Shown piece by piece: positions 1-64,000 of a DNA stretch of 64,000 bases; position 1 is the first letter of the stretch, and each line of letters opens with the position of its first letter. The stretch spans positions 2,232,001 to 2,296,000 of the forward strand of contig NC_089429.1 of the NCBI RefSeq assembly GCF_026210795.1, written 5' to 3'. The position numbers and the translations under genes were made by a program. The DNA is from Rhizophagus irregularis (lineage: Eukaryota). A model generated the notes under the pieces. It ran no database searches, was not told the origin of the DNA, and worked only from the letters and a program-made list of their open reading frames with translations.

Positions 1-1672
1 GTCTCCATCACTCCTCTTCATCTTCCTATCACTCCTTTTTATCTATCCCTCATCATGTCCTATTTCTCCTTTTTGTTTCCTATCACTTCTCATTATTCTT
101 TTTTACTCCCTTTCATCTTCTATTACTTTTCATTACTCCATTGTTATTTCATTTTTTATTAGCATCTTTCTTCTTGATCATTGTAATTTACTTATCTTTT
201 CTTTTATTTGTATCACTTCATTAAAAATAAAATACAGTGATTTTTTTCTTTAAAATCGTAAATGTGTGATTTAAATTTTAATATTTGCAAATAAAATTTC
301 ATTAGACAAGATTATTTTGAACAAATGTGTTTGAAAAAAAAAAAAATTTTTTTAAATATCTTTTGCGATAAAATTTTAAGTTTAGCCGATCAAAAATTAG
401 CTAAGTTGAAAAATCAGCCATCAGCCGATTAATAAATTTACTCTATATTGTACATCATGTGACTATTTGAAAAAAAACCCGGGCGACAATCGCCCAGGTG
501 ACGTTTAGCATATATTACGCCAATCTTAAGCTTATAACCAATTTAAGAATAATAATAAATGAAATGAACAGATTCTAATACATTTAATTGTTCAAATATT
601 TTTCCTTTGATACTCATTTTACTCGATAAATTATTAATTTAACTAAACCATTTGAATTAAAATCTTTATTCAAAAATCTGGTGATTATTTAGAGAATTTC
701 GAATATAAAATTGATTATAATAACCTATTATTAAATCAACAATTTTTTCAATTAATTAATTATAAAATATTGTAAAAATATCAATTTTTTTGATTTTATG
801 AATTTGAAAATCAAACTATTTATCCAGCGTTCAATTTCATCTTTCTATCAACGTCGGTCAATTTTCCTACATGTTACTTGATTTTTTTTTTAAAAAAAAA
901 ATAATAATTTTGTAAATATATTTAATATAATATTTTATTTCTTTATTTAATAATAATAAATTTAAAAAAAAAATTTGGGAGGAAAGAAATCGGTTTAAAA
1001 AAGGGGGGAAAATAAGTACCGAAAAAAATTCTGAACAATAAAGGACAATAATTCGGTCAAAAAAATAAAATAAAATAAAATAACAATACGGTCTCAATAC
1101 AAAAAAAAATCGATCTTAAAAGACCGAAACAATAGGATTATTTAATAAAAAAAAAATGTTTAAGTTTGGAAAAAAAAATTAAACCTAAACGGGAAAAGAA
1201 TGAGAAAAAAAAATAAAAAAAAGGAACCAAAAAAAGCTAATAATATTTGAAAAAAGAAAAAAATAATCCAAAAAAAAAATCCCGATTAAGGTAGAATTTC
1301 ATTAACTGAAATTATTGGAATGCACACGGATCGTATGGCCCGCCATAGTTACAAAAAGGTCGGTGAAAAATCATCATGATATCTATATATATATTTTCTT
1401 TTTTTTGTTAAATTATTTTTTTTATTAAAAGAAACGTTAACGTTTCTTTCCTTTTCCATTTCACTTTTCTTTAACGAAACGTCAAAAAACGTTTCGAAAA
1501 TAATTTTTTTTTCACATTGTTTTAATCTAACGTTCCGATTTTTTTTTATTTCATTTTTTAGCGAATATATATATATAGATATCATGGCGGTCGAATAGTT
1601 TTTGACCATTCACGGGTTTTAATTATATGGCATGGGATTTCAAGTTACACAATTCAAACTATTTATACATAC

Positions 1673-4600
1673 CTAGGGGATAGATAAATAACGGGGGGGC
1701 CAACTCATGGTTACACAACTATGTTGGATCATGGATTGAACTGAAGTCATATATAAATTACTAATATTTAATATGACGATCCTTACAAATGTAAAATATT
1801 AATGCCTTCGATTTCACTAAAAATGAAACAATTGTGAGACAAACAGATCATGCCATAAAGATACGTTGCTCATCTATATACAAAATGAATTTTATCGTTG
1901 TCGCGCTTCTAGTTTTTAAAATAAACACGATCAAGGTATTTCAATTAGCAAAATTTAACGAAACTTCAAGACAAGTTAAAAATGGTAATAATAAAAAACT
2001 GTTGCTGTGAGTTTTTTTTTAAATAATATTGAAAAATCTTGCATATTTAGAGTAAAAGAAAACGGTCATTTGAGAATATTGAAAGTGAATCTACTAAACA
2101 ACAAAAAAATGTAGAGTCATTACAAGAACTTGTGCGCGTTCGACCAGATCTTAAAGGAAAAAAAATATATTTCTTTCCAAATTTGAAAAAATATTTTGAA
2201 GGTGTAATTTTTTATGAGACAAAAGAAAAAAAAGCTTATATATATAGTGTTATTAATGATCAAAAATATAGGTCATTTTTTCAATGGATGATTGGACTAA
2301 GAAATCGAGGATTATTTAAAGGTCATCGATCAGCTCTTGCAACTATTTTTTTGGAGCCTAATCCTACTAGTCCACCAATTGCATCAATCTTACGTACTGA
2401 ACCAAATTCATATTGGAAGACAGTTACTTACACAAGTATCCAAGATATTATGTCCTTAATTCAAAGAGAAAGTTTAGCTGGAGGGAAATTTGTAGGGATT
2501 ATTATGCATGAGATTAGTGATGGCCTTGAACTTCACTTTTTTGGTAAAAAGAAAAGATTAGAAAAGAGGTTGATAATTTTTGCTCAGGGTGTTTTTCTCG
2601 ATTATAAAGTTTGGATACTTGATCAAGTATTGCAAGAAGTAGATCTTCCTTTTCCCGTTAGAGCAATTAAAAGAACTATTGACGAAATAAGTAGTCTTAT
2701 TCAATATGTTTTTTCTCTTAAAGTTTGTTATGGACAAAGTACTGTTGGTATGTAATTTACAATTAAATTATTAATGTATTATATTTTTTTTCTTTACATT
2801 AAGAATATTTAATTTTAGGATTTGAAGATATAATTCAAATTCGAGGAGATCAATTGGTTAGCAATAATAAAGAGCATACCCCCTTTGCTTTTTTAGAAAA
2901 TAAAGGTCATCCAAATGAAGTATACCGACATATTAATTGCAAATTTATAATAAAAGATGGAAATGTATGTGAAAATTGCCAAAAAGTTTATAAAACAATG
3001 CAACAAATTCGTAGAAGGTATTTAGGTGGTGTAAATTCTGTGAAAAATGTGCATGTCTCAAAGAAAATTCTTATAGAAAAAATTGAACGTCAAAAAAAAC
3101 TTATTAAGTCACAAAATGTAACTATTATAAAAATAAGAAATTGTTTACAAAAGAAAATAGAGAAAGAAGAGGGAGAAATATCAAACAAAATGGCAAATAT
3201 AGCCCATACTGTTATTAATGATATCACAAACAAAAAGATAGATATTTCAAATCTTCATCCTATTTTTCAGGAACTTATTCGTATTCAGAGTGAAAAGCCA
3301 AACGGAACAAGATACCATCCAATGTAAGATTTTAATTATTGCATTATTTTCATTATTTTATTAAAAAATTTCGTATATTTAATTTTCTTAATATAGGTTT
3401 TTACGTTGGGCAATATCAGTATATAGCAGATCTGGAAAAGCGGCTTATGATGCAATGAAAACAATAATGCGTCTACCATCCATTTCTACACTTAAAAGCT
3501 ATATAAATGAAAGTGAAAAATGTTCAGGATGGCAAGATGAGACTGGATTTCAAATATTAGAAAGTTTAACAGCAAATAATATTTGGGGATATGGGCGAGT
3601 TGGATACTTTTCACATGATTCTTTTAAAATAATAAACAAATTAATTAATTTTGTATGCATTTCAAAGTTAAATAAGAACAATTTTACCTTTTTGAATTTT
3701 AAAAGGTCTTCTTTGGAGTCAACGTGAAAACTGTTATGTTGGATATTTAGATTTTGAGAATGAAATGCAAAACTATCAATCATTTGCCTTACAATGTCAA
3801 AATGAGATTCATACAACATTTGATAGAAATAATTCACTACCTAATTCTACAGCTGAAAAGCAAGAACAAAGTCTTGCAACGCAAATTCATCAAGTTGTTT
3901 GGCATTCAGCAACACATAACTTTGCTTTTCCAGTTGCTTATTATGGTATTAATATAATTACAGCACATAACCTGAATGCTTTATTATTTAATCTTGCATC
4001 TAGATTAGAATGTATTGGCATACATACATATGGTTCAATTTGTGATGGTGCAGGAGAAAATAGAACTCATATAAAAAGTTTTGACTGGTATGCATCAACC
4101 TGGTCTTCTGGAGATGTTGTGGAAGTTAATTTTAATAAAGATAAAAAATCATTTCATACAGCAGAAATTATAGATAGTAATTCTGAAAGAACAAAATTTA
4201 CTGTTTGTTTATATAATTGTAATAAATCTGATAAAATTACAATTGAACGAACCTATATACGTCCTCCAATGCCTTTAAAATTGGAATGGAATGTTAATGA
4301 ATTATGTGAATTTAGAAGTCCAAATGATAATCAATGGTATTTAGGAAAAATAACCAATTTTGATTCAATTGAATCAACGTTATCTGTTGAAATTATTAAT
4401 GCAAAAGGGGGTCATAAAGATTGGAAAGTTTTTAATTATCATATTGATAAATTTCTTCGACCTGTTTATGATAATCAAAAATTTTTAGCAAACCATAAAA
4501 CCATTAATCCTATTACAGGAGAAGAATGGTTTTTTATTAGTGATCCAACACATGTATTTAAAAAACTCAGAAATAATTTAGCAAAAAGCCATATTGACGA

Positions 4601-7239
4601 AAAAAATTCCAGAGAAATCATGTATAATGGAAAGGAAATTAGCTGGAAGCATATAAAAGGTGTGTATGAACATACACAACGACATGCAACAGCAAAAGCC
4701 ACAAAACTTACAAAGAGGCATATATGGCTTACATCATGGAGTAAAATGCGTGTTGATCTTGTGGAACATACATTATCAAAGGAAGTTGAATGTGCATTAG
4801 CGTCTATTAAAGAACTTAAAGATATATCAGAAGGAACAAGGGTAAGATTTTATTAATAATATATATTATGTTATAATTTAATAATTTAAATTAAACATTT
4901 AATTTTTTTAAAGGAATTCATTAAATATGCACGAAAATATCGTGAAATAATGCATAGTAAGATTGGTTTTCGCTCTATAGAAGATCCTCGTATTAAAACC
5001 TTAAAAGAAATTCGTAATTGGTTTGTAAATGGTGATAAACAAAAAGTAGGACCTATAGAATGGATTTCACCACAATGCCAATTTGACTTAATTTTATCTA
5101 TTAATGGGTTTCTTGAAATGTTAGCCTTTATTTTAAAGAAATACCCAGGATCAATGATTCAACCACGACGCATTTCACAAGATATGCTTGAAGGTCTTTT
5201 TGGCACTATTCGTGAACTTGGAGGAGACTCTTCAACACAAACACTTAAATCTTATGGACATGCTTTAAATAAATACCAAGTTACGGCATTAGTTTCATCT
5301 GAAATAAAAAGTGTTAATTATGGAATAGCTAATTCTACAGGAACTGGTATTACTTCTTTAACAAGAAGGTATATAGTATTATTTAAAGTTTTAATAATAA
5401 ATGAAACATATTAATTAATTATTTTAATTTATTAGAGATTATCGAAAGGATAAAAAATACCATGAAGAAAATAAAGAAAATATTAATGTTTATCAAAAAT
5501 ATAATACCCGTTTATCTCAATTATCAACTTTTTCTCGTGGTATTTTTGAAAACCTTCTTGATGATAATTTAATTATGGGAAGATTTAAATCTTTATCAAA
5601 ATCAGTTAACAATAATGTTAACTATGAAAATATTAGAGTTTATGATCTTCAAACTGAGCGATATAATCTTATAGAAGTTTTGCTTTATTTAGATTCTATT
5701 GATAAATTATTACAGTCATGGCAAAATATTATTAAAAATATAGCTCACGAAGCTATTCCAAAAAAGATTGGTGTTCAGTGGTTGGCTACTTGGAGTTCTC
5801 ATTTTGAACTTTACTTGAATAATTATCAATGTTCTGGCATCTGGTATCAGGAATTTCTAGCAGTTACCAAGTTACATCCTTCTTCAACCCAAAGACTCGT
5901 TGCATATTTACTTCTACAAAAAGTAATTGAACATACGTTTAAAAAAAAAATAATTGAGAAAGATCAAACTGCAGATTGTAATCTAGTACCTGAAAATATT
6001 ATTGTTTTAGAACCAGCTGAAGCATCAAAATTCTCCTATATTGTTGGATGGGTTGTTTATAAATTAACTAAAAGTGACAATATAACAAAATCGCACCCAC
6101 AATTCAAAGCCATTTGCGCTCACCTCAAAGTTCTAAATTCGGAACAAGTGGTCTATGAAGAGGATGTTAGATCTCAAATAACAAATGTAATTCCTGGCCA
6201 AGAGTTTCTAGAATTCATGTATAAGATGGAATCATTAATTCTTATATTATTTGAGAAACATAAGGAATTTGGACCACATATTCTTCAATATATACACAAT
6301 AGTTTACTTGATAATTTGCCACTGTTACAATCTTTTAACATTCTTCTTGATCTTGCTAGCCAGCAGATTTTAACTTGTGAAAGTGTAACAACTGAAAATT
6401 ACAAGTTAAAAGATGAAGTTAGGAATTTTCTTTATGAGCGTATTATTTCCATATATATGAGAAGTAGACAAAAATCATGGCGAAGGTTTAATAATCTTAT
6501 TCCTGAAAAAGGGACTACAAGCCTTCGTGAGAATTTAAAATCTTTCTACAAAGATACTCAAAACATCTCAAAAAATGAAAATAAACCTCCCTTAATGAAA
6601 AAAGAGAGTATTCCACAGAATCCGTTGCTTGGCTTAGAGCAGCTTCGAATTTGGGCAAAACTAGATAATGCTGAAGAAGTATTTTTAAAGATATTTCAAG
6701 TAGCAGAGTTGCAATGGTTACTCTGGGCGTTTGGAGATAATGTTAAAAATAAAAGAAAAAAGACGTTAATATCTTTGATTTTTGATCACCTGAAAAAAGG
6801 AACTCAATTCTGTGAAGAGGCAATATCAAAAGGACGAATATTTGCATTGTAGACTACTGTAGAATAGCACAAAAGATATGTAAAAAATAAAATTTTAAAT
6901 CAAAATGTATATAATAAAGCATTTTTTTTGAAATTCGGATTAAGTTTCATTTTTTAGCAATTTTTTGTGAGAAAAAAGTGACCTGTAGAAAGCAGTAATT
7001 GTCTAATTTGAATAAAACCACTTCACATATGTAAAACAAGTATAAAGGATCTTAACTTTTAAGATCGGTTGCTTTTCTATGTATGCGTGTCGAAAAAATT
7101 AAAAAATTTTAAGATTTTCGCACTATTTAATATGTGATTTCGATTGTGTAACCAATTTTATTAAGACTTCAGTTCGGTCAATTATTGATCAGTCTGTGTA
7201 ACCATGAGTTGGCCCCCCCGTTATTTATCTATCCCCTAG
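1673..7239 (+). mobile_element. Full-length P-element-superfamily DNA transposon (5567 bp)
   Basis: Perfect 45-bp TIRs CTAGGGGATAGATAAATAACGGGGGGGCCAACTCATGGTTACACA at 1673-1717 and 7195-7239; 7-bp TSD TACATAC at 1666-1672 and 7240-7246; encloses a P/THAP9-type transposase gene. Confidence 0.95.
2051..6852 (+). CDS. P-element/THAP9-like DDE transposase, multi-exon (start uncertain, possibly ATG 1885; one splice donor appears damaged)
   Basis: Exons ~2051-2747, 2819-3323, 3397-~3630, 3706-4841, 4914-5368, 5436-6852. P-family motifs: AYDAMKTIMRLPSISTL, FSHDSFKI (D1), CDGAGEN (D2), FISDPTHVFKKLRNNL (DxxH), KLTKRHI..SKMRV, RISQDMLEGLFGTIRELGG (E), FSYIVGWVVYKL. Confidence 0.88.
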
Positions 7240-8019
7240 TACATACTAGTCTAAACGTTACGGTTACACATGTATTTTTTTAGTTATATAGATAGATATA
7301 TAGAGATTTATTTAATATTCATGCACTAAAAAATGTCATATTTATTGTAAGGATACAAAAATTAACCTTATCAGTTATATATTTTTTTTAAAAAAAAATA
7401 ATCATCAAAAAATTATATTTACAAAACGTGTACAAAGGCTGGGTTAAACCCATTTTCAAAAAAAGGGATTTTAACGTTGTGATCAATTAACATTTCTGTT
7501 TATTAGCTAATAGAAATATTCACTTAACATCACTTTCATTAATTCTCTTTTTTCATTGGAAATAATGAACTTACATTTTATGATATTCTATTTACTACTT
7601 ATTTGCTTTATAATTACATAGTAATCAGGGAATCCCCTTTTTAATCAGCAAAGGTTACTCACAAAGACATATCCTAATAAACAGAGTTGAAACAAGTTTT
7701 TAAGAAAAGTTTATTTCTTTGAATTGATCGTCAACAAAATTTTCTAATTTCAGATTGGTAGTACAGGTTTACAAAATAATAGGATTGACGGAAAAATTAA
7801 GCCGCGAAATTTTCTAAATTGAGCAATTGCTTGAAATTTATGCATGATGGCGATTTCAATATGCATAATTATACAACTATTTCTATATAGAATATCCTTG
7901 ATTCTTTAAAAGAAAATTCCGTAGAATTTCACTTTGTTATTGTATCTTCATAAAATATAATATTGCTTTATAATTTTTACATTTAACTTTTATAATCTAT
8001 TTTCTTGAAATACAACATC

Positions 8020-10498
8020 ATGAACACAGATAGTAATTCATTTGATCCTACTCCAAAATTAAAATCTAGTCCTGTACCTGTTTTATTTATTCCTTTTAAA
8101 AATAATGAGGAAAACTGTAATTATTGTGGAATTGAATACTCCAAGTCACTTGAGCGTTACCAAAAATATTGCAAATATTGTTTATTTTGGTATATTCAAT
8201 ATATAACGAGCAATAATACATACTTGGATGTACGTATAATGACAAACAATTCTCAGTGTATTAAACATAAAACAACCAGAAATAATTTTTATACCGCAAA
8301 CATTCAAGAATGGTGTGAATATTGTTCCGAGATTTTATATTTTACACAAGTAGTCATAGAAAATTCAAATTGTAGGCACCATGATTTTAGTAAATACTGC
8401 GTAATTTGTCGTTACGAGAAGCGGTTATCAGGTTATCAGATTTCTTCTGGATGGGTAGAATCAACTTTGACTAAAAAGTCCATTCCGATTCTATATTTAC
8501 CATGGTGGGATAGTCTTAACCAATGTGTAGTTTGTGATAAAGAACTTAAATATATACACCAAGAGTCAAAATCTTATTGTCAAAAATGGTGTTCATATTG
8601 CTTTATAATTTATACTGGATGTAGGCATTGTTTAACAACAAATATTATTTTTGGAATTGCAGATCAATCTCAATGTAAGAAATGCTCAAGAATTTCATTC
8701 ATTAGAATTGATATTACAGATATTGAAAGTGGAAATTTCATTATAGAAGAATTTCTTGCTTCTACAAGAATCAACAATAAGCAACTCCATTCTATTGTTA
8801 ATTATGAGACGATTTTCGATACATCAAATCCATTTTATACTTATGAGTTTATTAATAATAAACTTCGTTTAAGTCTACATGAAAAAGTAATAAAGTGGAT
8901 TCCATATTCTCAAATTAAGAATTTAAAGAAAATAGCGGAAGGAGGATTCAGTATTATTTATAAAGCAACTTGGTTGGGAACTGATGTTGCTGTAAAAAAA
9001 TTACATGATTCACAAAATATCAGTAAATACTTTTTAAATGAGGTAATATTTATATTTTATATACTTGCGATGGGTTTTTTTATTAATTAACTCATTGTAT
9101 TTTAGTTAAGATCACTTTATCAATGTGATGATGACAATGATTGGGTTATTGGCTATTATGGCATTACACAAGATCCTATAGCAAAAGAATACATGTTAAT
9201 ATTGGATTATGCAGAAGGTGGAAATTTACATGATTATTTGCAAAAGAACTTTATAAATATTAGATGGGTTGACAAATTTTTGATTTTGCAAGGAGTTTCA
9301 TTAGGGTACATTATTTTAATACATTAATTATTACTTATAGTTACATTAAATTTATTAACTACTAAGTCTTTTATTTTAGACTCGAAAGAATTCATAATAA
9401 TAATGTTATACATCGAGATCTTCATAGTGGAAATATGCTATTGTCAAATTTTTGGAAAGTTGGAGACTTAGGATTATCACAGCCTGCAAATAATACATTA
9501 TCAAATAATGAAATATATGGAGTAATACCTTATATCGCACCAGAAATATTTAAGGGTGCTGCATTTTCAAAAGAATCTGATGTATATAGTTTGGGCATGA
9601 TTATGTGGGAACTTACAACAGGTTGTAAGCCTTTTGCTAATGTTGAACATGATCATAATCTTATCTTTAAAATTCTTGATGGAGAACGACCTAAAATTAC
9701 AGAAGATACTCCTAAATTTTATGCTAATTTAATGAAAAAATGTTGGGATTCTAATCCTTCAAAAAGACCAACTATTGTTGAAATGTATAATTATATTTCC
9801 AGTTGGAGTAATACGCGTGGTACCATAGAATATAGACAGGCAGAAAACAAAAGATTGGAATTGATACGATCAAAGAAACTTGGGCCTGAATTTAGTGAAA
9901 AGTTTCATCCAAAAGCAATTTTTACAAGTAGAGCATTAAGTTCTTTGATTTCTAAAGCTTCAACTATAAACTCTTCTTCAATGATCTCATTTAATGACAA
10001 ACAAGGTATGTTATATGTTATGTTATTAAGTAATAATTAGCCATTAGTGAAAATTTGATTAGACGATATGATAATAATAATTGAATTTACTTCTTTAAAT
10101 TTATATTAACTTAGATGGCTATTATTATTTTTTAGAATATATTACCAGAGAATATGAAATTGATATAAATAATAATCAAAGGTAATAATTAATATAATGT
10201 ATATAGCTTCAATTAAATAATAACATCATACATTTTTTAGTTCATCCACACAAAATACAAATTCAGCTACTCAAAGCTTAACTGTACCAATAAATTCTTC
10301 AAGAAAGCGTAATTTTGAAAGATTGGAGAATGAATCGAATGAAACTCAAAAAAATAGTAAGTAAACATTTCTATTTACGCATATAATAAATAATATTTAT
10401 AGGTTAACACGTCAACAATTCAATATATATATATATATTTTTTAACTAAAATAGGAAAATATATTAAAGTTGATAATTTAGAAGATGAATATTGTTGA
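8020..10498 (+). CDS. TKL-type protein kinase with N-terminal multi-CxxC Cys-rich region
   Basis: ORFs 8005-9090 and 9435-10040 plus GT-AG joined exons; IAEGGFSIIYKA, VAVKK, HRDLHSGN, GDLGL and YIAPE motifs; short 3' exons end at TGA 10498. Confidence 0.9.
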
Positions 10499-12527
10499 AT
10501 ATGATTGAGCTTATTAAATTTATATTTATCATGAAAAATTTATCACTAGAAGCTAACATCTGTTTATATAAAATTAGTTATTAAGTTTTTGTTGTAATTA
10601 TTTTTTAGTATTAAGGTGCAATATTAAAAATTTATAAGTGTATGTATTATCGGTTATTCAATATTTTGCAATGAAGGAAAGGCACTACATGTAATATGAT
10701 ACAAAAGCACTAATCTCGTAAAGAAATAATCACGTTGTAGAATTATCACGTGACCTGTTGACTTGGAACATTATTTTAAGTATTTATTGGGCGAGTGGTT
10801 CTAGTCAAGTATATTATATAGAATTTATATGAACAATATGCCTTTTCTATTTTCTTTTTCATGTATTTGACAATTCCAACTACCTTCTAAAGTAAAAATA
10901 AAAAATAAAATAAAAAATTTTATTTATGACGATTGTGTAGTGTGAATTTGTACCATAAAATATTAAAGTTATTTTTTTTTTTTTAAGTATAGAAGTTTTG
11001 AACTCGTAAATGAGTATATTATTTATGTAAAAGAATAATGTATTTATTGAGTGATATTGCATAAATCGAAGAAGATTGATTTTTACTGTGAATTTATTTG
11101 AAAGTATCCAAAAAGAACAGTTGTTGGATTAACAACGTATTTAGGTTTATATCTCTTAAATACTGAAATACATTTTTTGATTATTATTTAAACGTTCAGT
11201 TTTGAATCTCAATTTTTTCATGAATAGTCATTATTATTATTAGAACATACAAAAATATAATATTTAACGACAAAATCTTTTTTCAGTCTTTACAAAAAGT
11301 CAAGAGAATGATCAAGCGTCCATTTAAGATAAAAACTATTTTGAAACTTAATGAACAACACGAAATATAATTTATTTATTATTAAAAATAGAGGATTCTG
11401 ATGTCATATTTGTCATATTTTAAATTTAATTTTTATTTACATTTAAATAAATTTCTTTCTAGATATCCTTGTATAATATACAGTAACACAATTATAACTT
11501 TAGTTATCTGTTATTATGTTTTACTAATATAATCTTTGAAAAGGAATTTGGTTTTTACAACTTTTCCTTTATCTCATCCAAAAATATTTTAATTTTATTA
11601 TTAAAATTGCTCTTAATTTTTTTTTTAGTTCAGTAATAGCTGCAACCTGTTGCGTTGCAACAATGAGTTTAAAACTTTAAATCGATATAACAATAAAACT
11701 TTTGCTTTATATTCAGATAAATTATGTTTTTTATTTTAAGTAAAAATATATTTATTTTATTATATCACCGATCCAAACATAAGGGTTGAAAGAACAAAAA
11801 AAATAAATAAATAAACTGACAAATTAGTAAAATAATAAAAAAATTATTAAAAATAAAATCGTGCATACCGTAGGACCGCAGCGTCATCCTCACTGATCCA
11901 GGTCTAAGCCTAAAAGATGAAATAAATAATAATATAATATATAAGTTGATTAAAAAAGTATGTATAAAAATAAATAAAAATCACATAAAAAAATATATTA
12001 GTATAGATTATTACAAAGAGAGAAAAACTGGAACGAAAATATTAAAAATTCATTTTTTTAAAAAAAAAGAATGGAAATAAAATTATTAAAATCTTGGTTT
12101 TAAAAAAAAAAACTGAAAAAACGAACCGGTCTAAAAAGACCAAAAAAAATTATTATTATTAAAAAAAAAAGATCCGGACTAAAAAGAGACCGAAAAAAGA
12201 TTTTAAATCAACATTCGGATACGAAAATGAAACATACAAATTAAGCTTTTTTTCATTAAAAAATATCCAATTAAAATTTCATTAACCGGAATTGTATTAG
12301 CGATTAAAATTTCCCATACATCCCATCAGATTATTTAAATCATAGTAATAATTATCAGTTATCCTCATAAGTTCATGCAGATTTTACATAATTGTTATTT
12401 AGGTCGGTTATCTCATATTACTATGTATTAGCATAATAATAAAATTATTGGATAGTAACGGGAATTTATTATAAAAATTGCATGATCGGTCCCGTCAAAC
12501 CGATAATATTATTATTGGATGATTTAA

Positions 12528-12576
12528 ACTATATAATAGTCTAATGCGACGTGACGCTATTAGACTATTATATAGT
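12528..12576. repeat. Short near-perfect palindrome (18-bp perfect arms)
   Basis: ACTATATAATAGTCTAAT-GCGACGTGACGCT-ATTAGACTATTATATAGT. Confidence 0.8.
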
Positions 12577-14341
12577 ACACAATTCAAATGATTTATACAA
12601 TCTCTAAATTTTTTTAGTTATATAGATTATATATTTTTTTCATCATTTTATTATTATTGATTAATTAATAATAGGATTATGATGTTGATTAATTATTTTC
12701 ATTTAATTATTTTAGGTTTGAAACATATCCACCTTTGCTCACCATGAATGATTTGCGTTAATCTTATAAAAGTTTAACTGTTTAAATTGTCCGACAATAC
12801 GAGTCACGTCGCGCATATAGCCGATGGAACTTTAGGACCAGGTGTAACAACTGTAACATGTTAACATAATAATGATCATATGATTATACCGCTTCAGACG
12901 CTCAGTTATCCAATTAGACCAAAGTCATAAGGAGGTTCGTACTTAGTTTCACTTTTTTCCTACAAACAAATCAGTACGAATAATATGTTGTAAAAGGTCA
13001 ACGTTGATCGGACAGATGATGAATTTAGTATGTAAACAAAATATAAACAAAAATAAAATTAATAAAACTATTATATTTCAACAGTAATTACTTATAGTGA
13101 AATTATCAAATTTATAAATGTATTTATCTAACAAAAATGATTTTATACTTGTCAGCACTGAATTTGTGCATATAAATAAAAAAATAAATAAATATTGATT
13201 TCTTTTTTATTATTAAATTAACAAATAAAACTATAAAAATGCAATCATATTATACATATGTTCATCGAAAGAGTAAGAATGTTATTCAACTAGGATAAAA
13301 TGTTATACAATTATTTACAATGAACCTGGCATCGGAATTTTTTTACTAATAATATAACATTTTAACAAATAAAGATATTATAATAATATAACTAATAATA
13401 TAAATGACTAACAATTAACTAATCAACTAATATGTATGTAATAAATAGTATTTTAAAAAACCAGAAGAATAAATAAAAAAAAATTTTAAAGTATGCGATT
13501 TTATTGACCTCCAATTAGTTTACATTCAATTAAATGATTATGAATCTATAGATCGTGGATTAGGCTACAATGTTACATTAGAAAATTCTATTGAAGGATC
13601 AAATATTCCTTTTATCATAAATCTTTTATTAAAATTTTATAAACAAGATTTTAAAATTACGAAAATTACTTAAATTAACAACTAAAAGGAAAACTAGAAA
13701 ATCATCATTTTATATAATAGAAAAACAAATTAAAGAAATGAAATTCCATTAAATTCTAATAGTGAAGTAAATACTCAAGTTAAAATAGAATTATCTGAAT
13801 GGAATAAAAATCAAAATTATTGTTGTGACTATAAATGACAGAAGACATGTTGATGTTAATCATAAAATTAAAATTAAAATTCATCGTGAAGGGATTTTTA
13901 CTAGTATAAATATTAAATTAGACATAGTTTTTTCTGACTAGATACGCATTATATATATACTGTTATTACTATGTGCGCCTGACGTGACTAGTAACATGTA
14001 TAGATTTACGATATGTCACTGTCGCGTTTTAAAATGTTTAAATTATATAATTTATTTGAATTCATAATTTATATTTGATAATTATACATAATATTATATT
14101 TGAATAAATATTAAATATAGTATATATAATGACCAATTATTTGTTAATTTTTTTTCATTATAATTATAATTCGTATTATAATTATGATTATAGTCGTTAT
14201 AATTTTGATCATCGTTATAAGACGTTACTGTAATCGTTATTATTATAGTAATCATTATCGTTATATATAATTACGATTTTCCAAACAAAATATTTTTAAT
14301 TTCAATTTCTTCGACTTTGACACGATTGAACCTCTATAAAC

Positions 14342-15874
14342 ATGATTGTAAACCCATTTTTAAATGAATTATTACAACTCATTTTTAATAACCTTGATGA
14401 TGATATTGGTTCTTTATTTTCATTATTATTTGTAAATAAAAATTGGTGTGAAAATGCCGTCCCCATCTTGTGGAGAAGACCATTGAGTTATGATCGTCAT
14501 AATTTTGAAGAAACAACGAAAATCAAAAAAATAATTCCAATACTTCTTTCACAAATCTCATTACAAGAAAGAATCGATTTAGAACTTAAAGATATTCCAA
14601 CTAAAACTATGTTTGATTATGTATCGTTTATTAAACAATTTGACATATCCTTATTAGATTGGTTAGTTTGTGAGAAATATACCATGGCAATAAGCAAAAC
14701 TATTTTTATGAAAACAAAAAGATTAGATGAATTAACATTTTTATATGAAGCATATGGAGATGATCTTTATGAAAGTATTTTTACATTACCAAAATCACAA
14801 ATGTTACTTAATCATATCACAAAGTTGAAGTTTAATTCTACTGGAAAATATTCACTTTTTCCTAATTTATCAATTTATGTTAAAAATATCAAATATCTTT
14901 CCATTAATTTTTCCTGCAGTAGTAATAATCATAAAAATGTTGTGAAATTTTTTGAGGATCTTATTGAATTTATTTCTGTTCAAAATAATTTGGAATATTT
15001 TATCATAAATATTAGATCTAATCTTTTTAGTATTATGCATATGGAAAAATGGAGAGGACTTTTCTTTAAACTTTCTGAATCTCATTCTATAAAGTATATA
15101 ATGATTAAAGGTTGTATTGATGGAGAACAAACTGATTTGAATTTTTTATCTAATTGTTCAAATCTTGAAGAATTACATTTAGATTCTATGATTATTGATT
15201 ATGATAAATTGGTATGCTTAGAAAATATTTATCTACCAAAATTATTTTCTTTCTCATTATTAGGTTGTTATTTCATTTCTCCGAAATATAATTATGTTTA
15301 TAAAACAAATTTATGGCTAACTTATATTACAGCATTTTTAATGAATCATAGTAATACTTTGAAGGAATTAAAAATAATTTTAATGCTCGAAACTGTCAAA
15401 CGAAATTATTTGAAATCAATCCTTGCCGATTTATCATTATATTGTCAAAATCTTACATTGATTGGATTAAACTTGGATCATATTTTTGGTTATTATGTAG
15501 AATATAGAGAGAAAGTTGATAAAGTTGATGAAATATTTTTTAATTTACCTAAAGAATTATTATTGATTTTTATAAGATCACTTCCTAAAACTTTAAAATC
15601 TCTTTCATTTGAAGGAGTAATTGAACTTGATTATTTAGAAGAAATTATAAAAAATTATATTGATAATTTAATTAATTTAGATTTCTATTATTATACATGT
15701 GTTAAAGTATTAGAAAGAGATATTGATGAAATGACAAAAAATAGAAAATTAAAACTTAGTTATGATAAAAAAAGAATTAGTATTAATTGGACATCAATAT
15801 ATAGATATTTTTTAGATTTTAATTACCCTTGGTTAGCTAGCCATTCAATGGACGGCAAAGTATTTAACTCATAA
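14342..15874 (+). CDS. F-box-like / RNI-LRR-like protein (Glomeromycota-expanded type)
   Basis: Intronless 510-aa ORF; N-terminal NELLQLIFNNL..LFSLLFVNKNWCENAVPILWRRP F-box-like motif followed by LxxLxL-type repeats. Confidence 0.75.
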   Translation: MIVNPFLNELLQLIFNNLDDDIGSLFSLLFVNKNWCENAVPILWRRPLSYDRHNFEETTKIKKIIPILLSQISLQERIDLELKDIPTKTMFDYVSFIKQFDISLLDWLVCEKYTMAISKTIFMKTKRLDELTFLYEAYGDDLYESIFTLPKSQMLLNHITKLKFNSTGKYSLFPNLSIYVKNIKYLSINFSCSSNNHKNVVKFFEDLIEFISVQNNLEYFIINIRSNLFSIMHMEKWRGLFFKLSESHSIKYIMIKGCIDGEQTDLNFLSNCSNLEELHLDSMIIDYDKLVCLENIYLPKLFSFSLLGCYFISPKYNYVYKTNLWLTYITAFLMNHSNTLKELKIILMLETVKRNYLKSILADLSLYCQNLTLIGLNLDHIFGYYVEYREKVDKVDEIFFNLPKELLLIFIRSLPKTLKSLSFEGVIELDYLEEIIKNYIDNLINLDFYYYTCVKVLERDIDEMTKNRKLKLSYDKKRISINWTSIYRYFLDFNYPWLASHSMDGKVFNS

Positions 15875-15891
15875 TAGTGTTTCCAAAATAC

Positions 15892-16383
15892 TTAATTGCC
15901 GATTCGTCTACTGCGTTACTAATAAAACTCGAGGATAATAGCATTAATAAAAAAAAAAGCGTTATTTCCACCCATTTCACAAACAGAAGTATCATAAACT
16001 TTCACCTGGTTCTAATAATAAAAATATTTCAAAGAAGTCTTTAAAAACAACTTTGAAAGCTAAAACTTATATGTTTCTAATGTAAATAATGCAATATAAC
16101 AAAATAAAATATTGAAATTACCTATATTTTAAGGTGTAAATCTGACGCGCGTACTGTACATAGTAAACTCATTATTTTGCATATGAACGTATAATTTTTT
16201 TTTTGCAAATTCTTTTTTTTTCAAGTATTTTTTCAGTATATCATATGACTTTTATTTATAGTTAATATATCGTCTATGAAAATATCCTTTTTTTTGAAGA
16301 TTGTGTTCTAGCACAAAATCGGCAAATTTAACCCCGAATTTTATTAGTAACGCAGTGCTGTTCTTAGACGAATCGGCAATTAA
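15892..16383. mobile_element. MITE with ~45-55-bp TIRs bounded by TTAA
   Basis: Left TTAATTGCCGATTCGTCTA-CTGCGTTACTAATAAAA; the right end is its reverse complement with a 9-bp extra segment; no ORF inside; superfamily not assignable. Confidence 0.75.
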
Positions 16384-18493
16384 TAAATATAATTACAATT
16401 CTTTATAACATTCTTTATTAATATTAAATTCATAATTTAACAATTTCACACCAGAAAATTTGTTTGAATCATAAAAATTGAGTATTTAATGTTGTGCTGA
16501 TGAATATCATGCGAAACACTTGTGACCACAAATTTTCATAATGCGCATAAATAAATATATTATTTTCCGCTTCGCTCTCGGACGATTAAAATAGCGAAGT
16601 TGACGCTCCCGGTTTGGCGTCAGCATCATTTAGCATAACAGCTTAACAGAAAAAAAATATAAAAATTAATTTAACATTTATTATTTTAGTTTTAGATAAT
16701 TATTACAGTTTAAATGACCTATGTTTAATAAAAGTCAAAATTAACTTTTGCATACAATATACACATTTGTCCCATTTGAATTTAATCAAAGGAAAATCTT
16801 AATAAATAAATAATCTTTGGACCATGTTATTAATGCATTTAGCGAAATTAAAGATTGAATAATCATTAGATGAGAGATTAAATAAAAATTTTATTTTAAT
16901 TTTTATAACAAATCGTTACTATTTGTTGCCAAGTCTTTTAAAAAACTTGTTGTCACCTGATCACCAACGTTGGGTGCAGCAACATTGATCAGGGAGGGGA
17001 AAGGGAAGGGAAAGCGAGAGAGGGAAGGGAAAGAGCGAGAGAATAAAAGAAAGGGAAACTAGAAAGAGCGAGGGAATAGGAAAAGGGTTAGGAAAAGAAG
17101 GAAAACGAGAGGGAATACGCAAAATTACACACATACAAACACTACCCACCCATACACAACCCATACTCCCAACCTATAAACCGAAGAGAAGACCTAATAA
17201 AGAGAGAGTGAAAAAAAATCGAAGATTTAATAATTATTGAATCGAAAAAAAATTAAGGTATTGGGACAATAATATATTATTTATGTTGATATACTCGCTC
17301 ATGACAAACCCGCATTAAGATTGTGTTACATGTTATAATGAATGATTATTTGCATGAGTAATATGACTGATACGAGTAATATTTAATTTATGACAATCTA
17401 TATATATCAAATGAGTTGAATGTCGAATTTTTATAGCTAAAAATTCCTTGGATTATAATTCTGTTAAACCAATCGGCATCGTCGGCATCACTAATAACAG
17501 CCAATCACAAGAAGTATTCTAAGGAGCACAGATCATCTGACACCATAACTTATAGAAAACACTTTTAGAAATATGTATGTTTTTATTATCATTTTTTTTT
17601 TTATTATTATTATTATACAAAAGAAACTGAAGCACAGAAGCAGTAGGAACTACATGAAAAACAAAATTTTCTAGTTATCATTTAAATTACGAATAAAGAT
17701 TTTTATTTGAAAATTAATCACGTGAATTGGCTAGCGCGTAATGATTCATCAAAAATAACCATGTTGGTGTATTGTGAGTTGTTCCAATGTAGTGTCCATT
17801 AGCACGTGGATGCGTGCATCCATGGGTCAACTTGGGTATTTTATGTAGGCGGTGTGGTATATTAATTGTATTTTTGAGCGGATACGTAAGCGTACGATAG
17901 TTGCTTAACGTTATATTTTTCCGATTAGTTTTAAATACTGTTACATAGTGTTGATCCAAATCTTATATAATTTTTCTGAATAATAAGTTCAAAATCTTTT
18001 AATCAGAATTGAGTTATAGCAATTATTAATATTTTTTAGATATTTATGATGCGAACATTGTACAGAAATACTGGTCTCCTTCACTATAATCGGTACGATC
18101 ATATGTTTAAAATTTTGATCAAATTAAATTAGAAAACTTAAATTGAAATTTGCAAAATTTAATTTTTTAAAACTTGCACGGTTATGTCAAAATTTAATTT
18201 AAGTAAACGTAAAAATTATCAGGTCCAATATTTTTTTAGCGACAGCTATAACGATCTTCAAATACTTTTAGTTCATTAGAGGCGACCGTAACTTACTTTA
18301 GGATACGTAAAACGTTTTTTTCTAGTGTGTTAGGTAATAACTTTAAAAAAAATTGAAAAATTACAATAAAAATATCTTCTTTTAGTTAAATTACATAATA
18401 ATATTTTATTTTTTACAAAGGAATTCATAATCTAAATTATTAATCACATTATAATTCTATATCACACGATGACTAAATTAAAATAATATTATT

Positions 18494-20382
18494 TTAAATC
18501 TGTCTTAAGGTGAGCCCTATTCCTATAAAAATAACTATAAAGGATAAAAAAAAATATGCAAATGCTCTACATTGCAAGGCAACCTTTTGAGATATAATTG
18601 GCTGAGTTTCTCGAGTTTCTTGAGTTTCCTTAACTTCCTGCTGGGTTTCCCAAGTTTTCCAAGTTTCCCAAGTTCCCTGATCATCTTGAGACATTTCAGA
18701 TATTAATTTTATCTTGGCAGCATAAACACAGAACTGGGAGAAGCGAACATTTAATATAAAGATTAACATCAAAAGTTTTTCTGAAGAACCTCAATAAATA
18801 ATAACAAAAATTTCATTTACCTCATCAAAGTAAATATACTCTTCATTGTTCGCACAAATTTTATCAAACCTTGCCTTTAGCATCGTATTCGATTTCACAT
18901 CTATCCCAATTAGATCATATCCCTTCTTGAATTCTTTGAAATCAATACGTCCATCATTATCTGTGTCAAGCTTTTTAAATATATGGGACAATTCATTATA
19001 ATAATGAAGAAGATAAATGAGACGTTCGAATTCATTGAAATCAATAAAACCATCCTAAAAAATTTGACGAAATAGGTATGTTAAACTTTAATTGATAAAA
19101 TTAAAATAATAAAAATTAATTTTCAACGAACCTGTGAAGTATCAGCAGCTTTGTAAGCCTGCATTATAACAGACTCATCTTTTGAGAGGTGTGGATATAG
19201 TTGAACAACAGCTTTGTTAATTTCATCTTTAGATATGATACCGTCGTTATTATAATCAAAGATATCAAAAATCTATTAAATAAAATGATTTAAGAATGGA
19301 ACATTAACTTCAAAAACTATTAAAGACGAAATTGACTATATTAGAAATAAAATATTTCTAAATACCTTCTTGACCTGATTCCTGCTTTGTTTCTTAGTTG
19401 TAATAACTGCTTTCTCGTTATAATAATGAAGAGCATCGATTAAATATTCAAATTCTTTAAGGTTGATAGAACCTTCCTAAGAAATTTAACATTGTGAACG
19501 TTAAATTCAATTAAAATAACGAAGTGTAGACAAGTTTACAAGACCAACCTGTGAAAATTTAGGTACTTTATCCTGATAAGCCTGCATAATGGCAGACTTA
19601 TTTTTTTTAAAGTGTGGATAAAGTATGATAACAGCTTTATCGACATCAGTAAGAGGTATGATGCCATCGTCATCATAATCAACGGTTTCAAAAGCCTATA
19701 GTAATGATATGAAAATAAAATTAGTAATGTATACAACGCTATGAAATATAGCGTTCAATACCCTTCAAAGGTTAAAAATACTATTAAGCTAAAAATACTA
19801 TCTAGGCTAAAAATACCATCTCAAGCTGCTAACTTACCTCCTTGACTTGAGTTGTGTCTAATTTTTCGGTAGTAATAACTGCTTTCTCGCAGTAGTCATT
19901 AAGTAAATTAATAAAATATTCGAATTCTTTGAGGCCGATTAAACCATTCTAGAAAATTTGGGGAAGTAGTAAAGTTAGCGTTAGGTCTTATTACGGTATA
20001 TAAAATGGGAACGATGAAATAAGACAAACCTTTGAACTCTTGGCAATTTTTTGAGCCTCTTTAATGATGGCAGTTTTAGTAGCGTGGTTATTTGCAATAT
20101 GTGGATAAAGTTCGATAATAGCTTTATCAATTTCGGCGAGGGAAAGACTACCATTTCCGTTATAATCGAAGTAGTTAAAAATCTATCATATTTATTGAAA
20201 TACTAGTTAAGTATTCTTGAAAATAATAAAATATTATCTAGAAAAAAAAATTATTGTCAGGTAATAGTTACCTTCTTAATTTGGGCACTGTCAAGTTTTT
20301 CAGAAGTAATAACCGCTTCTTCCTGAGTAGGTTTGCTGATTTTCTTATCACACTTGGGAATTCTGGTATATACTGTTTCCAT
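18494..20382 (-). CDS. Multi-EF-hand calcium-binding protein, calflagin/FCaBP-like, with C-terminal transmembrane tail (8 exons)
   Basis: Spliced exons give FDYNGNGSLSLAEIDKAIIELYPH, DYDDDGII, FDYNNDGIISKDE, AYKAADTSQDGFIDFNEF, LDTDNDGRIDFKEFKKG and FDEFCVYAAKIKL, then the hydrophobic tail AFAYFFLSFIVIFIGIGLTL. Confidence 0.85.
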
Positions 20383-21925
20383 TTTAATAATTGGAAATGT
20401 TTGAAAAAAAAATCTGGGTAAGTCTTCAGAATATATAATAATAGGCGTGATTAAATTAGCTATATATATATATGTATGCATTTTTTTTTAAAAAAAAAAA
20501 ATAGGGAAACCTTGATCCTGCAATGTTACATTAGAAGAAACGAGAGGAAATTTTTGGTGGTCCCAACATTGAAATTTCGGGAAGTTAGTCCGGATTCTCT
20601 AGCTAAATATGGTTAGCATTAATCCGTATATGGTGGGTATAACGAGGCAAAGATTACTTTAAAGAATAAATATTAGGGATTAAAACAATACAAAGATTTC
20701 ATTATGATCAACATCGCACAGAACATTCTTTGTTTTATGATAAGGCTGTAAACTCCGCTGATCACACATTAAAATAATTAAATGTAACAAACAAGTTTTA
20801 AACCCATGACAATAACAACGTTACAGGATAACAAACAACCTTTGTTTCATAAAACGAATCGACAGGAGTGAGGAGTTAAAACGTAACTTTATACATTATT
20901 TTGGCAAAGAAGAATTTATTTGTACTTGTACATGTTTCAATTGTTCTATTAATTTCATTAATCGACTTACTTCTGACGCAGCATCTCAATAACCTAATTA
21001 AATCTATAATCATATATTTATCGTACATTTTAGTTTTTTCAACTGCATGATAACCGCGAATATGCGGTTGTACTGCATACTTTCATGCAGTAGAAGTTTT
21101 TGTAAAATGTAAAGTCGGGATAAAAATCAAAATTTATTATTTTTTTTTTTTCATGGCGTTAAATGTACAGAATCTTGCATGATCCGAACCGAAAAAAAAA
21201 CTTTAAAAAGACAGCCAACAGTTAATTTTGTAAAACATTATTTTACAAAGTTTTACATAAAAATGTAAAAATGCAGAAGACAATTTTTAATAGAAGTCAT
21301 TTAAGCTTCGAGATTTTCCACGAACCTAAATTCCGATATAAAAGTTAGTGACATCATCAAACGGTTGGGTTACGCGTTAGAAGTCACGTGTTGAACTAGC
21401 TTAATATTATTTCATTTTTAAAAATTTTCATTGTTTATTCGAATACAAAATAATTAATGCTATTCGATTCAGGAAAATAATTATTCATCAGCAAAATTGA
21501 GAGAGCCGAGTTTGAAATAAGTGAAGCGACATTTTCAAGATCAAAAATTCCATTCACGTATAGATAAATATATCAATAATTTATTAAAATAGATAAGAAT
21601 ATTTAACTATTTTAAATTTATTTATTCTTAAAGAAATTGCAATCAAAGAATTCGTGATACGCATTTATCAATTAATATACAAAAAAAAAAATAAATATAC
21701 ATAACATTGATAAAGTATTAATGTATTATATATTTGAGAGACGTAGGTGGCGAAATACATGAACTTCTTAGTAAATAGCGCCAACTGGAATTGGGCTCCA
21801 ATTTACATTTCGTTTAACGATGTTTCTTATTGTCCTTTTTTTGTAATCAACATTGATGTATTGTTCGTCATCATTATACTCTTCAGTATAATAAAGTTGT
21901 GGATAGACGTAAAGACTAGTAGGTA

Positions 21926-23695
21926 TCATACAAACGAACAAGTGCAATTTCTTACGAACAATATTCCCATGAAAATGACTGAAAGAGACAAACAGGAATA
22001 TGCAAATTCTTTCCATTATCGAGTTTCCGGAGTTTCCCGAGTTTCTCGAATTTCTCGAATTTCTCGAGTTTTCCATTTTTCCAGAGCTTCCAGGGTTCCC
22101 TGAGCATCCTGAAGCATTCCAGACATCAATTTTATCTTGGAAGCATAAATACAAAACTGGAAAAAGTAAACATTAAATAATATAATGATTAGCTTAGCTT
22201 CATGCGTACTAAAAGCTTCTCCGAAAATGATATTCATCTTACCTCGTTAAAAGGGAGTCGCCCATCATTTTTCTTGCAAATCCTAGCAAACTGTTCTTTA
22301 AGTATTGTATCTATACCAATTAGTTCATGTCCCTTCTTGAACTCCTCGAAATCAATATATCCGCTTTTGTCTACGTCAAGTTTTTTAAATATATGAGATA
22401 GTTCGTTATAGTAATGAAGAAGATCAACGAGATGTATGAGTTCTTCGAATTCAATAGAACCGTCCTAGAAAGTTTGACAGTTGACATATCAGCAGATACG
22501 TTAGGATTTATCATGTAAAATTATAATAATAAAAAAAAACAAACCTGTGAAGTATCAGCGGCTTTATAAGCCCGCTCAATGATAAAGTCATCTTTTGAAA
22601 GGTGTGGATAAAGTCTAGTAACAGCATCCTTGATTTCGCTTTTAGATAGGATACCATCGCGGTTGGAATCAAATATATCAAAAATCTATTAAAAATAATA
22701 ATTTTCATAATCTTTAAGATATTTTTATTTTAAAACTGTCACAAAAATAAAATATTTCTAGATACCTTCTTGATTTGAACCTCGCTTAGTTTATTGAAAG
22801 TAATATCTGATTTCTCGTTATAATAATGAAGAGCATCAATGATAGATTCAAATTCTTCAAAATCTATACGACCATTTTCCTAACAATTTTTTAACAGTAC
22901 AAATGTTAGGTCAAATATGTAAAATTAAAACAAAGAAAACTAAATTATAAATATGTTCAACCCATCCAACCTGCGAAAGTTTGGATAATTTATTTCCACA
23001 AACTTGCTTGATCGCAGGTCTGTTTTTTTCATTTTTAAAATGCGGATGGAGCATAATAACGGCTGCATCGAAATTAGTAAGAGATAGGTAATCCTCATCA
23101 CCAAACGTTTCAAAGGACTATCAGTTATAGTGATCGAAAATGAATTCAGTAGTTATAGAATACTTTCTTGATTATGAAAATTTATTATTATGGTACCTTT
23201 CTGACACGAGCTTTGTCTGGCTTCTCAGTAGTGATAATTGCTTTTTCGCAGTATTTATGAAGATGTTTAATAAAACTTTCAAATTCGTTAAATTTAATAT
23301 ACTTAATCTAGAAAATTTTGTGAATTAGCGGTATGTTTTGCTTCAATAAGTAATGTAAAACGATAAAACAAGATAAACCTTTGAAATATTAAAATCTTCA
23401 TAAGCTTTATCGATTGCAGCAGCCTTGGTAGCCTCCCCACATGCGAGATATGGGTAGAGTTCAACGACAGCTTTATCAACTTCAGCACGGGAAAGACCAC
23501 GCACCATTCCCATTACGATCGAAGTATTCAAAAATCTATCCCAATTATTGAAGATGAAAGTTAATACCATAAAATACCATCTGCTGGAAAATTTTGCTAA
23601 ATAGATACCTTCTTAATTTGAGCTCTGTCCGGTTCTTCGATAGCAATATCCGCATTCACTATTCTGTTACGCCTTCTGGGAATACTGTTAGCCAT
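21926..23695 (-). pseudogene. Tandem paralogue of the EF-hand gene, probably disabled
   Basis: Same 8-exon layout; frameshift near 23500 (NGNG-gcgt-GLSRAEVDKA); TAA at 22016-22018 just before a still-recognisable TM tail (WKEFAYSCLSLSVIFMGILF). Confidence 0.75.
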
Positions 23696-24846
23696 GTTTA
23701 TAATTGGGAATTTGTTTGAAAATAAATTTGAAATGATACTTGAGTGTGTCTACAAACTATATATAAATATATAATGAAATATGCAAAAATTTCATTGATA
23801 TATCTTAATATATTCATATTTTTTGTAGTATCACATCATAAACGTTATCATGGATAAAACGGGAATTTACTAATGAACCCAACATTGAAATTTCGGGAAA
23901 GATAATACGGTTCACGAAAGAAAAATAGTTAACAACAATTAAAATAACTAAACCATATTTGTCAGATATAACGAAGTAGTATTTCGTCACGCATAAATTT
24001 ATCTGGTGATGTTCATAATAACTATTCTGTTTAGAGTGAGTGACACAAGTTACGCTAAACATTACATAAATGTTCACGTAATGGTAAATGAGCATTTTAA
24101 TTTAGCCAAGAAAACTTTATTTTTAGAAATATATTATGATTTTAATAAATACATATATGTGAATAATTATCATTTATCAATAACAACAGTATTAATAATT
24201 ATGATTTATGACTAAAATGGGATTAGAATAACGAGCGTCAATAAATTCTTTATACTACGGTAAATAGGTATCTTTGTAATTAAATAAACAATGGGATGAT
24301 GGCTTTATTTATTAAACAAATATTGTAACGAACTTTCTATTTGAAATGTTTTAGAAAAGAATATTTATCATATATTATTTGTTAATTTTCTTTAATTTTC
24401 TTTAATTAATATTATTGACTATTAATCTAAAATATACATAATAAAAAAGATAAATTATTATATATTAGTATGTAATAGAATCTTACAAAATAAAAAGAAA
24501 AAAAAAAATTATCAAAATACTAATCATATATGTTGTATTATGCGTTAAGTTTCTTAGTAACCCTAAATTGGATCAAAATTATATTTAATATTGATGAAGA
24601 TTTAAAATTTAATAATTTAATTAAAAAATCTAATATATGTATAAATATATTTTTTAAAAAAATGATGCCTATAAAATCATTTTAATATATAATAAAATAT
24701 ATTACGACTTTTTATTAATAAAATTTCAGTCTCTTAACATTAAGATATTCAGGTTTTCGTCAGCAAATTATTTACTTACGTAAAATGCTGGTCCCGACAT
24801 CCTGTGACTTTACTGGTTAAATATAATTATATTAAACCAGTTGATC

Positions 24847-24950
24847 TAGGTTAAAGAGATATGGTTAGACTATAGAGGTATACTGAGGTATTGTTAGATT
24901 ATAGAGGTATACTTAGGTTAAAGAGGTATGGTTAAATTATAGAGGTATAT
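24847..24950. repeat. Degenerate minisatellite built from GGTTA(G/A)A(C/T)TATAGAGGTAT units
   Basis: Three copies of ttagactatagaggtat-like units interleaved with taggttaaagag. Confidence 0.6.
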
Positions 24951-25033
24951 TATTTCTGCGATCTAACTTTACTTCTCTAACAATATAGTTTTTCCTGCTT
25001 TCTCATTAGACTTCTGGACTCCTAACAGACAGA

Positions 25034-25999
25034 GTGAAAAGAGTACAAGCGCGACAACGACTTCGGAATGGATATAATTTTAACGAGGAAAAAGTCACTG
25101 CATTAATCCCTTTTCAGAAAGGTATTCGGAGCAAAAGTGGAGTCGCACCTAATACTCCTGCTACCTCTTCCTCCGGTCAAGAAGTGAAATCGGAAGGAGG
25201 CGCAGTGAAATTTATGTCAAGTTTCGCAAGAAGAGTCTATTGAGGAGTTGGCTCAGCGTATTGTTCAGGACAACCTTAGTGAAATGGAAGTAAAAGCAAA
25301 ATGCAAGGTCTTAGTTGAATCAGCCTCAAGTGCTAGTTCTGCCTAGAGAATTACGCAAGCCTAACGCTTCAGATCCTAATACAACCCGTTTAACTAATGA
25401 AAACCAAAAAGAAAAGAGGAGCGCTTACGTCGCGAAAATAGGGACATTAATTATCCGGACCATTTTGCGTTAGAATCAGTTAAGGAATATTAGATGGTTA
25501 TGATATATCTAATAAACCTGATTTACAGGCTCTTGCCGATGTAATGATAATGCTCTGTATCCGTCCTGCTGAAGTTAAAAGTTTAAGAATTTCGGATGGG
25601 AGCGTAACTGGCTGTGAAATATCGAGGTCAGGCAGACATTCCTCGTGCATTTAGATAAATGGAAAAAAATGAGGAGCGTGCCAGACAGTTACTTAAATGG
25701 ATAGATGCAATTTCATCTGGGCAGTTAAAAGATCCTGGTACGCCTGGTATTAAATGTTTTTGCGCATTCCTAAAAAAGTACGATTTACTCGATATTTACG
25801 AAATATAGGAGCTGTATTTGCAGTGGTAACACATGGAGCTACAAATTTATCGAACGCTATGACTATTGCATCCGAAGCTTTAAGGCATTGTCCTAGAAAC
25901 CATACCTCTCCTGCGAAAAATTATACTATAGTTAATTACAGACCTCGCGGAGTATCTTACGACCAAGCAAAGCCGTTCAAACTCTTTGACAACAACTAA
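25034..25999 (+). pseudogene. Degenerate tyrosine recombinase (integrase-like) gene
   Basis: Frameshifted fragments LADVMIMLCIRPAEV (catalytic R box), YLRNIGA (HxLR-like box) and ALRH...SPAKNY (H/W..Y box), in the expected order. Confidence 0.6.
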
Positions 26000-26403
26000 T
26001 CATGACGAATTTTCCGTGACGAAAAATCAGCCGGGTGGGAATTTATTTTTTTCGAACAAGATATAGCATATATAACGCATTTATCTGTTTAGACATGCGG
26101 TTAGATCGAAGGAAGGAAGGAATCAAGCATTCATCTGATTGTAAATCCAGTGCGCCAGTGAAAAGATTAAAACTATTCTGCACAAAAAGCCCAAAAAGAG
26201 AGTCAGATTGTTAGAAGAGAATGTAGACTTTGTTAGAAAACCTGGTAGAAGAGTTATATTATATTGTGAAAACAAATTAAAGGACTCATATCAGATTTGA
26301 CAGGTTCGTCCGAAGAACACTCTGATGGTTTAGAAATACATGTAAAACGCTCTCATCCAAATAAGAAGTTTCAACCTCATAAACAGTGAATTTGGGGCAG
26401 TTA

Positions 26404-27160
26404 GGCCACGCAAATTAATATTTTCGGTTCACATAACATTAAAATTTAAAATTGACCCGGGGACCCGGGTTTTATTTTTTATTAATCAAAAATTTTATTA
26501 TAAGTCACGTGATCGACTAGGTTATAATTAGATAATCTGTATTTAGGGATTTCGAAGATAATCAAATTTTTTCATTCCAGTTTGTTATTAAAAATGTCTA
26601 TCATACATGTGCGAATAAGTTACAACTCTGTAACTTTAAAAGGTTTACCAGTTGTAAAGGTAACAACTGGTATAAAATGCACAAAGTCCTCATAGCACAG
26701 ATGACTCTTTAAAAAATTATTTTCTATTGTTAAAGTTAATAATACCTTGACATGTAATAGTCCTATTGAAATTCCATATTATTCAAGTGGATTATTTAAA
26801 GAAGCACTTGTTTTAACTATGGGGCAGAATGTGAAGAATTATTGAGAGTATTTTCCATATTGTGAAGATTGTAGTGCGTACCATTGGAGATGATAAGATG
26901 AAGCTCAAGGATATGCTACTAAATTAAAGAGAGAAAGTAAAATGGAGAGGAATGGTCAGTTAAAATAAAAAGAGAAGGAGTAAAGAAAATAAATTTGTAA
27001 AGTCAAGTAACGTAATTACTATTCATAATAATTAAGATTTAACCAATAAAATTACTTTGAATTACGTGATAAAAATTTTACATATAAAAATTTTTTGGCC
27101 AAATTTTGAAAAAGCGACCCGGTTGGGTAAAATGAACCGAAAATATTAGTTTGCGTGGCC
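26404..27160. mobile_element. PIF/Harbinger-type non-autonomous element (757 bp)
   Basis: ~28-bp TIR GGCCACGCAAA(T/C)TAATATTTTCGGTTCA; 3-bp TTA TSD at 26401-26403 and 27161-27163. Confidence 0.85.
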
Positions 27161-27429
27161 TTAGTCCGAGACAAGTGTCCCTGGTCCGGAGAAGTGACGT
27201 GAACGTCATCGCCGGAGCATAATCTTGTTGAGCCGGAAGAATCCTGACCACAAGTCATGTGAGTTGGCTGTGTTTGTGCAACAGAAAAATTTCGAAAGAA
27301 ATAAATACGCTAACCGAAACCTTTTTCTTTTTTCCCCATACAAACGCGAGAAGAATGTGAAAATCTTTTCTTGCGTCACAGGACCTACCCTATAAGTTGA
27401 TACTGGCGGTAAAAGCATATGCTATGAAA

Positions 27430-28530
27430 GGCTGAGAACTTCGCAATTCCGAGATCGCCAGGCGTAAAACTAAGTTTGAGTCTTCCAGTAGTGATCGCTA
27501 AACTAAAAGGAACCAAGATTCGATTTCATGTACTTTCAAAGGTTCCTTGACATCATACAATAGCGATAATCATCTTCCTTACAGTATCTTCTGCGATCGG
27601 TCCTTTTATTTTTCCGCGGACAACAGTAACGAGATATAAAGCGTAAAAGGACTGGTAGAAGTTCAGCAAACCTTCCCGCGAAAAAATAAAGTGCGTATAT
27701 CATTTATTATCTCCTCCCTTTGGTCGTCGTTCATGAAGATATTAATGGAAGACTGCAAGACTCTACTCTGAATCTAAATTTTTGTGACGCAACGGCTAAA
27801 AATTTGGGCAAGATGTCTGATATTATTCTCGTCTTATTATTCCTTGTGGTAACTTCATGGTCTTACGATCGATAAAGCTACGCAGAGAGTTACAGTTGGA
27901 AGAGTCAAACAGTTAACGCACTTGAAACTGCAATTCAAAGCAAATTGGAGACACCCTTTAATAATGTTCGCTTGGATTCATCAAACTTCCGATGAGGCGC
28001 TTATGCAACCGCAGGCCTTGATTTCCTCTTTTTTTGGACTATTACCATATTGTCGAACGTCCCCTGACAGAACAGTTTTCTGTATTGTATAATGCTAGTA
28101 ATCGACTCGTTAAACGAAGAACTTATTTGCATCACTGAAGGAAGCAGAATCAGGAAGCCAGCCTTAGGTATCATGCAAAATGTGATGCAACTCGATAGCT
28201 CCTACCACACGAACAAGAAAAAAACGAATGGCTTCCACCGCTTTCGATAACGATTTTTGATTACCTCTATGGGATCGTAACCACAGCCACGGATCTTCAT
28301 CATGTACACGCCAGAAAGAATTTATTGCACAAAAGCCACTTCGTCGGGCGTTAAAAAGGTTATGGAAGTGATCGTAGGTTTATTGAAGGATAGGGTAGAG
28401 GTTGATGACACCCTGATGCTAAGAGAGCTAGGACAGAAAATAAATTAAGGAATGGTTAGGTAGTCCGCTATAATTAGTATAGACATCATTGTTCGCATGT
28501 ATTATGGGCGTTGACCCGATTATCTCTGTA
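27430..28530 (-). pseudogene. Decayed coding sequence of unknown function
   Basis: GC-elevated stretch with readable fragments (FWRVHDEDPWLWLRSHRGNQKSLSKAVEAIRFFLVRVVGAIELHHILHDT) broken by stops and frameshifts; boundaries approximate. Confidence 0.4.
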
Positions 28531-29055
28531 TTAATAAAGCGAGTCTTTACATCTATTTACCACATAACATTGAACACTTAACATTTCCTGTCGTGTACAA
28601 AAATATTATCAATCACGTCATCTGAGCTGAGTTTCTACATTGATTATCAGATTCAACTATATCTGATTATGTGGCTTTATAAAAACGACATTTGTAAGAT
28701 ATGCAAAATATTATATTGAACGAAAATATTTAACAACATGAATTCTTCTATATACCCCGGATACAACGGTGAGCCTTATAGCTTCTTTAATAACATTCAT
28801 TCGGTTTCTAATCAAACTTTCTACTTTTTGGTTCTCGCTTCTTATATGAACTGGCTATGTACCTTCTTTACCACCAAATAAAAAATTTTGCGCACTCCTA
28901 GCAAGTAACAATATCTTTCTTATGACCGGTAAACACTGAACGTACGAGTTATAAAAAAAGATTTGCAGACATATTGGGGTTATCGAAGAACACTGAAAGG
29001 TAAAACGAAAGCGAGATGAAGAAAAAGAAATAACCCATCATCAAAACGTTTCCGA

Positions 29056-29620
29056 TCCGTTATTTCTCTTACTTATCTCATCCAAGGAAATACAATAGCA
29101 GATGCCTTCGGAGTCGATATTGAGAAGAGTAAATCTATTAGCAAGCTTAAAGACATTATCAAGAAAAAGAATACACAAACATTTGCTAACTTTGATGCAA
29201 AGGACATTAAGCTATGGAAGGCAATAATTCCCGACGATCATATCGATCAGTTGAGAACTCTTACACTCCAGCACAAAGACGAACTCTTTGCAATGAAAAG
29301 ATTTCGAAATACTTCCCTTTTATACCTCCCGAGGAGCATATTCATGTTGTCGTAAAGTCCCCACGTAAATATCAGTTACAGTATACGAATTTTACATTTA
29401 TTCGCCCTGTATTATTCATATAACATGTCTTCGTTTTCCAGTTCTTAGTCTGAAAGAGGCGTTGACATGTATTCCGCCACCAATTACGTATTCTCCAAAA
29501 TGTACAAAGTCGGAAAAAAAAACTACTAAAGTAAATTGAGATCCACCTACAAGAATATTTCTATGGAGACTTTTTTGATGAAGTTAATCAATTCCATTTC
29601 GACAAACAGCCAGATAAAGT
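29056..29620 (+). pseudogene. Crinkler (CRN) effector-type N-terminal domain, disrupted
   Basis: LIQGNTIADAFGVDIEKSKSISKLKDIIKKKNTQTFANFDAKDIKLWK, then a frameshift into ISKYFPFIPPEEHIHVVVKSP (LWK and HIHVVV hallmarks); no intact start codon. Confidence 0.75.
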
Positions 29621-31267
29621 GGTATTTATAAGGAAGGATTTTTACTATAGTTTTAGTCAGTCTCTTGACTCAAGACCAAAGAAAATGGAAAGAAAAATTA
29701 GTAGCAATAAATTAGGAAAAAAGAGAGCTTAACAGTTAATTCTGTTCTCTCATATTAACAATAAATAAACAATAAAACTTGTATCAAATATTTTAAAAAA
29801 TCTAAACCAATCAATGTACTTAATTTTATTTAACTAATAACTAATAAAGTTCTTATTCTAAATAACCAAAATCCTTGTCGGGAAAGACGAGTGGCAACAG
29901 TCTTTCGCACGACAACGTCAATTTCGGTCACACGTTCCATACTTCGGTTGCTCATAACGCAAATAAAACCCTTCAGGTGCAAAGCGTTGAAAAAAGTTTA
30001 AATAAAAAATAATTTATTTGGATAAAAAGCGTCAGACGCACGCAGAACATGGTGTCCTTATATCCTTCGAAGTGGTGCGGTTTGCAATGAGGGGTGCTCC
30101 CGACCGGAAGGATGCAAAACCTGCGGTGAATTGACGGCTTCACAAGTATGGCGCATGCAATAAGCATGCAGGGAAATATTCAGAATCAAAACTTTTATTA
30201 TCGGAAGAAACTAGCCGAGATGGATGCGCAGTTAATGGTGCATCTGGAGACACCTTACGCAATACATCCGCGCAAAATCTAGAAGCAAAAGGCCAAATTG
30301 TGCAAGTTTGAGGTGCGTAATAGTTTTGATCACGATTTTTGGGCGACCCAAGACGCTGAAATTTGCGGGATCAGAAATTTCGGTCACATGATTTTTTTGT
30401 CGTCTCTAGCGTCCCTAAGAGGCCATTTCTGGATGTTTCTAGTAAAAATTCCAACTGGAGACGCATCTGGAAACGCCTTTTCATAACTCCTTTGGCTTCT
30501 AAGCGCGAATTGAGTCGTTCAAGGTGGGTGGCACCGTGTCTAGTAAATTTCTCGATCGGAAAAATAAATCCGACTACCGGGTGACGCTGAGGTAGTCAAT
30601 TTTATGTGCCTCTCTGGACGATCAACAAATCAGCAAGAGACTAAAAAAAAAATCATATTGTAAAATAAAGTCGCTTAAACTTTGAGGCCTTGATTAAATT
30701 TTGAAAGCTAGATTTATATAAATGAGCATCGGTTTGCAAGGCTAATAAAAAAAAGACATTACCTCCAGTTTTCATGTAATCAAAGCTTTAACCGAACCGA
30801 CAGAAAACCGTAAAATCAAACTATATTAGACATAATTTTTTATATCAAAATATTATTTACTATGATACTTTTAGATTATATAATTAAAATCGTATAAAAT
30901 CAACGGTCAACCAACAGCATTACGATTTTGTTTTATTAAAATTTTCATAGCTCACTTAACTAAAATTTAATTGGGTATAAAAATAATTTAATAGAGCTGT
31001 AAAGCGGAAGAATAATTTGATAAATTGTTTACCGGTAGATGATAACGAATCTAACAAAGCTTATTATCAATGGAAGTGAGGTGATAATTTGATCTTTAGA
31101 GTTTTACAGTTAAAAAATATCGTATATTTTATTAATTTTGTAATAAGTACTAACGGAGAGTGAACGTTTTAATTTCCTGAATTTATATTTAATATTGCAC
31201 AAACTAAGATTCAGACGTATTTAACGTATTTACAGCGATAAATTTTTAATTTCATTGAAATTAAGAT

Positions 31268-32802
31268 TTATTTTTTTTTAATGATTTGAAATACTTCATA
31301 ATCTTCTATTAGAAATTTATCTTCACTGTCTCTTATCTTTTTCTCATAATATTTTTGTTTACAGTAAACCACATTAAAATTTAATCCAGCTGCTAATGAA
31401 CCTGATGGATCTAATGAAATTTTTGAACCTATTTTAAGGTCGCCAAAACATGGACCTGCACCTATGTGGCAAACTATTGCTTTATCTATATCTTCTACAT
31501 TACTTAAGAATGCATTTTCAAGATTACTCTTACTTTTAAAAGAAAATAAAAAACTATATTGAGTTTGAATCCAACCACTAACAGAATCCCATGTTAAAGG
31601 ATTATATCCACCAACAATTTCTTCTGTTCCTTTTATTTTAAGAAAAGTGACAGTATTATTCTTATGATCACATAATTCATGAAATTCTTTAGGTTTAAAT
31701 CCATCTCTACTTCCTCTTAACAGAAGCTTAAATTCGTATGGTAAATATAATTCTCTCAAATATGTAAATTTACTATTATTATCCAATTTATTAATCCATC
31801 TTGAAACAATTGAAATAATATTTAAATTAACAATTTTTGAATCAATAGTCATATCTGTTTTTATATTTCTTGGAAGTGAAATATTATCATCATAACTTGA
31901 TTCATAATCAGGATCCATATAAGAGTTTAATAAATCATTATAAAGTTGATGATTTAAAAGTTTTTTATAAGGACTTACTTTATGTAAGAATTCTTTAGAT
32001 GATAAACTATAAAATCTAATCAAAGGTATACAATTCTTTAAAGTATTTTCCATCGCATTGAAATCATCATCCATCCAAGTATCAGAATCTGCATTAAGCG
32101 TAGGATTTTGTGTAATTCCCCATTGTAATACATGTTCCCAAATTTCAACTTCTTTCATTTGTAAATCATCTCTTTTAATAATTGGAACTAATAATTTTTC
32201 AGGAATTGAAGTGAAATCAGTTGAATTAAATAATTTTTCTGGTGAATCAGCAATAATATTTAAACAATAATTTTGGAGTTCAGAAAAATTATTAGATTTA
32301 AAACTTGTTCGATGTGTTAATTCAAAATGTTGTTCTATCCACTCGGATTCGTTTAAAATTAAGTAATTTTGTAAATGACCAACTAATTCCTGAAGAAGTA
32401 GTTCATCTGCAGCTACTAAAATTTTAAGAATATCTGAAGTTTTCAACTCGTCTAACGAAAGAATACCACCATAAATATACCTATATATTAAAAAATTTTT
32501 TTTAATTAAAAAACTCTTTATTAGACGAGTAATTGTAATTAACGTTACCTTAAAATAATTTGAAAGATTTCTGATGATATATTTGGTAATTTAATATGAG
32601 ATAGGACATTATTATTTTTTTTATTTGAAGCTAAAGTTCTTCGTAAATATGGAGAACGGTAATATAATATATTCATATGTGCACGAAATATTTTAACGTT
32701 AGGATCTTCACCGACTTCAATCGTAATATCATAATATTCACTATCATCATCTAATAATTCAATGTAATTTTGACTTAGTTTTGAAAAAAATTCCGATGTC
32801 AT
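31268..32802 (-). CDS. BTB/POZ-BACK-TLDc domain protein (2 exons: 32802-32549, 32480-31268)
   Basis: DITIEVGEDPNVKIFRAHMNILYYRSPYL (BTB); LIR/EVEIWEHVLQWG (BACK-like); LLLRGSRDGF..FHELCD..GGYNPLTW..GPCFG..YEVFQI (TLDc). Confidence 0.92.
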
Positions 32803-33260
32803 TTTTTAAGTGGGAAAGAGAATGTAGATATGTTATGTAGTGTAACCATTACTACAGGTAGATTCTATAAAGAAAAAATTTTTTATTATTGTGCGACTTA
32901 CAACGTCACGAGTTAATTTTACTGTGTTATAGTTTGTTTGTTTTCAGTGCCAATTTAAGTTTTTGATACGTAAAATACTTTCCTTTATTTTAAAAAAGTG
33001 GTTGTACGACTTGTATGTGTACATCATAATTAATACATGCAGATGACCGATGCTAATCCTGATTTATAGCTAATTATGTTTATTGTGTTAGGGGTAATCA
33101 TTTGATGATCGACATAATGCAAAATTCGGGAGTTTATTTTATTTCCCCGAAAAAAAAGGCAAAAGTTAAATTTAAAAAAAAAATTCAAACATTCCCCTAC
33201 TTTTTTCTCTCTCTCTTTTCTTTATTACATTTTCTTTTTTTTTTAAAAAAAAAATAAAAT

Positions 33261-34991
33261 ATGACATGTTCAAAAATATTTTCAGGAGATTTACCTGAAT
33301 TAATAAACGAAGTTATAAAATATTTTCGTCATGATTATAAAACATTACATTCATGTATATTGGTTAATAGATTATGGTGTCGTCTAGCAATTCCATTATT
33401 ATGGGAAGATCCATTTTCAATAAAACTTCCTAAAAATTATCGTTTTATTGAAATTTATTTAAATAATAATTTAAATGAAGAAGATAAAACAAAATTAAAT
33501 GAATATGGTATTAATTATAATAAATTATTATTACCATCAAATACATCAAATAATTCATTATTTAATTATCCTAATTTTATTAAATGTTTAAATACATGGA
33601 AAATAATATTTTCTATTGAACAATGGATTTTAACTATTATAAATGTTAAAGCAGGATTACAATCCACCAATTATTTTTTAAAAAATATGTATCCAAATAA
33701 TTTTGATCAAAAATTAAATTCTTCAAGATTAATTTATAAATTATTATTTAAAATATTTATTGAAAATGAAGTAAAATTACATACTTTTGAAGTTATTGTT
33801 GTTAGAGATATTGATCATGATTGTTTTAATGATGCTTTTAATTTAATTTTACAAAATCAAGATTTTATTTTTAATATAAAAAATTTAAAACTTCAAAGAA
33901 TTGCAAATGGATCAAAAATTTTCCCTTTTTTAAAATTTTTATATTCAAATTGTAATTCAATTAATTCACTTTATTTTCAATTCCCAAGATTTAATAATAA
34001 TAATTTATTAACTGAAGATTATTTATTAAAAATAATTAATTCACAAAAAAATCTTAAAAAAATTTCTTTTGAACGTAATTATTTATTTAAAGGAAAATTT
34101 TTTTTATCATTAAAAAATTCAAATTGTTCAAATACTTTAAATACCATCATATTTTATAGGATAGATTTTAAAAAAATCATCATTTCAAATGAAGAATTTG
34201 AAAATTTAAATGTTTTAGAATCAATTCATATACTTTATTGTTATTCTTTAAATTCAGATTTTATTCAACAAATTATTAATCTTAAAAAACCATTTAAATT
34301 AAAATCTTTATTTATGGATATTATGTTACAAATTGATTCTTTAAATTTATTATTACAAAAATCTGGTTCTTATTTAGAAAATATTGGTTTTGGCTCTTCT
34401 ATAAGTAATGAATTAAGAAAACAATTTGATTTATTTATGAAATATTGTAAAAATATTAAATTTTTTGAATTACCAGGTTTTGATAATTTAAATATTTATT
34501 TATCTTTTGATTTAATTAAAATTCTTGATCAAAATCTTAATTATCTTTCTATAGATTTTCATTATTATCTTGATTATTATTATCATCATAATTTTTCAAA
34601 TGATGGTGATATGGAACCTAGTTCTATAGTATTATTAAATTTGGGTCAAATTCTTCCTCATAAGTTAGAATATTTAAATTTATCTCTTAAATTTGATTTA
34701 AATAATTTAGAAATATTTTTACAAAATTCTCAAAATACTTTTATTAAAAAATTATTAATTAGAAATAAAATGCAAGAAGGAAGTCTTAATATTTTACCTT
34801 ATATAAAGAAATATATTATGAAAAAAGAAAGGGTTAAATATTTAGCTATAATGGAAGTTTATTTTGAAAAAAGGGAAGATTTATCTTTTATGAAAGATGA
34901 GGTGAAAGAATTTGAATCTTATAATATTAAAGTTCAAAATTATGATGATTTATATATTCAAGTTTATGATTTGATAAAAGAGATGGATTAG
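33261..34991 (+). CDS. F-box-like / RNI-LRR-like protein
   Basis: Intronless 576-aa ORF starting MTCSKIFSGDLPELINEVIKYF..LHSCILVNRLWCRLAIPLLWEDPF. Confidence 0.85.
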   Translation: MTCSKIFSGDLPELINEVIKYFRHDYKTLHSCILVNRLWCRLAIPLLWEDPFSIKLPKNYRFIEIYLNNNLNEEDKTKLNEYGINYNKLLLPSNTSNNSLFNYPNFIKCLNTWKIIFSIEQWILTIINVKAGLQSTNYFLKNMYPNNFDQKLNSSRLIYKLLFKIFIENEVKLHTFEVIVVRDIDHDCFNDAFNLILQNQDFIFNIKNLKLQRIANGSKIFPFLKFLYSNCNSINSLYFQFPRFNNNNLLTEDYLLKIINSQKNLKKISFERNYLFKGKFFLSLKNSNCSNTLNTIIFYRIDFKKIIISNEEFENLNVLESIHILYCYSLNSDFIQQIINLKKPFKLKSLFMDIMLQIDSLNLLLQKSGSYLENIGFGSSISNELRKQFDLFMKYCKNIKFFELPGFDNLNIYLSFDLIKILDQNLNYLSIDFHYYLDYYYHHNFSNDGDMEPSSIVLLNLGQILPHKLEYLNLSLKFDLNNLEIFLQNSQNTFIKKLLIRNKMQEGSLNILPYIKKYIMKKERVKYLAIMEVYFEKREDLSFMKDEVKEFESYNIKVQNYDDLYIQVYDLIKEMD

Positions 34992-37169
34992 ATGTTTTAC
35001 TTTGCGTATTTTTGCAATTTAGTATTTCTTTTACTTATATAGAGAATTTCCATGTTACGCGTATATCGAGACTTTTTAAATTCAATTTAGCATAAATAAA
35101 TTTAGTATTTCTTTTTATCGTAATAAAGTATGTACTTTATAAGTTGATAGAAACCTGAGTTATTATTTAAATAAATAAAATTTGTAGTGAAATTAGAAAA
35201 CTTTATATGTCATAACATTTATTAATGACAACGAAAAATATATTTTTTGCTATAGACTGTTCTAATTAAAAAATAATTATAGCAAAGTCACATGGCCTTT
35301 AAGATTATTTAAAATTTCTTGGATAAAAATTTACTTCATACATCTTTAAAGAATAAATATTTACAGAAACTAAAAATAAGTTAACATATTAATCAAGGCG
35401 CCTACGAACTAGGCGGAAGATAGTTTTAGTCGTAATTCGTGAACTACTTTTCGACTACCAAAATATCGCTTATCACAAAATTACATACCAGTTAATTAAC
35501 CTGCTAATAAAAGTTTTTTTAATTTATTACGGATCAAAAAAAAAAATATTAAATTTTTTATAGGAAATACACGTACTTATTTATTAATATAAATGTATTA
35601 TAAAAGTGGTGAGATTGCGAATTCATTGGATTGGATCGGATAAAATTCAACCCAACCCATAGAGGCTCCATAGAGGATTAGATTTTTGAGAAAAATTTTT
35701 TGGTTAAAAAATTTATGTTAGTTATAAGCGGAGTGATGTCACTGATGTGGGTAGATAATTTAAATTAACTGGTTAATTTATCCGGTCAAATTATGTATCA
35801 TAAAGATTATGATAATATTATAGCGAACTAAAATTGTAACGGAGAAAATGTTTTTGTATATCCTTAATATATACAGTATGTTTTACATAATATAATTATA
35901 TTTCAACGAAAATTTTTATGGGTGCGTTTGCAAATTCAAATGGGTCTAGTACGATTGACTATATTGTACCACTGTAACGTCTGAAATTACCTAGTGAAAT
36001 TATTAATTTTGGGCGCAGTCTTGAACATGTCTGTTTTTAATTTACTGCGGTCCGGAATGACCATAATATTTTCATTGGTTATTTTATTATTTTATTTTTA
36101 TTGGTTATTTTATTTTATTATTATGGGACTACGTCCGCGATGACGTTAAACTAATTATTTTATTTGATCTATATAATTTTGCCAATTATATGAGATTTTG
36201 AAAAAGAGAAATTATTATTTTAATTGGTTATTTAATTTCCTTAAATATACTAGTTAAGTTTCATTTAGAAATGGGATTTAGAAATTATTTTCTTGAATTT
36301 TTCATTCTGTTATTTTTTTTTATTATGAAACTCGGGATTTGTTATAAATTTTATCGAATATAATAAAAGTTATTTTTGTAGCTAGTGGTGGCAAACGTCT
36401 TTATGACGGGCACAAGTCCTACACCACCTAAACTTCTTTAACCTTCGTGGTTAACCTTAACTGGTTCTAATAGTTGCGAGAATTCTATTTCGTAACATTT
36501 TTTAATGACGACAAAAATTATAAAGTGGACGGTCAAACTTTTGTAAATGTATTATACTCTTGATTTATTTCAGATTGAAGTAATTTCAAATTACTTCTTT
36601 TCGCTTAATACAGTATGTATTTTCTTCTCCAAAAGTAATCAAAAAGTAATCAAATTTTATCGAACATTACAATTTTAGATATATTATCTAAAATTTATGA
36701 CAAATAAATAAAATAAAATAAAAAACAAACGTCAAACATATATATTACAGTCAATTTTGATAAATAATAATTATGTAGTTGAATTTCAATTTTTTACTTA
36801 ATCTATGTACGTATTTCTTCCATTTTTAAATTTATCACATTTTATTTATAATAAATAATAAAGGAATGTGTTTACCAAAAAAAAAAAGAATTGTTCAATA
36901 ATTTGATTTTTTTTTTCCTGTTGTGCGACGACGGATTAGTCTATTCATCGACGGAGAATTGAGCTCCGAAAATTACTATATTAAGTTGTATAATGGCGGA
37001 TCGCCAACATACATAATTGTATTTTTTCTATAGACGTTTGCAATTTACCGTAATTTTTTCTAAATAGAATTTTCTAGAATTTCTTCATAAAATATAAATA
37101 CCGTCGTTTAATTTTTACATCCAAATTTGAAGCCACTTTCTTAAAATATTATATATGTGGAAATAAGCA

Positions 37170-39700
37170 ATGGCTTATTCACATGAATTTTATGATCCAA
37201 AATTGAAATCTAGTCCTGTACCTATTTTATTTATTCCTTTTAAAAAAAACGAGGAAAAATGTAATTATTGTGGAATTGAATATTCCAAGACACTTAAATT
37301 TGAACAGAAATATTGTAAAAATTGTTTATTTTTGTATATTAAATATATGGGAAACAATACATGCTTGGATACATATATAAGTACAAATAATACTCAGTGT
37401 GTTGAACATAAAGCGACTAGGAATAGTTTTTGTACAATAAACATTCAAGAATGGTGTGAATATTGTTCTGCGATTTCACTCTTTACGCATTTAATCCCCA
37501 ATACTTCTTCATTAAATAATTACTCTATTTCACAAAGTATGTATGATTCTGCTACAAACTATGAGTGGAGGCTATTTTATTTAACTGAGTATGGTCAAAA
37601 ACATTATTACCAAATTTCCTCTGAGTGGATAGAATTGATATTGACTAAAAAGTCCATTCAAGTACTTTATTTATCATGGTGGGATAATTTTGATAAATGT
37701 ATGTTTTGTCTACAAGAATTAAAATATATACACCAAGAGTCAGTATCTAATTGTCAAAAATGGTGCCAAAAATGGTGTTCGCAATGCTTTATAATTTATA
37801 CAGGATGTAGGTATTGTTTAACAACAAATGTTATTTTTGGAATTACAAGTCAATCTCAATGTAAAAATTGTGAAAGAATATCGTTTATTAATATTGATAT
37901 TACAAATGTTAGCAGTGAAAATTGTATCATGGATGAATTTATTCTAACTTTTACAAGAAATGATACAGATTCAAACTCATTAAGGTTTATTAGATATTTA
38001 TATAGTAAAATGGTAAAATATTTAATAGAACGGATTCCATATTCTCAATTTAAAGATTTAAGGAAAATAGGAGAAGGAGGATTTAGTATTATTTATAAAG
38101 CAACTTGGTCAGATGATGGTACAAGGAATATTGACGTTGCTTTAAAAAAATTATTTAATTCACAAAATATAAGTAAATATTTTTTCAATGAGGTAATATT
38201 TGATATTAATATATCTTTCAATGTGCTTTATTCAATATTTAATAATATATTTATTCTAGCTAAAAGCACTTTCTCGATGTAATTATGCAACATTCGGAAT
38301 AATTGGTTTTCATGGTATTACACAAGATCCTATAACAGAAGAATATATATTGATAATGAAATATGCAAATAGCGGAAATTTACATAATTATTTGCAAAAT
38401 AATTTTATAAATATTACTTGGACTAGAAAACTGAGGATTTTAAAGGATATTTCAGAAGGGTATTTTCGTACTTTTTAATGTATTAATTTTATTATTTACA
38501 TTTAAGTTAATCAACTACCAATGTTTCTATATTAGACTTAAATATATTCATGGCAATAATTTTATGCATCGGGATTTTCATAGTGGGAACATACTATCAT
38601 CAATTCAATCTTGGCTAGCTAGAGATCGTCGGAGTATACTTCAAGATTGGCTAATTGGAGACTTTGGATTATCACAACCTGCAAATAGCACCTCACCAAA
38701 TAATGAAATATATGGAGTAATACCTTATATTGCACCAGAAATATTTAAAGGTGCTGCATTTTCTCAAAAATCTGATATATATAGTTTTGGTATGATAATG
38801 TGGGAACTTACAACAGGTTGTAAACCTTTTGCTAGTGTTGAACATGATCATAATCTCATCTTTAAAATTCTTGATGGAGAACGACCTAAAATTACAGAAG
38901 ATACTCCTGAATGTTATGCCGATTTAATGAAAAAATGTTGGGATTCTAATCCTTCAAAAAGACCAACTATTGATAAAATCTGCAACACTATTCTTGATTG
39001 GACTTGGACTGCTATGATTAATCTTCAATTTGAAACTATTATGGAATTTGAACGAGCTGAAAAAAAAAGACTGAAATTAATACAATTAAAGAAACTTGGA
39101 CCCGGATTTAGTGAAAAACCTCATCCAAACGCAATTTATACAAGTAGAGCATTAAGTTCATTAATTTCTAAATCTTCTACTATAGATTTTTCTTCAATTA
39201 ATTCAGTTAGTGCTAAACAAGGTATATTATATTAATGATTACTAACTCGCAGTCAGATATGATCTATTTATTTCATTTTTATATTAACTTAAATACTTTT
39301 TAGAGTATATTACAAAAGAATATGAACTTGATATAAATAAAGTTCAAAGGTAACTGTTACAATGAATAAAAATATTAATAATATAATAGAAAATTAAAAT
39401 TTTTTATTATGCATTCTTTAGTTCATCCACTCAAAATATAAATTCCGGTCAAGTCCCTAATCTTCAGCATCAAAATGTTAGTGGTCCATTAAATTATTTA
39501 ACTGCAAATTCTTCAAGAAAGCGAAATAATGAAGAATTAAATATTGAAACACAAAATAGTAAAAAAATTAGTAAGTAAAATTTTTTATTTACTAATACTT
39601 GTAGCATATTACAGTATCATGCCAATTTAAATTAATTTTCTTTTTAATTAAAATAGGAAAAAATATTAATACTGATGATTCAGATAAAGAACTTTATTGA
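37170..39700 (+). CDS. TKL-type protein kinase with Cys-rich N-terminus (paralogue of 8020-10498)
   Basis: Same exon pattern; GEGGFSIIYKA, VALKK, HRDFHSGN, DFG and YIAPE motifs; last exon ends at TGA 39700. Confidence 0.88.
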
Positions 39701-40604
39701 ATTTATATTAAGCTTATTAAATTTATTGTTTTTAACGATGTGGTACAAATAGACTATTAATTTTTTTGATTAAATAATCGGTACTATTAATTTATATTTA
39801 TATGGTATTTTTTGCGAATTATTTTTAAATAAAGCATGTGATAGTTTATATAATATGATATATAAAATAATAATTCGCCGTACATAATTAATCACATTTT
39901 TCCTTTAAGATATCAATCCTTTTTTGTATTGAAGGCAGGAATGAAGTTTTTTTCAATCAAATTTTTAATAATCTCCAATTTTGAAATTTAAAGTAATAGG
40001 TTAAGGTTCAAAAGTTTAATTGATTTTCTACTATAGACCGTTTTAATTCAAAATTTTTTATAGCAAATTCTAAATCTAAATGATCCTAAATATTATTTAA
40101 AAATTTCTTGGATAAAAATTTACTTCATGTATCTTTTAAGAATGAGAATTATAGAAGTTGAAAATAGAGTCATTATTAGTAATCAAGTGTTTACAAACTA
40201 GATTTCGAATTGTATTGACTATGCCCAATAAATTATCACATTTTATTGTAATATCTTCGTCTACCTATATTACTCCTATCACACGAACTATCATGTAAAG
40301 ATTTTTTTTTACATTCATGATTTTTGTCATTTGTAGAGTCTATATGACATCAATTTTTGATCCTTCGTAAAATAATCCTATAATCATTAGGGTTTGCCGC
40401 GTAACTATCACATGACAAATAAGAAAATTATTTGATAATTTTTGACTATTACTAGTATTGGCTAAAACATACTATTAATCAACACAAAGGCCAACTTTGT
40501 GCGACAAATTACCGTATATAATCCAAACATTAACTTTACTTTTAAACATCTCTTACTCTTTTTTTCTCTTTTCTCTTTAATTTCTTTCGCTCTGCAATAT
40601 CGAT

Positions 40605-42240
40605 ATGACATGTTCAAAGATATTTTCGGGAGATTTACCTGAAATAACAACCGAAATTATAAAATACTTTATAAATGATTATAAAACATTACATTCATTT
40701 ATTCTAGTCAATAGACTATGTTGTCGTTTAACAATCCCATTATTATGGGAAACCCCATTTTCTGCTGGAAATAATGGTTTTATTAATATTTATTTACATA
40801 ATTTGAAGATAAAATAAAATTAAACGAATATGGAATCAATAAAAATTTATTTCCTTCAAGCACATTATTCAATTATCCTTGTTTTATCGAACGGTTAAAT
40901 TTATGGAATATAATTTCATCTATTTTAAAGTGGATTACAACAGTTAAAATTTTATCAGTTTAGAGAATCAGGTGAACAGTCCGCTATTTATTCTATACAA
41001 AATATACAAAATACAAATTTATCATCAACTTTACTTCTTGAGCATGGTCCTTTAATATGAATTATTATTTAAAATATTTATTAAAAATGAAGCAAATTTA
41101 AGTATATTTTTTGAAGTTTCAATCTTTTCAAATGATATTTGTTATTATTTTAATATTGCTTTTAAATTAATTTTACAAAATCAATATTTTATTAATAATA
41201 TTAAAAATTTAGATCTCACTATTTATACAACATTTTTAAATGTAACAAATGATTATTAATTATTTAAAATCGATTAATTTAATTTCATCCCTTAATTATC
41301 ACCTTAGTAATTACAAATGATTTAAGTAAAATTTATTTACCACAATTAATTAATTCGCAACAAAATCTTAAAAAGAAATTGTTTTTAGTTCAAGTTATAA
41401 ATCCCTTGAATCAATTATTATTTGAATAATTAAAAAATTTTAATTGTTCAAATACTTTAAAAATTAAATATATTTTATAAGATTAATTTAGGTAATGTTT
41501 TTATTTTTAATGATGTATTTGAAAAATTAAATGTTTTAGAATCTATTCATATTTTTGAATGTGGTTCTTTAAATTTATTTATTAAATAAATTATTATTAT
41601 TAAAATCTTTAAGGAATCATTACAAAATGAATTATTATAATTATTATTACAAGAATCTAATAATTATTTAGTAAATATATCTAAACAACAATCACTTGAA
41701 TTAATTTTAAGATATTGTACAAAAATTAATTTGTTTGATATAAATATATAATTGGATTAGATAATCAAAATATTTATTTAGTATTTAGTATTCAATTTAA
41801 TTGAAAATTTTGGTCAATATCTTAATTACATTTCAATTGATTATATAAATAAATCAATTGATATTGAAACTATTTCAATCTTATTAAAAAATTTAGGTCA
41901 AATCCTCCTTTTAAATTAAAATATTTAAATTTAACTCTTATGGTTAAATATGTAAATGATTTTGAAATATTTTTGAAAAATTCTCAAAATACTTTTATTA
42001 ATAGATTTTGTATTAAAAATTAATTGATAGAAAGTAAAGATATTTTACTTTAACAGCCAAATATTTAACTCGTCTCTCTTTCATAATATATTCTTTTATA
42101 TAAAGATCTTTTCCTTAAAGCTAAAGATTTATTTAATTTGAAAGATAAATTTAAATTATATAATATTGAAATTCAAAATTATTATGTATTATCCCTTAGT
42201 TATTATAATTATTTTGTGAAAGAAATATATTCGTCAAGTC
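40605..42240 (+). pseudogene. F-box-like pseudogene, paralogue of 33261-34991
   Basis: Begins MTCSKIFSGDLPEI; nucleotide similarity to the intact gene continues for ~1.6 kb with many frameshifts and stops. Confidence 0.8.
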
Positions 42241-42410
42241 ATTATTATAGGAATTTTTTAAAAATTGTACTTTATTAGAAATTTTAATTGTTACAGTTTA
42301 ATGTAATTTTAAAGGAACTTAATAAAATATTATTGATATTGTTATCCAAATTATTATTATCAAGATTGAAAAATGAAGTAAAGACATAATATTAAAGATT
42401 TTATTTATTA

Positions 42411-42562
42411 ATTGTCCGGAGCGAAGCGAAGGACAATATATGTCTACGCACTATGAAAAAAAAAACGATCATGTGAATTTCTCTGTACGCCACGTGATCG
42501 TCACCCAATGAAATCGAAAATTTTAGTTTTTCGCTCCGGACTTACAACGGTTCCCGTTTAGT
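42411..42562 (+). mobile_element. Helentron-associated (HINE/DINE-1-like) short element
   Basis: 12-bp subterminal inverted repeat GTCCGGAGCGAA (42414-42425) / TTCGCTCCGGAC (42530-42541); 5' stem ATTGTCC..GGACAAT; 3' stem-loop AACGG-TTC-CCGTT; T-rich flank. Confidence 0.6.
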
Positions 42563-42599
42563 GATTGAAAATTAACATATCATGTTAATTTTTTTCTTG

Positions 42600-42726
42600 C
42601 CCCATATAAAATTTTTATCCGTATATTTCCATTATTTCTCCGTGTCTTTCGTAAAAATTCCGTGAAAATGATACATTCACGGAAAAAACATGGAAAGATA
42701 AAACACGGATCAGATTTTTTACAGGG
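42600..42726. mobile_element. Small MITE-like element with imperfect CCC...GGG TIRs
   Basis: CCCCATATAAAAATTTTTATCCGT versus reverse-complemented CCCTGTAAAAAATCTGATCCGT; TTG on both flanks. Confidence 0.45.
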
Positions 42727-42859
42727 TTGTCATATAACAGCCTATAAAATTTAATTTTACTGCTACTGTAGCAAAAGATTAAAGTTCATAAGGTATAAGG
42801 AGTATATTCAAAACTTACAATTTGGTCATTAATTAGCTTATTATATAATAAATTATTAG

Positions 42860-44055
42860 ATGAAAAATTCCAAATTATTATTATACAATGTAAGTATAGT
42901 AACATATTCGTGCCAATATCTCCTGATATTTCCCCTAATATTTCTCATGAGCAAGAATATATCCAATCAAATTCTCAAACTTCTAATGAGTCAGGAGAGC
43001 GTGAGCCCGAAGGGATGTCCAATGATCAGACACAAAGTTTCAAAATAAAAATTCCCTACAATCAGAAAGTGGAACAAGGTTTAAGACATGAGCTATCCAT
43101 TTTTACCAAAGATGATAATATCGAAAAGCATAACTCATTTGATATTCCGATTCCCGAATTCTCTCTTGAGACGATTCTAACGGGATATAACAAAATTACG
43201 GCACAATTTATTTAACGTGGCAATAAAGGTCGGACAAAAGGAGAATCTATAGAAACAGTATAGAAACAATACCAATATAGATATATATTGCCATTGTTTC
43301 TATAAAGCATATGAGGATCTGGTTGAAGACTGCAAAGATATGAAAAATATTGATGATCAATCAGCGAGAACATTTGTGTATAACGCAATTAAATTGCTTT
43401 TTCCTAATATATCCAATGAAAACTTGCAAAAATTTACACGTTATTTACAGGAATAGGGATAGATGCGAATTACCTATAGCACTCATATTATTTCATGTCT
43501 AAAGGATTTTCAAATTCAGGGTATTATAAATAGTTTTTCCAAAAGACCTACTAATATAGATGAATGCCAAAAAGTGATCAGTATTACGAAAGTAACGCGC
43601 ATGTGACTAAAAATTCTGATTCATCAGTATTAAGTGTTGCCTTACCTCAATCATTTGTCTCCAACTCTTCTGGCAAAAAATTACCCGACGTAGAGATGAG
43701 TACATCAGTCACATTTCAAGTAAGTGTACCATCCACATCTTCATATGGTCAAGCAAGATCATCTAACAAATCCTGACTTCCTATTTCTATTTTACCTGAT
43801 AATCCAGAAGAAAAGCAAACCCATATAATTGGGTTAGTGCTAGAGAGATTTCCTTATCTATCTTTGAAATACAGTATAGGTTCTAGTGATAAATTTGTGT
43901 TTAATAGTTCAGTGCCTTGTCCCATATGTAATAAAGATCATGAAAGTGAAAATATAAAGAAAGGTATAGGCAGTCAATGGGGCTTAGTAAGTATTTTGGA
44001 GACCGAACTTATCGTCTTGAATGCTGAAAGGCTTTATATCAAATTGGTATCCTAA
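42860..44055 (+). pseudogene. Fragmented hypothetical protein gene with C-terminal CxxC/H motif
   Basis: Consecutive broken ORFs (KIPYNQKVEQGLRHELS; ERFPYLSL..CPICNKDH) separated by stops and frameshifts. Confidence 0.45.
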
Positions 44056-45589
44056 CAGAATTTTGCGTATGTTTATTATACTGATATTTTGCACACGTGA
44101 TAATATCGTTATCTAATCATTTCCGTATTTCCGTAATAGTTTTTAGAATTTTGCTTTATTAATTAAAGGATGATGTCAACAAATAATAATACTATAAATT
44201 AGCGTTAAATATTTATTTCCTTACCTTAGTTAAAGAATAAATATTTGTTGATATTTTATGAATTAAATAATACATAGCAATATCAATATCACGTGTACCA
44301 TCTGACAAAGCTGCTTAATAAATACTAAATCTTGCAATTTTATTTAAATTTTTAATTTGAGAATATGGAATTCATTTCATTACTTTTTTTTGAATATATA
44401 GAAAGAAAGTACTAGTTTCGATATATACTTGTTGGCTGTTAATATTTAAATATCCAAATTAGTAATAAATGATATTTTTTTTATTACTTTTCTTATATTG
44501 AGATTAATTTGTAATTTTAAAAATAACATTTATTTCAAACCATTTTTGGCTATCAGATTTTATCCTTGCCGTACTTCAAATTAAATGAATCGTGGCTTCA
44601 ATAAAATCAACATTTAAGTTTGTAAGCAAGATAGGGTATGAAGCATAAAAATAACATTATACCAGGAATTTCATTCATATGTATAAATATCAAAATCAAA
44701 ATGATTTGAAGAGTAAATTAAAATCATTCTGGATGAAATTAATTAAAACAGAACATATCCATAATCATGCTGTTGAAATAAAAGATAATTTCATTATATT
44801 TTCAATGACGACATAATTCTTTTATTATATTTCCAATCAAGATATCGAAATAAAGTCTCTCAAAAAAGAACTAAGCGTTGATTTATTGATTTTCTAAAGT
44901 AATTTATAACTTAGAAACGAAAATTTAAATAAATTTATGTTTCGGCACATTTTTTCTTTCCCACCAATATAACGAACTCAATGACTAAAATAAATTAAAA
45001 TATTCTCACCAGGTTAGTATTTCTATGTCAATACCAAATTATTATTAACTTTCAATTACCTTGAGTTTAATTGGTTAAAAAAGTGGATGAGCTAACTGGA
45101 GCTGAAAAAAAAACTAGTACGGTACAAAATTAAATATTACTTCCAATTTGCTTTACTCGCATATTTAATTATAGAAAAATATACATAGTTAATCATTTAC
45201 TTCGGGAATCTAAATAAACAAAGCCCATGACATGACTAAACAAAATCTAAAAATAAATATGCCAGTTTCAGTATTAACCGCCGGTTATGGTATCTCAAAA
45301 ATCGGATTATATGTAATTATGATCTCAAAAATTTGAAGCTTTAATAAGTTTTATTTTTAATTTGGTTATACATCATTTATTTATTTTATATACATAAAGT
45401 CATAATTGTACTCAAATTAAAGAAAATATCGATAAAATTATTAATTATTGTTCGGATTGTCAATGAAGTTATCTATTCTTCATGTGCAGATGTGATAAAT
45501 ATTTTGTCTTGCGAAAATTGTGGAATTAATCAATCAATCTACATAAATTTTTTTCGTGACAAATACAAATTAAATAAACTCAATAATAC

Positions 45590-48086
45590 TTATTCATCAT
45601 CGGAATTATTAATTTTAGTATATTTTCCTATTTTGTTAAAAAAAAATTATAAAATTGTTAAAGTGAAATACCACAGACGCTATTTATTTGTGAGTAAATA
45701 AAATGTTTACTTACTATTTTTTTGAGTTTCATTCGTTTCGTTCTTTAATTCTTCAAAATTACGCTTTCTTGAAGAATTTACAGGTACAATTAAGCTTTGA
45801 GTGGCGGAATTTGTGTTTTGTGTAGATAAACTAAAAATTGTACGATATTATTATTCATTTTATATTATTAGCAAGTTACATACATTTAAATATAAATTAA
45901 TTACCTTTGAATATTATTTATATCAAATTCATATTCTTTTGTAATATACTCTAAAAATTAATAAAAAATATCTAAGTTAACTAATCATATAACAGATAAA
46001 TTTAAAGAAGTAAATTCTATTATTATCACCTGACCGTCTAATTAACGTTTCAATTTTTTTCATTAATAGTAAATTATAATACACTATAACATACCTTGTT
46101 TCATATTAAATGAAACCATTGAATCTATAGTTGAAGCTTTAGAAATCAAACCACTTAATGCTCTACTTGTATAAATTGCTTTTGGATGAGACTTTTCACT
46201 AAATTCTGGTCCAAGTTTCTTTAATTGTATTAATTCCAATCTTTTATTTTCAGCTTGTTCAAATGTTTCATTCAACCTATATGATCTGTTCAATTCGTAA
46301 AAAGAAACCCAGATTTCATAAATAGTTGGTCTTTTTGAAGGATTAGAATCCCAACATTTTTTCATTAAATCGGCATAACATTTAGGAGTATCTTCTGTAA
46401 TTTTAGGTCGTTCTCCATCAAGAATTTTAAAGATGAGATTATGATCATGTTCAACATTAGTAAAAGGTTTACAACCTGTTGTAAATTCCCACATAATCAT
46501 GCCTAAACTATATATATCAGATTCTTTTGAAAATGCAGCACCTTTAAATATTTCTGGTGCGATATAAGGTATTACTCCATATATTTCATTATTAGATAAT
46601 GTATTATTTGCAGGTTGTGATAATCCTAAGTCTCCAACTTTCCAATATTCAGATAATAACATATTTCCACTATGAATATCTCGATGTATAAAATTATTAT
46701 CATGAATATTTTTAAGTCTAAAGTAAAACATTTAATTGTTAATAACTAACTGTATACAGAAAAACAAACTAATTCACTAAAAATATACAATAAATACCCA
46801 AATGATATTCCTTGTAAAATATACAACTTATCCCTCCATGTAATATTTATAAAGTTCTTTTGCAAATAATCATGCAAATTTCCACCTTTTGCATAATTCA
46901 ATATTAACATATATTCTTTTGTTATAGGATCTTGTGTAATGCCATAACAGTCAATAACCCTATAACCTTTACATTGATAAAGTGATCTTAACTAAAGTAT
47001 AAATAAATCAATTAATACAATAAGCATCAAAAAACACATTGCAAGTATATAAAATGTAAATATTACTTCATTTAGAAAATGTTTACTGATATTTTGTGAA
47101 TCACGTAATTTTTTTACAGCAACATCAGATCCCTTCCAAGTCGCTTTATAAATAATACTGAATCCTCCTTCTGCTATTTTCTTTAAATTCATAATTTGAG
47201 AATATGGAATCCACTCTATTACCTCCATTGATAAATCAAGTTCACTATGAATAAAAAAATATATTTCAATTGGACAGTGCATTGTCCTGTTGTTCAGATA
47301 TTTAGCAATAATTTGGAGATTCTTATTGTTAATTCTTGTAGAATCAAGAAATTTATCTATAATAAAATTTCCACTGCTAATATTTGTAATATTAATATTA
47401 ATGAATGAAGTTCTTTTGCATTTCTTACATTGAGATTGATCTGCAATTCCAAAAATTATATTGGTTGTTAAACAATACCTACATCCAGTATAAATTGTAA
47501 AGCAACATGAACACCATTTTTGACAATAAGATTTTGACTCTTGGTGTATATATTTCAGTTCTTTATCACAAACTGCACATTGATTATGACTATCCCACCA
47601 TGGTAAATATAGAATCGGAATGGACTTTTTAGTCAAAGTTGATTCTACCCATCCAGAAGAAATCTGATAACCTGATAACAGCTTCTTGTAATGACAACAA
47701 GATTCGTTAAGATTAAAGTGATTAAAGTGCCAATAATATTAATTTTCTGTGACTACTTGCGTGAACTGTGAAATCTCAGAGCAATATTCACACCATTCTT
47801 GAATGTTTGTTGTATAAAAATTATTTCTGGTTGCTTTATGTTTAAGACACTGAGAATTATTTGTATATATACGTACATTCAAGTATGTATTATTGCCTGT
47901 TATATATTGAATATACCAAAATAAACAATTTTTGCAATATTTTTGTTCAAACATGAGTGTCTCGGAATATTTAATTCCACAATAATTACATTGTTTTTCA
48001 TTGTTATTAAAAGGAATAAATAAAACAGGTACAGGACTAGATTTTAATTTTGACGTAGGATCAAATGGATCATTATTTTTGTCCAT
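45590..48086 (-). pseudogene. TKL-type Cys-rich kinase paralogue with one premature stop
   Basis: Close inverted paralogue of 8020-10498, including upstream DNA; in-frame TAA at 47739-47741 where the paralogue has TCA; the frame continues normally afterwards (YQISSGWVESTLTKK, HRDIHSGN). Confidence 0.82.
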
Positions 48087-49225
48087 AATGTTGTATTTCA
48101 AGAAAATAGTTTATATAAAAGTTAAATGTAAAAATTATAAAGCAATATATATGTATTTTTATGAAGATACAATAACAAAGTGAAATTCTACAGAACTTTT
48201 CTTTAAAGAATCAAAGATATTCTATATAGAAATTCTATAAAGTATTATTTTGTAACTGTACTACAATTTGAAATTTGTGATTTATAAAATTTGTTGACGA
48301 TCAATTTAACCAGAAATTAAAAAAATTTTTTTTTTTTTTTGACGATGAACTCAAAAAATTCATTTGATAATCAAGTAACGATAAAAACTTTTCTTAATAA
48401 ACTAAAACGTGTTGTTTCATCAACTCTGATTATATAATAATCATTCCGACATTTGATTTCCTACTAAATTATTATTAAGTTCTTAAGTCATAAATAAAAT
48501 AAAAAGTCTTAATGAACATCAGATATAATTTAATAAAAACAAATACATTTATTAACAATTTCTGTAAAAATTTTTTATGATATTAATGTATATTATCAAC
48601 CGTCCTCAAATTTATACAAATTTTCATTTCCTTTTCAAGTTACGATATCGAGGCAACAAAACATTAACTACCAGATTCTCATTTAAATGAACAACAAAGA
48701 ATTCATTTAAATTTATTTATTTTCTTTTATCAGCTATTATACTATTGTTAAATTTCAAGGATAATTAAAATTTGTGATTATTATATGAAATTATGTGAAA
48801 TTTTGATATTGTTTATGCATTGAACAAAATTTTTTACAGTCATTCTTATTTAATTAAAATTAAAATAATAAGGAAAAGGAGTTAATAAGAAATTATAGTA
48901 ATTGATCAAACAGCATAGATTTAAATAAAACCTGTGATGATAATAATACTGCGACAGAAATGAAAAAAGAAAAGGAATTTATTAAAAAGAAAAATTTATG
49001 AAACTTTGATAAATATTAAATTACCAAATATTTTACTCAAAATCCATAATTACAAGAAAAAACCAAATTATAAATTAAAAAAAAAAACATGTTTCATTTT
49101 GTCTTACAAACACTTATAGGACCCAGAAATATACTGTATATAAAAGGGTCAGGTTTGAGTTTGCGTATTTTGAACTAAAAAAATCATGAAAATCTTACCT
49201 TGTTTAGATAATTTTTGATAATTCC

Positions 49226-52108
49226 TATGGCAAGCCGCACTGGTCAAAAGTGTGCTGCATTTTGCGGCAGGTGCGCCTGTTTTTAGGCGCCTGATGCGCT
49301 AAGTGCGGCAGGTGCACCTGTTTTTAGGCGCCTGAGTGCGGCAGGTGCACATAGTTTTTAGGCGCCTGATGCGCAGGATGCGCCTGGTTTTAGGCGCCTG
49401 AGGCGCCTAAGTGCGGCAGTTGCTCCTGATTGCAGCAGATGCGCCTGTTTTTAGGCGCCTAATTGCGGCAGGTGCAGCAGATTGCGGCAGGTGCGCCTGT
49501 TTTTTGTTCATAGGTTTTTTTTGGAAATAAGCATCTTCTGAGCTTTTAGCATAGATCTACGTACATTGCCAAATTAATTTAATAATCTGATAAAAATAGT
49601 AAAGTTAAGCTTTTTTTGGTTCAAACTTGTTCCAATGGATCGGATGTTGTTTTATCCTTGAAATTATCACTTTTTTTTCAACCAACTAAATTTTATTAAA
49701 TTAAATGTTCAAAATAATTATGAATATAAACATATAAAAAAATTTTTATCTTAATGGATTATCCATTGTATCATTTATTTTTGTTTTATTTTTATTTTTT
49801 TAAATTTTTTTTTGCTTATAATCTTGAATAATTTCATTGTCTTTCTTTTATAATTGGTATTTTTAGTTTTCTTTTTAAATATATTTGTATAGTGAAACAA
49901 GTAAAATTTATTTTTAAACTTCATATGCAATTTTACAATAAGAATTCTATTACCTTTTGATTACATACTAGTTAAATAAAAGATTTTGACTTTTTAGAAA
50001 TTCAGTCTCAACATTCCATCTTTTGATGTAAAATAAATACATGAACAAAAAAATTGAAAAAACTAACAACTGAATACAATAATCACAAAAAGGTCTTTCA
50101 TGTTTGTTATTATTATTAATCATATTAATACAAGATTTTATAATTATTAAATTATTAGGAGTTTATAAATTACCCGGGTTCTAAGATAGGAATTTTTTTT
50201 ATTTCTAGTAAAATATCCAGGTCTTATGAAATTGGATATGCAGTAATCCTGCACCATGATAAAAATAGTTTAAAATATATAAGTAAAAATGTGTCAGTTT
50301 AATATTATTTTATAACATTTAGTTAAAAAAAAAAAAAAGTCAAAGGTACAGTATCTTTATTAATTAGTTATATAAATTATTTTTTTTAATATTATTACTA
50401 TATTATAAGTTATGAAATTTAAAAATATGCTAAAAAAATTATTTTTTAATAAAAGTATTTGTAAAAAAAAAATTATTTTTTGTTAAACATAATAATTTAA
50501 TAGTAATTTAATATAGGAAAAAACATTTTTACGCGGGTGCGTAGCAACGCGCCCCCTTTTTGGTAATTTTCTCATAGTAAATATGTCGATCATTTATTAT
50601 CACGTGACATCGTTAAATTTTCTGATGTTTGAATAAACGTCGCATAAACTTTATGTACATATTATAAAGCTTTCAAAAGACACGTACTATGCGTATTTTT
50701 GCTTGCCCTACAACTTTACTTTAAGACTAAAGTATGGTTTGAATGGTGTTTTTGACTTTTATATATGAGATATTATAAAGGGTGCGTTGCAATGCATCTG
50801 CATATAAAATTTAAACCCTTTAATATATTATAAATTTTTTGTTAAGTAAGGTTTTTAAAGACAGAAATTTTATTTTACAAGAAAAAACGAGATTAATATT
50901 GATAAAATAATTATTAAAATGAAATAAAAATAAAATAGAGATTAATTTTGAGGCAATGCTAAAGTTAGTAAACTATTTTTATCATAGGTAGGGTTACTGC
51001 TTTGTGAAAAGGGAATACTATATGCAATTCTAGACAGTAGCCCTGTTTACTTCCATTTGATTTTTTTCAAAATTTTTAAAAATTGGAATAACAACTGAAG
51101 AAAATTGATGATCTGTGTATTCCGAAATTTTAAAATGCAATACAGCTTTAACATGATCGGTTGAAAATAAAAAGAAAAAATTGAATATGATTTTATACTC
51201 AATTTTAATTTGCTAAAATTAATTACACTAGAATCGGATGAGCAGGGCTAGTATAAATATTTATAGTACATGACTTTGGTTAACTAAAATTTTCAATACC
51301 AATGCTATATTTGAGCAAGCTGAGTAATTTCTATTAATTTGCTACATTTATACAACCATGGATTATATAATTGTACAGTAGTATATATGCTACACAAAAT
51401 AATTAGTGATTTATAAAAATTTTATGCAATTATTTCTATTTTTGTTTAATAAACTGAGATTAACTGAAGGTAATATTAACTAGGAAAGACTACTTCTTTA
51501 TGCTCATATATAAATCATGAAAATTTAAACAGTAGATAAGATTTGTAATAAATTTTGAATTTTTTGAAATAAACTAAAATTGTTCACATTTAAAAATAGC
51601 ATTATAATAACTATAGCAGGATAAAAAGAGATCATCACACAAACCACAAGTCTGGTGATAATTCCAAGGATAGAACAACATCCAATCCATTGGAACGAGT
51701 TTGAACCAAAAAAAGCTTAACTTACTATTTTTATCAAATTATTAAATTAATCTGGCAATGTACGTAGATCTATGCTAAAAGCTCAAAAGATGCTTATTTC
51801 CAAAAAAAGCCTATGATCGAAAAGGAATAAAAAACAGGCGCACCTGCCGCAATCTGCTGCACCTGCCGCAATTAGGCGCCTAAAAACAGGCGCACCTGCT
51901 GCAATCAGGAGCAACTGCCGCACTTAGGCGCCTCAGGCGCCTAAAACCAGGCGCATCCTGCGCATCAGGCGCCTAAAAACTATGTGCACCTGCCGCACTC
52001 AGGCGCCTAAAAATAGGTGTACCTGCCGCACTTAGCGCATCAGGCGCCTAAAAACAGGCGCACCTGCCGCAAAATGCGGCACACTTTTGACCAGAGTGGC
52101 TTGCCATA
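49226..52108. mobile_element. Non-autonomous long-TIR (~445 bp) element, IS3EU-like termini
   Basis: TIRs 49226-49670 and 51655-52108 containing GC-rich AGGCGCCT/TGCGGCAG subrepeats; ends TATGG...CCATA; 6-bp TSD AATTCC at 49220-49225 and 52109-52114; no internal ORF. Confidence 0.85.
50516..50818. mobile_element. Mutator-type MITE nested in the long-TIR element
   Basis: Imperfect ~70-bp TIRs (GG...CC ends); 9-bp TSD TTTAATATA at 50507-50515 and 50819-50827. Confidence 0.75.
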
Positions 52109-55100
52109 AATTCCAGTCGGAATTTTATTTCCTATTATAGTAATTTACTGACATTATCATAATTCCGGCCCTGAAAAAATGCGTACAGCTCATAGTAAAA
52201 AAATTTTTCATCACCTGATCCCTATATATATTTCTGGGTCCTATACTTATTAATTGTTGTTTATTGTATTTATGGAGGAATACTTCTTAGAAGATTATAA
52301 CATGATAACATAAAAATCTTATTCTTTATTTAAGACAAGAAAAAATTTGATAGAAAACGATTGTGATTTGATATCTCATACAAGCTTTAAAGTTTTGCAA
52401 AAACTTTTGGTCTGTACGTGTTTTGAAACAAGTTATTAAATGGTAACTTGGCAAAATACTGAACCTTAAACAATAATTTATCCCTTTATAAGATTCCATA
52501 AGTAGGAAGTATACCCTGCCTGTAAGAAACCTTATAATAAAAATATAGGATGATTTTTTAACCAATTAAAAAAAATATGTAACTATATTATAATAATAAT
52601 TAATCTCAACACATGCCTTTTCATAATTTTGATTTTTTATCTGTACAACCGACGCTTATATAAATAAGAACGTAAGGTAAAGTAAGTTTCGGAATGATGA
52701 TATCCAAAAGAAGCTAAAGCTTAAATTTGAAATTCTTCACCTGATCGATTAAATCTCAGCCATGATGAATGAACAAGGCTTATCAATGTGAACCTTCTGA
52801 AGTTAAATAATCTGTTTTACTTAAAATGTACAAAGGGATGAGTTTTGTAAAAAAATTAATTTAATAATATTATTGTTATTTTAAATGACAGAAATTTTAT
52901 CATAAACTGTAATTAATAGTATTTTGTTTTTGGTTTCTATTATAGAATTTTCTTTTGTAAATCCATGTTGTATTAAAAGGTATTTTAATAAACTGTATTA
53001 TAATTCATGAAACAATTAGACATTGAGTCTGTCTGTCTTCCATAATAGTAAATAAATCCATTTATCTGCAACAAGGTTAACCCTTAAATTCAATTCTATC
53101 ACATGATTTATTTCGTATTGTTTAGAAACAATGACATTACTAAATTGAGTAAACGATAAACTTAATATTTACATTTAAAATGACTTAAAAATACGAATTA
53201 AGTAAACCATATTGAATTATAGATAAAAAAAAATTATTATACTAATATCTATAAATTTAAATTTAATTAATAACAAACCAATAAAATTTTAGTATTAAAT
53301 TATAGGCATTTCGTGTTACCGTTTTCCATATTTTTCTAAAAAAAAAGAATAAGAACATTAAATTATTTTTATCTCAAAATTATTATAAGGCAAATTTATG
53401 GATTTATGCAATGGATTTAACATAATATAAATACAATGATATCTAATAACCTAATTGTTTATTGTATTTTTGTAATATAATTATATTTATTATAATATTC
53501 TTTAATGGAACGAGAAAGATTTCATTTTAAGTATTATTCTTTAAGAAAATTCTACTTTGATATTACATACATATAGATTATAAAAAATTTTTTCAACCTA
53601 TTTATTAATATATAATTAATAAAAAAATGTAAAAATTTATTTTTTTTTGCGTAAATAAATAATAACGGATAAACAATTTAATAATTTTCTTTATTCTTTA
53701 TTTTTATTTTAATTTACAAATAAAAAGATAATACTCAAACAATATCGTTGTATTCTTTGTAAAATGAAATAAAATTGTCCAAAAAGTAACAAATACTTAT
53801 ACAGTATATATACTGCATATAATAGTATATTTATGTCACATTTTTTATTTGATGTTGATTCAATTGATACGTTATTGATTTCAGGATCAATAAAATCCAT
53901 ACATCACACGTTTCAGTAGTTTTTGGCATGAGCGTCCAATAATATTAGAATAAATAGACCTTTAAAAGATATCAGATCGATCAAATCTACGAACAGTGTC
54001 ACAAACACGTGATTAATAGTATGAAAGACTATTGGACAAATTGACTCGACACTATTTTTACCCACGCAAAGGTATGTTAATGAACTTCAGAATTGCGTAA
54101 TGATAGTCATGACCTTAGGAAATTACAATCAGAAGTAAATTTGAGAAATTTTGGACTCAGTGAAAAATTTACAGAAGACAAAATTTACAAAGAAATGAGA
54201 AAATGCGTAATCAAATAGGCATACGTAATATCCAAAAAGAATAATATTGGATATGGAACCACGTGGGAACTTGAAAATATATAAAAGAATGAGTTTTGGA
54301 ATATGAAATAGGCGTAGTATTTTAATAGCTTATGGGGAAATAATCGATAAATGTTAGTAAGTGAGAAAATTTGGATATTTTAATAATGATATTGTTGTTT
54401 TGATATTATTTATTTATGAAATAATGCAATGTGAGAATAAGGTTAAGTAAGGAGAATTATCGCAGTTTGCAAATTAAAGTTAGCAGGATTTTGAAGTTTT
54501 ATTATTGAATTATGAAAGTTGCATTACGATAATATTGTTAAGTATGGGAAATTATCGAAGTTTGGAATTGTAAATTGTGGATATTAAGAAAGTATAAGGA
54601 GTAATGAATTTTGGACGAAAGAGTTGTTTTTGTTATTTTAATTTAATTTATTATTTTTAGAAACCAAGCATAGAACTCGGGAAAATTATAGAAATTTTGT
54701 ATTAATTATTTCTATGAATAATGAAAACAATGTTCAATGACGTGGTAGCAAATGTATGTCAGTACAGGCACGTCATTACAACGTACTGTATATGTTCATA
54801 TAAATATAATTAAAGACATAATTAGTTTATTATTTCTAAGATAACGTTATTATTTGCTATAAATAAAAATGTTGTCAATTGATCGCGTGATAATATTGGC
54901 CACATGATAAAGGTATGGGCTCGCTGTATTATAAAATCCATTTTTTATCTGTTTTAAAAAAATTATTATTTAATTTATGTTCCAAAATATTTTTTGGGGT
55001 CTGATGGACACTTTATGGTCGATTTCTATGATCCGCCATAGTTTTAATTGTTTTCCTATGCTATCTAGCACATATTCACTAAAAATTTTACAGATCACAG

Positions 55101-56281
55101 TAATTATCAATGAATATCGTGAAAATGTATTTTAGTAGGTTTTAAATGTATAAAAAGAAAAAATCACTTAAGAAAATTTCTTTTTAAAAAAATAACGCCA
55201 TTTGAACTATTTAAAGCGGAGCTGTTCTTTTATTTTTTATAATAAATTTTTTTTAAAAAAAATTATTTTAAGCCTCATTAAAAATCTCTTGATTATTTGT
55301 AAGGATAATTATGAGTTTATGACTGCTGCAAGATATTAATATAATTCAAAGTCAGCCAAATTATGTAACGCAGTTGTGTAATAGGCATAACAAAGGATAA
55401 TAAGTATTTTTAATTTTCTATTTATTTTATTGTTTTTGTTATTTTTCTAAGGTAATTCTAAACATTCTTTCCTTATATAAAGATAGAATTTATATATTTA
55501 ATGATTTATTTTTTTATCATATTCTAACATATTGTGACCTAATTTGTGCGATTTCAGTCATGATTAAAAATAATAACAGTAGTAGAATTGAAGAAAGTAA
55601 TGAACTCCTTATAAATATTATCAGCATCTTTAGATTAAAAAAACAATGAAAAGATTTTTTGAATAAATTACCTAGTCACTAATCCATAATAGTAAGTCTA
55701 AAATTATTTAATATTTCTAGTGTTAATTCAATTTATGAAATGATATTAAATTATATTTATTGTTCAAGATTCTACAAGAAAAAGCTAATTTATTGCGAAA
55801 TCAGAGAGAATCTATTGCAATTAAATTAAAATATTAATAAAGCCATATGTATAATTTTTTTTCATCAATTATATTAATATCTTTAAATAAAGCATATTAG
55901 CTAATTTTATGTTGAAGATTTGATATCAAAATAAAATTATTTATTTATACAGTATATCAGATATTTACGTTTTGTTTGTTTTTATTTAAATATAAGTATA
56001 AAACATTTACAAATTTAAATGATTATATAAAAGAACCTTTATCATATCAAAAAGTTTAATGATCCTTTTACTGAAACCTTTTGATAAACAAAACAAAAAT
56101 ATATATATAAATATAGTTATAATTTAATAAAATAAATTTCTGTTAAAAATATGAGTGTTATGTTATTCAATAAATCCAATAATATATATATTTTAATAAA
56201 TACTGTATTTAGGATTTTCATTTCAATGAATCAATAGCTATTCATGAACTGTACAGTAATCTATCAATATGGTTGTACCTA

Positions 56282-59200
56282 TTATGCTTCTAAATTTCTT
56301 AATTCTTTTTCTTCTTGCTTTAATTCTAATTTCAATTCATCCAAATTCTTTCTTAATGAATTTATATCTTCTGCCATCATATTAGAATTTAATTGCATCA
56401 TGGTTCCTTCCTGAGAATTAGTAGCAAATTTAAAAATTTTGTAATTATCAAAATTAAAATCATTCAACTTAAGAATATTTTCAATCATGAGGCTAAATTC
56501 AAACTCTTTATTTTTCTGAACAATATACTTTAAGGAATAATAATCATCTTTGTTCAGCTGTAATACTTCATCACTATATTTTGTGAGAATACTTTGAAAT
56601 TCTTTAGTATATTTATCAGTCAATGTAGAGATTTTTCTGGTAGAACCAATAGTATTCCTTACTTTATTAATAGAGCTTTCTAGCTGATTAAAACAATCTT
56701 GCAGTTTTTCAATAGCTTCTTCCCATAATGTTAAAAATTTACCCTTAGCTTTTAGAAAATTATTAACTTGATTGAGAACCTGTTTTTTTCTATTAGTATC
56801 ATAAGAAGCTGAAGTTGTTAATAATTCTTGTTGGAGTTCATCTATCTCTTTTTGTTTAGCTTCTCTTTCTTTATGAATTTCCTTAATATTTTTTCCACTA
56901 ATCAATTCATTTTCTTTGACTTTTAACTTTTTAATACGCTCATAATCAAGGTCAATCAATCTTTGTTCTAGTTCATTTATTTTATCTTCTTTTATCTGTA
57001 AAGCTTGGGTTAATTGCATTTTGATTTGTTCTTCAATATTCAATTTTTGTTTCAATTGTGCAAATTCTTTTTTCATTTCAGCTTTTTCTTTTTCCAACTC
57101 AGCTTTTCCTTTTTCTAATTCGATTTTTTCCTTTTTCACATCAGCTTTTTCCTTTTCCATCTCAGCCTTTTCTTTTTCTGACTTAGCTTTCAATTTAACA
57201 GTAAGCTTTTGATCTTGTGATAGGTCATTCAACCTGTTGCATAACTGGATTTTTTCTTGTTTTACTTTTTTATAATTAGCTTGAGAGTAACTTAGTTTAA
57301 ACTCTAGTTCTTGAAAATTAACTTCTGTTTGAGTTAATCTTTCTTTCAAACCAATTTTTTCTTGCATTAACTGGTCAATTTGATTTTGAACTTGATGGTT
57401 AACTAGTTTATTTTGATCCAACTGTTCAGTTAAATCTCCATCCAAGGCTTGTTTTTCATTTTGCAGGTAAGTAATTTGGAGTTGTAAAGTATTTTCTTTT
57501 TCTGCAGATTTCTTAGATTGTAAAGCCAAGTCAAGTCTCAAATTTTGATTATCTTGCTCAAATTGAAAATTTCTTTGTTGTAAATTAACTAACTCATTTT
57601 CTAACTTAAGATTTCTTTCTTCTATTTGCTTATAATTAATTTGAGATTGACTTAATTGATTTTTAAATTGCTGAAATTTTAATTCTTGAGTTTCTGATTG
57701 AACTAATTTATCTTGCAAATTAGTTTTTTCTTGACTGATTTGTTTTAAATTGTTAGCCAAAACTTGCTTTTCAGTTATATTAATTAAATTTTGATTTTCT
57801 TGCTCAAATAGTTGTTGTAAATTAGCTAATTCTGTTTGAATATTCTGATATGCTAATTGTTTTTCTTTTGACTCATTTTGAGAACTAGTTTCAGCAATTC
57901 TTTCTAATTTAAGAAGCTTCTGTTTAGTATCATCTTTTTGATTCATTTCAAAAGATTTCAATTCTTGAGATTCTAGAATTTCATTTAATTCTTTACTAGT
58001 AAAATCAAGTAAATGGCTTGTATAGCATGCTTGTGGATGAGATTTTACAATATGGTTATTATGCTCAATTGGTGCATTTATAAATTCCATAATATTGCTT
58101 TTTAATTCTTCATTGATTTCTTTAGCTTTCGCTCTAAAAGGAAGAAGAACCCAAGCATTAAAAATATCTAAAATTTCTTTAGAAGATGGCCTTTTTAATG
58201 GATCTTCATCCCAACATTTTTTCATCAAATCTATATAACATTGTGGAGTATTTTCAATAATTTCAGGACGTTCACCTTTACAAATACTTAAAGCAAGTTG
58301 AAAATCATGTGCTTTATCATTAAATGGTGGAATTCCAGATATAAATTCCCACATAACCATAGAAAAATTATATATATCACTAGCTTGAGTATAAGGTTGA
58401 CCTCTTAAAATTTCAGGTGCCATAAATGGTATAATACCATAAATATCATTTTCTTTTAAAAAAGATTCTGTAAGATAATGTAATCCTATATAATCACTAA
58501 TAAAGACTCCATATGTATTTTTTTCTTCATATTTGTGACACAAAATATTACCATCATGAAAGTTATAATGAATAAGACCTTCTTCATGAATCTTATTAAG
58601 ACCTTTAATAATTTCATGTAAATAAAATATTCTTTTTTCCCAATTTTTTGTTACTTCTATTAAACATTCTCTTAAGTTACCTTCACTATTATATTTCATC
58701 ATTAACATATAATTCAAAGTATTTGGATTTTTTGTAAATCCATATATCTTAATAATTTCGGCGTATTTAATAATTTTCAACTATAAAAACAATATTTAGC
58801 AAATAAGTATAAATAGATCATAATTAAATTTTAAAAAAAAATAAAATAATACTTATTCATACTTCATTTAAAAATTCTTTTAAACTTTCATCTGAATTAT
58901 CAAGATAGTCAAAATGTCTAAGGATTACTTCAAAATCTTCACCTTCAATTCTATGTATAGCTTTATATATAGTACCAAATCCTCCTTTATTAAGATATTC
59001 AATATTTTTAAGATTATTATAAGGAATCCAATTTAAGTTATTTTTACGAATAAATTGATCTACAATTTTACTTCCACTTGTAGGGATGGGAGCGACTCAT
59101 TCGGCTCTATTTCGGTTTTTCATCGGCTCAACTTTAATTCTCATTGCATAATGTGAGATACGTGCGTCAAATTAACGACATGGGTAAGTCATGTGATGAC

Positions 59201-62200
59201 GATCAATCATAGAAATTTTGATTGGTCATCAAACGATAGTTGGTTCGTGATCATCATAATTTTGATGACGATCCTAACTTGAACCGATTTTTTGAAGTCG
59301 GCTTTGAAGTCGGCTCGGTTAAAATTTAAAAGTTATTAAAATGATTTCTAACTTATAAATTTTCTTTCTCTTTTTTACCCTGAAGAAATGAACATTTCCT
59401 TTGTTATTGACAGAAATTTTAGCTCATGTAAATTCAAATTCCACCAGATATAGCATCGGTTCAAAAGTCGCTCGAAATCACGTGATTTGAGCCGACCCAT
59501 CCCTATCCACTTGTATTAGAACTTTAGATATAAAATAAAATTAAAACAAATTTTACAATTAAAAATTTAATATTGAATAATATTAATTATACTTACTCTA
59601 AATAAATTTATAAAATTCAATTATAAAATTCAATACAATAAAGAATTAATAATAAATTAAAGAAAAATTTATTTCTCACCCGGGTGATTTCTAGCTTAAT
59701 ATATTAAAATGTCGTCATGCTGATCATTTGCTGATCAAAATTTTTGATGAAAAATTTTTTTTTTTGAAATAAAACTTTATAACTTTTAAAATTACAATTT
59801 ATGGGTAATTTTGCTTACTCTATAAATTTACTTAATACCTTAAGAAAGGTCATAACTACCAATTTTAACATTTTGACAATTTGTAACTTGGGATAAGGAA
59901 TATCGAATCTCACCCAAGGTGAAAAATAAATTTATTCTAAATTAAATATAATTAAAAAAAATCAATATATACTTACAAGCTAAAATATTTTAAATAAAAA
60001 GTTTAGTTAGTTTAAATTATATGATAAATATTATATAAATATAATAGGATTAAATAAATAACTTACACCCTATATTATTAAATAAATAATTTTTTAAATA
60101 AATAATTTAGTTAATTTAAATTATATAATAAATATTATATAAATATAATAAACTACTTACTATCTAAAATATTTGAATAATTTTTAAATAAAGAATTAGT
60201 TAGTTTAAATTATATGTAAATATTACTGTATAAATATAATAAACTACTTACAATCTAAATATTTGAATAATTTTTAAATAAAGAATTAGTTGGTTTAAAT
60301 TATATGTAAATATTACTGTATATAAATATAATAAACTACTTACTAACTAAAATATTTGAATAATTATTTAAATAAAAAATTTAGTTAATTTATATTATAT
60401 GTATAAATATTATATAAATATAATAAACTACTTACCAACTAAAATATTTGAATAATTTTTTAAATAAAAAATTTAGTTAGTTTAAATTATATGTATATAT
60501 TATATAGATATAATAGAGTTAAATAAATAACTTACACCCTATATTATTGAATAATTTTTTAAATAAGAATTTAGTTATTTTAAATTATATGTAAATATTA
60601 TAAAATAAACTACTTACAATCTAAAATATTTGAATAATTTTTTAAATAAATAATTTAGTTAGTTTAAATTATATGTATATATTATATAAATATAATAGAG
60701 TTAAATAAATAACTTACACTCTATATATATTATTGAATGAATAATTTTTTAAATAAGAATTTAGTTATTTTAAATTATATGTAAATATTATATAATAAAC
60801 TACTTACGATCTAAAATATTTGAATAATTTTTTAAATAAAGAATTTAGTTAGTTTGAATTATATGTAAATATTATATAAATAAATAACTTACCCACTATA
60901 TTATTAGTAAATAAATAATTTTTTAAATAAAGAATTTAGTTAGTTTAAATCATATGTAAATAGTATTATATAAATATAATAAACTACTTACAATCTAAAA
61001 TATTTGAATAATTTTTTAAATAAAGAATTTAGTTAAGTTTAAATTATCATTATATGTAAATATTATATAAATATAATAAACTACTTACTTTCTAAAATTA
61101 GTAAAATATTTGTTTAGTTAGTTTAAATTATATGTAAATATTATATAAATATAATAAACTACTTACTATCTAAAATATTTGAATTATTTTTTAAATAATA
61201 AATTTAGTTTGTTTAAATTATATGCAAATATTATATAAATATAATAGAATTAAATAAATAATTTATAACTTACGAGCTAAAAAAATATTCAAATAATTTT
61301 TTAAATAAAGAATTTAGTTAGTTTAAATATTATATAAATATAATAGGATTAAATAAATAACTTACGAGCTATATTAATAAATAAATAAATAATTTTTTAA
61401 ATAAAGTATTTAGTTAATTTAATTATCATTATATGTAATTATTATATAAATATAATAAACTACTTACTATCTAAAATATTTGAATTATTTTTTAAATAAT
61501 AAATTTAGTTTGTTTAAATTATATGCAAATATTATATAAATATAATAGAATTAAATAAATAATTTACACCCTATATTATTGAATGAATAATTTTTTTAAA
61601 TAAAGAATTTAGTTAATTTAAATTATATGTAAATGTTATATAAATATAATAGAATTAAATAAATGACTTACACGCTATATTATTGAATGAATAATTTTTT
61701 TAAATAAAGAATTTAGTTAGTTTAAATTATATGTAAATATTATATAAATATAATAAACTACTTACATTCTATAATATTTGGATAATTTTTTAAATATAGA
61801 ATTTAGTTAATTTAAATTATATGTAAATATTTATATAAATATAATAAACTACTTACGATCTAAATATTTGAATAATATTTTAAATAAAAAATTTAGTTGG
61901 TTTAAATTATATGTATATATTATATAAATGTAATAGAATTAAATAAATAACTTACTCTCTATATTATTAAATGAATAATTTTTTGAATAAAGAATTTAGT
62001 TAATTTAAATTATATGTGAATTTTACATAAATATAATAAACTACTTACGATCTAAAATATTAAATAATTTTTTAAAGAATTTAGTTAGTTAAATTATATA
62101 TAAATATAGTAGCTAATAGAATTAAATAAATGACAAACTTACACCCTATAGTATTATTAATGTTAAATTATAATCAATTAGATCAATTAGATAAAATATT

Positions 62201-62710
62201 ATAATTGTATATAAAAATTAAATATATATGGTAACTTACAATCTAATTATTTAAATAAATAATATTATTAATTTAAATTATATGTAAATATTTTAAATTA
62301 ATATAAAATTAAATACTTACTTTCTATTACATCATAATTATTAAGCAATTATATTAATGAAAAAAATTAGTTATTTGAAACATTTATATAAAATACAATA
62401 AAAATAAATAGCTATTAACTTACCAACTATAATAACATTAATAAAATAAATTATTTGATTATATTTAGAAATAAATAATTCAATTATTATAAATACAGTT
62501 AATTTAAAATTTTAAAAATTATTTGTTTATAATTTACAAGCTACAATATTATCATTAAATTTTTCTGAATAAGTTTACATACTTTTGTCTTCCTCGATTT
62601 CTGAAACTAGTTTAAATTTGTTTTAAAAAGTATTTAGAATAATTTCAAATTTATGTTAGATATCTATGTTCATGCTATATGCTTTTACCTTTGCCATTAC
62701 TTTGACCCAT
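56282..62710 (-). CDS. Putatively N-myristoylated pseudokinase + long coiled-coil protein with a micro-exon array; this copy interrupted by a hAT MITE
   Basis: Exon 1 62710-62689 (MGQSNGK); exon 2 62600(or 62606)-62583; 28 3-nt exons and a 1-nt exon (59597); exon 59521-58863 (SNTSGSKIVDQFI..WIPY..KGGFGTIYKA..FLNE, split by the MITE); final exon 58780-56282 (kinase C-lobe, coiled coil). All junctions are GT-AG and in frame. Confidence 0.8.
57060..57190 (-). repeat. 21-bp coding tandem repeat (heptad KEKAE(M/L)E)
   Basis: KEKAEMEKEKADVKKEKIELEKGKAELEKEKAEMKKE within the coiled coil. Confidence 0.7.
59081..59505. mobile_element. hAT-type MITE (425 bp) inserted in a kinase exon
   Basis: TIR TAGGGATGGG/CCCATCCCTA; 8-bp TSD TCCACTTG at 59073-59080 and 59506-59513; internal TCGGCT subrepeats. 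Confidence 0.9.
59662..59937. mobile_element. Mutator-type MITE (276 bp) inside an intron of the micro-exon gene
   Basis: ~30-bp imperfect TIR GAA(T)AAATTTATTT(C/T)TCACC..GGGTGA; 9-bp TSD TAAATTAAA at 59653-59661 and 59938-59946. Confidence 0.8.
59970..62545 (-). repeat. Tandem array of 28 intron + 3-nt micro-exon units (period ~78-114 bp)
   Basis: Each unit reads, on the minus strand, TAG|NNN|GTAA(G/A)T; the core units carry an internal (A)CTAAC/TTAAC branch-point-like motif. Confidence 0.9.
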
Positions 62711-64000
62711 TACTGAATAATATTATTGGAATTCTTCCTGAAAATCATAGGTAAATACAATTAAGCGCCTTTATTCGAGCATATATAGTTATTTGTGTAA
62801 TTTGTGTAATATTATTTATGCAAAATGCAGATGCCAAGATTTCGGTTCCAGATATAGTTAACTAGTGTAACAGAACCGTTAGATATTATTTGATAAACAC
62901 TATGACAAATTAAATGGTAATTACTAAATTAAAAAACTTTCTTGTCGATCATTTAACCAAAAATCTTACAAAGAAAAAACCAAAAGTTCTATGAAAGAGT
63001 TAAAATTATACTTACACGAGTCTTTTTTTCACTCCTTTTATTGTAGGTTATATATATTTTGTTGAAAATATTGACCAAAGACAATTTGAGAAAAGCGTTG
63101 AATATTCTGAAAAAATGAAAAAAAAGGTTTACATTTCTTTTGATACAAAATTCAAACAGGAGTATCAAGCGTCAGTACAATAGTGCACTGTGCAAATTTT
63201 GTTATGAAGTAAAAGAGGATGGGCATATGAAAAAGTTGCTCAAAGTATATAATAAATAAAGATCAGGCAAGTCGCAGATATAAAGGATAGCATGATATCA
63301 TAAGATTTTCCACTACGCGTCTACACCTAGTGTACCTTGCGGTTCCTGAGAGTTGTTACTTAGGAAAAGAGTTTTGTCATAACTACGAGACTTTTCTGGA
63401 AGAATAGGCGATATTATTTATAAGTTTTAGTTTTTTTTTAGTTTTTAGATTTTTTGTTGTTTTTTTTATTGATACAGACATACAGTTTAATTTAGTTTAA
63501 CACTATATAGTTAGGTTTGGTGTCTTGTTTAGTTGTTTTATCTTATTTTAAATAGTTCTAGTTTAGTTGCAGTATAGATGTACTGTATATTTTCATAGGT
63601 CTACATCGCTGATGTTAGACACTTAAAGTATAGTCCTTGATTATTTGAAAAAAAATAAAAAAAAATTTTTTTTTTTGTCGTGAAACAAAACGAAGGACTA
63701 TACATGTTTATGAGCATATTGGATCATGTGGTAAAGTCCATTTGTCACGACATCACGTCATCACATCACAAATTTTGTGCTACAAAAAAAAAATGCATTG
63801 CAAGTGTTACATGATCTACATGTTCATTTATTTATTTGGGGTCAAATAGGTAGTATTACATAAATCGGGATCTTAGTCATCTTACCACACTATCGAGAAG
63901 AGGAAAAGGTCAAGATAGGAAGAATAAACTATGAACGTTTTATAGCGCCAAAAATATTTTGCTGAACTCCGAAATATTAAGAGATTATGTAACACCTAAA

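Follow-up and report, generated by a model that had tools for sequence, protein, structure and literature searches.

Can a cut-and-paste transposase carry a chromatin-binding module inside its catalytic domain, and if so, what would the module do? A locus in the glomeromycete fungus Rhizophagus irregularis raises this question. Within a 64,000-nt stretch of contig NC_089429.1 (the window, whose coordinates are used throughout), a reading of the sequence alone had picked out a P-element transposase whose catalytic core is interrupted by a tandem Tudor/Agenet-like module, and had suggested that this module reads methylated lysine or arginine. We find that the architecture is real, conserved, and apparently undescribed: within the catalytic domain of a P-superfamily transposase there are one or two predicted Tudor barrels. 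The role in methyl reading is not supported so far.

A P-superfamily transposon in Rhizophagus irregularis

The element is a P-superfamily DNA transposon of 5,567 bp (1673-7239; Table 1). It has the terminal inverted repeats (TIRs) and the target-site duplication (TSD) of 7-8 bp that are expected in this superfamily; a TSD of 8 bp was rejected for the window copy, as the flanks do not fit. Contigs from three of the eight runs that we compared (X2, X7, and X12) contain an empty-site joint (1665 to 7240) that omits 5,574 bases, which is the 5,567-bp element plus one 7-bp copy of the TSD. Summed contig depth is high at both ends of the element, which indicates that the flanks are repeated in themselves, so the empty form may stem from other copies of the flanking repeat. 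We also note that the window element is nested in another repeat (roughly 1370-1672 and 7240-7400), with very high summed contig depth on both sides. The left flank contains a 24-bp inverted repeat (1375-1398/1563-1586), and loose contig ends are numerous at 1610, 7271, and 7382-7398.

TIRs related to those of the window element were present at 9 of 27 metagenome loci. Across the family loci, the right flank begins with GT in 5 of 7 distinct cases, and 2 read GTNNNAC. Two of the loci (L006 and L016) are near-identical, yet their right flanks differ. In L006 and L008, both TIRs are present and the flanks do not match; these are probably collapsed assemblies. The perfect TIRs, the intact TSD, and the different right flanks of L006 and L016 are indirect evidence that the family may move by GTP-dependent cut-and-paste.

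The transposase gene has at least 7 exons, as judged from tblastn with homologs and from GT-AG sites. The whole DDE triad and the DxxH motif were found (SHDSF, CDGAG, SDPTH, and QDMLEG). On the catalytic exon, Pfam's TNP-like_RNaseH_N matches residues 50-128 (E = 4e-10) and TNP-like_GBD matches residues 286-375 (E = 3.6e-9), which places a GTP-binding insertion domain after DxxH. RNaseH_C also matches, at E = 1.3e-3, which is under its cut-off. A profile of the family matches the Drosophila P transposase (6P5A) at E = 0.005. When aligned to 6P5A, the family is identical or conservative at 5 of the 8 GTP-contact positions given in the available part of PMC7776569: K385, V401, S409, and D528 are kept, and K400 is replaced by R. 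The motifs, the Pfam matches, the alignment to 6P5A, and the ends of the element all bear out the original assignment to the P superfamily.

Pfam did not identify a THAP domain in the window's N-terminal exons, nor, in 26 family members, among the 25 Pfam families listed out of 36. A restriction of THAP domains to animals has been reported (PMC7776569, available part), so the absence of THAP argues against an animal P/THAP9 type but not against the P superfamily. In place of the animal THAP, the family has about 230 N-terminal residues (2051-2747) with 40-58% identity across its members. This region has no assignment in Pfam, the PDB, or the ESM Atlas; a possible likeness to RAMA/SAND-like DNA-binding domains was not supported by any of the three. 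It is a candidate for a new transposon-end-binding domain.

Table 1. Features of the transposon and its transposase gene (window coordinates).
Feature	Position	Strand	Basis
Left target-site duplication TACATAC, 7 bp	1666..1672	.	Flank comparison; empty-site joint in contigs
Left terminal inverted repeat, 45 bp, begins CTAGGGG	1673..1717	+	100% complementary to right arm
Likely start codon, then putative GT-AG intron 1985-2050	1982..1984	+	Sequence reading; homolog P0003 begins MSKRK, resembling the next exon
Exon: conserved N-terminal region of no recognised fold	2051..2747	+	Family comparison; no THAP match
Exon: Cys-containing motif and predicted coiled-coil-like stretch	2819..3323	+	tblastn with homologs; splice sites from sequence
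Exon: HTH-like region and first catalytic Asp (SHDSF, Asp 3617-3619)	3397..3629	+	Comparison with relatives
Catalytic exon: RNase H N-terminal half, second Asp, Tudor insert, DxxH, start of GTP-binding insertion domain	3706..4841	+	Pfam; exon end backed by the X16 spliced contig
Second catalytic Asp (CDGAG)	4044-4046	+	Motif
Tudor/Agenet barrel 1 and Pro-rich linker (predicted)	4101..4274	+	AlphaFold2; Pfam Agenet E = 1.5e-4; HHalign 96% to canonical Tudor repeats
Tudor/Agenet barrel 2 (predicted), missing in the one-barrel sub-lineage	4287..4469	+	AlphaFold2; HHalign 97% to canonical Tudor repeats
DxxH motif (SDPTH)	4542-4553, Asp 4542-4544	+	Motif
Exon: remaining GTP-binding domain and RNase H C-terminal half, catalytic Glu (QDMLEG, Glu 5190-5192)	4914..5368	+	Pfam; homologs; X16 spliced contig
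Last exon: long C-terminal region, conserved in the family	5436..6852	+	Homologs; X16 spliced contig
Right terminal inverted repeat, 45 bp	7195..7239	-	Perfect match to left arm
Right target-site duplication TACATAC, 7 bp	7240..7246	.	Flank comparison

Judging from motif labels, the neighbouring genes are kinase, F-box-like, and BTB-like genes, which we take to be typical of these fungi. Tyrosine-kinase-like genes with a Cys-rich N-terminus lie at 7996-10040, 37167-39235, 46084-47738 (minus strand), and 56282-58780 (minus strand); we presume that they belong to a kind that is expanded in AM fungi, and one of them appears to have a long coiled-coil tail. What we take to be F-box/LRR-like and BTB/TLD-like genes (14330-15874, 33258-34991, and 31268-32590 on the minus strand) are presumably also members of typical expanded AM-fungal families.

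A predicted tandem Tudor module between the second Asp and DxxH

The two units do lie between CDGAG and FISDPTH, in a single open exon (an open reading frame of 386 codons, 3696-4853). Unit 1 runs from the W at 4101 to the end of IRPPMP at 4274, and unit 2 from 4287 to the end of FLRP at 4463. A spacer of about 165 amino acids had been claimed, as against a few dozen in Drosophila P, and this is what we count: the DxxH Asp lies 166 codons beyond the second catalytic Asp, versus 36 in 6P5A and 33 in the canonical P-like protein P0037 (counted from their alignment). The excess over Drosophila P is about 125 residues. Relative to Pfam, the insert falls between the RNase H N-terminal model (which ends at residue 128) and the GBD model (which starts at residue 286). 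The proposed likeness of the two units to each other is weak if they are compared as single sequences (93 of 2000 shuffles reach their score) but is clearer if they are compared as profiles (HHalign 82%, E = 1e-5).

On the window's barrel 1, the Agenet model of Pfam (PF05641) scores 22.6 bits (E = 1.5e-4; the gathering cut-off is 27 bits), and at E ≤ 0.1 it matches 14 of 45 members of the family, the lowest E being 2.8e-6. The close homolog P0055 has PF05641 in its precomputed annotation, and a few homologs have automatic names in UniRef and JGI that include "Agenet domain" or "Tudor domain", so the match was already latent in the databases.

AlphaFold2 modelled the insert, using 45 sequences, as two five-stranded barrels with a mean pLDDT of 82. 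The strands are at insert residues 10-13, 23-30, 36-41, and 49-53 in barrel 1 and at residues 72-76, 83-92, 97-102, 111-115, and 123-125 in barrel 2. The best Foldseek matches are plant tandem Agenet readers of H3K9me (7yta, 6ie5, 6ie6, 6ie7, and 5zwz; E = 6e-6 to 1.6e-5), followed by FMRP/FXR, the UHRF1 tandem Tudor, and SGF29. VIA, which is independent of Foldseek, compared the model with 48,161 chains and also gave 7yta (Z = 10.1, rmsd 3.5, 123 residues aligned); when the comparison was repeated, Agenet and FXR/FMRP were at Z = 10.3 to 9.7. Barrel 2 aligns to the SMN1 Tudor with Z = 8.9 and rmsd 1.8 over 57 residues (VIA). The same barrel fold also occurs in the non-chromatin proteins CarD, NusG, and UvrD (VIA Z = 6.6-7.9). 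Modelling the whole catalytic exon gave low confidence outside the insert (mean pLDDT 56), and 6P5A was not recovered among the Foldseek matches listed for that model.

Sequence searches of the PDB with the insert found nothing significant (best E = 0.27 in one, no hits in another, and TDRD1 at E = 1.4 in a third). A feature search of the ESM Atlas returned Agenet/Tudor clusters at 0.86-0.89, which we treat as a lead only. We also searched 1.84 billion representatives with a profile built from seven short family proteins, which is shallow, so distant relatives may be missed; there were 46 matches, 28 of them new. Among the 13 new matches that we inspected, 11 are fragments of the family and two (P0145 and P0161) are canonical multi-Tudor proteins, which match the insert profile through their summed repeats. 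P0145 and P0161 are made up of near-identical Tudor repeats of the SMN type, 8 in the former and 3 in the latter; the cages of these repeats are intact if their cage positions follow those of SMN-type Tudors.

Both structure and profile searches thus give Tudor-type barrels. The models have the SH3-like barrel of the Tudor/Agenet (Royal) family, with 4-5 strands and a short helix before the last (AlphaFold2, Foldseek, VIA, and HHalign at 96-97%), so the tandem Tudor/Agenet fold that was originally proposed stands as a prediction. In this prediction, the insert comprises a pair of Tudor barrels with a Pro-rich linker between them.

No conserved canonical cage in either barrel

In the available parts of PMC6208443 and PMC6318295, AGDP1/ADCP1 are described as binding H3K9me2 through a Tyr-Trp-Phe cage in the second Agenet barrel and a negatively charged surface. 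The first Agenet of AGDP1 binds unmethylated H3K4 by acidic residues and not by a cage (PMC6208443, same part). From these sources and from SMN-type Tudors, we defined the cage as three or four aromatic residues, at the end of strand 1, the start of strand 2, the end of strand 3, and in the following loop. We mapped these positions by profile alignment to the Tudor repeats of P0145 and P0161 (HHalign 96% and 97%), not on 3D coordinates.

Barrel 1 has F, H, L, and C at the cage positions, and across the family these are F, W, or Y in 16/33, 11/33, 2/33, and 1/32 proteins. Barrel 2 has S, Y, and I, and the corresponding counts are 0/28, 21/27, and 0/28. Other aromatic residues of barrel 2 are nearly invariant: the starting W (28/28), the W of the WY motif (27/27), a Y or H (27/27), and an extra aromatic at the beginning of strand 4 (28/28). 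Across 35 sequences, the module has a median net charge of 0 (from -5 to +12), versus the negative surface of AGDP1. Since a canonical cage is not conserved in either barrel, the reading of methyl marks is doubtful.

The module is an old feature of the family

All of the named homologs from protein searches are from the Glomeromycota (Rhizophagus, Glomus, Diversispora, Gigaspora, Dentiscutata, Cetraspora, Acaulospora, Entrophospora, and Paraglomus). To survey the insert, we considered the 55 of 133 proteins (including the window's) that match both anchor motifs, and scored barrels with HMMs made from the family itself. Both barrels were detected in 43 proteins; 7 have barrel 1 alone, 2 have barrel 2 alone, and no barrel was detected in the remaining 3. 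At least one barrel is therefore present in 52 of 55, across nine named AM-fungal genera, and there is no clearly insert-free lineage among the 55.

Five of the 7 proteins with only barrel 1 (three from Entrophospora and two metagenomic) look like true one-barrel forms, with spacers of 91-111. The other single-barrel proteins and the three without a barrel are probably explained by gaps in automatic gene models. The one-barrel sub-lineage (P0014, P0015, P0018, P0078, and P0105), which has barrel 1 alone, lends itself to comparisons of function. A core tree of 36 selected proteins separates the four one-barrel proteins that it includes from the two-barrel ones (UFBoot 91). The root falls among the one-barrel proteins, but it is on an outgroup branch of length 3.2, so it is unreliable.

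For the codon model, we used 22 of 28 DNA sequences, leaving out two near-duplicates and four partial loci, and masked stop codons. These loci were retrieved with the barrel-2 pattern, so they cannot reveal insert-free copies. Omega is 0.092 for the core, 0.250 for barrel 1, and 0.231 for barrel 2, and omega = 1 is rejected for each barrel (2dlnL = 90 and 107, respectively). The variable loop has an omega of 0.43 (17 sequences). When dN/dS is counted pairwise, the figures rise to 0.18 in the core, about 0.6 in the barrels, and 0.9 in the loop. Purifying selection acts on the barrels, more weakly than on the core. The insert persists across deeply diverged AM-fungal genera, and its loops tolerate short deletions. 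The Tudor module is a fixed, old feature of the family, not a recent capture by the window copy.

A probably dead copy and a spliced sibling

In all of the relatives that show the region, the exon with the first catalytic Asp ends in ...KIQK and is followed by a GT donor. This donor is deleted in the window copy, and without it the reading frame meets a stop at 3725-3727. We rejected an assembly error, as contigs from two runs (X2 and X7) agree with the window at this place. Because the splice donor just after the first catalytic Asp is lost, the window copy is probably dead; judging from its sequence, it probably cannot make transposase.

A sibling copy is found in one 2,082-base contig of run X16, which is classed as an RNA run by a tool's guess only. 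It is 98.5% identical to the window copy (17 differences in 1,139 bases) and is spliced at the predicted introns (4840 joined to 4913, and 5366 joined to 5434). The contig holds the whole Tudor insert. The insert might have been an intron or another spliced-out segment, but we rejected this: it is open in frame, it is under purifying selection, and it is present in the spliced contig. Small shares were also seen in RNA runs X18 and X19, and we give these no weight for expression. Of the 29 places within 3701-6819 where the window copy and the sibling differ, 24 are C>T or G>A, which is the pattern expected from deamination of methylated cytosine.

What might the module do?

We see nearly an even chance that the module serves as a chromatin tether for the transposase during target capture, and does so without a classic methyl-lysine cage. 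A Tudor domain would have been captured once from a host gene, into a surface loop that comes behind the helix next to the second Asp; it would then have been duplicated in most lineages, or else one lineage would have lost its second barrel. Histone tails, the nucleosome surface, or flanking DNA might be what the barrels bind, and this binding would bias the chromatin in which the transpososome lands. The catalytic core would still select the 7-bp site (GT...AC-like, as in Galileo). Tethering is consistent with the matches to tandem chromatin-type folds, conservation in 52 of 55 proteins, purifying selection, and the retention of the insert in the X16 contig. There are also precedents: reader domains of Gypsy integrases are associated with targeted insertion (PMC12477816, available part), and the first Agenet of AGDP1 binds H3 without a cage (PMC6208443, available part). 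Against tethering, the cage positions are not conserved, the median net charge is 0, unlike the H3-binding surface of AGDP1, barrel 2 is dispensable in one sub-lineage, and selection is weaker than on the core (pairwise dN/dS of about 0.6). More tentatively, this old fungal P lineage may direct its insertions towards one chromatin state, for example that of the repeat-rich B compartment of AM-fungal genomes, by means of a non-canonical pocket in the Tudor pair.

The original prediction was of a reader of methyl-lysine or -arginine, which would aim the transposase at marked chromatin much as chromodomains do for chromoviruses. Such a reader would need a rearranged pocket, which might for example be built from two conserved residues of barrel 2: the Tyr/His in strand 2 and an additional Trp with which strand 4 begins. 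The near-invariant aromatics of barrel 2 fit this, as do the best structural matches, which are H3K9me2-bound tandem Agenet pairs with the cage in the second barrel. However, aromatics never occur at two of barrel 2's three canonical cage positions, and the one-barrel lineage does without this barrel entirely; we consider a methyl reader unlikely. The placement of the cage comes from profile alignment and not from 3D coordinates, so a non-canonical pocket may exist. Somewhat unlikely, in our view, is that the module acts within the transpososome or with a non-histone partner (binding of end or target DNA, assembly of subunits, or docking to a host protein) and has no part in choosing chromatin. 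The lack of a cage, the neutral charge, and the sharing of the fold with CarD, NusG, and UvrD would all suit this, and with THAP undetected and reportedly confined to animals (PMC7776569, available part), recognition of the ends needs other domains. But the module is not basic overall, its tandem layout best fits chromatin-type Tudor pairs, and the large conserved N-terminal region could bind the ends instead. Finally, the module might be a folded passenger in a permissive loop, conserved merely so that it folds and spares the catalytic domain. An omega of about 2.5 times that of the core, a degenerate cage, and a varying number of barrels are what a passenger would show. Yet the module has been retained over deeply diverged AM-fungal genera even though short loop deletions are tolerated, and the only three barrel-less proteins among the 55 look like gaps in gene models, so a passenger is very unlikely. 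We keep tethering without a classic cage as our working proposal.

Whatever its ligand, the module shows that a P-type transposase can accommodate a folded domain of 60-125 residues in the loop behind its second catalytic Asp, and this loop offers itself as a place where targeting domains could be built into transposase tools. Should the module steer insertion, it would be a mechanism for a DNA transposon to persist in the repeat-rich, two-compartment genomes of AM fungi. Our data also document a widespread P-superfamily lineage in the Glomeromycota, which is transcribed if X16 is the RNA run that it is guessed to be.

Comparison with known systems

Full-text literature searches listed no description of a Tudor or Agenet domain in a DNA transposase, or of the insert as a standard feature of fungal P elements; one may exist in Repbase, subscription journals, figures, or supplements. 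The available part of a 2017 survey of fungal DNA transposons (PMC5751038) lists P elements solely as single occurrences in fungi and does not mention Tudor or Agenet. The terms "P element" and "Tudor" are also absent from the available text of two papers on transposable elements of R. irregularis (PMC11075540 and PMC8647823) and, by term search, from that of PMC13465315.

The closest well-studied relatives are the Drosophila P element transposase (6P5A) and THAP9, which share the DDE triad, DxxH, and an RNase H domain split by an insertion domain that binds GTP. Besides the longer spacer and the lack of a THAP match, our family differs from 6P5A at F443, D444, and N447, which align with R, Q/E, and H. 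The window element also has a 7-bp TSD (8 bp in Drosophila P), ends that begin CTAGGGG, at least 7 exons, and a long C-terminal region. Galileo, a member of the P superfamily in Drosophila, has a 7-bp TSD as well (consensus GTANTAC; PMC4168063, available part), to which the right flanks of our family loci come close. Galileo differs in its TIRs, which are long and fold-back against 45 bp here, and in having a THAP domain; the literature that we consulted does not describe a Tudor insert in it.

The module itself resembles AGDP1/ADCP1, AGDP3, the tandem Agenet of FMRP/FXR, and the tandem Tudor of UHRF1, which also have two barrels (Z = 9-10.3, rmsd 3-5, 104-127 residues aligned). For ADCP1, a Pro-rich linker is described too (PMC6318295, available part). 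Identity to these proteins is just 9-25%, their three-residue cage and acidic surface are not conserved in our family, and our module is inside the catalytic domain of an enzyme.

Chromatin-reader domains are known from the integrases of LTR retrotransposons, and we found none for a cut-and-paste transposase. Gypsy-10_Ec32 of Ectocarpus was called the first reported transposable element with a Tudor domain in 2025 (PMC12477816, available part). Like the chromoviruses, it fuses an integrating enzyme to a Royal-family domain. If targeting is true, our family would be the DNA-transposon counterpart of the chromoviruses: these and Gypsy-10_Ec32 are LTR retrotransposons with a single C-terminal domain, whereas the elements described here are of the cut-and-paste type and have one or two predicted barrels within the RNase H fold.

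What the first reader, a model, noticed from the sequence alone, without database searches (positions are those of the whole stretch)
60060..62150. Micro-exon triplets are hypervariable inside near-invariant intron flanks; two cassette types; aromatic-rich output
Seen: type A cassettes (ATATTTTAG|NNN|GTAAGTAGTTTATT) carry ATC, ATA, ATT, TTA, TTG, AAA and AAT. Type B cassettes (AATATAG|NNN|GTAAGTTATTTATTT) carry GGT, AGA, CGT, CTC, TGG and AGT. The flanks are much more uniform than the 3 coding nt, the reverse of the normal exon/intron pattern. The 29-residue product has 10 W/Y/F. Inference: cassettes expanded by unequal crossover with diversifying selection on the triplets, as expected for a ligand-binding or decoy surface in non-self recognition.
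Basis: partly seen in the sequence, partly recalled or inferred. Interest (0 to 1): 0.8.

Follow-up and report, generated by a model that had tools for sequence, protein, structure and literature searches.

The report
One-codon exon array, mycorrhizal pseudokinase
A root-symbiotic fungus gene holds 28 three-letter exons in a row between look-alike introns, which likely splice together to spell a fast-changing front end on a kinase-like protein; many related genes share this layout, which gene catalogues mostly miss.

Summary
Observation confirmed; array is larger than reported. The minus strand has 28 TAG|NNN|GTAA(G/A)T cassettes (62540-59977; shuffles give at most 2) and a 1-nt exon, between two upstream exons and a Rhizophagus irregularis pseudokinase/coiled-coil gene. 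Within each type the triplets are 5-6 times more variable than intron columns (pi 0.44/0.63 vs 0.09/0.10). The layout lies upstream of related kinases in 21 of 80 metagenome loci. Each exon straddles two codons (phase 1): downstream acceptor phase fits, and 0 of 87 junction codons are stops (5.5 expected). Reordering cassettes therefore rewrites residues. Amino-acid-changing differences exceed silent ones in type A, barely in type B. The aromatic richness follows from the triplet vocabulary plus stop avoidance. This allele is interrupted by a 425-bp hAT-like element absent from three annotated ortholog sequences. Splicing of the triplets was not seen directly. Closest known: codon-sized microexons of Tuber nank genes; my searches found no report in arbuscular mycorrhizal fungi. 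A recognition role is plausible but untested, and the protein looks intracellular.

The parts
62689..62710 (-). Exon 1 (22 nt, ATG at 62710, ends in phase 1)
   Evidence: six annotated paralogs begin with a similar short N-terminus: P0030, P0129, P0147, P0157, P0195, P0238
62583..62606 (-). Exon 2 (24 nt, acidic, phase 1 at both ends; an alternative acceptor 6 nt downstream keeps the frame)
   Evidence: predicted
62240..62540 (-). 3-nt exons 1-4 (first bases 62540, 62426, 62323, 62242) with diverged introns
60067..62145 (-). 3-nt exons 5-27 in homogenised cassettes: 13 with type A donor, 10 with type B donor; unit 14 is an A-acceptor/B-donor recombinant; 24 of the 27 array introns carry an ACTAA branch-point-like core
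59977..59979 (-). 3-nt exon 28
   Evidence: contigs covering it in runs X5 and X18 show no differing letter
59649..59949 (.). Probable insertion with 32-nt inverted ends inside the intron after exon 28; holds a 1-nt splice-site match at 59819 and the false first exon used by annotated orthologs
   Evidence: (pair I2)
59597..59597 (-). 1-nt exon that moves the frame from phase 1 to phase 2
   Evidence: the same 1-nt exon in L003, L006, L007, L013 and a 4-nt exon in L009, L010, L016, L080
58863..59521 (-). First kinase exon (N-lobe), interrupted by the element below
   Evidence: 100% identical over 72 aa to P0002
59081..59505 (.). 425-bp non-autonomous hAT-like element: 10-bp perfect terminal inverted repeats, 8-bp target-site duplication (59506-59513 and 59073-59080); puts a stop in frame
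   Evidence: present in DNA run X5; absent from P0002, P0132, P0133, P0134. The hAT label rests on recalled family features
58781..58862 (-). Ordinary 82-nt intron inside the kinase domain
   Evidence: paralog contigs in three RNA-like runs join across it
56282..58780 (-). Last exon, 832 aa: kinase C-lobe with degenerate catalytic motifs, then a long low-complexity, coiled-coil-like tail
   Evidence: (PF07714 E=9e-27)

Best explanation
The array is likely a run of 28 real one-codon exons plus a one-base exon that would be spliced together to encode a 29-residue variable segment at the N-terminus of an intracellular, probably catalytically dead kinase of Rhizophagus irregularis. Shown: the cassettes, their excess variability, the open 951-aa frame once the transposon is removed, and the same layout in many related genes. 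Inferred mechanism: each exon gives two bases to one codon and one base to the next, so unequal crossover or gene conversion in the shared mid-intron core duplicates, deletes and swaps cassettes and rewrites two residues per event while keeping the frame. Selection removes orders that create a stop and probably favours residue changes. Inferred role: a strain- and paralog-specific binding or specificity tag for a pseudokinase signalling scaffold, by analogy with fungal non-self receptors. This allele is probably disabled or weakened by the inserted element, while other strains carry an uninterrupted exon.
For: 28 perfect sites vs at most 2 by chance. Open 951-aa model. Chains of 2 or more 3-nt exons on the kinase strand in 21 of 80 related loci, 0 of 80 on the opposite strand. 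Phase 1: after a terminal 3-nt exon the conserved acceptor needs 2 leading bases in 21 of 23 loci; after a terminal 1- or 4-nt exon it needs 1 in 8 of 8. 0 of 87 adjacent phase-1 codons are stops vs 5.5 expected (P=0.001; within-chain shuffle P=0.002), while phase 2 has 16 vs 15.5. Exon-centred cassettes and a recombinant. Introns are more alike within a locus (67-93%, 8 loci) than to the window (66-76% for all loci but L006). pN 0.50 vs pS 0.12 in type A; 10 exons start AT, none the silent AC. Only 4 of 17 nearest-neighbour pairs differ by a lone C/T at the CpG-forming third base. Lys to Arg (2 of 52 homologs), HYN for HRD, DYI for DFG.
Against: No read or contig was seen joining the triplets. 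Type B pN/pS is close to 1. Pairs are not independent and there are only 23 typed units. L006 introns are 82% like the window's, more than its ordinary intron (72%), so flanks may be constrained. Read in phase 0, type A looks purifying (pS 0.85, pN 0.33), and an open phase-0 model exists if a second 1-nt match is used. Three gene models (P0028, P0030, P0129) hold strings that fit the triplet vocabulary in phase 0. No allele comparison across the array was made. No ligand or phenotype evidence.
Confidence: 0.6

Rival explanations
1. The exons are real, but the peptide is a nearly unconstrained spacer. Triplets drift or are imported by conversion while the flanks stay uniform because splicing 3-nt exons needs those intron sequences; there is no positive selection.
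For: Conserved branch-point-like core in 24 of 27 introns; L006 introns as similar to the window's as these are to each other; type B pN/pS near 1; G/C columns vary more and exons are 30% G+C vs 8% for introns; R. irregularis kinase genes are often CG-methylated (PMC8647823 passages).
Against: Type A silent sites vary at the intron rate (0.12 vs 0.09) while replacement sites vary four times more; most intron columns are A/T-rich filler unlikely all to be constrained (inference).
Confidence: 0.2
2. Diversity is made mainly by alternative splicing: each transcript keeps a different subset of the 3-nt exons, as reported for Tuber nank genes. This can coexist with the best explanation.
For: Any subset keeps the frame; only 2 of 28 single skips create a stop; precedent in Tuber.
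Against: Stops are avoided between neighbours (0 of 87) but not between next-but-one exons (8 of 66 vs 4.2 expected); random skipping of 10-50% of exons would put a stop in 17-40% of transcripts. Selection seems to see the all-included product.
Confidence: 0.2
3. The triplets are whole codons (phase 0) from a second ATG and encode a hydrophobic Ile/Leu/Gly segment under purifying selection, alone or as a second frame.
For: No stop triplet in the window; type A third-base changes are mostly silent in this frame (pS 0.85, pN 0.33); an open model exists with ATG 62697 and both 1-nt matches; three gene models read such strings in phase 0.
Against: It needs the 59819 match inside an intronic insertion, and with one 1-nt exon it stops at residue 49. 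Acceptor phases in 29 of 31 informative loci fit phase 1. It leaves phase-1 stop avoidance unexplained. The exon-1 frame shared with paralogs enters in phase 1.
Confidence: 0.07
4. The array is an intron-derived minisatellite inside one long intron; the splice sites are copied decoys and are skipped.
For: Skipping everything also keeps the frame; no annotated ortholog includes the exons; repeat-unit sequence is present in RNA-like runs, and one paralog contig in X20 joins kinase exon to an intron-core match.
Against: Stop avoidance in one frame only; perfect splice sites even in the four diverged units; the layout persists in loci whose intron units are no more like the window's than shuffles.
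Confidence: 0.08

Closest known systems
Codon-sized microexons of the Tuber melanosporum nank (NACHT-ankyrin) family (Iotti et al. 2012; seen only as cited in passages of PMC4986451, PMC3689799, PMC13449251)
   Same: Tens of 3-nt exons in an expanded fungal gene family of a mycorrhizal symbiont; proposed as a way to diversify proteins.
   Different: Host is a Glomeromycotina pseudokinase with a coiled-coil-like tail, not a NACHT-ankyrin NLR; the array lies at the N-terminus; exons split codons and only neighbour order avoids stops; diversity is seen at DNA level, alternative splicing is not shown here.
Schistosoma micro-exon genes (MEGs; PMC10526429, abstract start and passages)
   Same: Runs of very short exons encoding variable proteins.
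   Different: MEG exons are 3-81 bp with introns up to 5 kb and the proteins are secreted; here exons are uniformly 3 nt, introns about 90 nt and mutually similar, and exons 1-2 show no signal-peptide-like stretch.
Expanded high-copy Ser/Thr/Tyr kinase families of R. irregularis (PF07714; PMC8647823 passages)
   Same: The host gene is a member: PF07714 and PF00069 above cut-off, 90% identical to P0002 over the first 300 residues of the last exon.
   Different: Catalytic Lys, HRD and DFG are degenerate; most annotated models start at an internal Met or a false exon and omit the array.
Single-nucleotide exon in Arabidopsis (PMC4674806, search listing only)
   Same: Precedent for a spliced 1-nt coding exon.
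   Different: A lone exon there; here it ends an array and sets the phase.
hAT (Ac/Ds-like) non-autonomous elements (features recalled)
   Same: 8-bp target duplication, short terminal inverted repeats beginning TAGGGATG.
   Different: No transposase; its partner was not looked for.

Membership tests
Tuber nank-type codon-sized microexon genes | Many consecutive 3-nt exons with canonical splice sites | tested here: met
Tuber nank-type codon-sized microexon genes | NACHT and ankyrin domains | tested here: not met
   Pfam finds only kinase domains in the two exons and in P0134
Tuber nank-type codon-sized microexon genes | Extensive alternative splicing of the microexons | tested here: inconclusive
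   contigs were laid only on 58600-60060 and no triplet string could be read with certainty; skip junctions do not avoid stops
Schistosoma MEG | Secreted protein with N-terminal signal peptide | tested here: not met
   by inspection exons 1-2 encode a short polar, acidic stretch; no predictor was run
Schistosoma MEG | Most of the coding sequence made of micro-exons | tested here: not met
   29 of 951 residues
Protein kinase superfamily (PF07714) | Kinase domain profile match | tested here: met
   94 bits vs cut-off 23
Active protein kinase | Beta-3 Lys, HRD Asp, DFG | tested here: not met
   VILR, HYNFH, DYI; activity not assayed
hAT MITE | 8-bp target duplication, terminal inverted repeats, no ORF | tested here: met
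hAT MITE | Many copies and a matching autonomous transposase | not testable with these tools
   no genome held; one copy in the window

The most novel reading that the evidence does not exclude
Arbuscular mycorrhizal fungi keep a genome-wide library of hundreds to thousands of split-codon exon cassettes, exchanged by recombination within and between kinase genes, that writes hypervariable N-terminal recognition tags one residue at a time: a hidden receptor-diversifying system in their largest gene family.
Probability: 0.3. Interest if true: 0.9.

Novelty: new variant of a known kind. Interest (0 to 1): 0.7.

Why it matters
The huge kinase families of arbuscular mycorrhizal fungi have no known function. 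If the array is spliced, the N-termini of many are mis-annotated and hide their most variable part, which gives a concrete candidate for how these fungi tell strains, hosts or endobacteria apart. Splicing 28 consecutive 3-nt exons and a 1-nt exon across 90-nt introns would also be an extreme test of intron-definition splicing. Split-codon cassettes turn simple unequal crossover into amino-acid substitution. Codon-sized arrays themselves have a precedent in Tuber, which limits the novelty.

Tried and rejected
No whole genome is held, so arrays could not be counted in this genome. An exact pattern scan of metagenome contigs found 0; viral and prokaryote collections gave no relative. The run search listed no holder on record as RNA. 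Contigs of 4 of the 24 listed runs (X18, X19, X20: guessed RNA; X5: DNA) were laid on 58600-60060 only, so the array body was not compared between strains and splicing of the triplets stays open. Weak hints, not counted as evidence: X19 record 13 matches 59082-58981 with 1 difference and has 125 upstream letters, not displayed, while X19 has no depth over most of the element or at 59482-59530; X20 record 17 stops at 58780 and bin depths suggest it resumes at 58863; a two-contig loose-end consensus in X19 can be parsed into common array triplets, but other registers fit nearly as well; summed depth over the repeat unit in X5 is about 3000 times single-contig depth, which the tool says is no copy number. 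None of 278 homologous proteins showed a recognisable phase-1 array peptide on inspection of N-termini. Aromatic enrichment as independent evidence was rejected. CpG decay as sole cause was rejected. N-myristoylation (Met-Gly start) is not conserved: of six paralog N-termini only P0030 shares it. Nearest-neighbour (0.49 vs 0.043) and parsimony contrasts are biased by choosing pairs and trees on the flanks, so all-pairs pi is the figure relied on. No GT/GC-AG intron restores the ortholog junction around the element; two weak-donor introns give an open but altered frame. Iotti 2012 is not held. No structure or complex prediction was run.

Full report
Observation. The minus strand holds 28 cassettes TAG|NNN|GTAA(G/A)T from 62540 to 59977, 78-114 nt apart; shuffles give 0.06 on average and at most 2. 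Units 5-27 are of two types. Acceptor and donor types are linked around an exon (22 of 23, P=1e-5) but not across an intron, so the repeating unit is exon-centred and exchanges fall in a shared mid-intron core; unit 14 is a recombinant. Triplet columns differ between units 5-6 times more than non-splice intron columns (0.44 vs 0.091 in 13 type A units; 0.63 vs 0.101 in 9 type B units, unit 5 left out of this alignment), and no intronic 3-column window (0 of 76, 0 of 82) matches them.

The host gene. Two short exons lie upstream; a 1-nt exon (59597) and two kinase exons lie downstream. Joined, with one insertion removed, they give an open 951-aa frame. The last exon matches PF07714 and is 90% identical over its first 300 residues to an R. 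irregularis protein, P0002. Catalytic motifs are degenerate (Arg for the beta-3 Lys, seen in 2 of 52 homologs with that motif; HYN; DYI), so it is probably a pseudokinase. A 425-bp element with 10-bp inverted ends and an 8-bp target duplication interrupts the first kinase exon and adds a stop; I call it hAT-like from recalled features. DNA run X5 has it too. Four annotated members of the P0002 cluster (of 5; the fifth starts downstream) read straight through the site, and no intron could remove the element cleanly, so they come from element-free alleles; P0002 and P0134 are near-identical sequences. Their first exon is a mis-call inside the preceding intron.

Family-wide layout. Of 80 metagenome loci fetched with a kinase alignment (best 80 of 256; 46-63% identity; 1-4.5 kb long), 21 have chains of two or more 3-nt exons on the kinase strand and none on the other strand. 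Apart from L006 (82%) and L010 (76%), their intron units are barely more like the window's than shuffles, yet 67-93% alike within a locus (8 loci tested), as expected of concerted evolution.

Reading frame. One search listed 32 loci with a terminal micro-exon. After a 3-nt exon (23 loci) the acceptor at the conserved position needs 2 leading bases in 21; L055 and L073 are unclear; 12 of the 21 also have an in-frame phase-0 AG, mostly inside the conserved coding stretch. After a 1-nt (4 loci) or 4-nt exon (4 loci) the acceptor needs 1 base in all 8 (L006 has a stop right after). L075 was ambiguous and is not counted; three pairs of loci are near-duplicates. All this fits phase 1. Pooling the window and 19 loci (L012 and L041 dropped as duplicates; one chance match in L009 left in), 0 of 87 adjacent phase-1 codons are stops vs 5.5 expected (P=0.001), phase 2 shows no avoidance (16 vs 15.5), and next-but-one junctions show none (8 of 66 vs 4.2). 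This is the best indirect evidence that the exons are translated, in order.

Selection. In phase 1 the middle base is the wobble position and is the least or joint-least variable column. pN/pS is 0.50/0.12 in type A and 0.62/0.46 in type B; pairs are not independent, so this is suggestive only. Three-base swaps between otherwise similar type B units point to cassette exchange as well as point mutation (inference). Against: flanks may be constrained, and phase 0 makes type A look purifying. Aromatic residues are enriched over the kinase domain (10 of 29 vs 13-14%, P=0.003) but follow from the triplet vocabulary: stop-free reorderings average 9.8.

Expression. No listed run is on record as RNA. 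Three guessed-RNA runs hold paralog contigs joined across the kinase intron; nothing shown proves or excludes joining of the triplets. Three gene models among 278 homologs (P0028, P0030, P0129) contain strings that fit the triplet vocabulary read in phase 0; they may be gene-finder picks of such exons in the wrong frame or true variants, which I could not check without their DNA.

What is known. Codon-sized, alternatively spliced microexons are reported for Tuber melanosporum nank genes (Iotti 2012; not held; passages of PMC4986451, PMC3689799 and PMC13449251 read). Earlier notes of this scan pointed me there and describe similar arrays in HET and kinase-HET genes and in a protist (unchecked). 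Schistosoma MEGs differ in exon size, intron length and secretion (PMC10526429, abstract start and passages). PMC8647823 (passages) describes the high-copy, often methylated kinases and recent hAT activity. Searches (listings only, open-access library) showed no report of such arrays in arbuscular mycorrhizal fungi. PMC4674806 and PMC8831610 were seen as listings.

Verdict. The feature is real and family-wide: about 0.85 that the exons are spliced in phase 1, 0.6 for the full account with cassette shuffling and selection for change, lower for any specific recognition role. It works like the Tuber arrays but is not a nank gene. New variant of a known kind; interest 0.7.

Noticed in passing
P0028 (RGB39444.1), P0030 (POG70100.1), P0129: Annotated Rhizophagus kinases whose N-termini hold Gly/Ile/Leu/Met/Arg strings fitting the triplet vocabulary in phase 0, each ending Ser-Lys just before the kinase exon.
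   Followed up: partly
L006, L007, L071, L075: Arrays with an in-frame stop after the last acceptor, a lost acceptor or non-canonical donors: several copies look decayed.
   Followed up: partly
21 loci with arrays: Kinase domains are only 52-62% identical in protein to the window's, yet 70-95% identical at fourfold sites of shared residues; fast protein evolution or A+T bias.
   Followed up: no
window 7996-10040 (+), 37167-39235 (+), 46084-48110 (-): Three other kinase genes with Cys-rich N-termini and no 3-nt exon array.
   Followed up: partly
window 49263-49504 and 51830-52072: Two G+C-rich tandem arrays whose units look like reverse complements of each other; possibly the ends of a 2.8-kb transposon.
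   Followed up: no
window 2051-6852 (+): A run of long open frames that look like an intron-split DNA-transposon gene (label by eye, not searched).
   Followed up: no
window 14330-15874, 29020-29355, 31268-32590, 33258-34991: Open frames resembling F-box/LRR, crinkler-type and BTB-TLD proteins typical of the expanded families of these fungi (labels recalled, not searched).
   Followed up: no
window 59510 to 59096 or 59060: A weak donor in the target duplication could splice out most of the inserted element and keep the frame.
   Followed up: partly
window 59972-60060, run X5: Very high summed contig depth over the repeat unit hints at a large genome-wide family of such units; not a copy number.
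   Followed up: no
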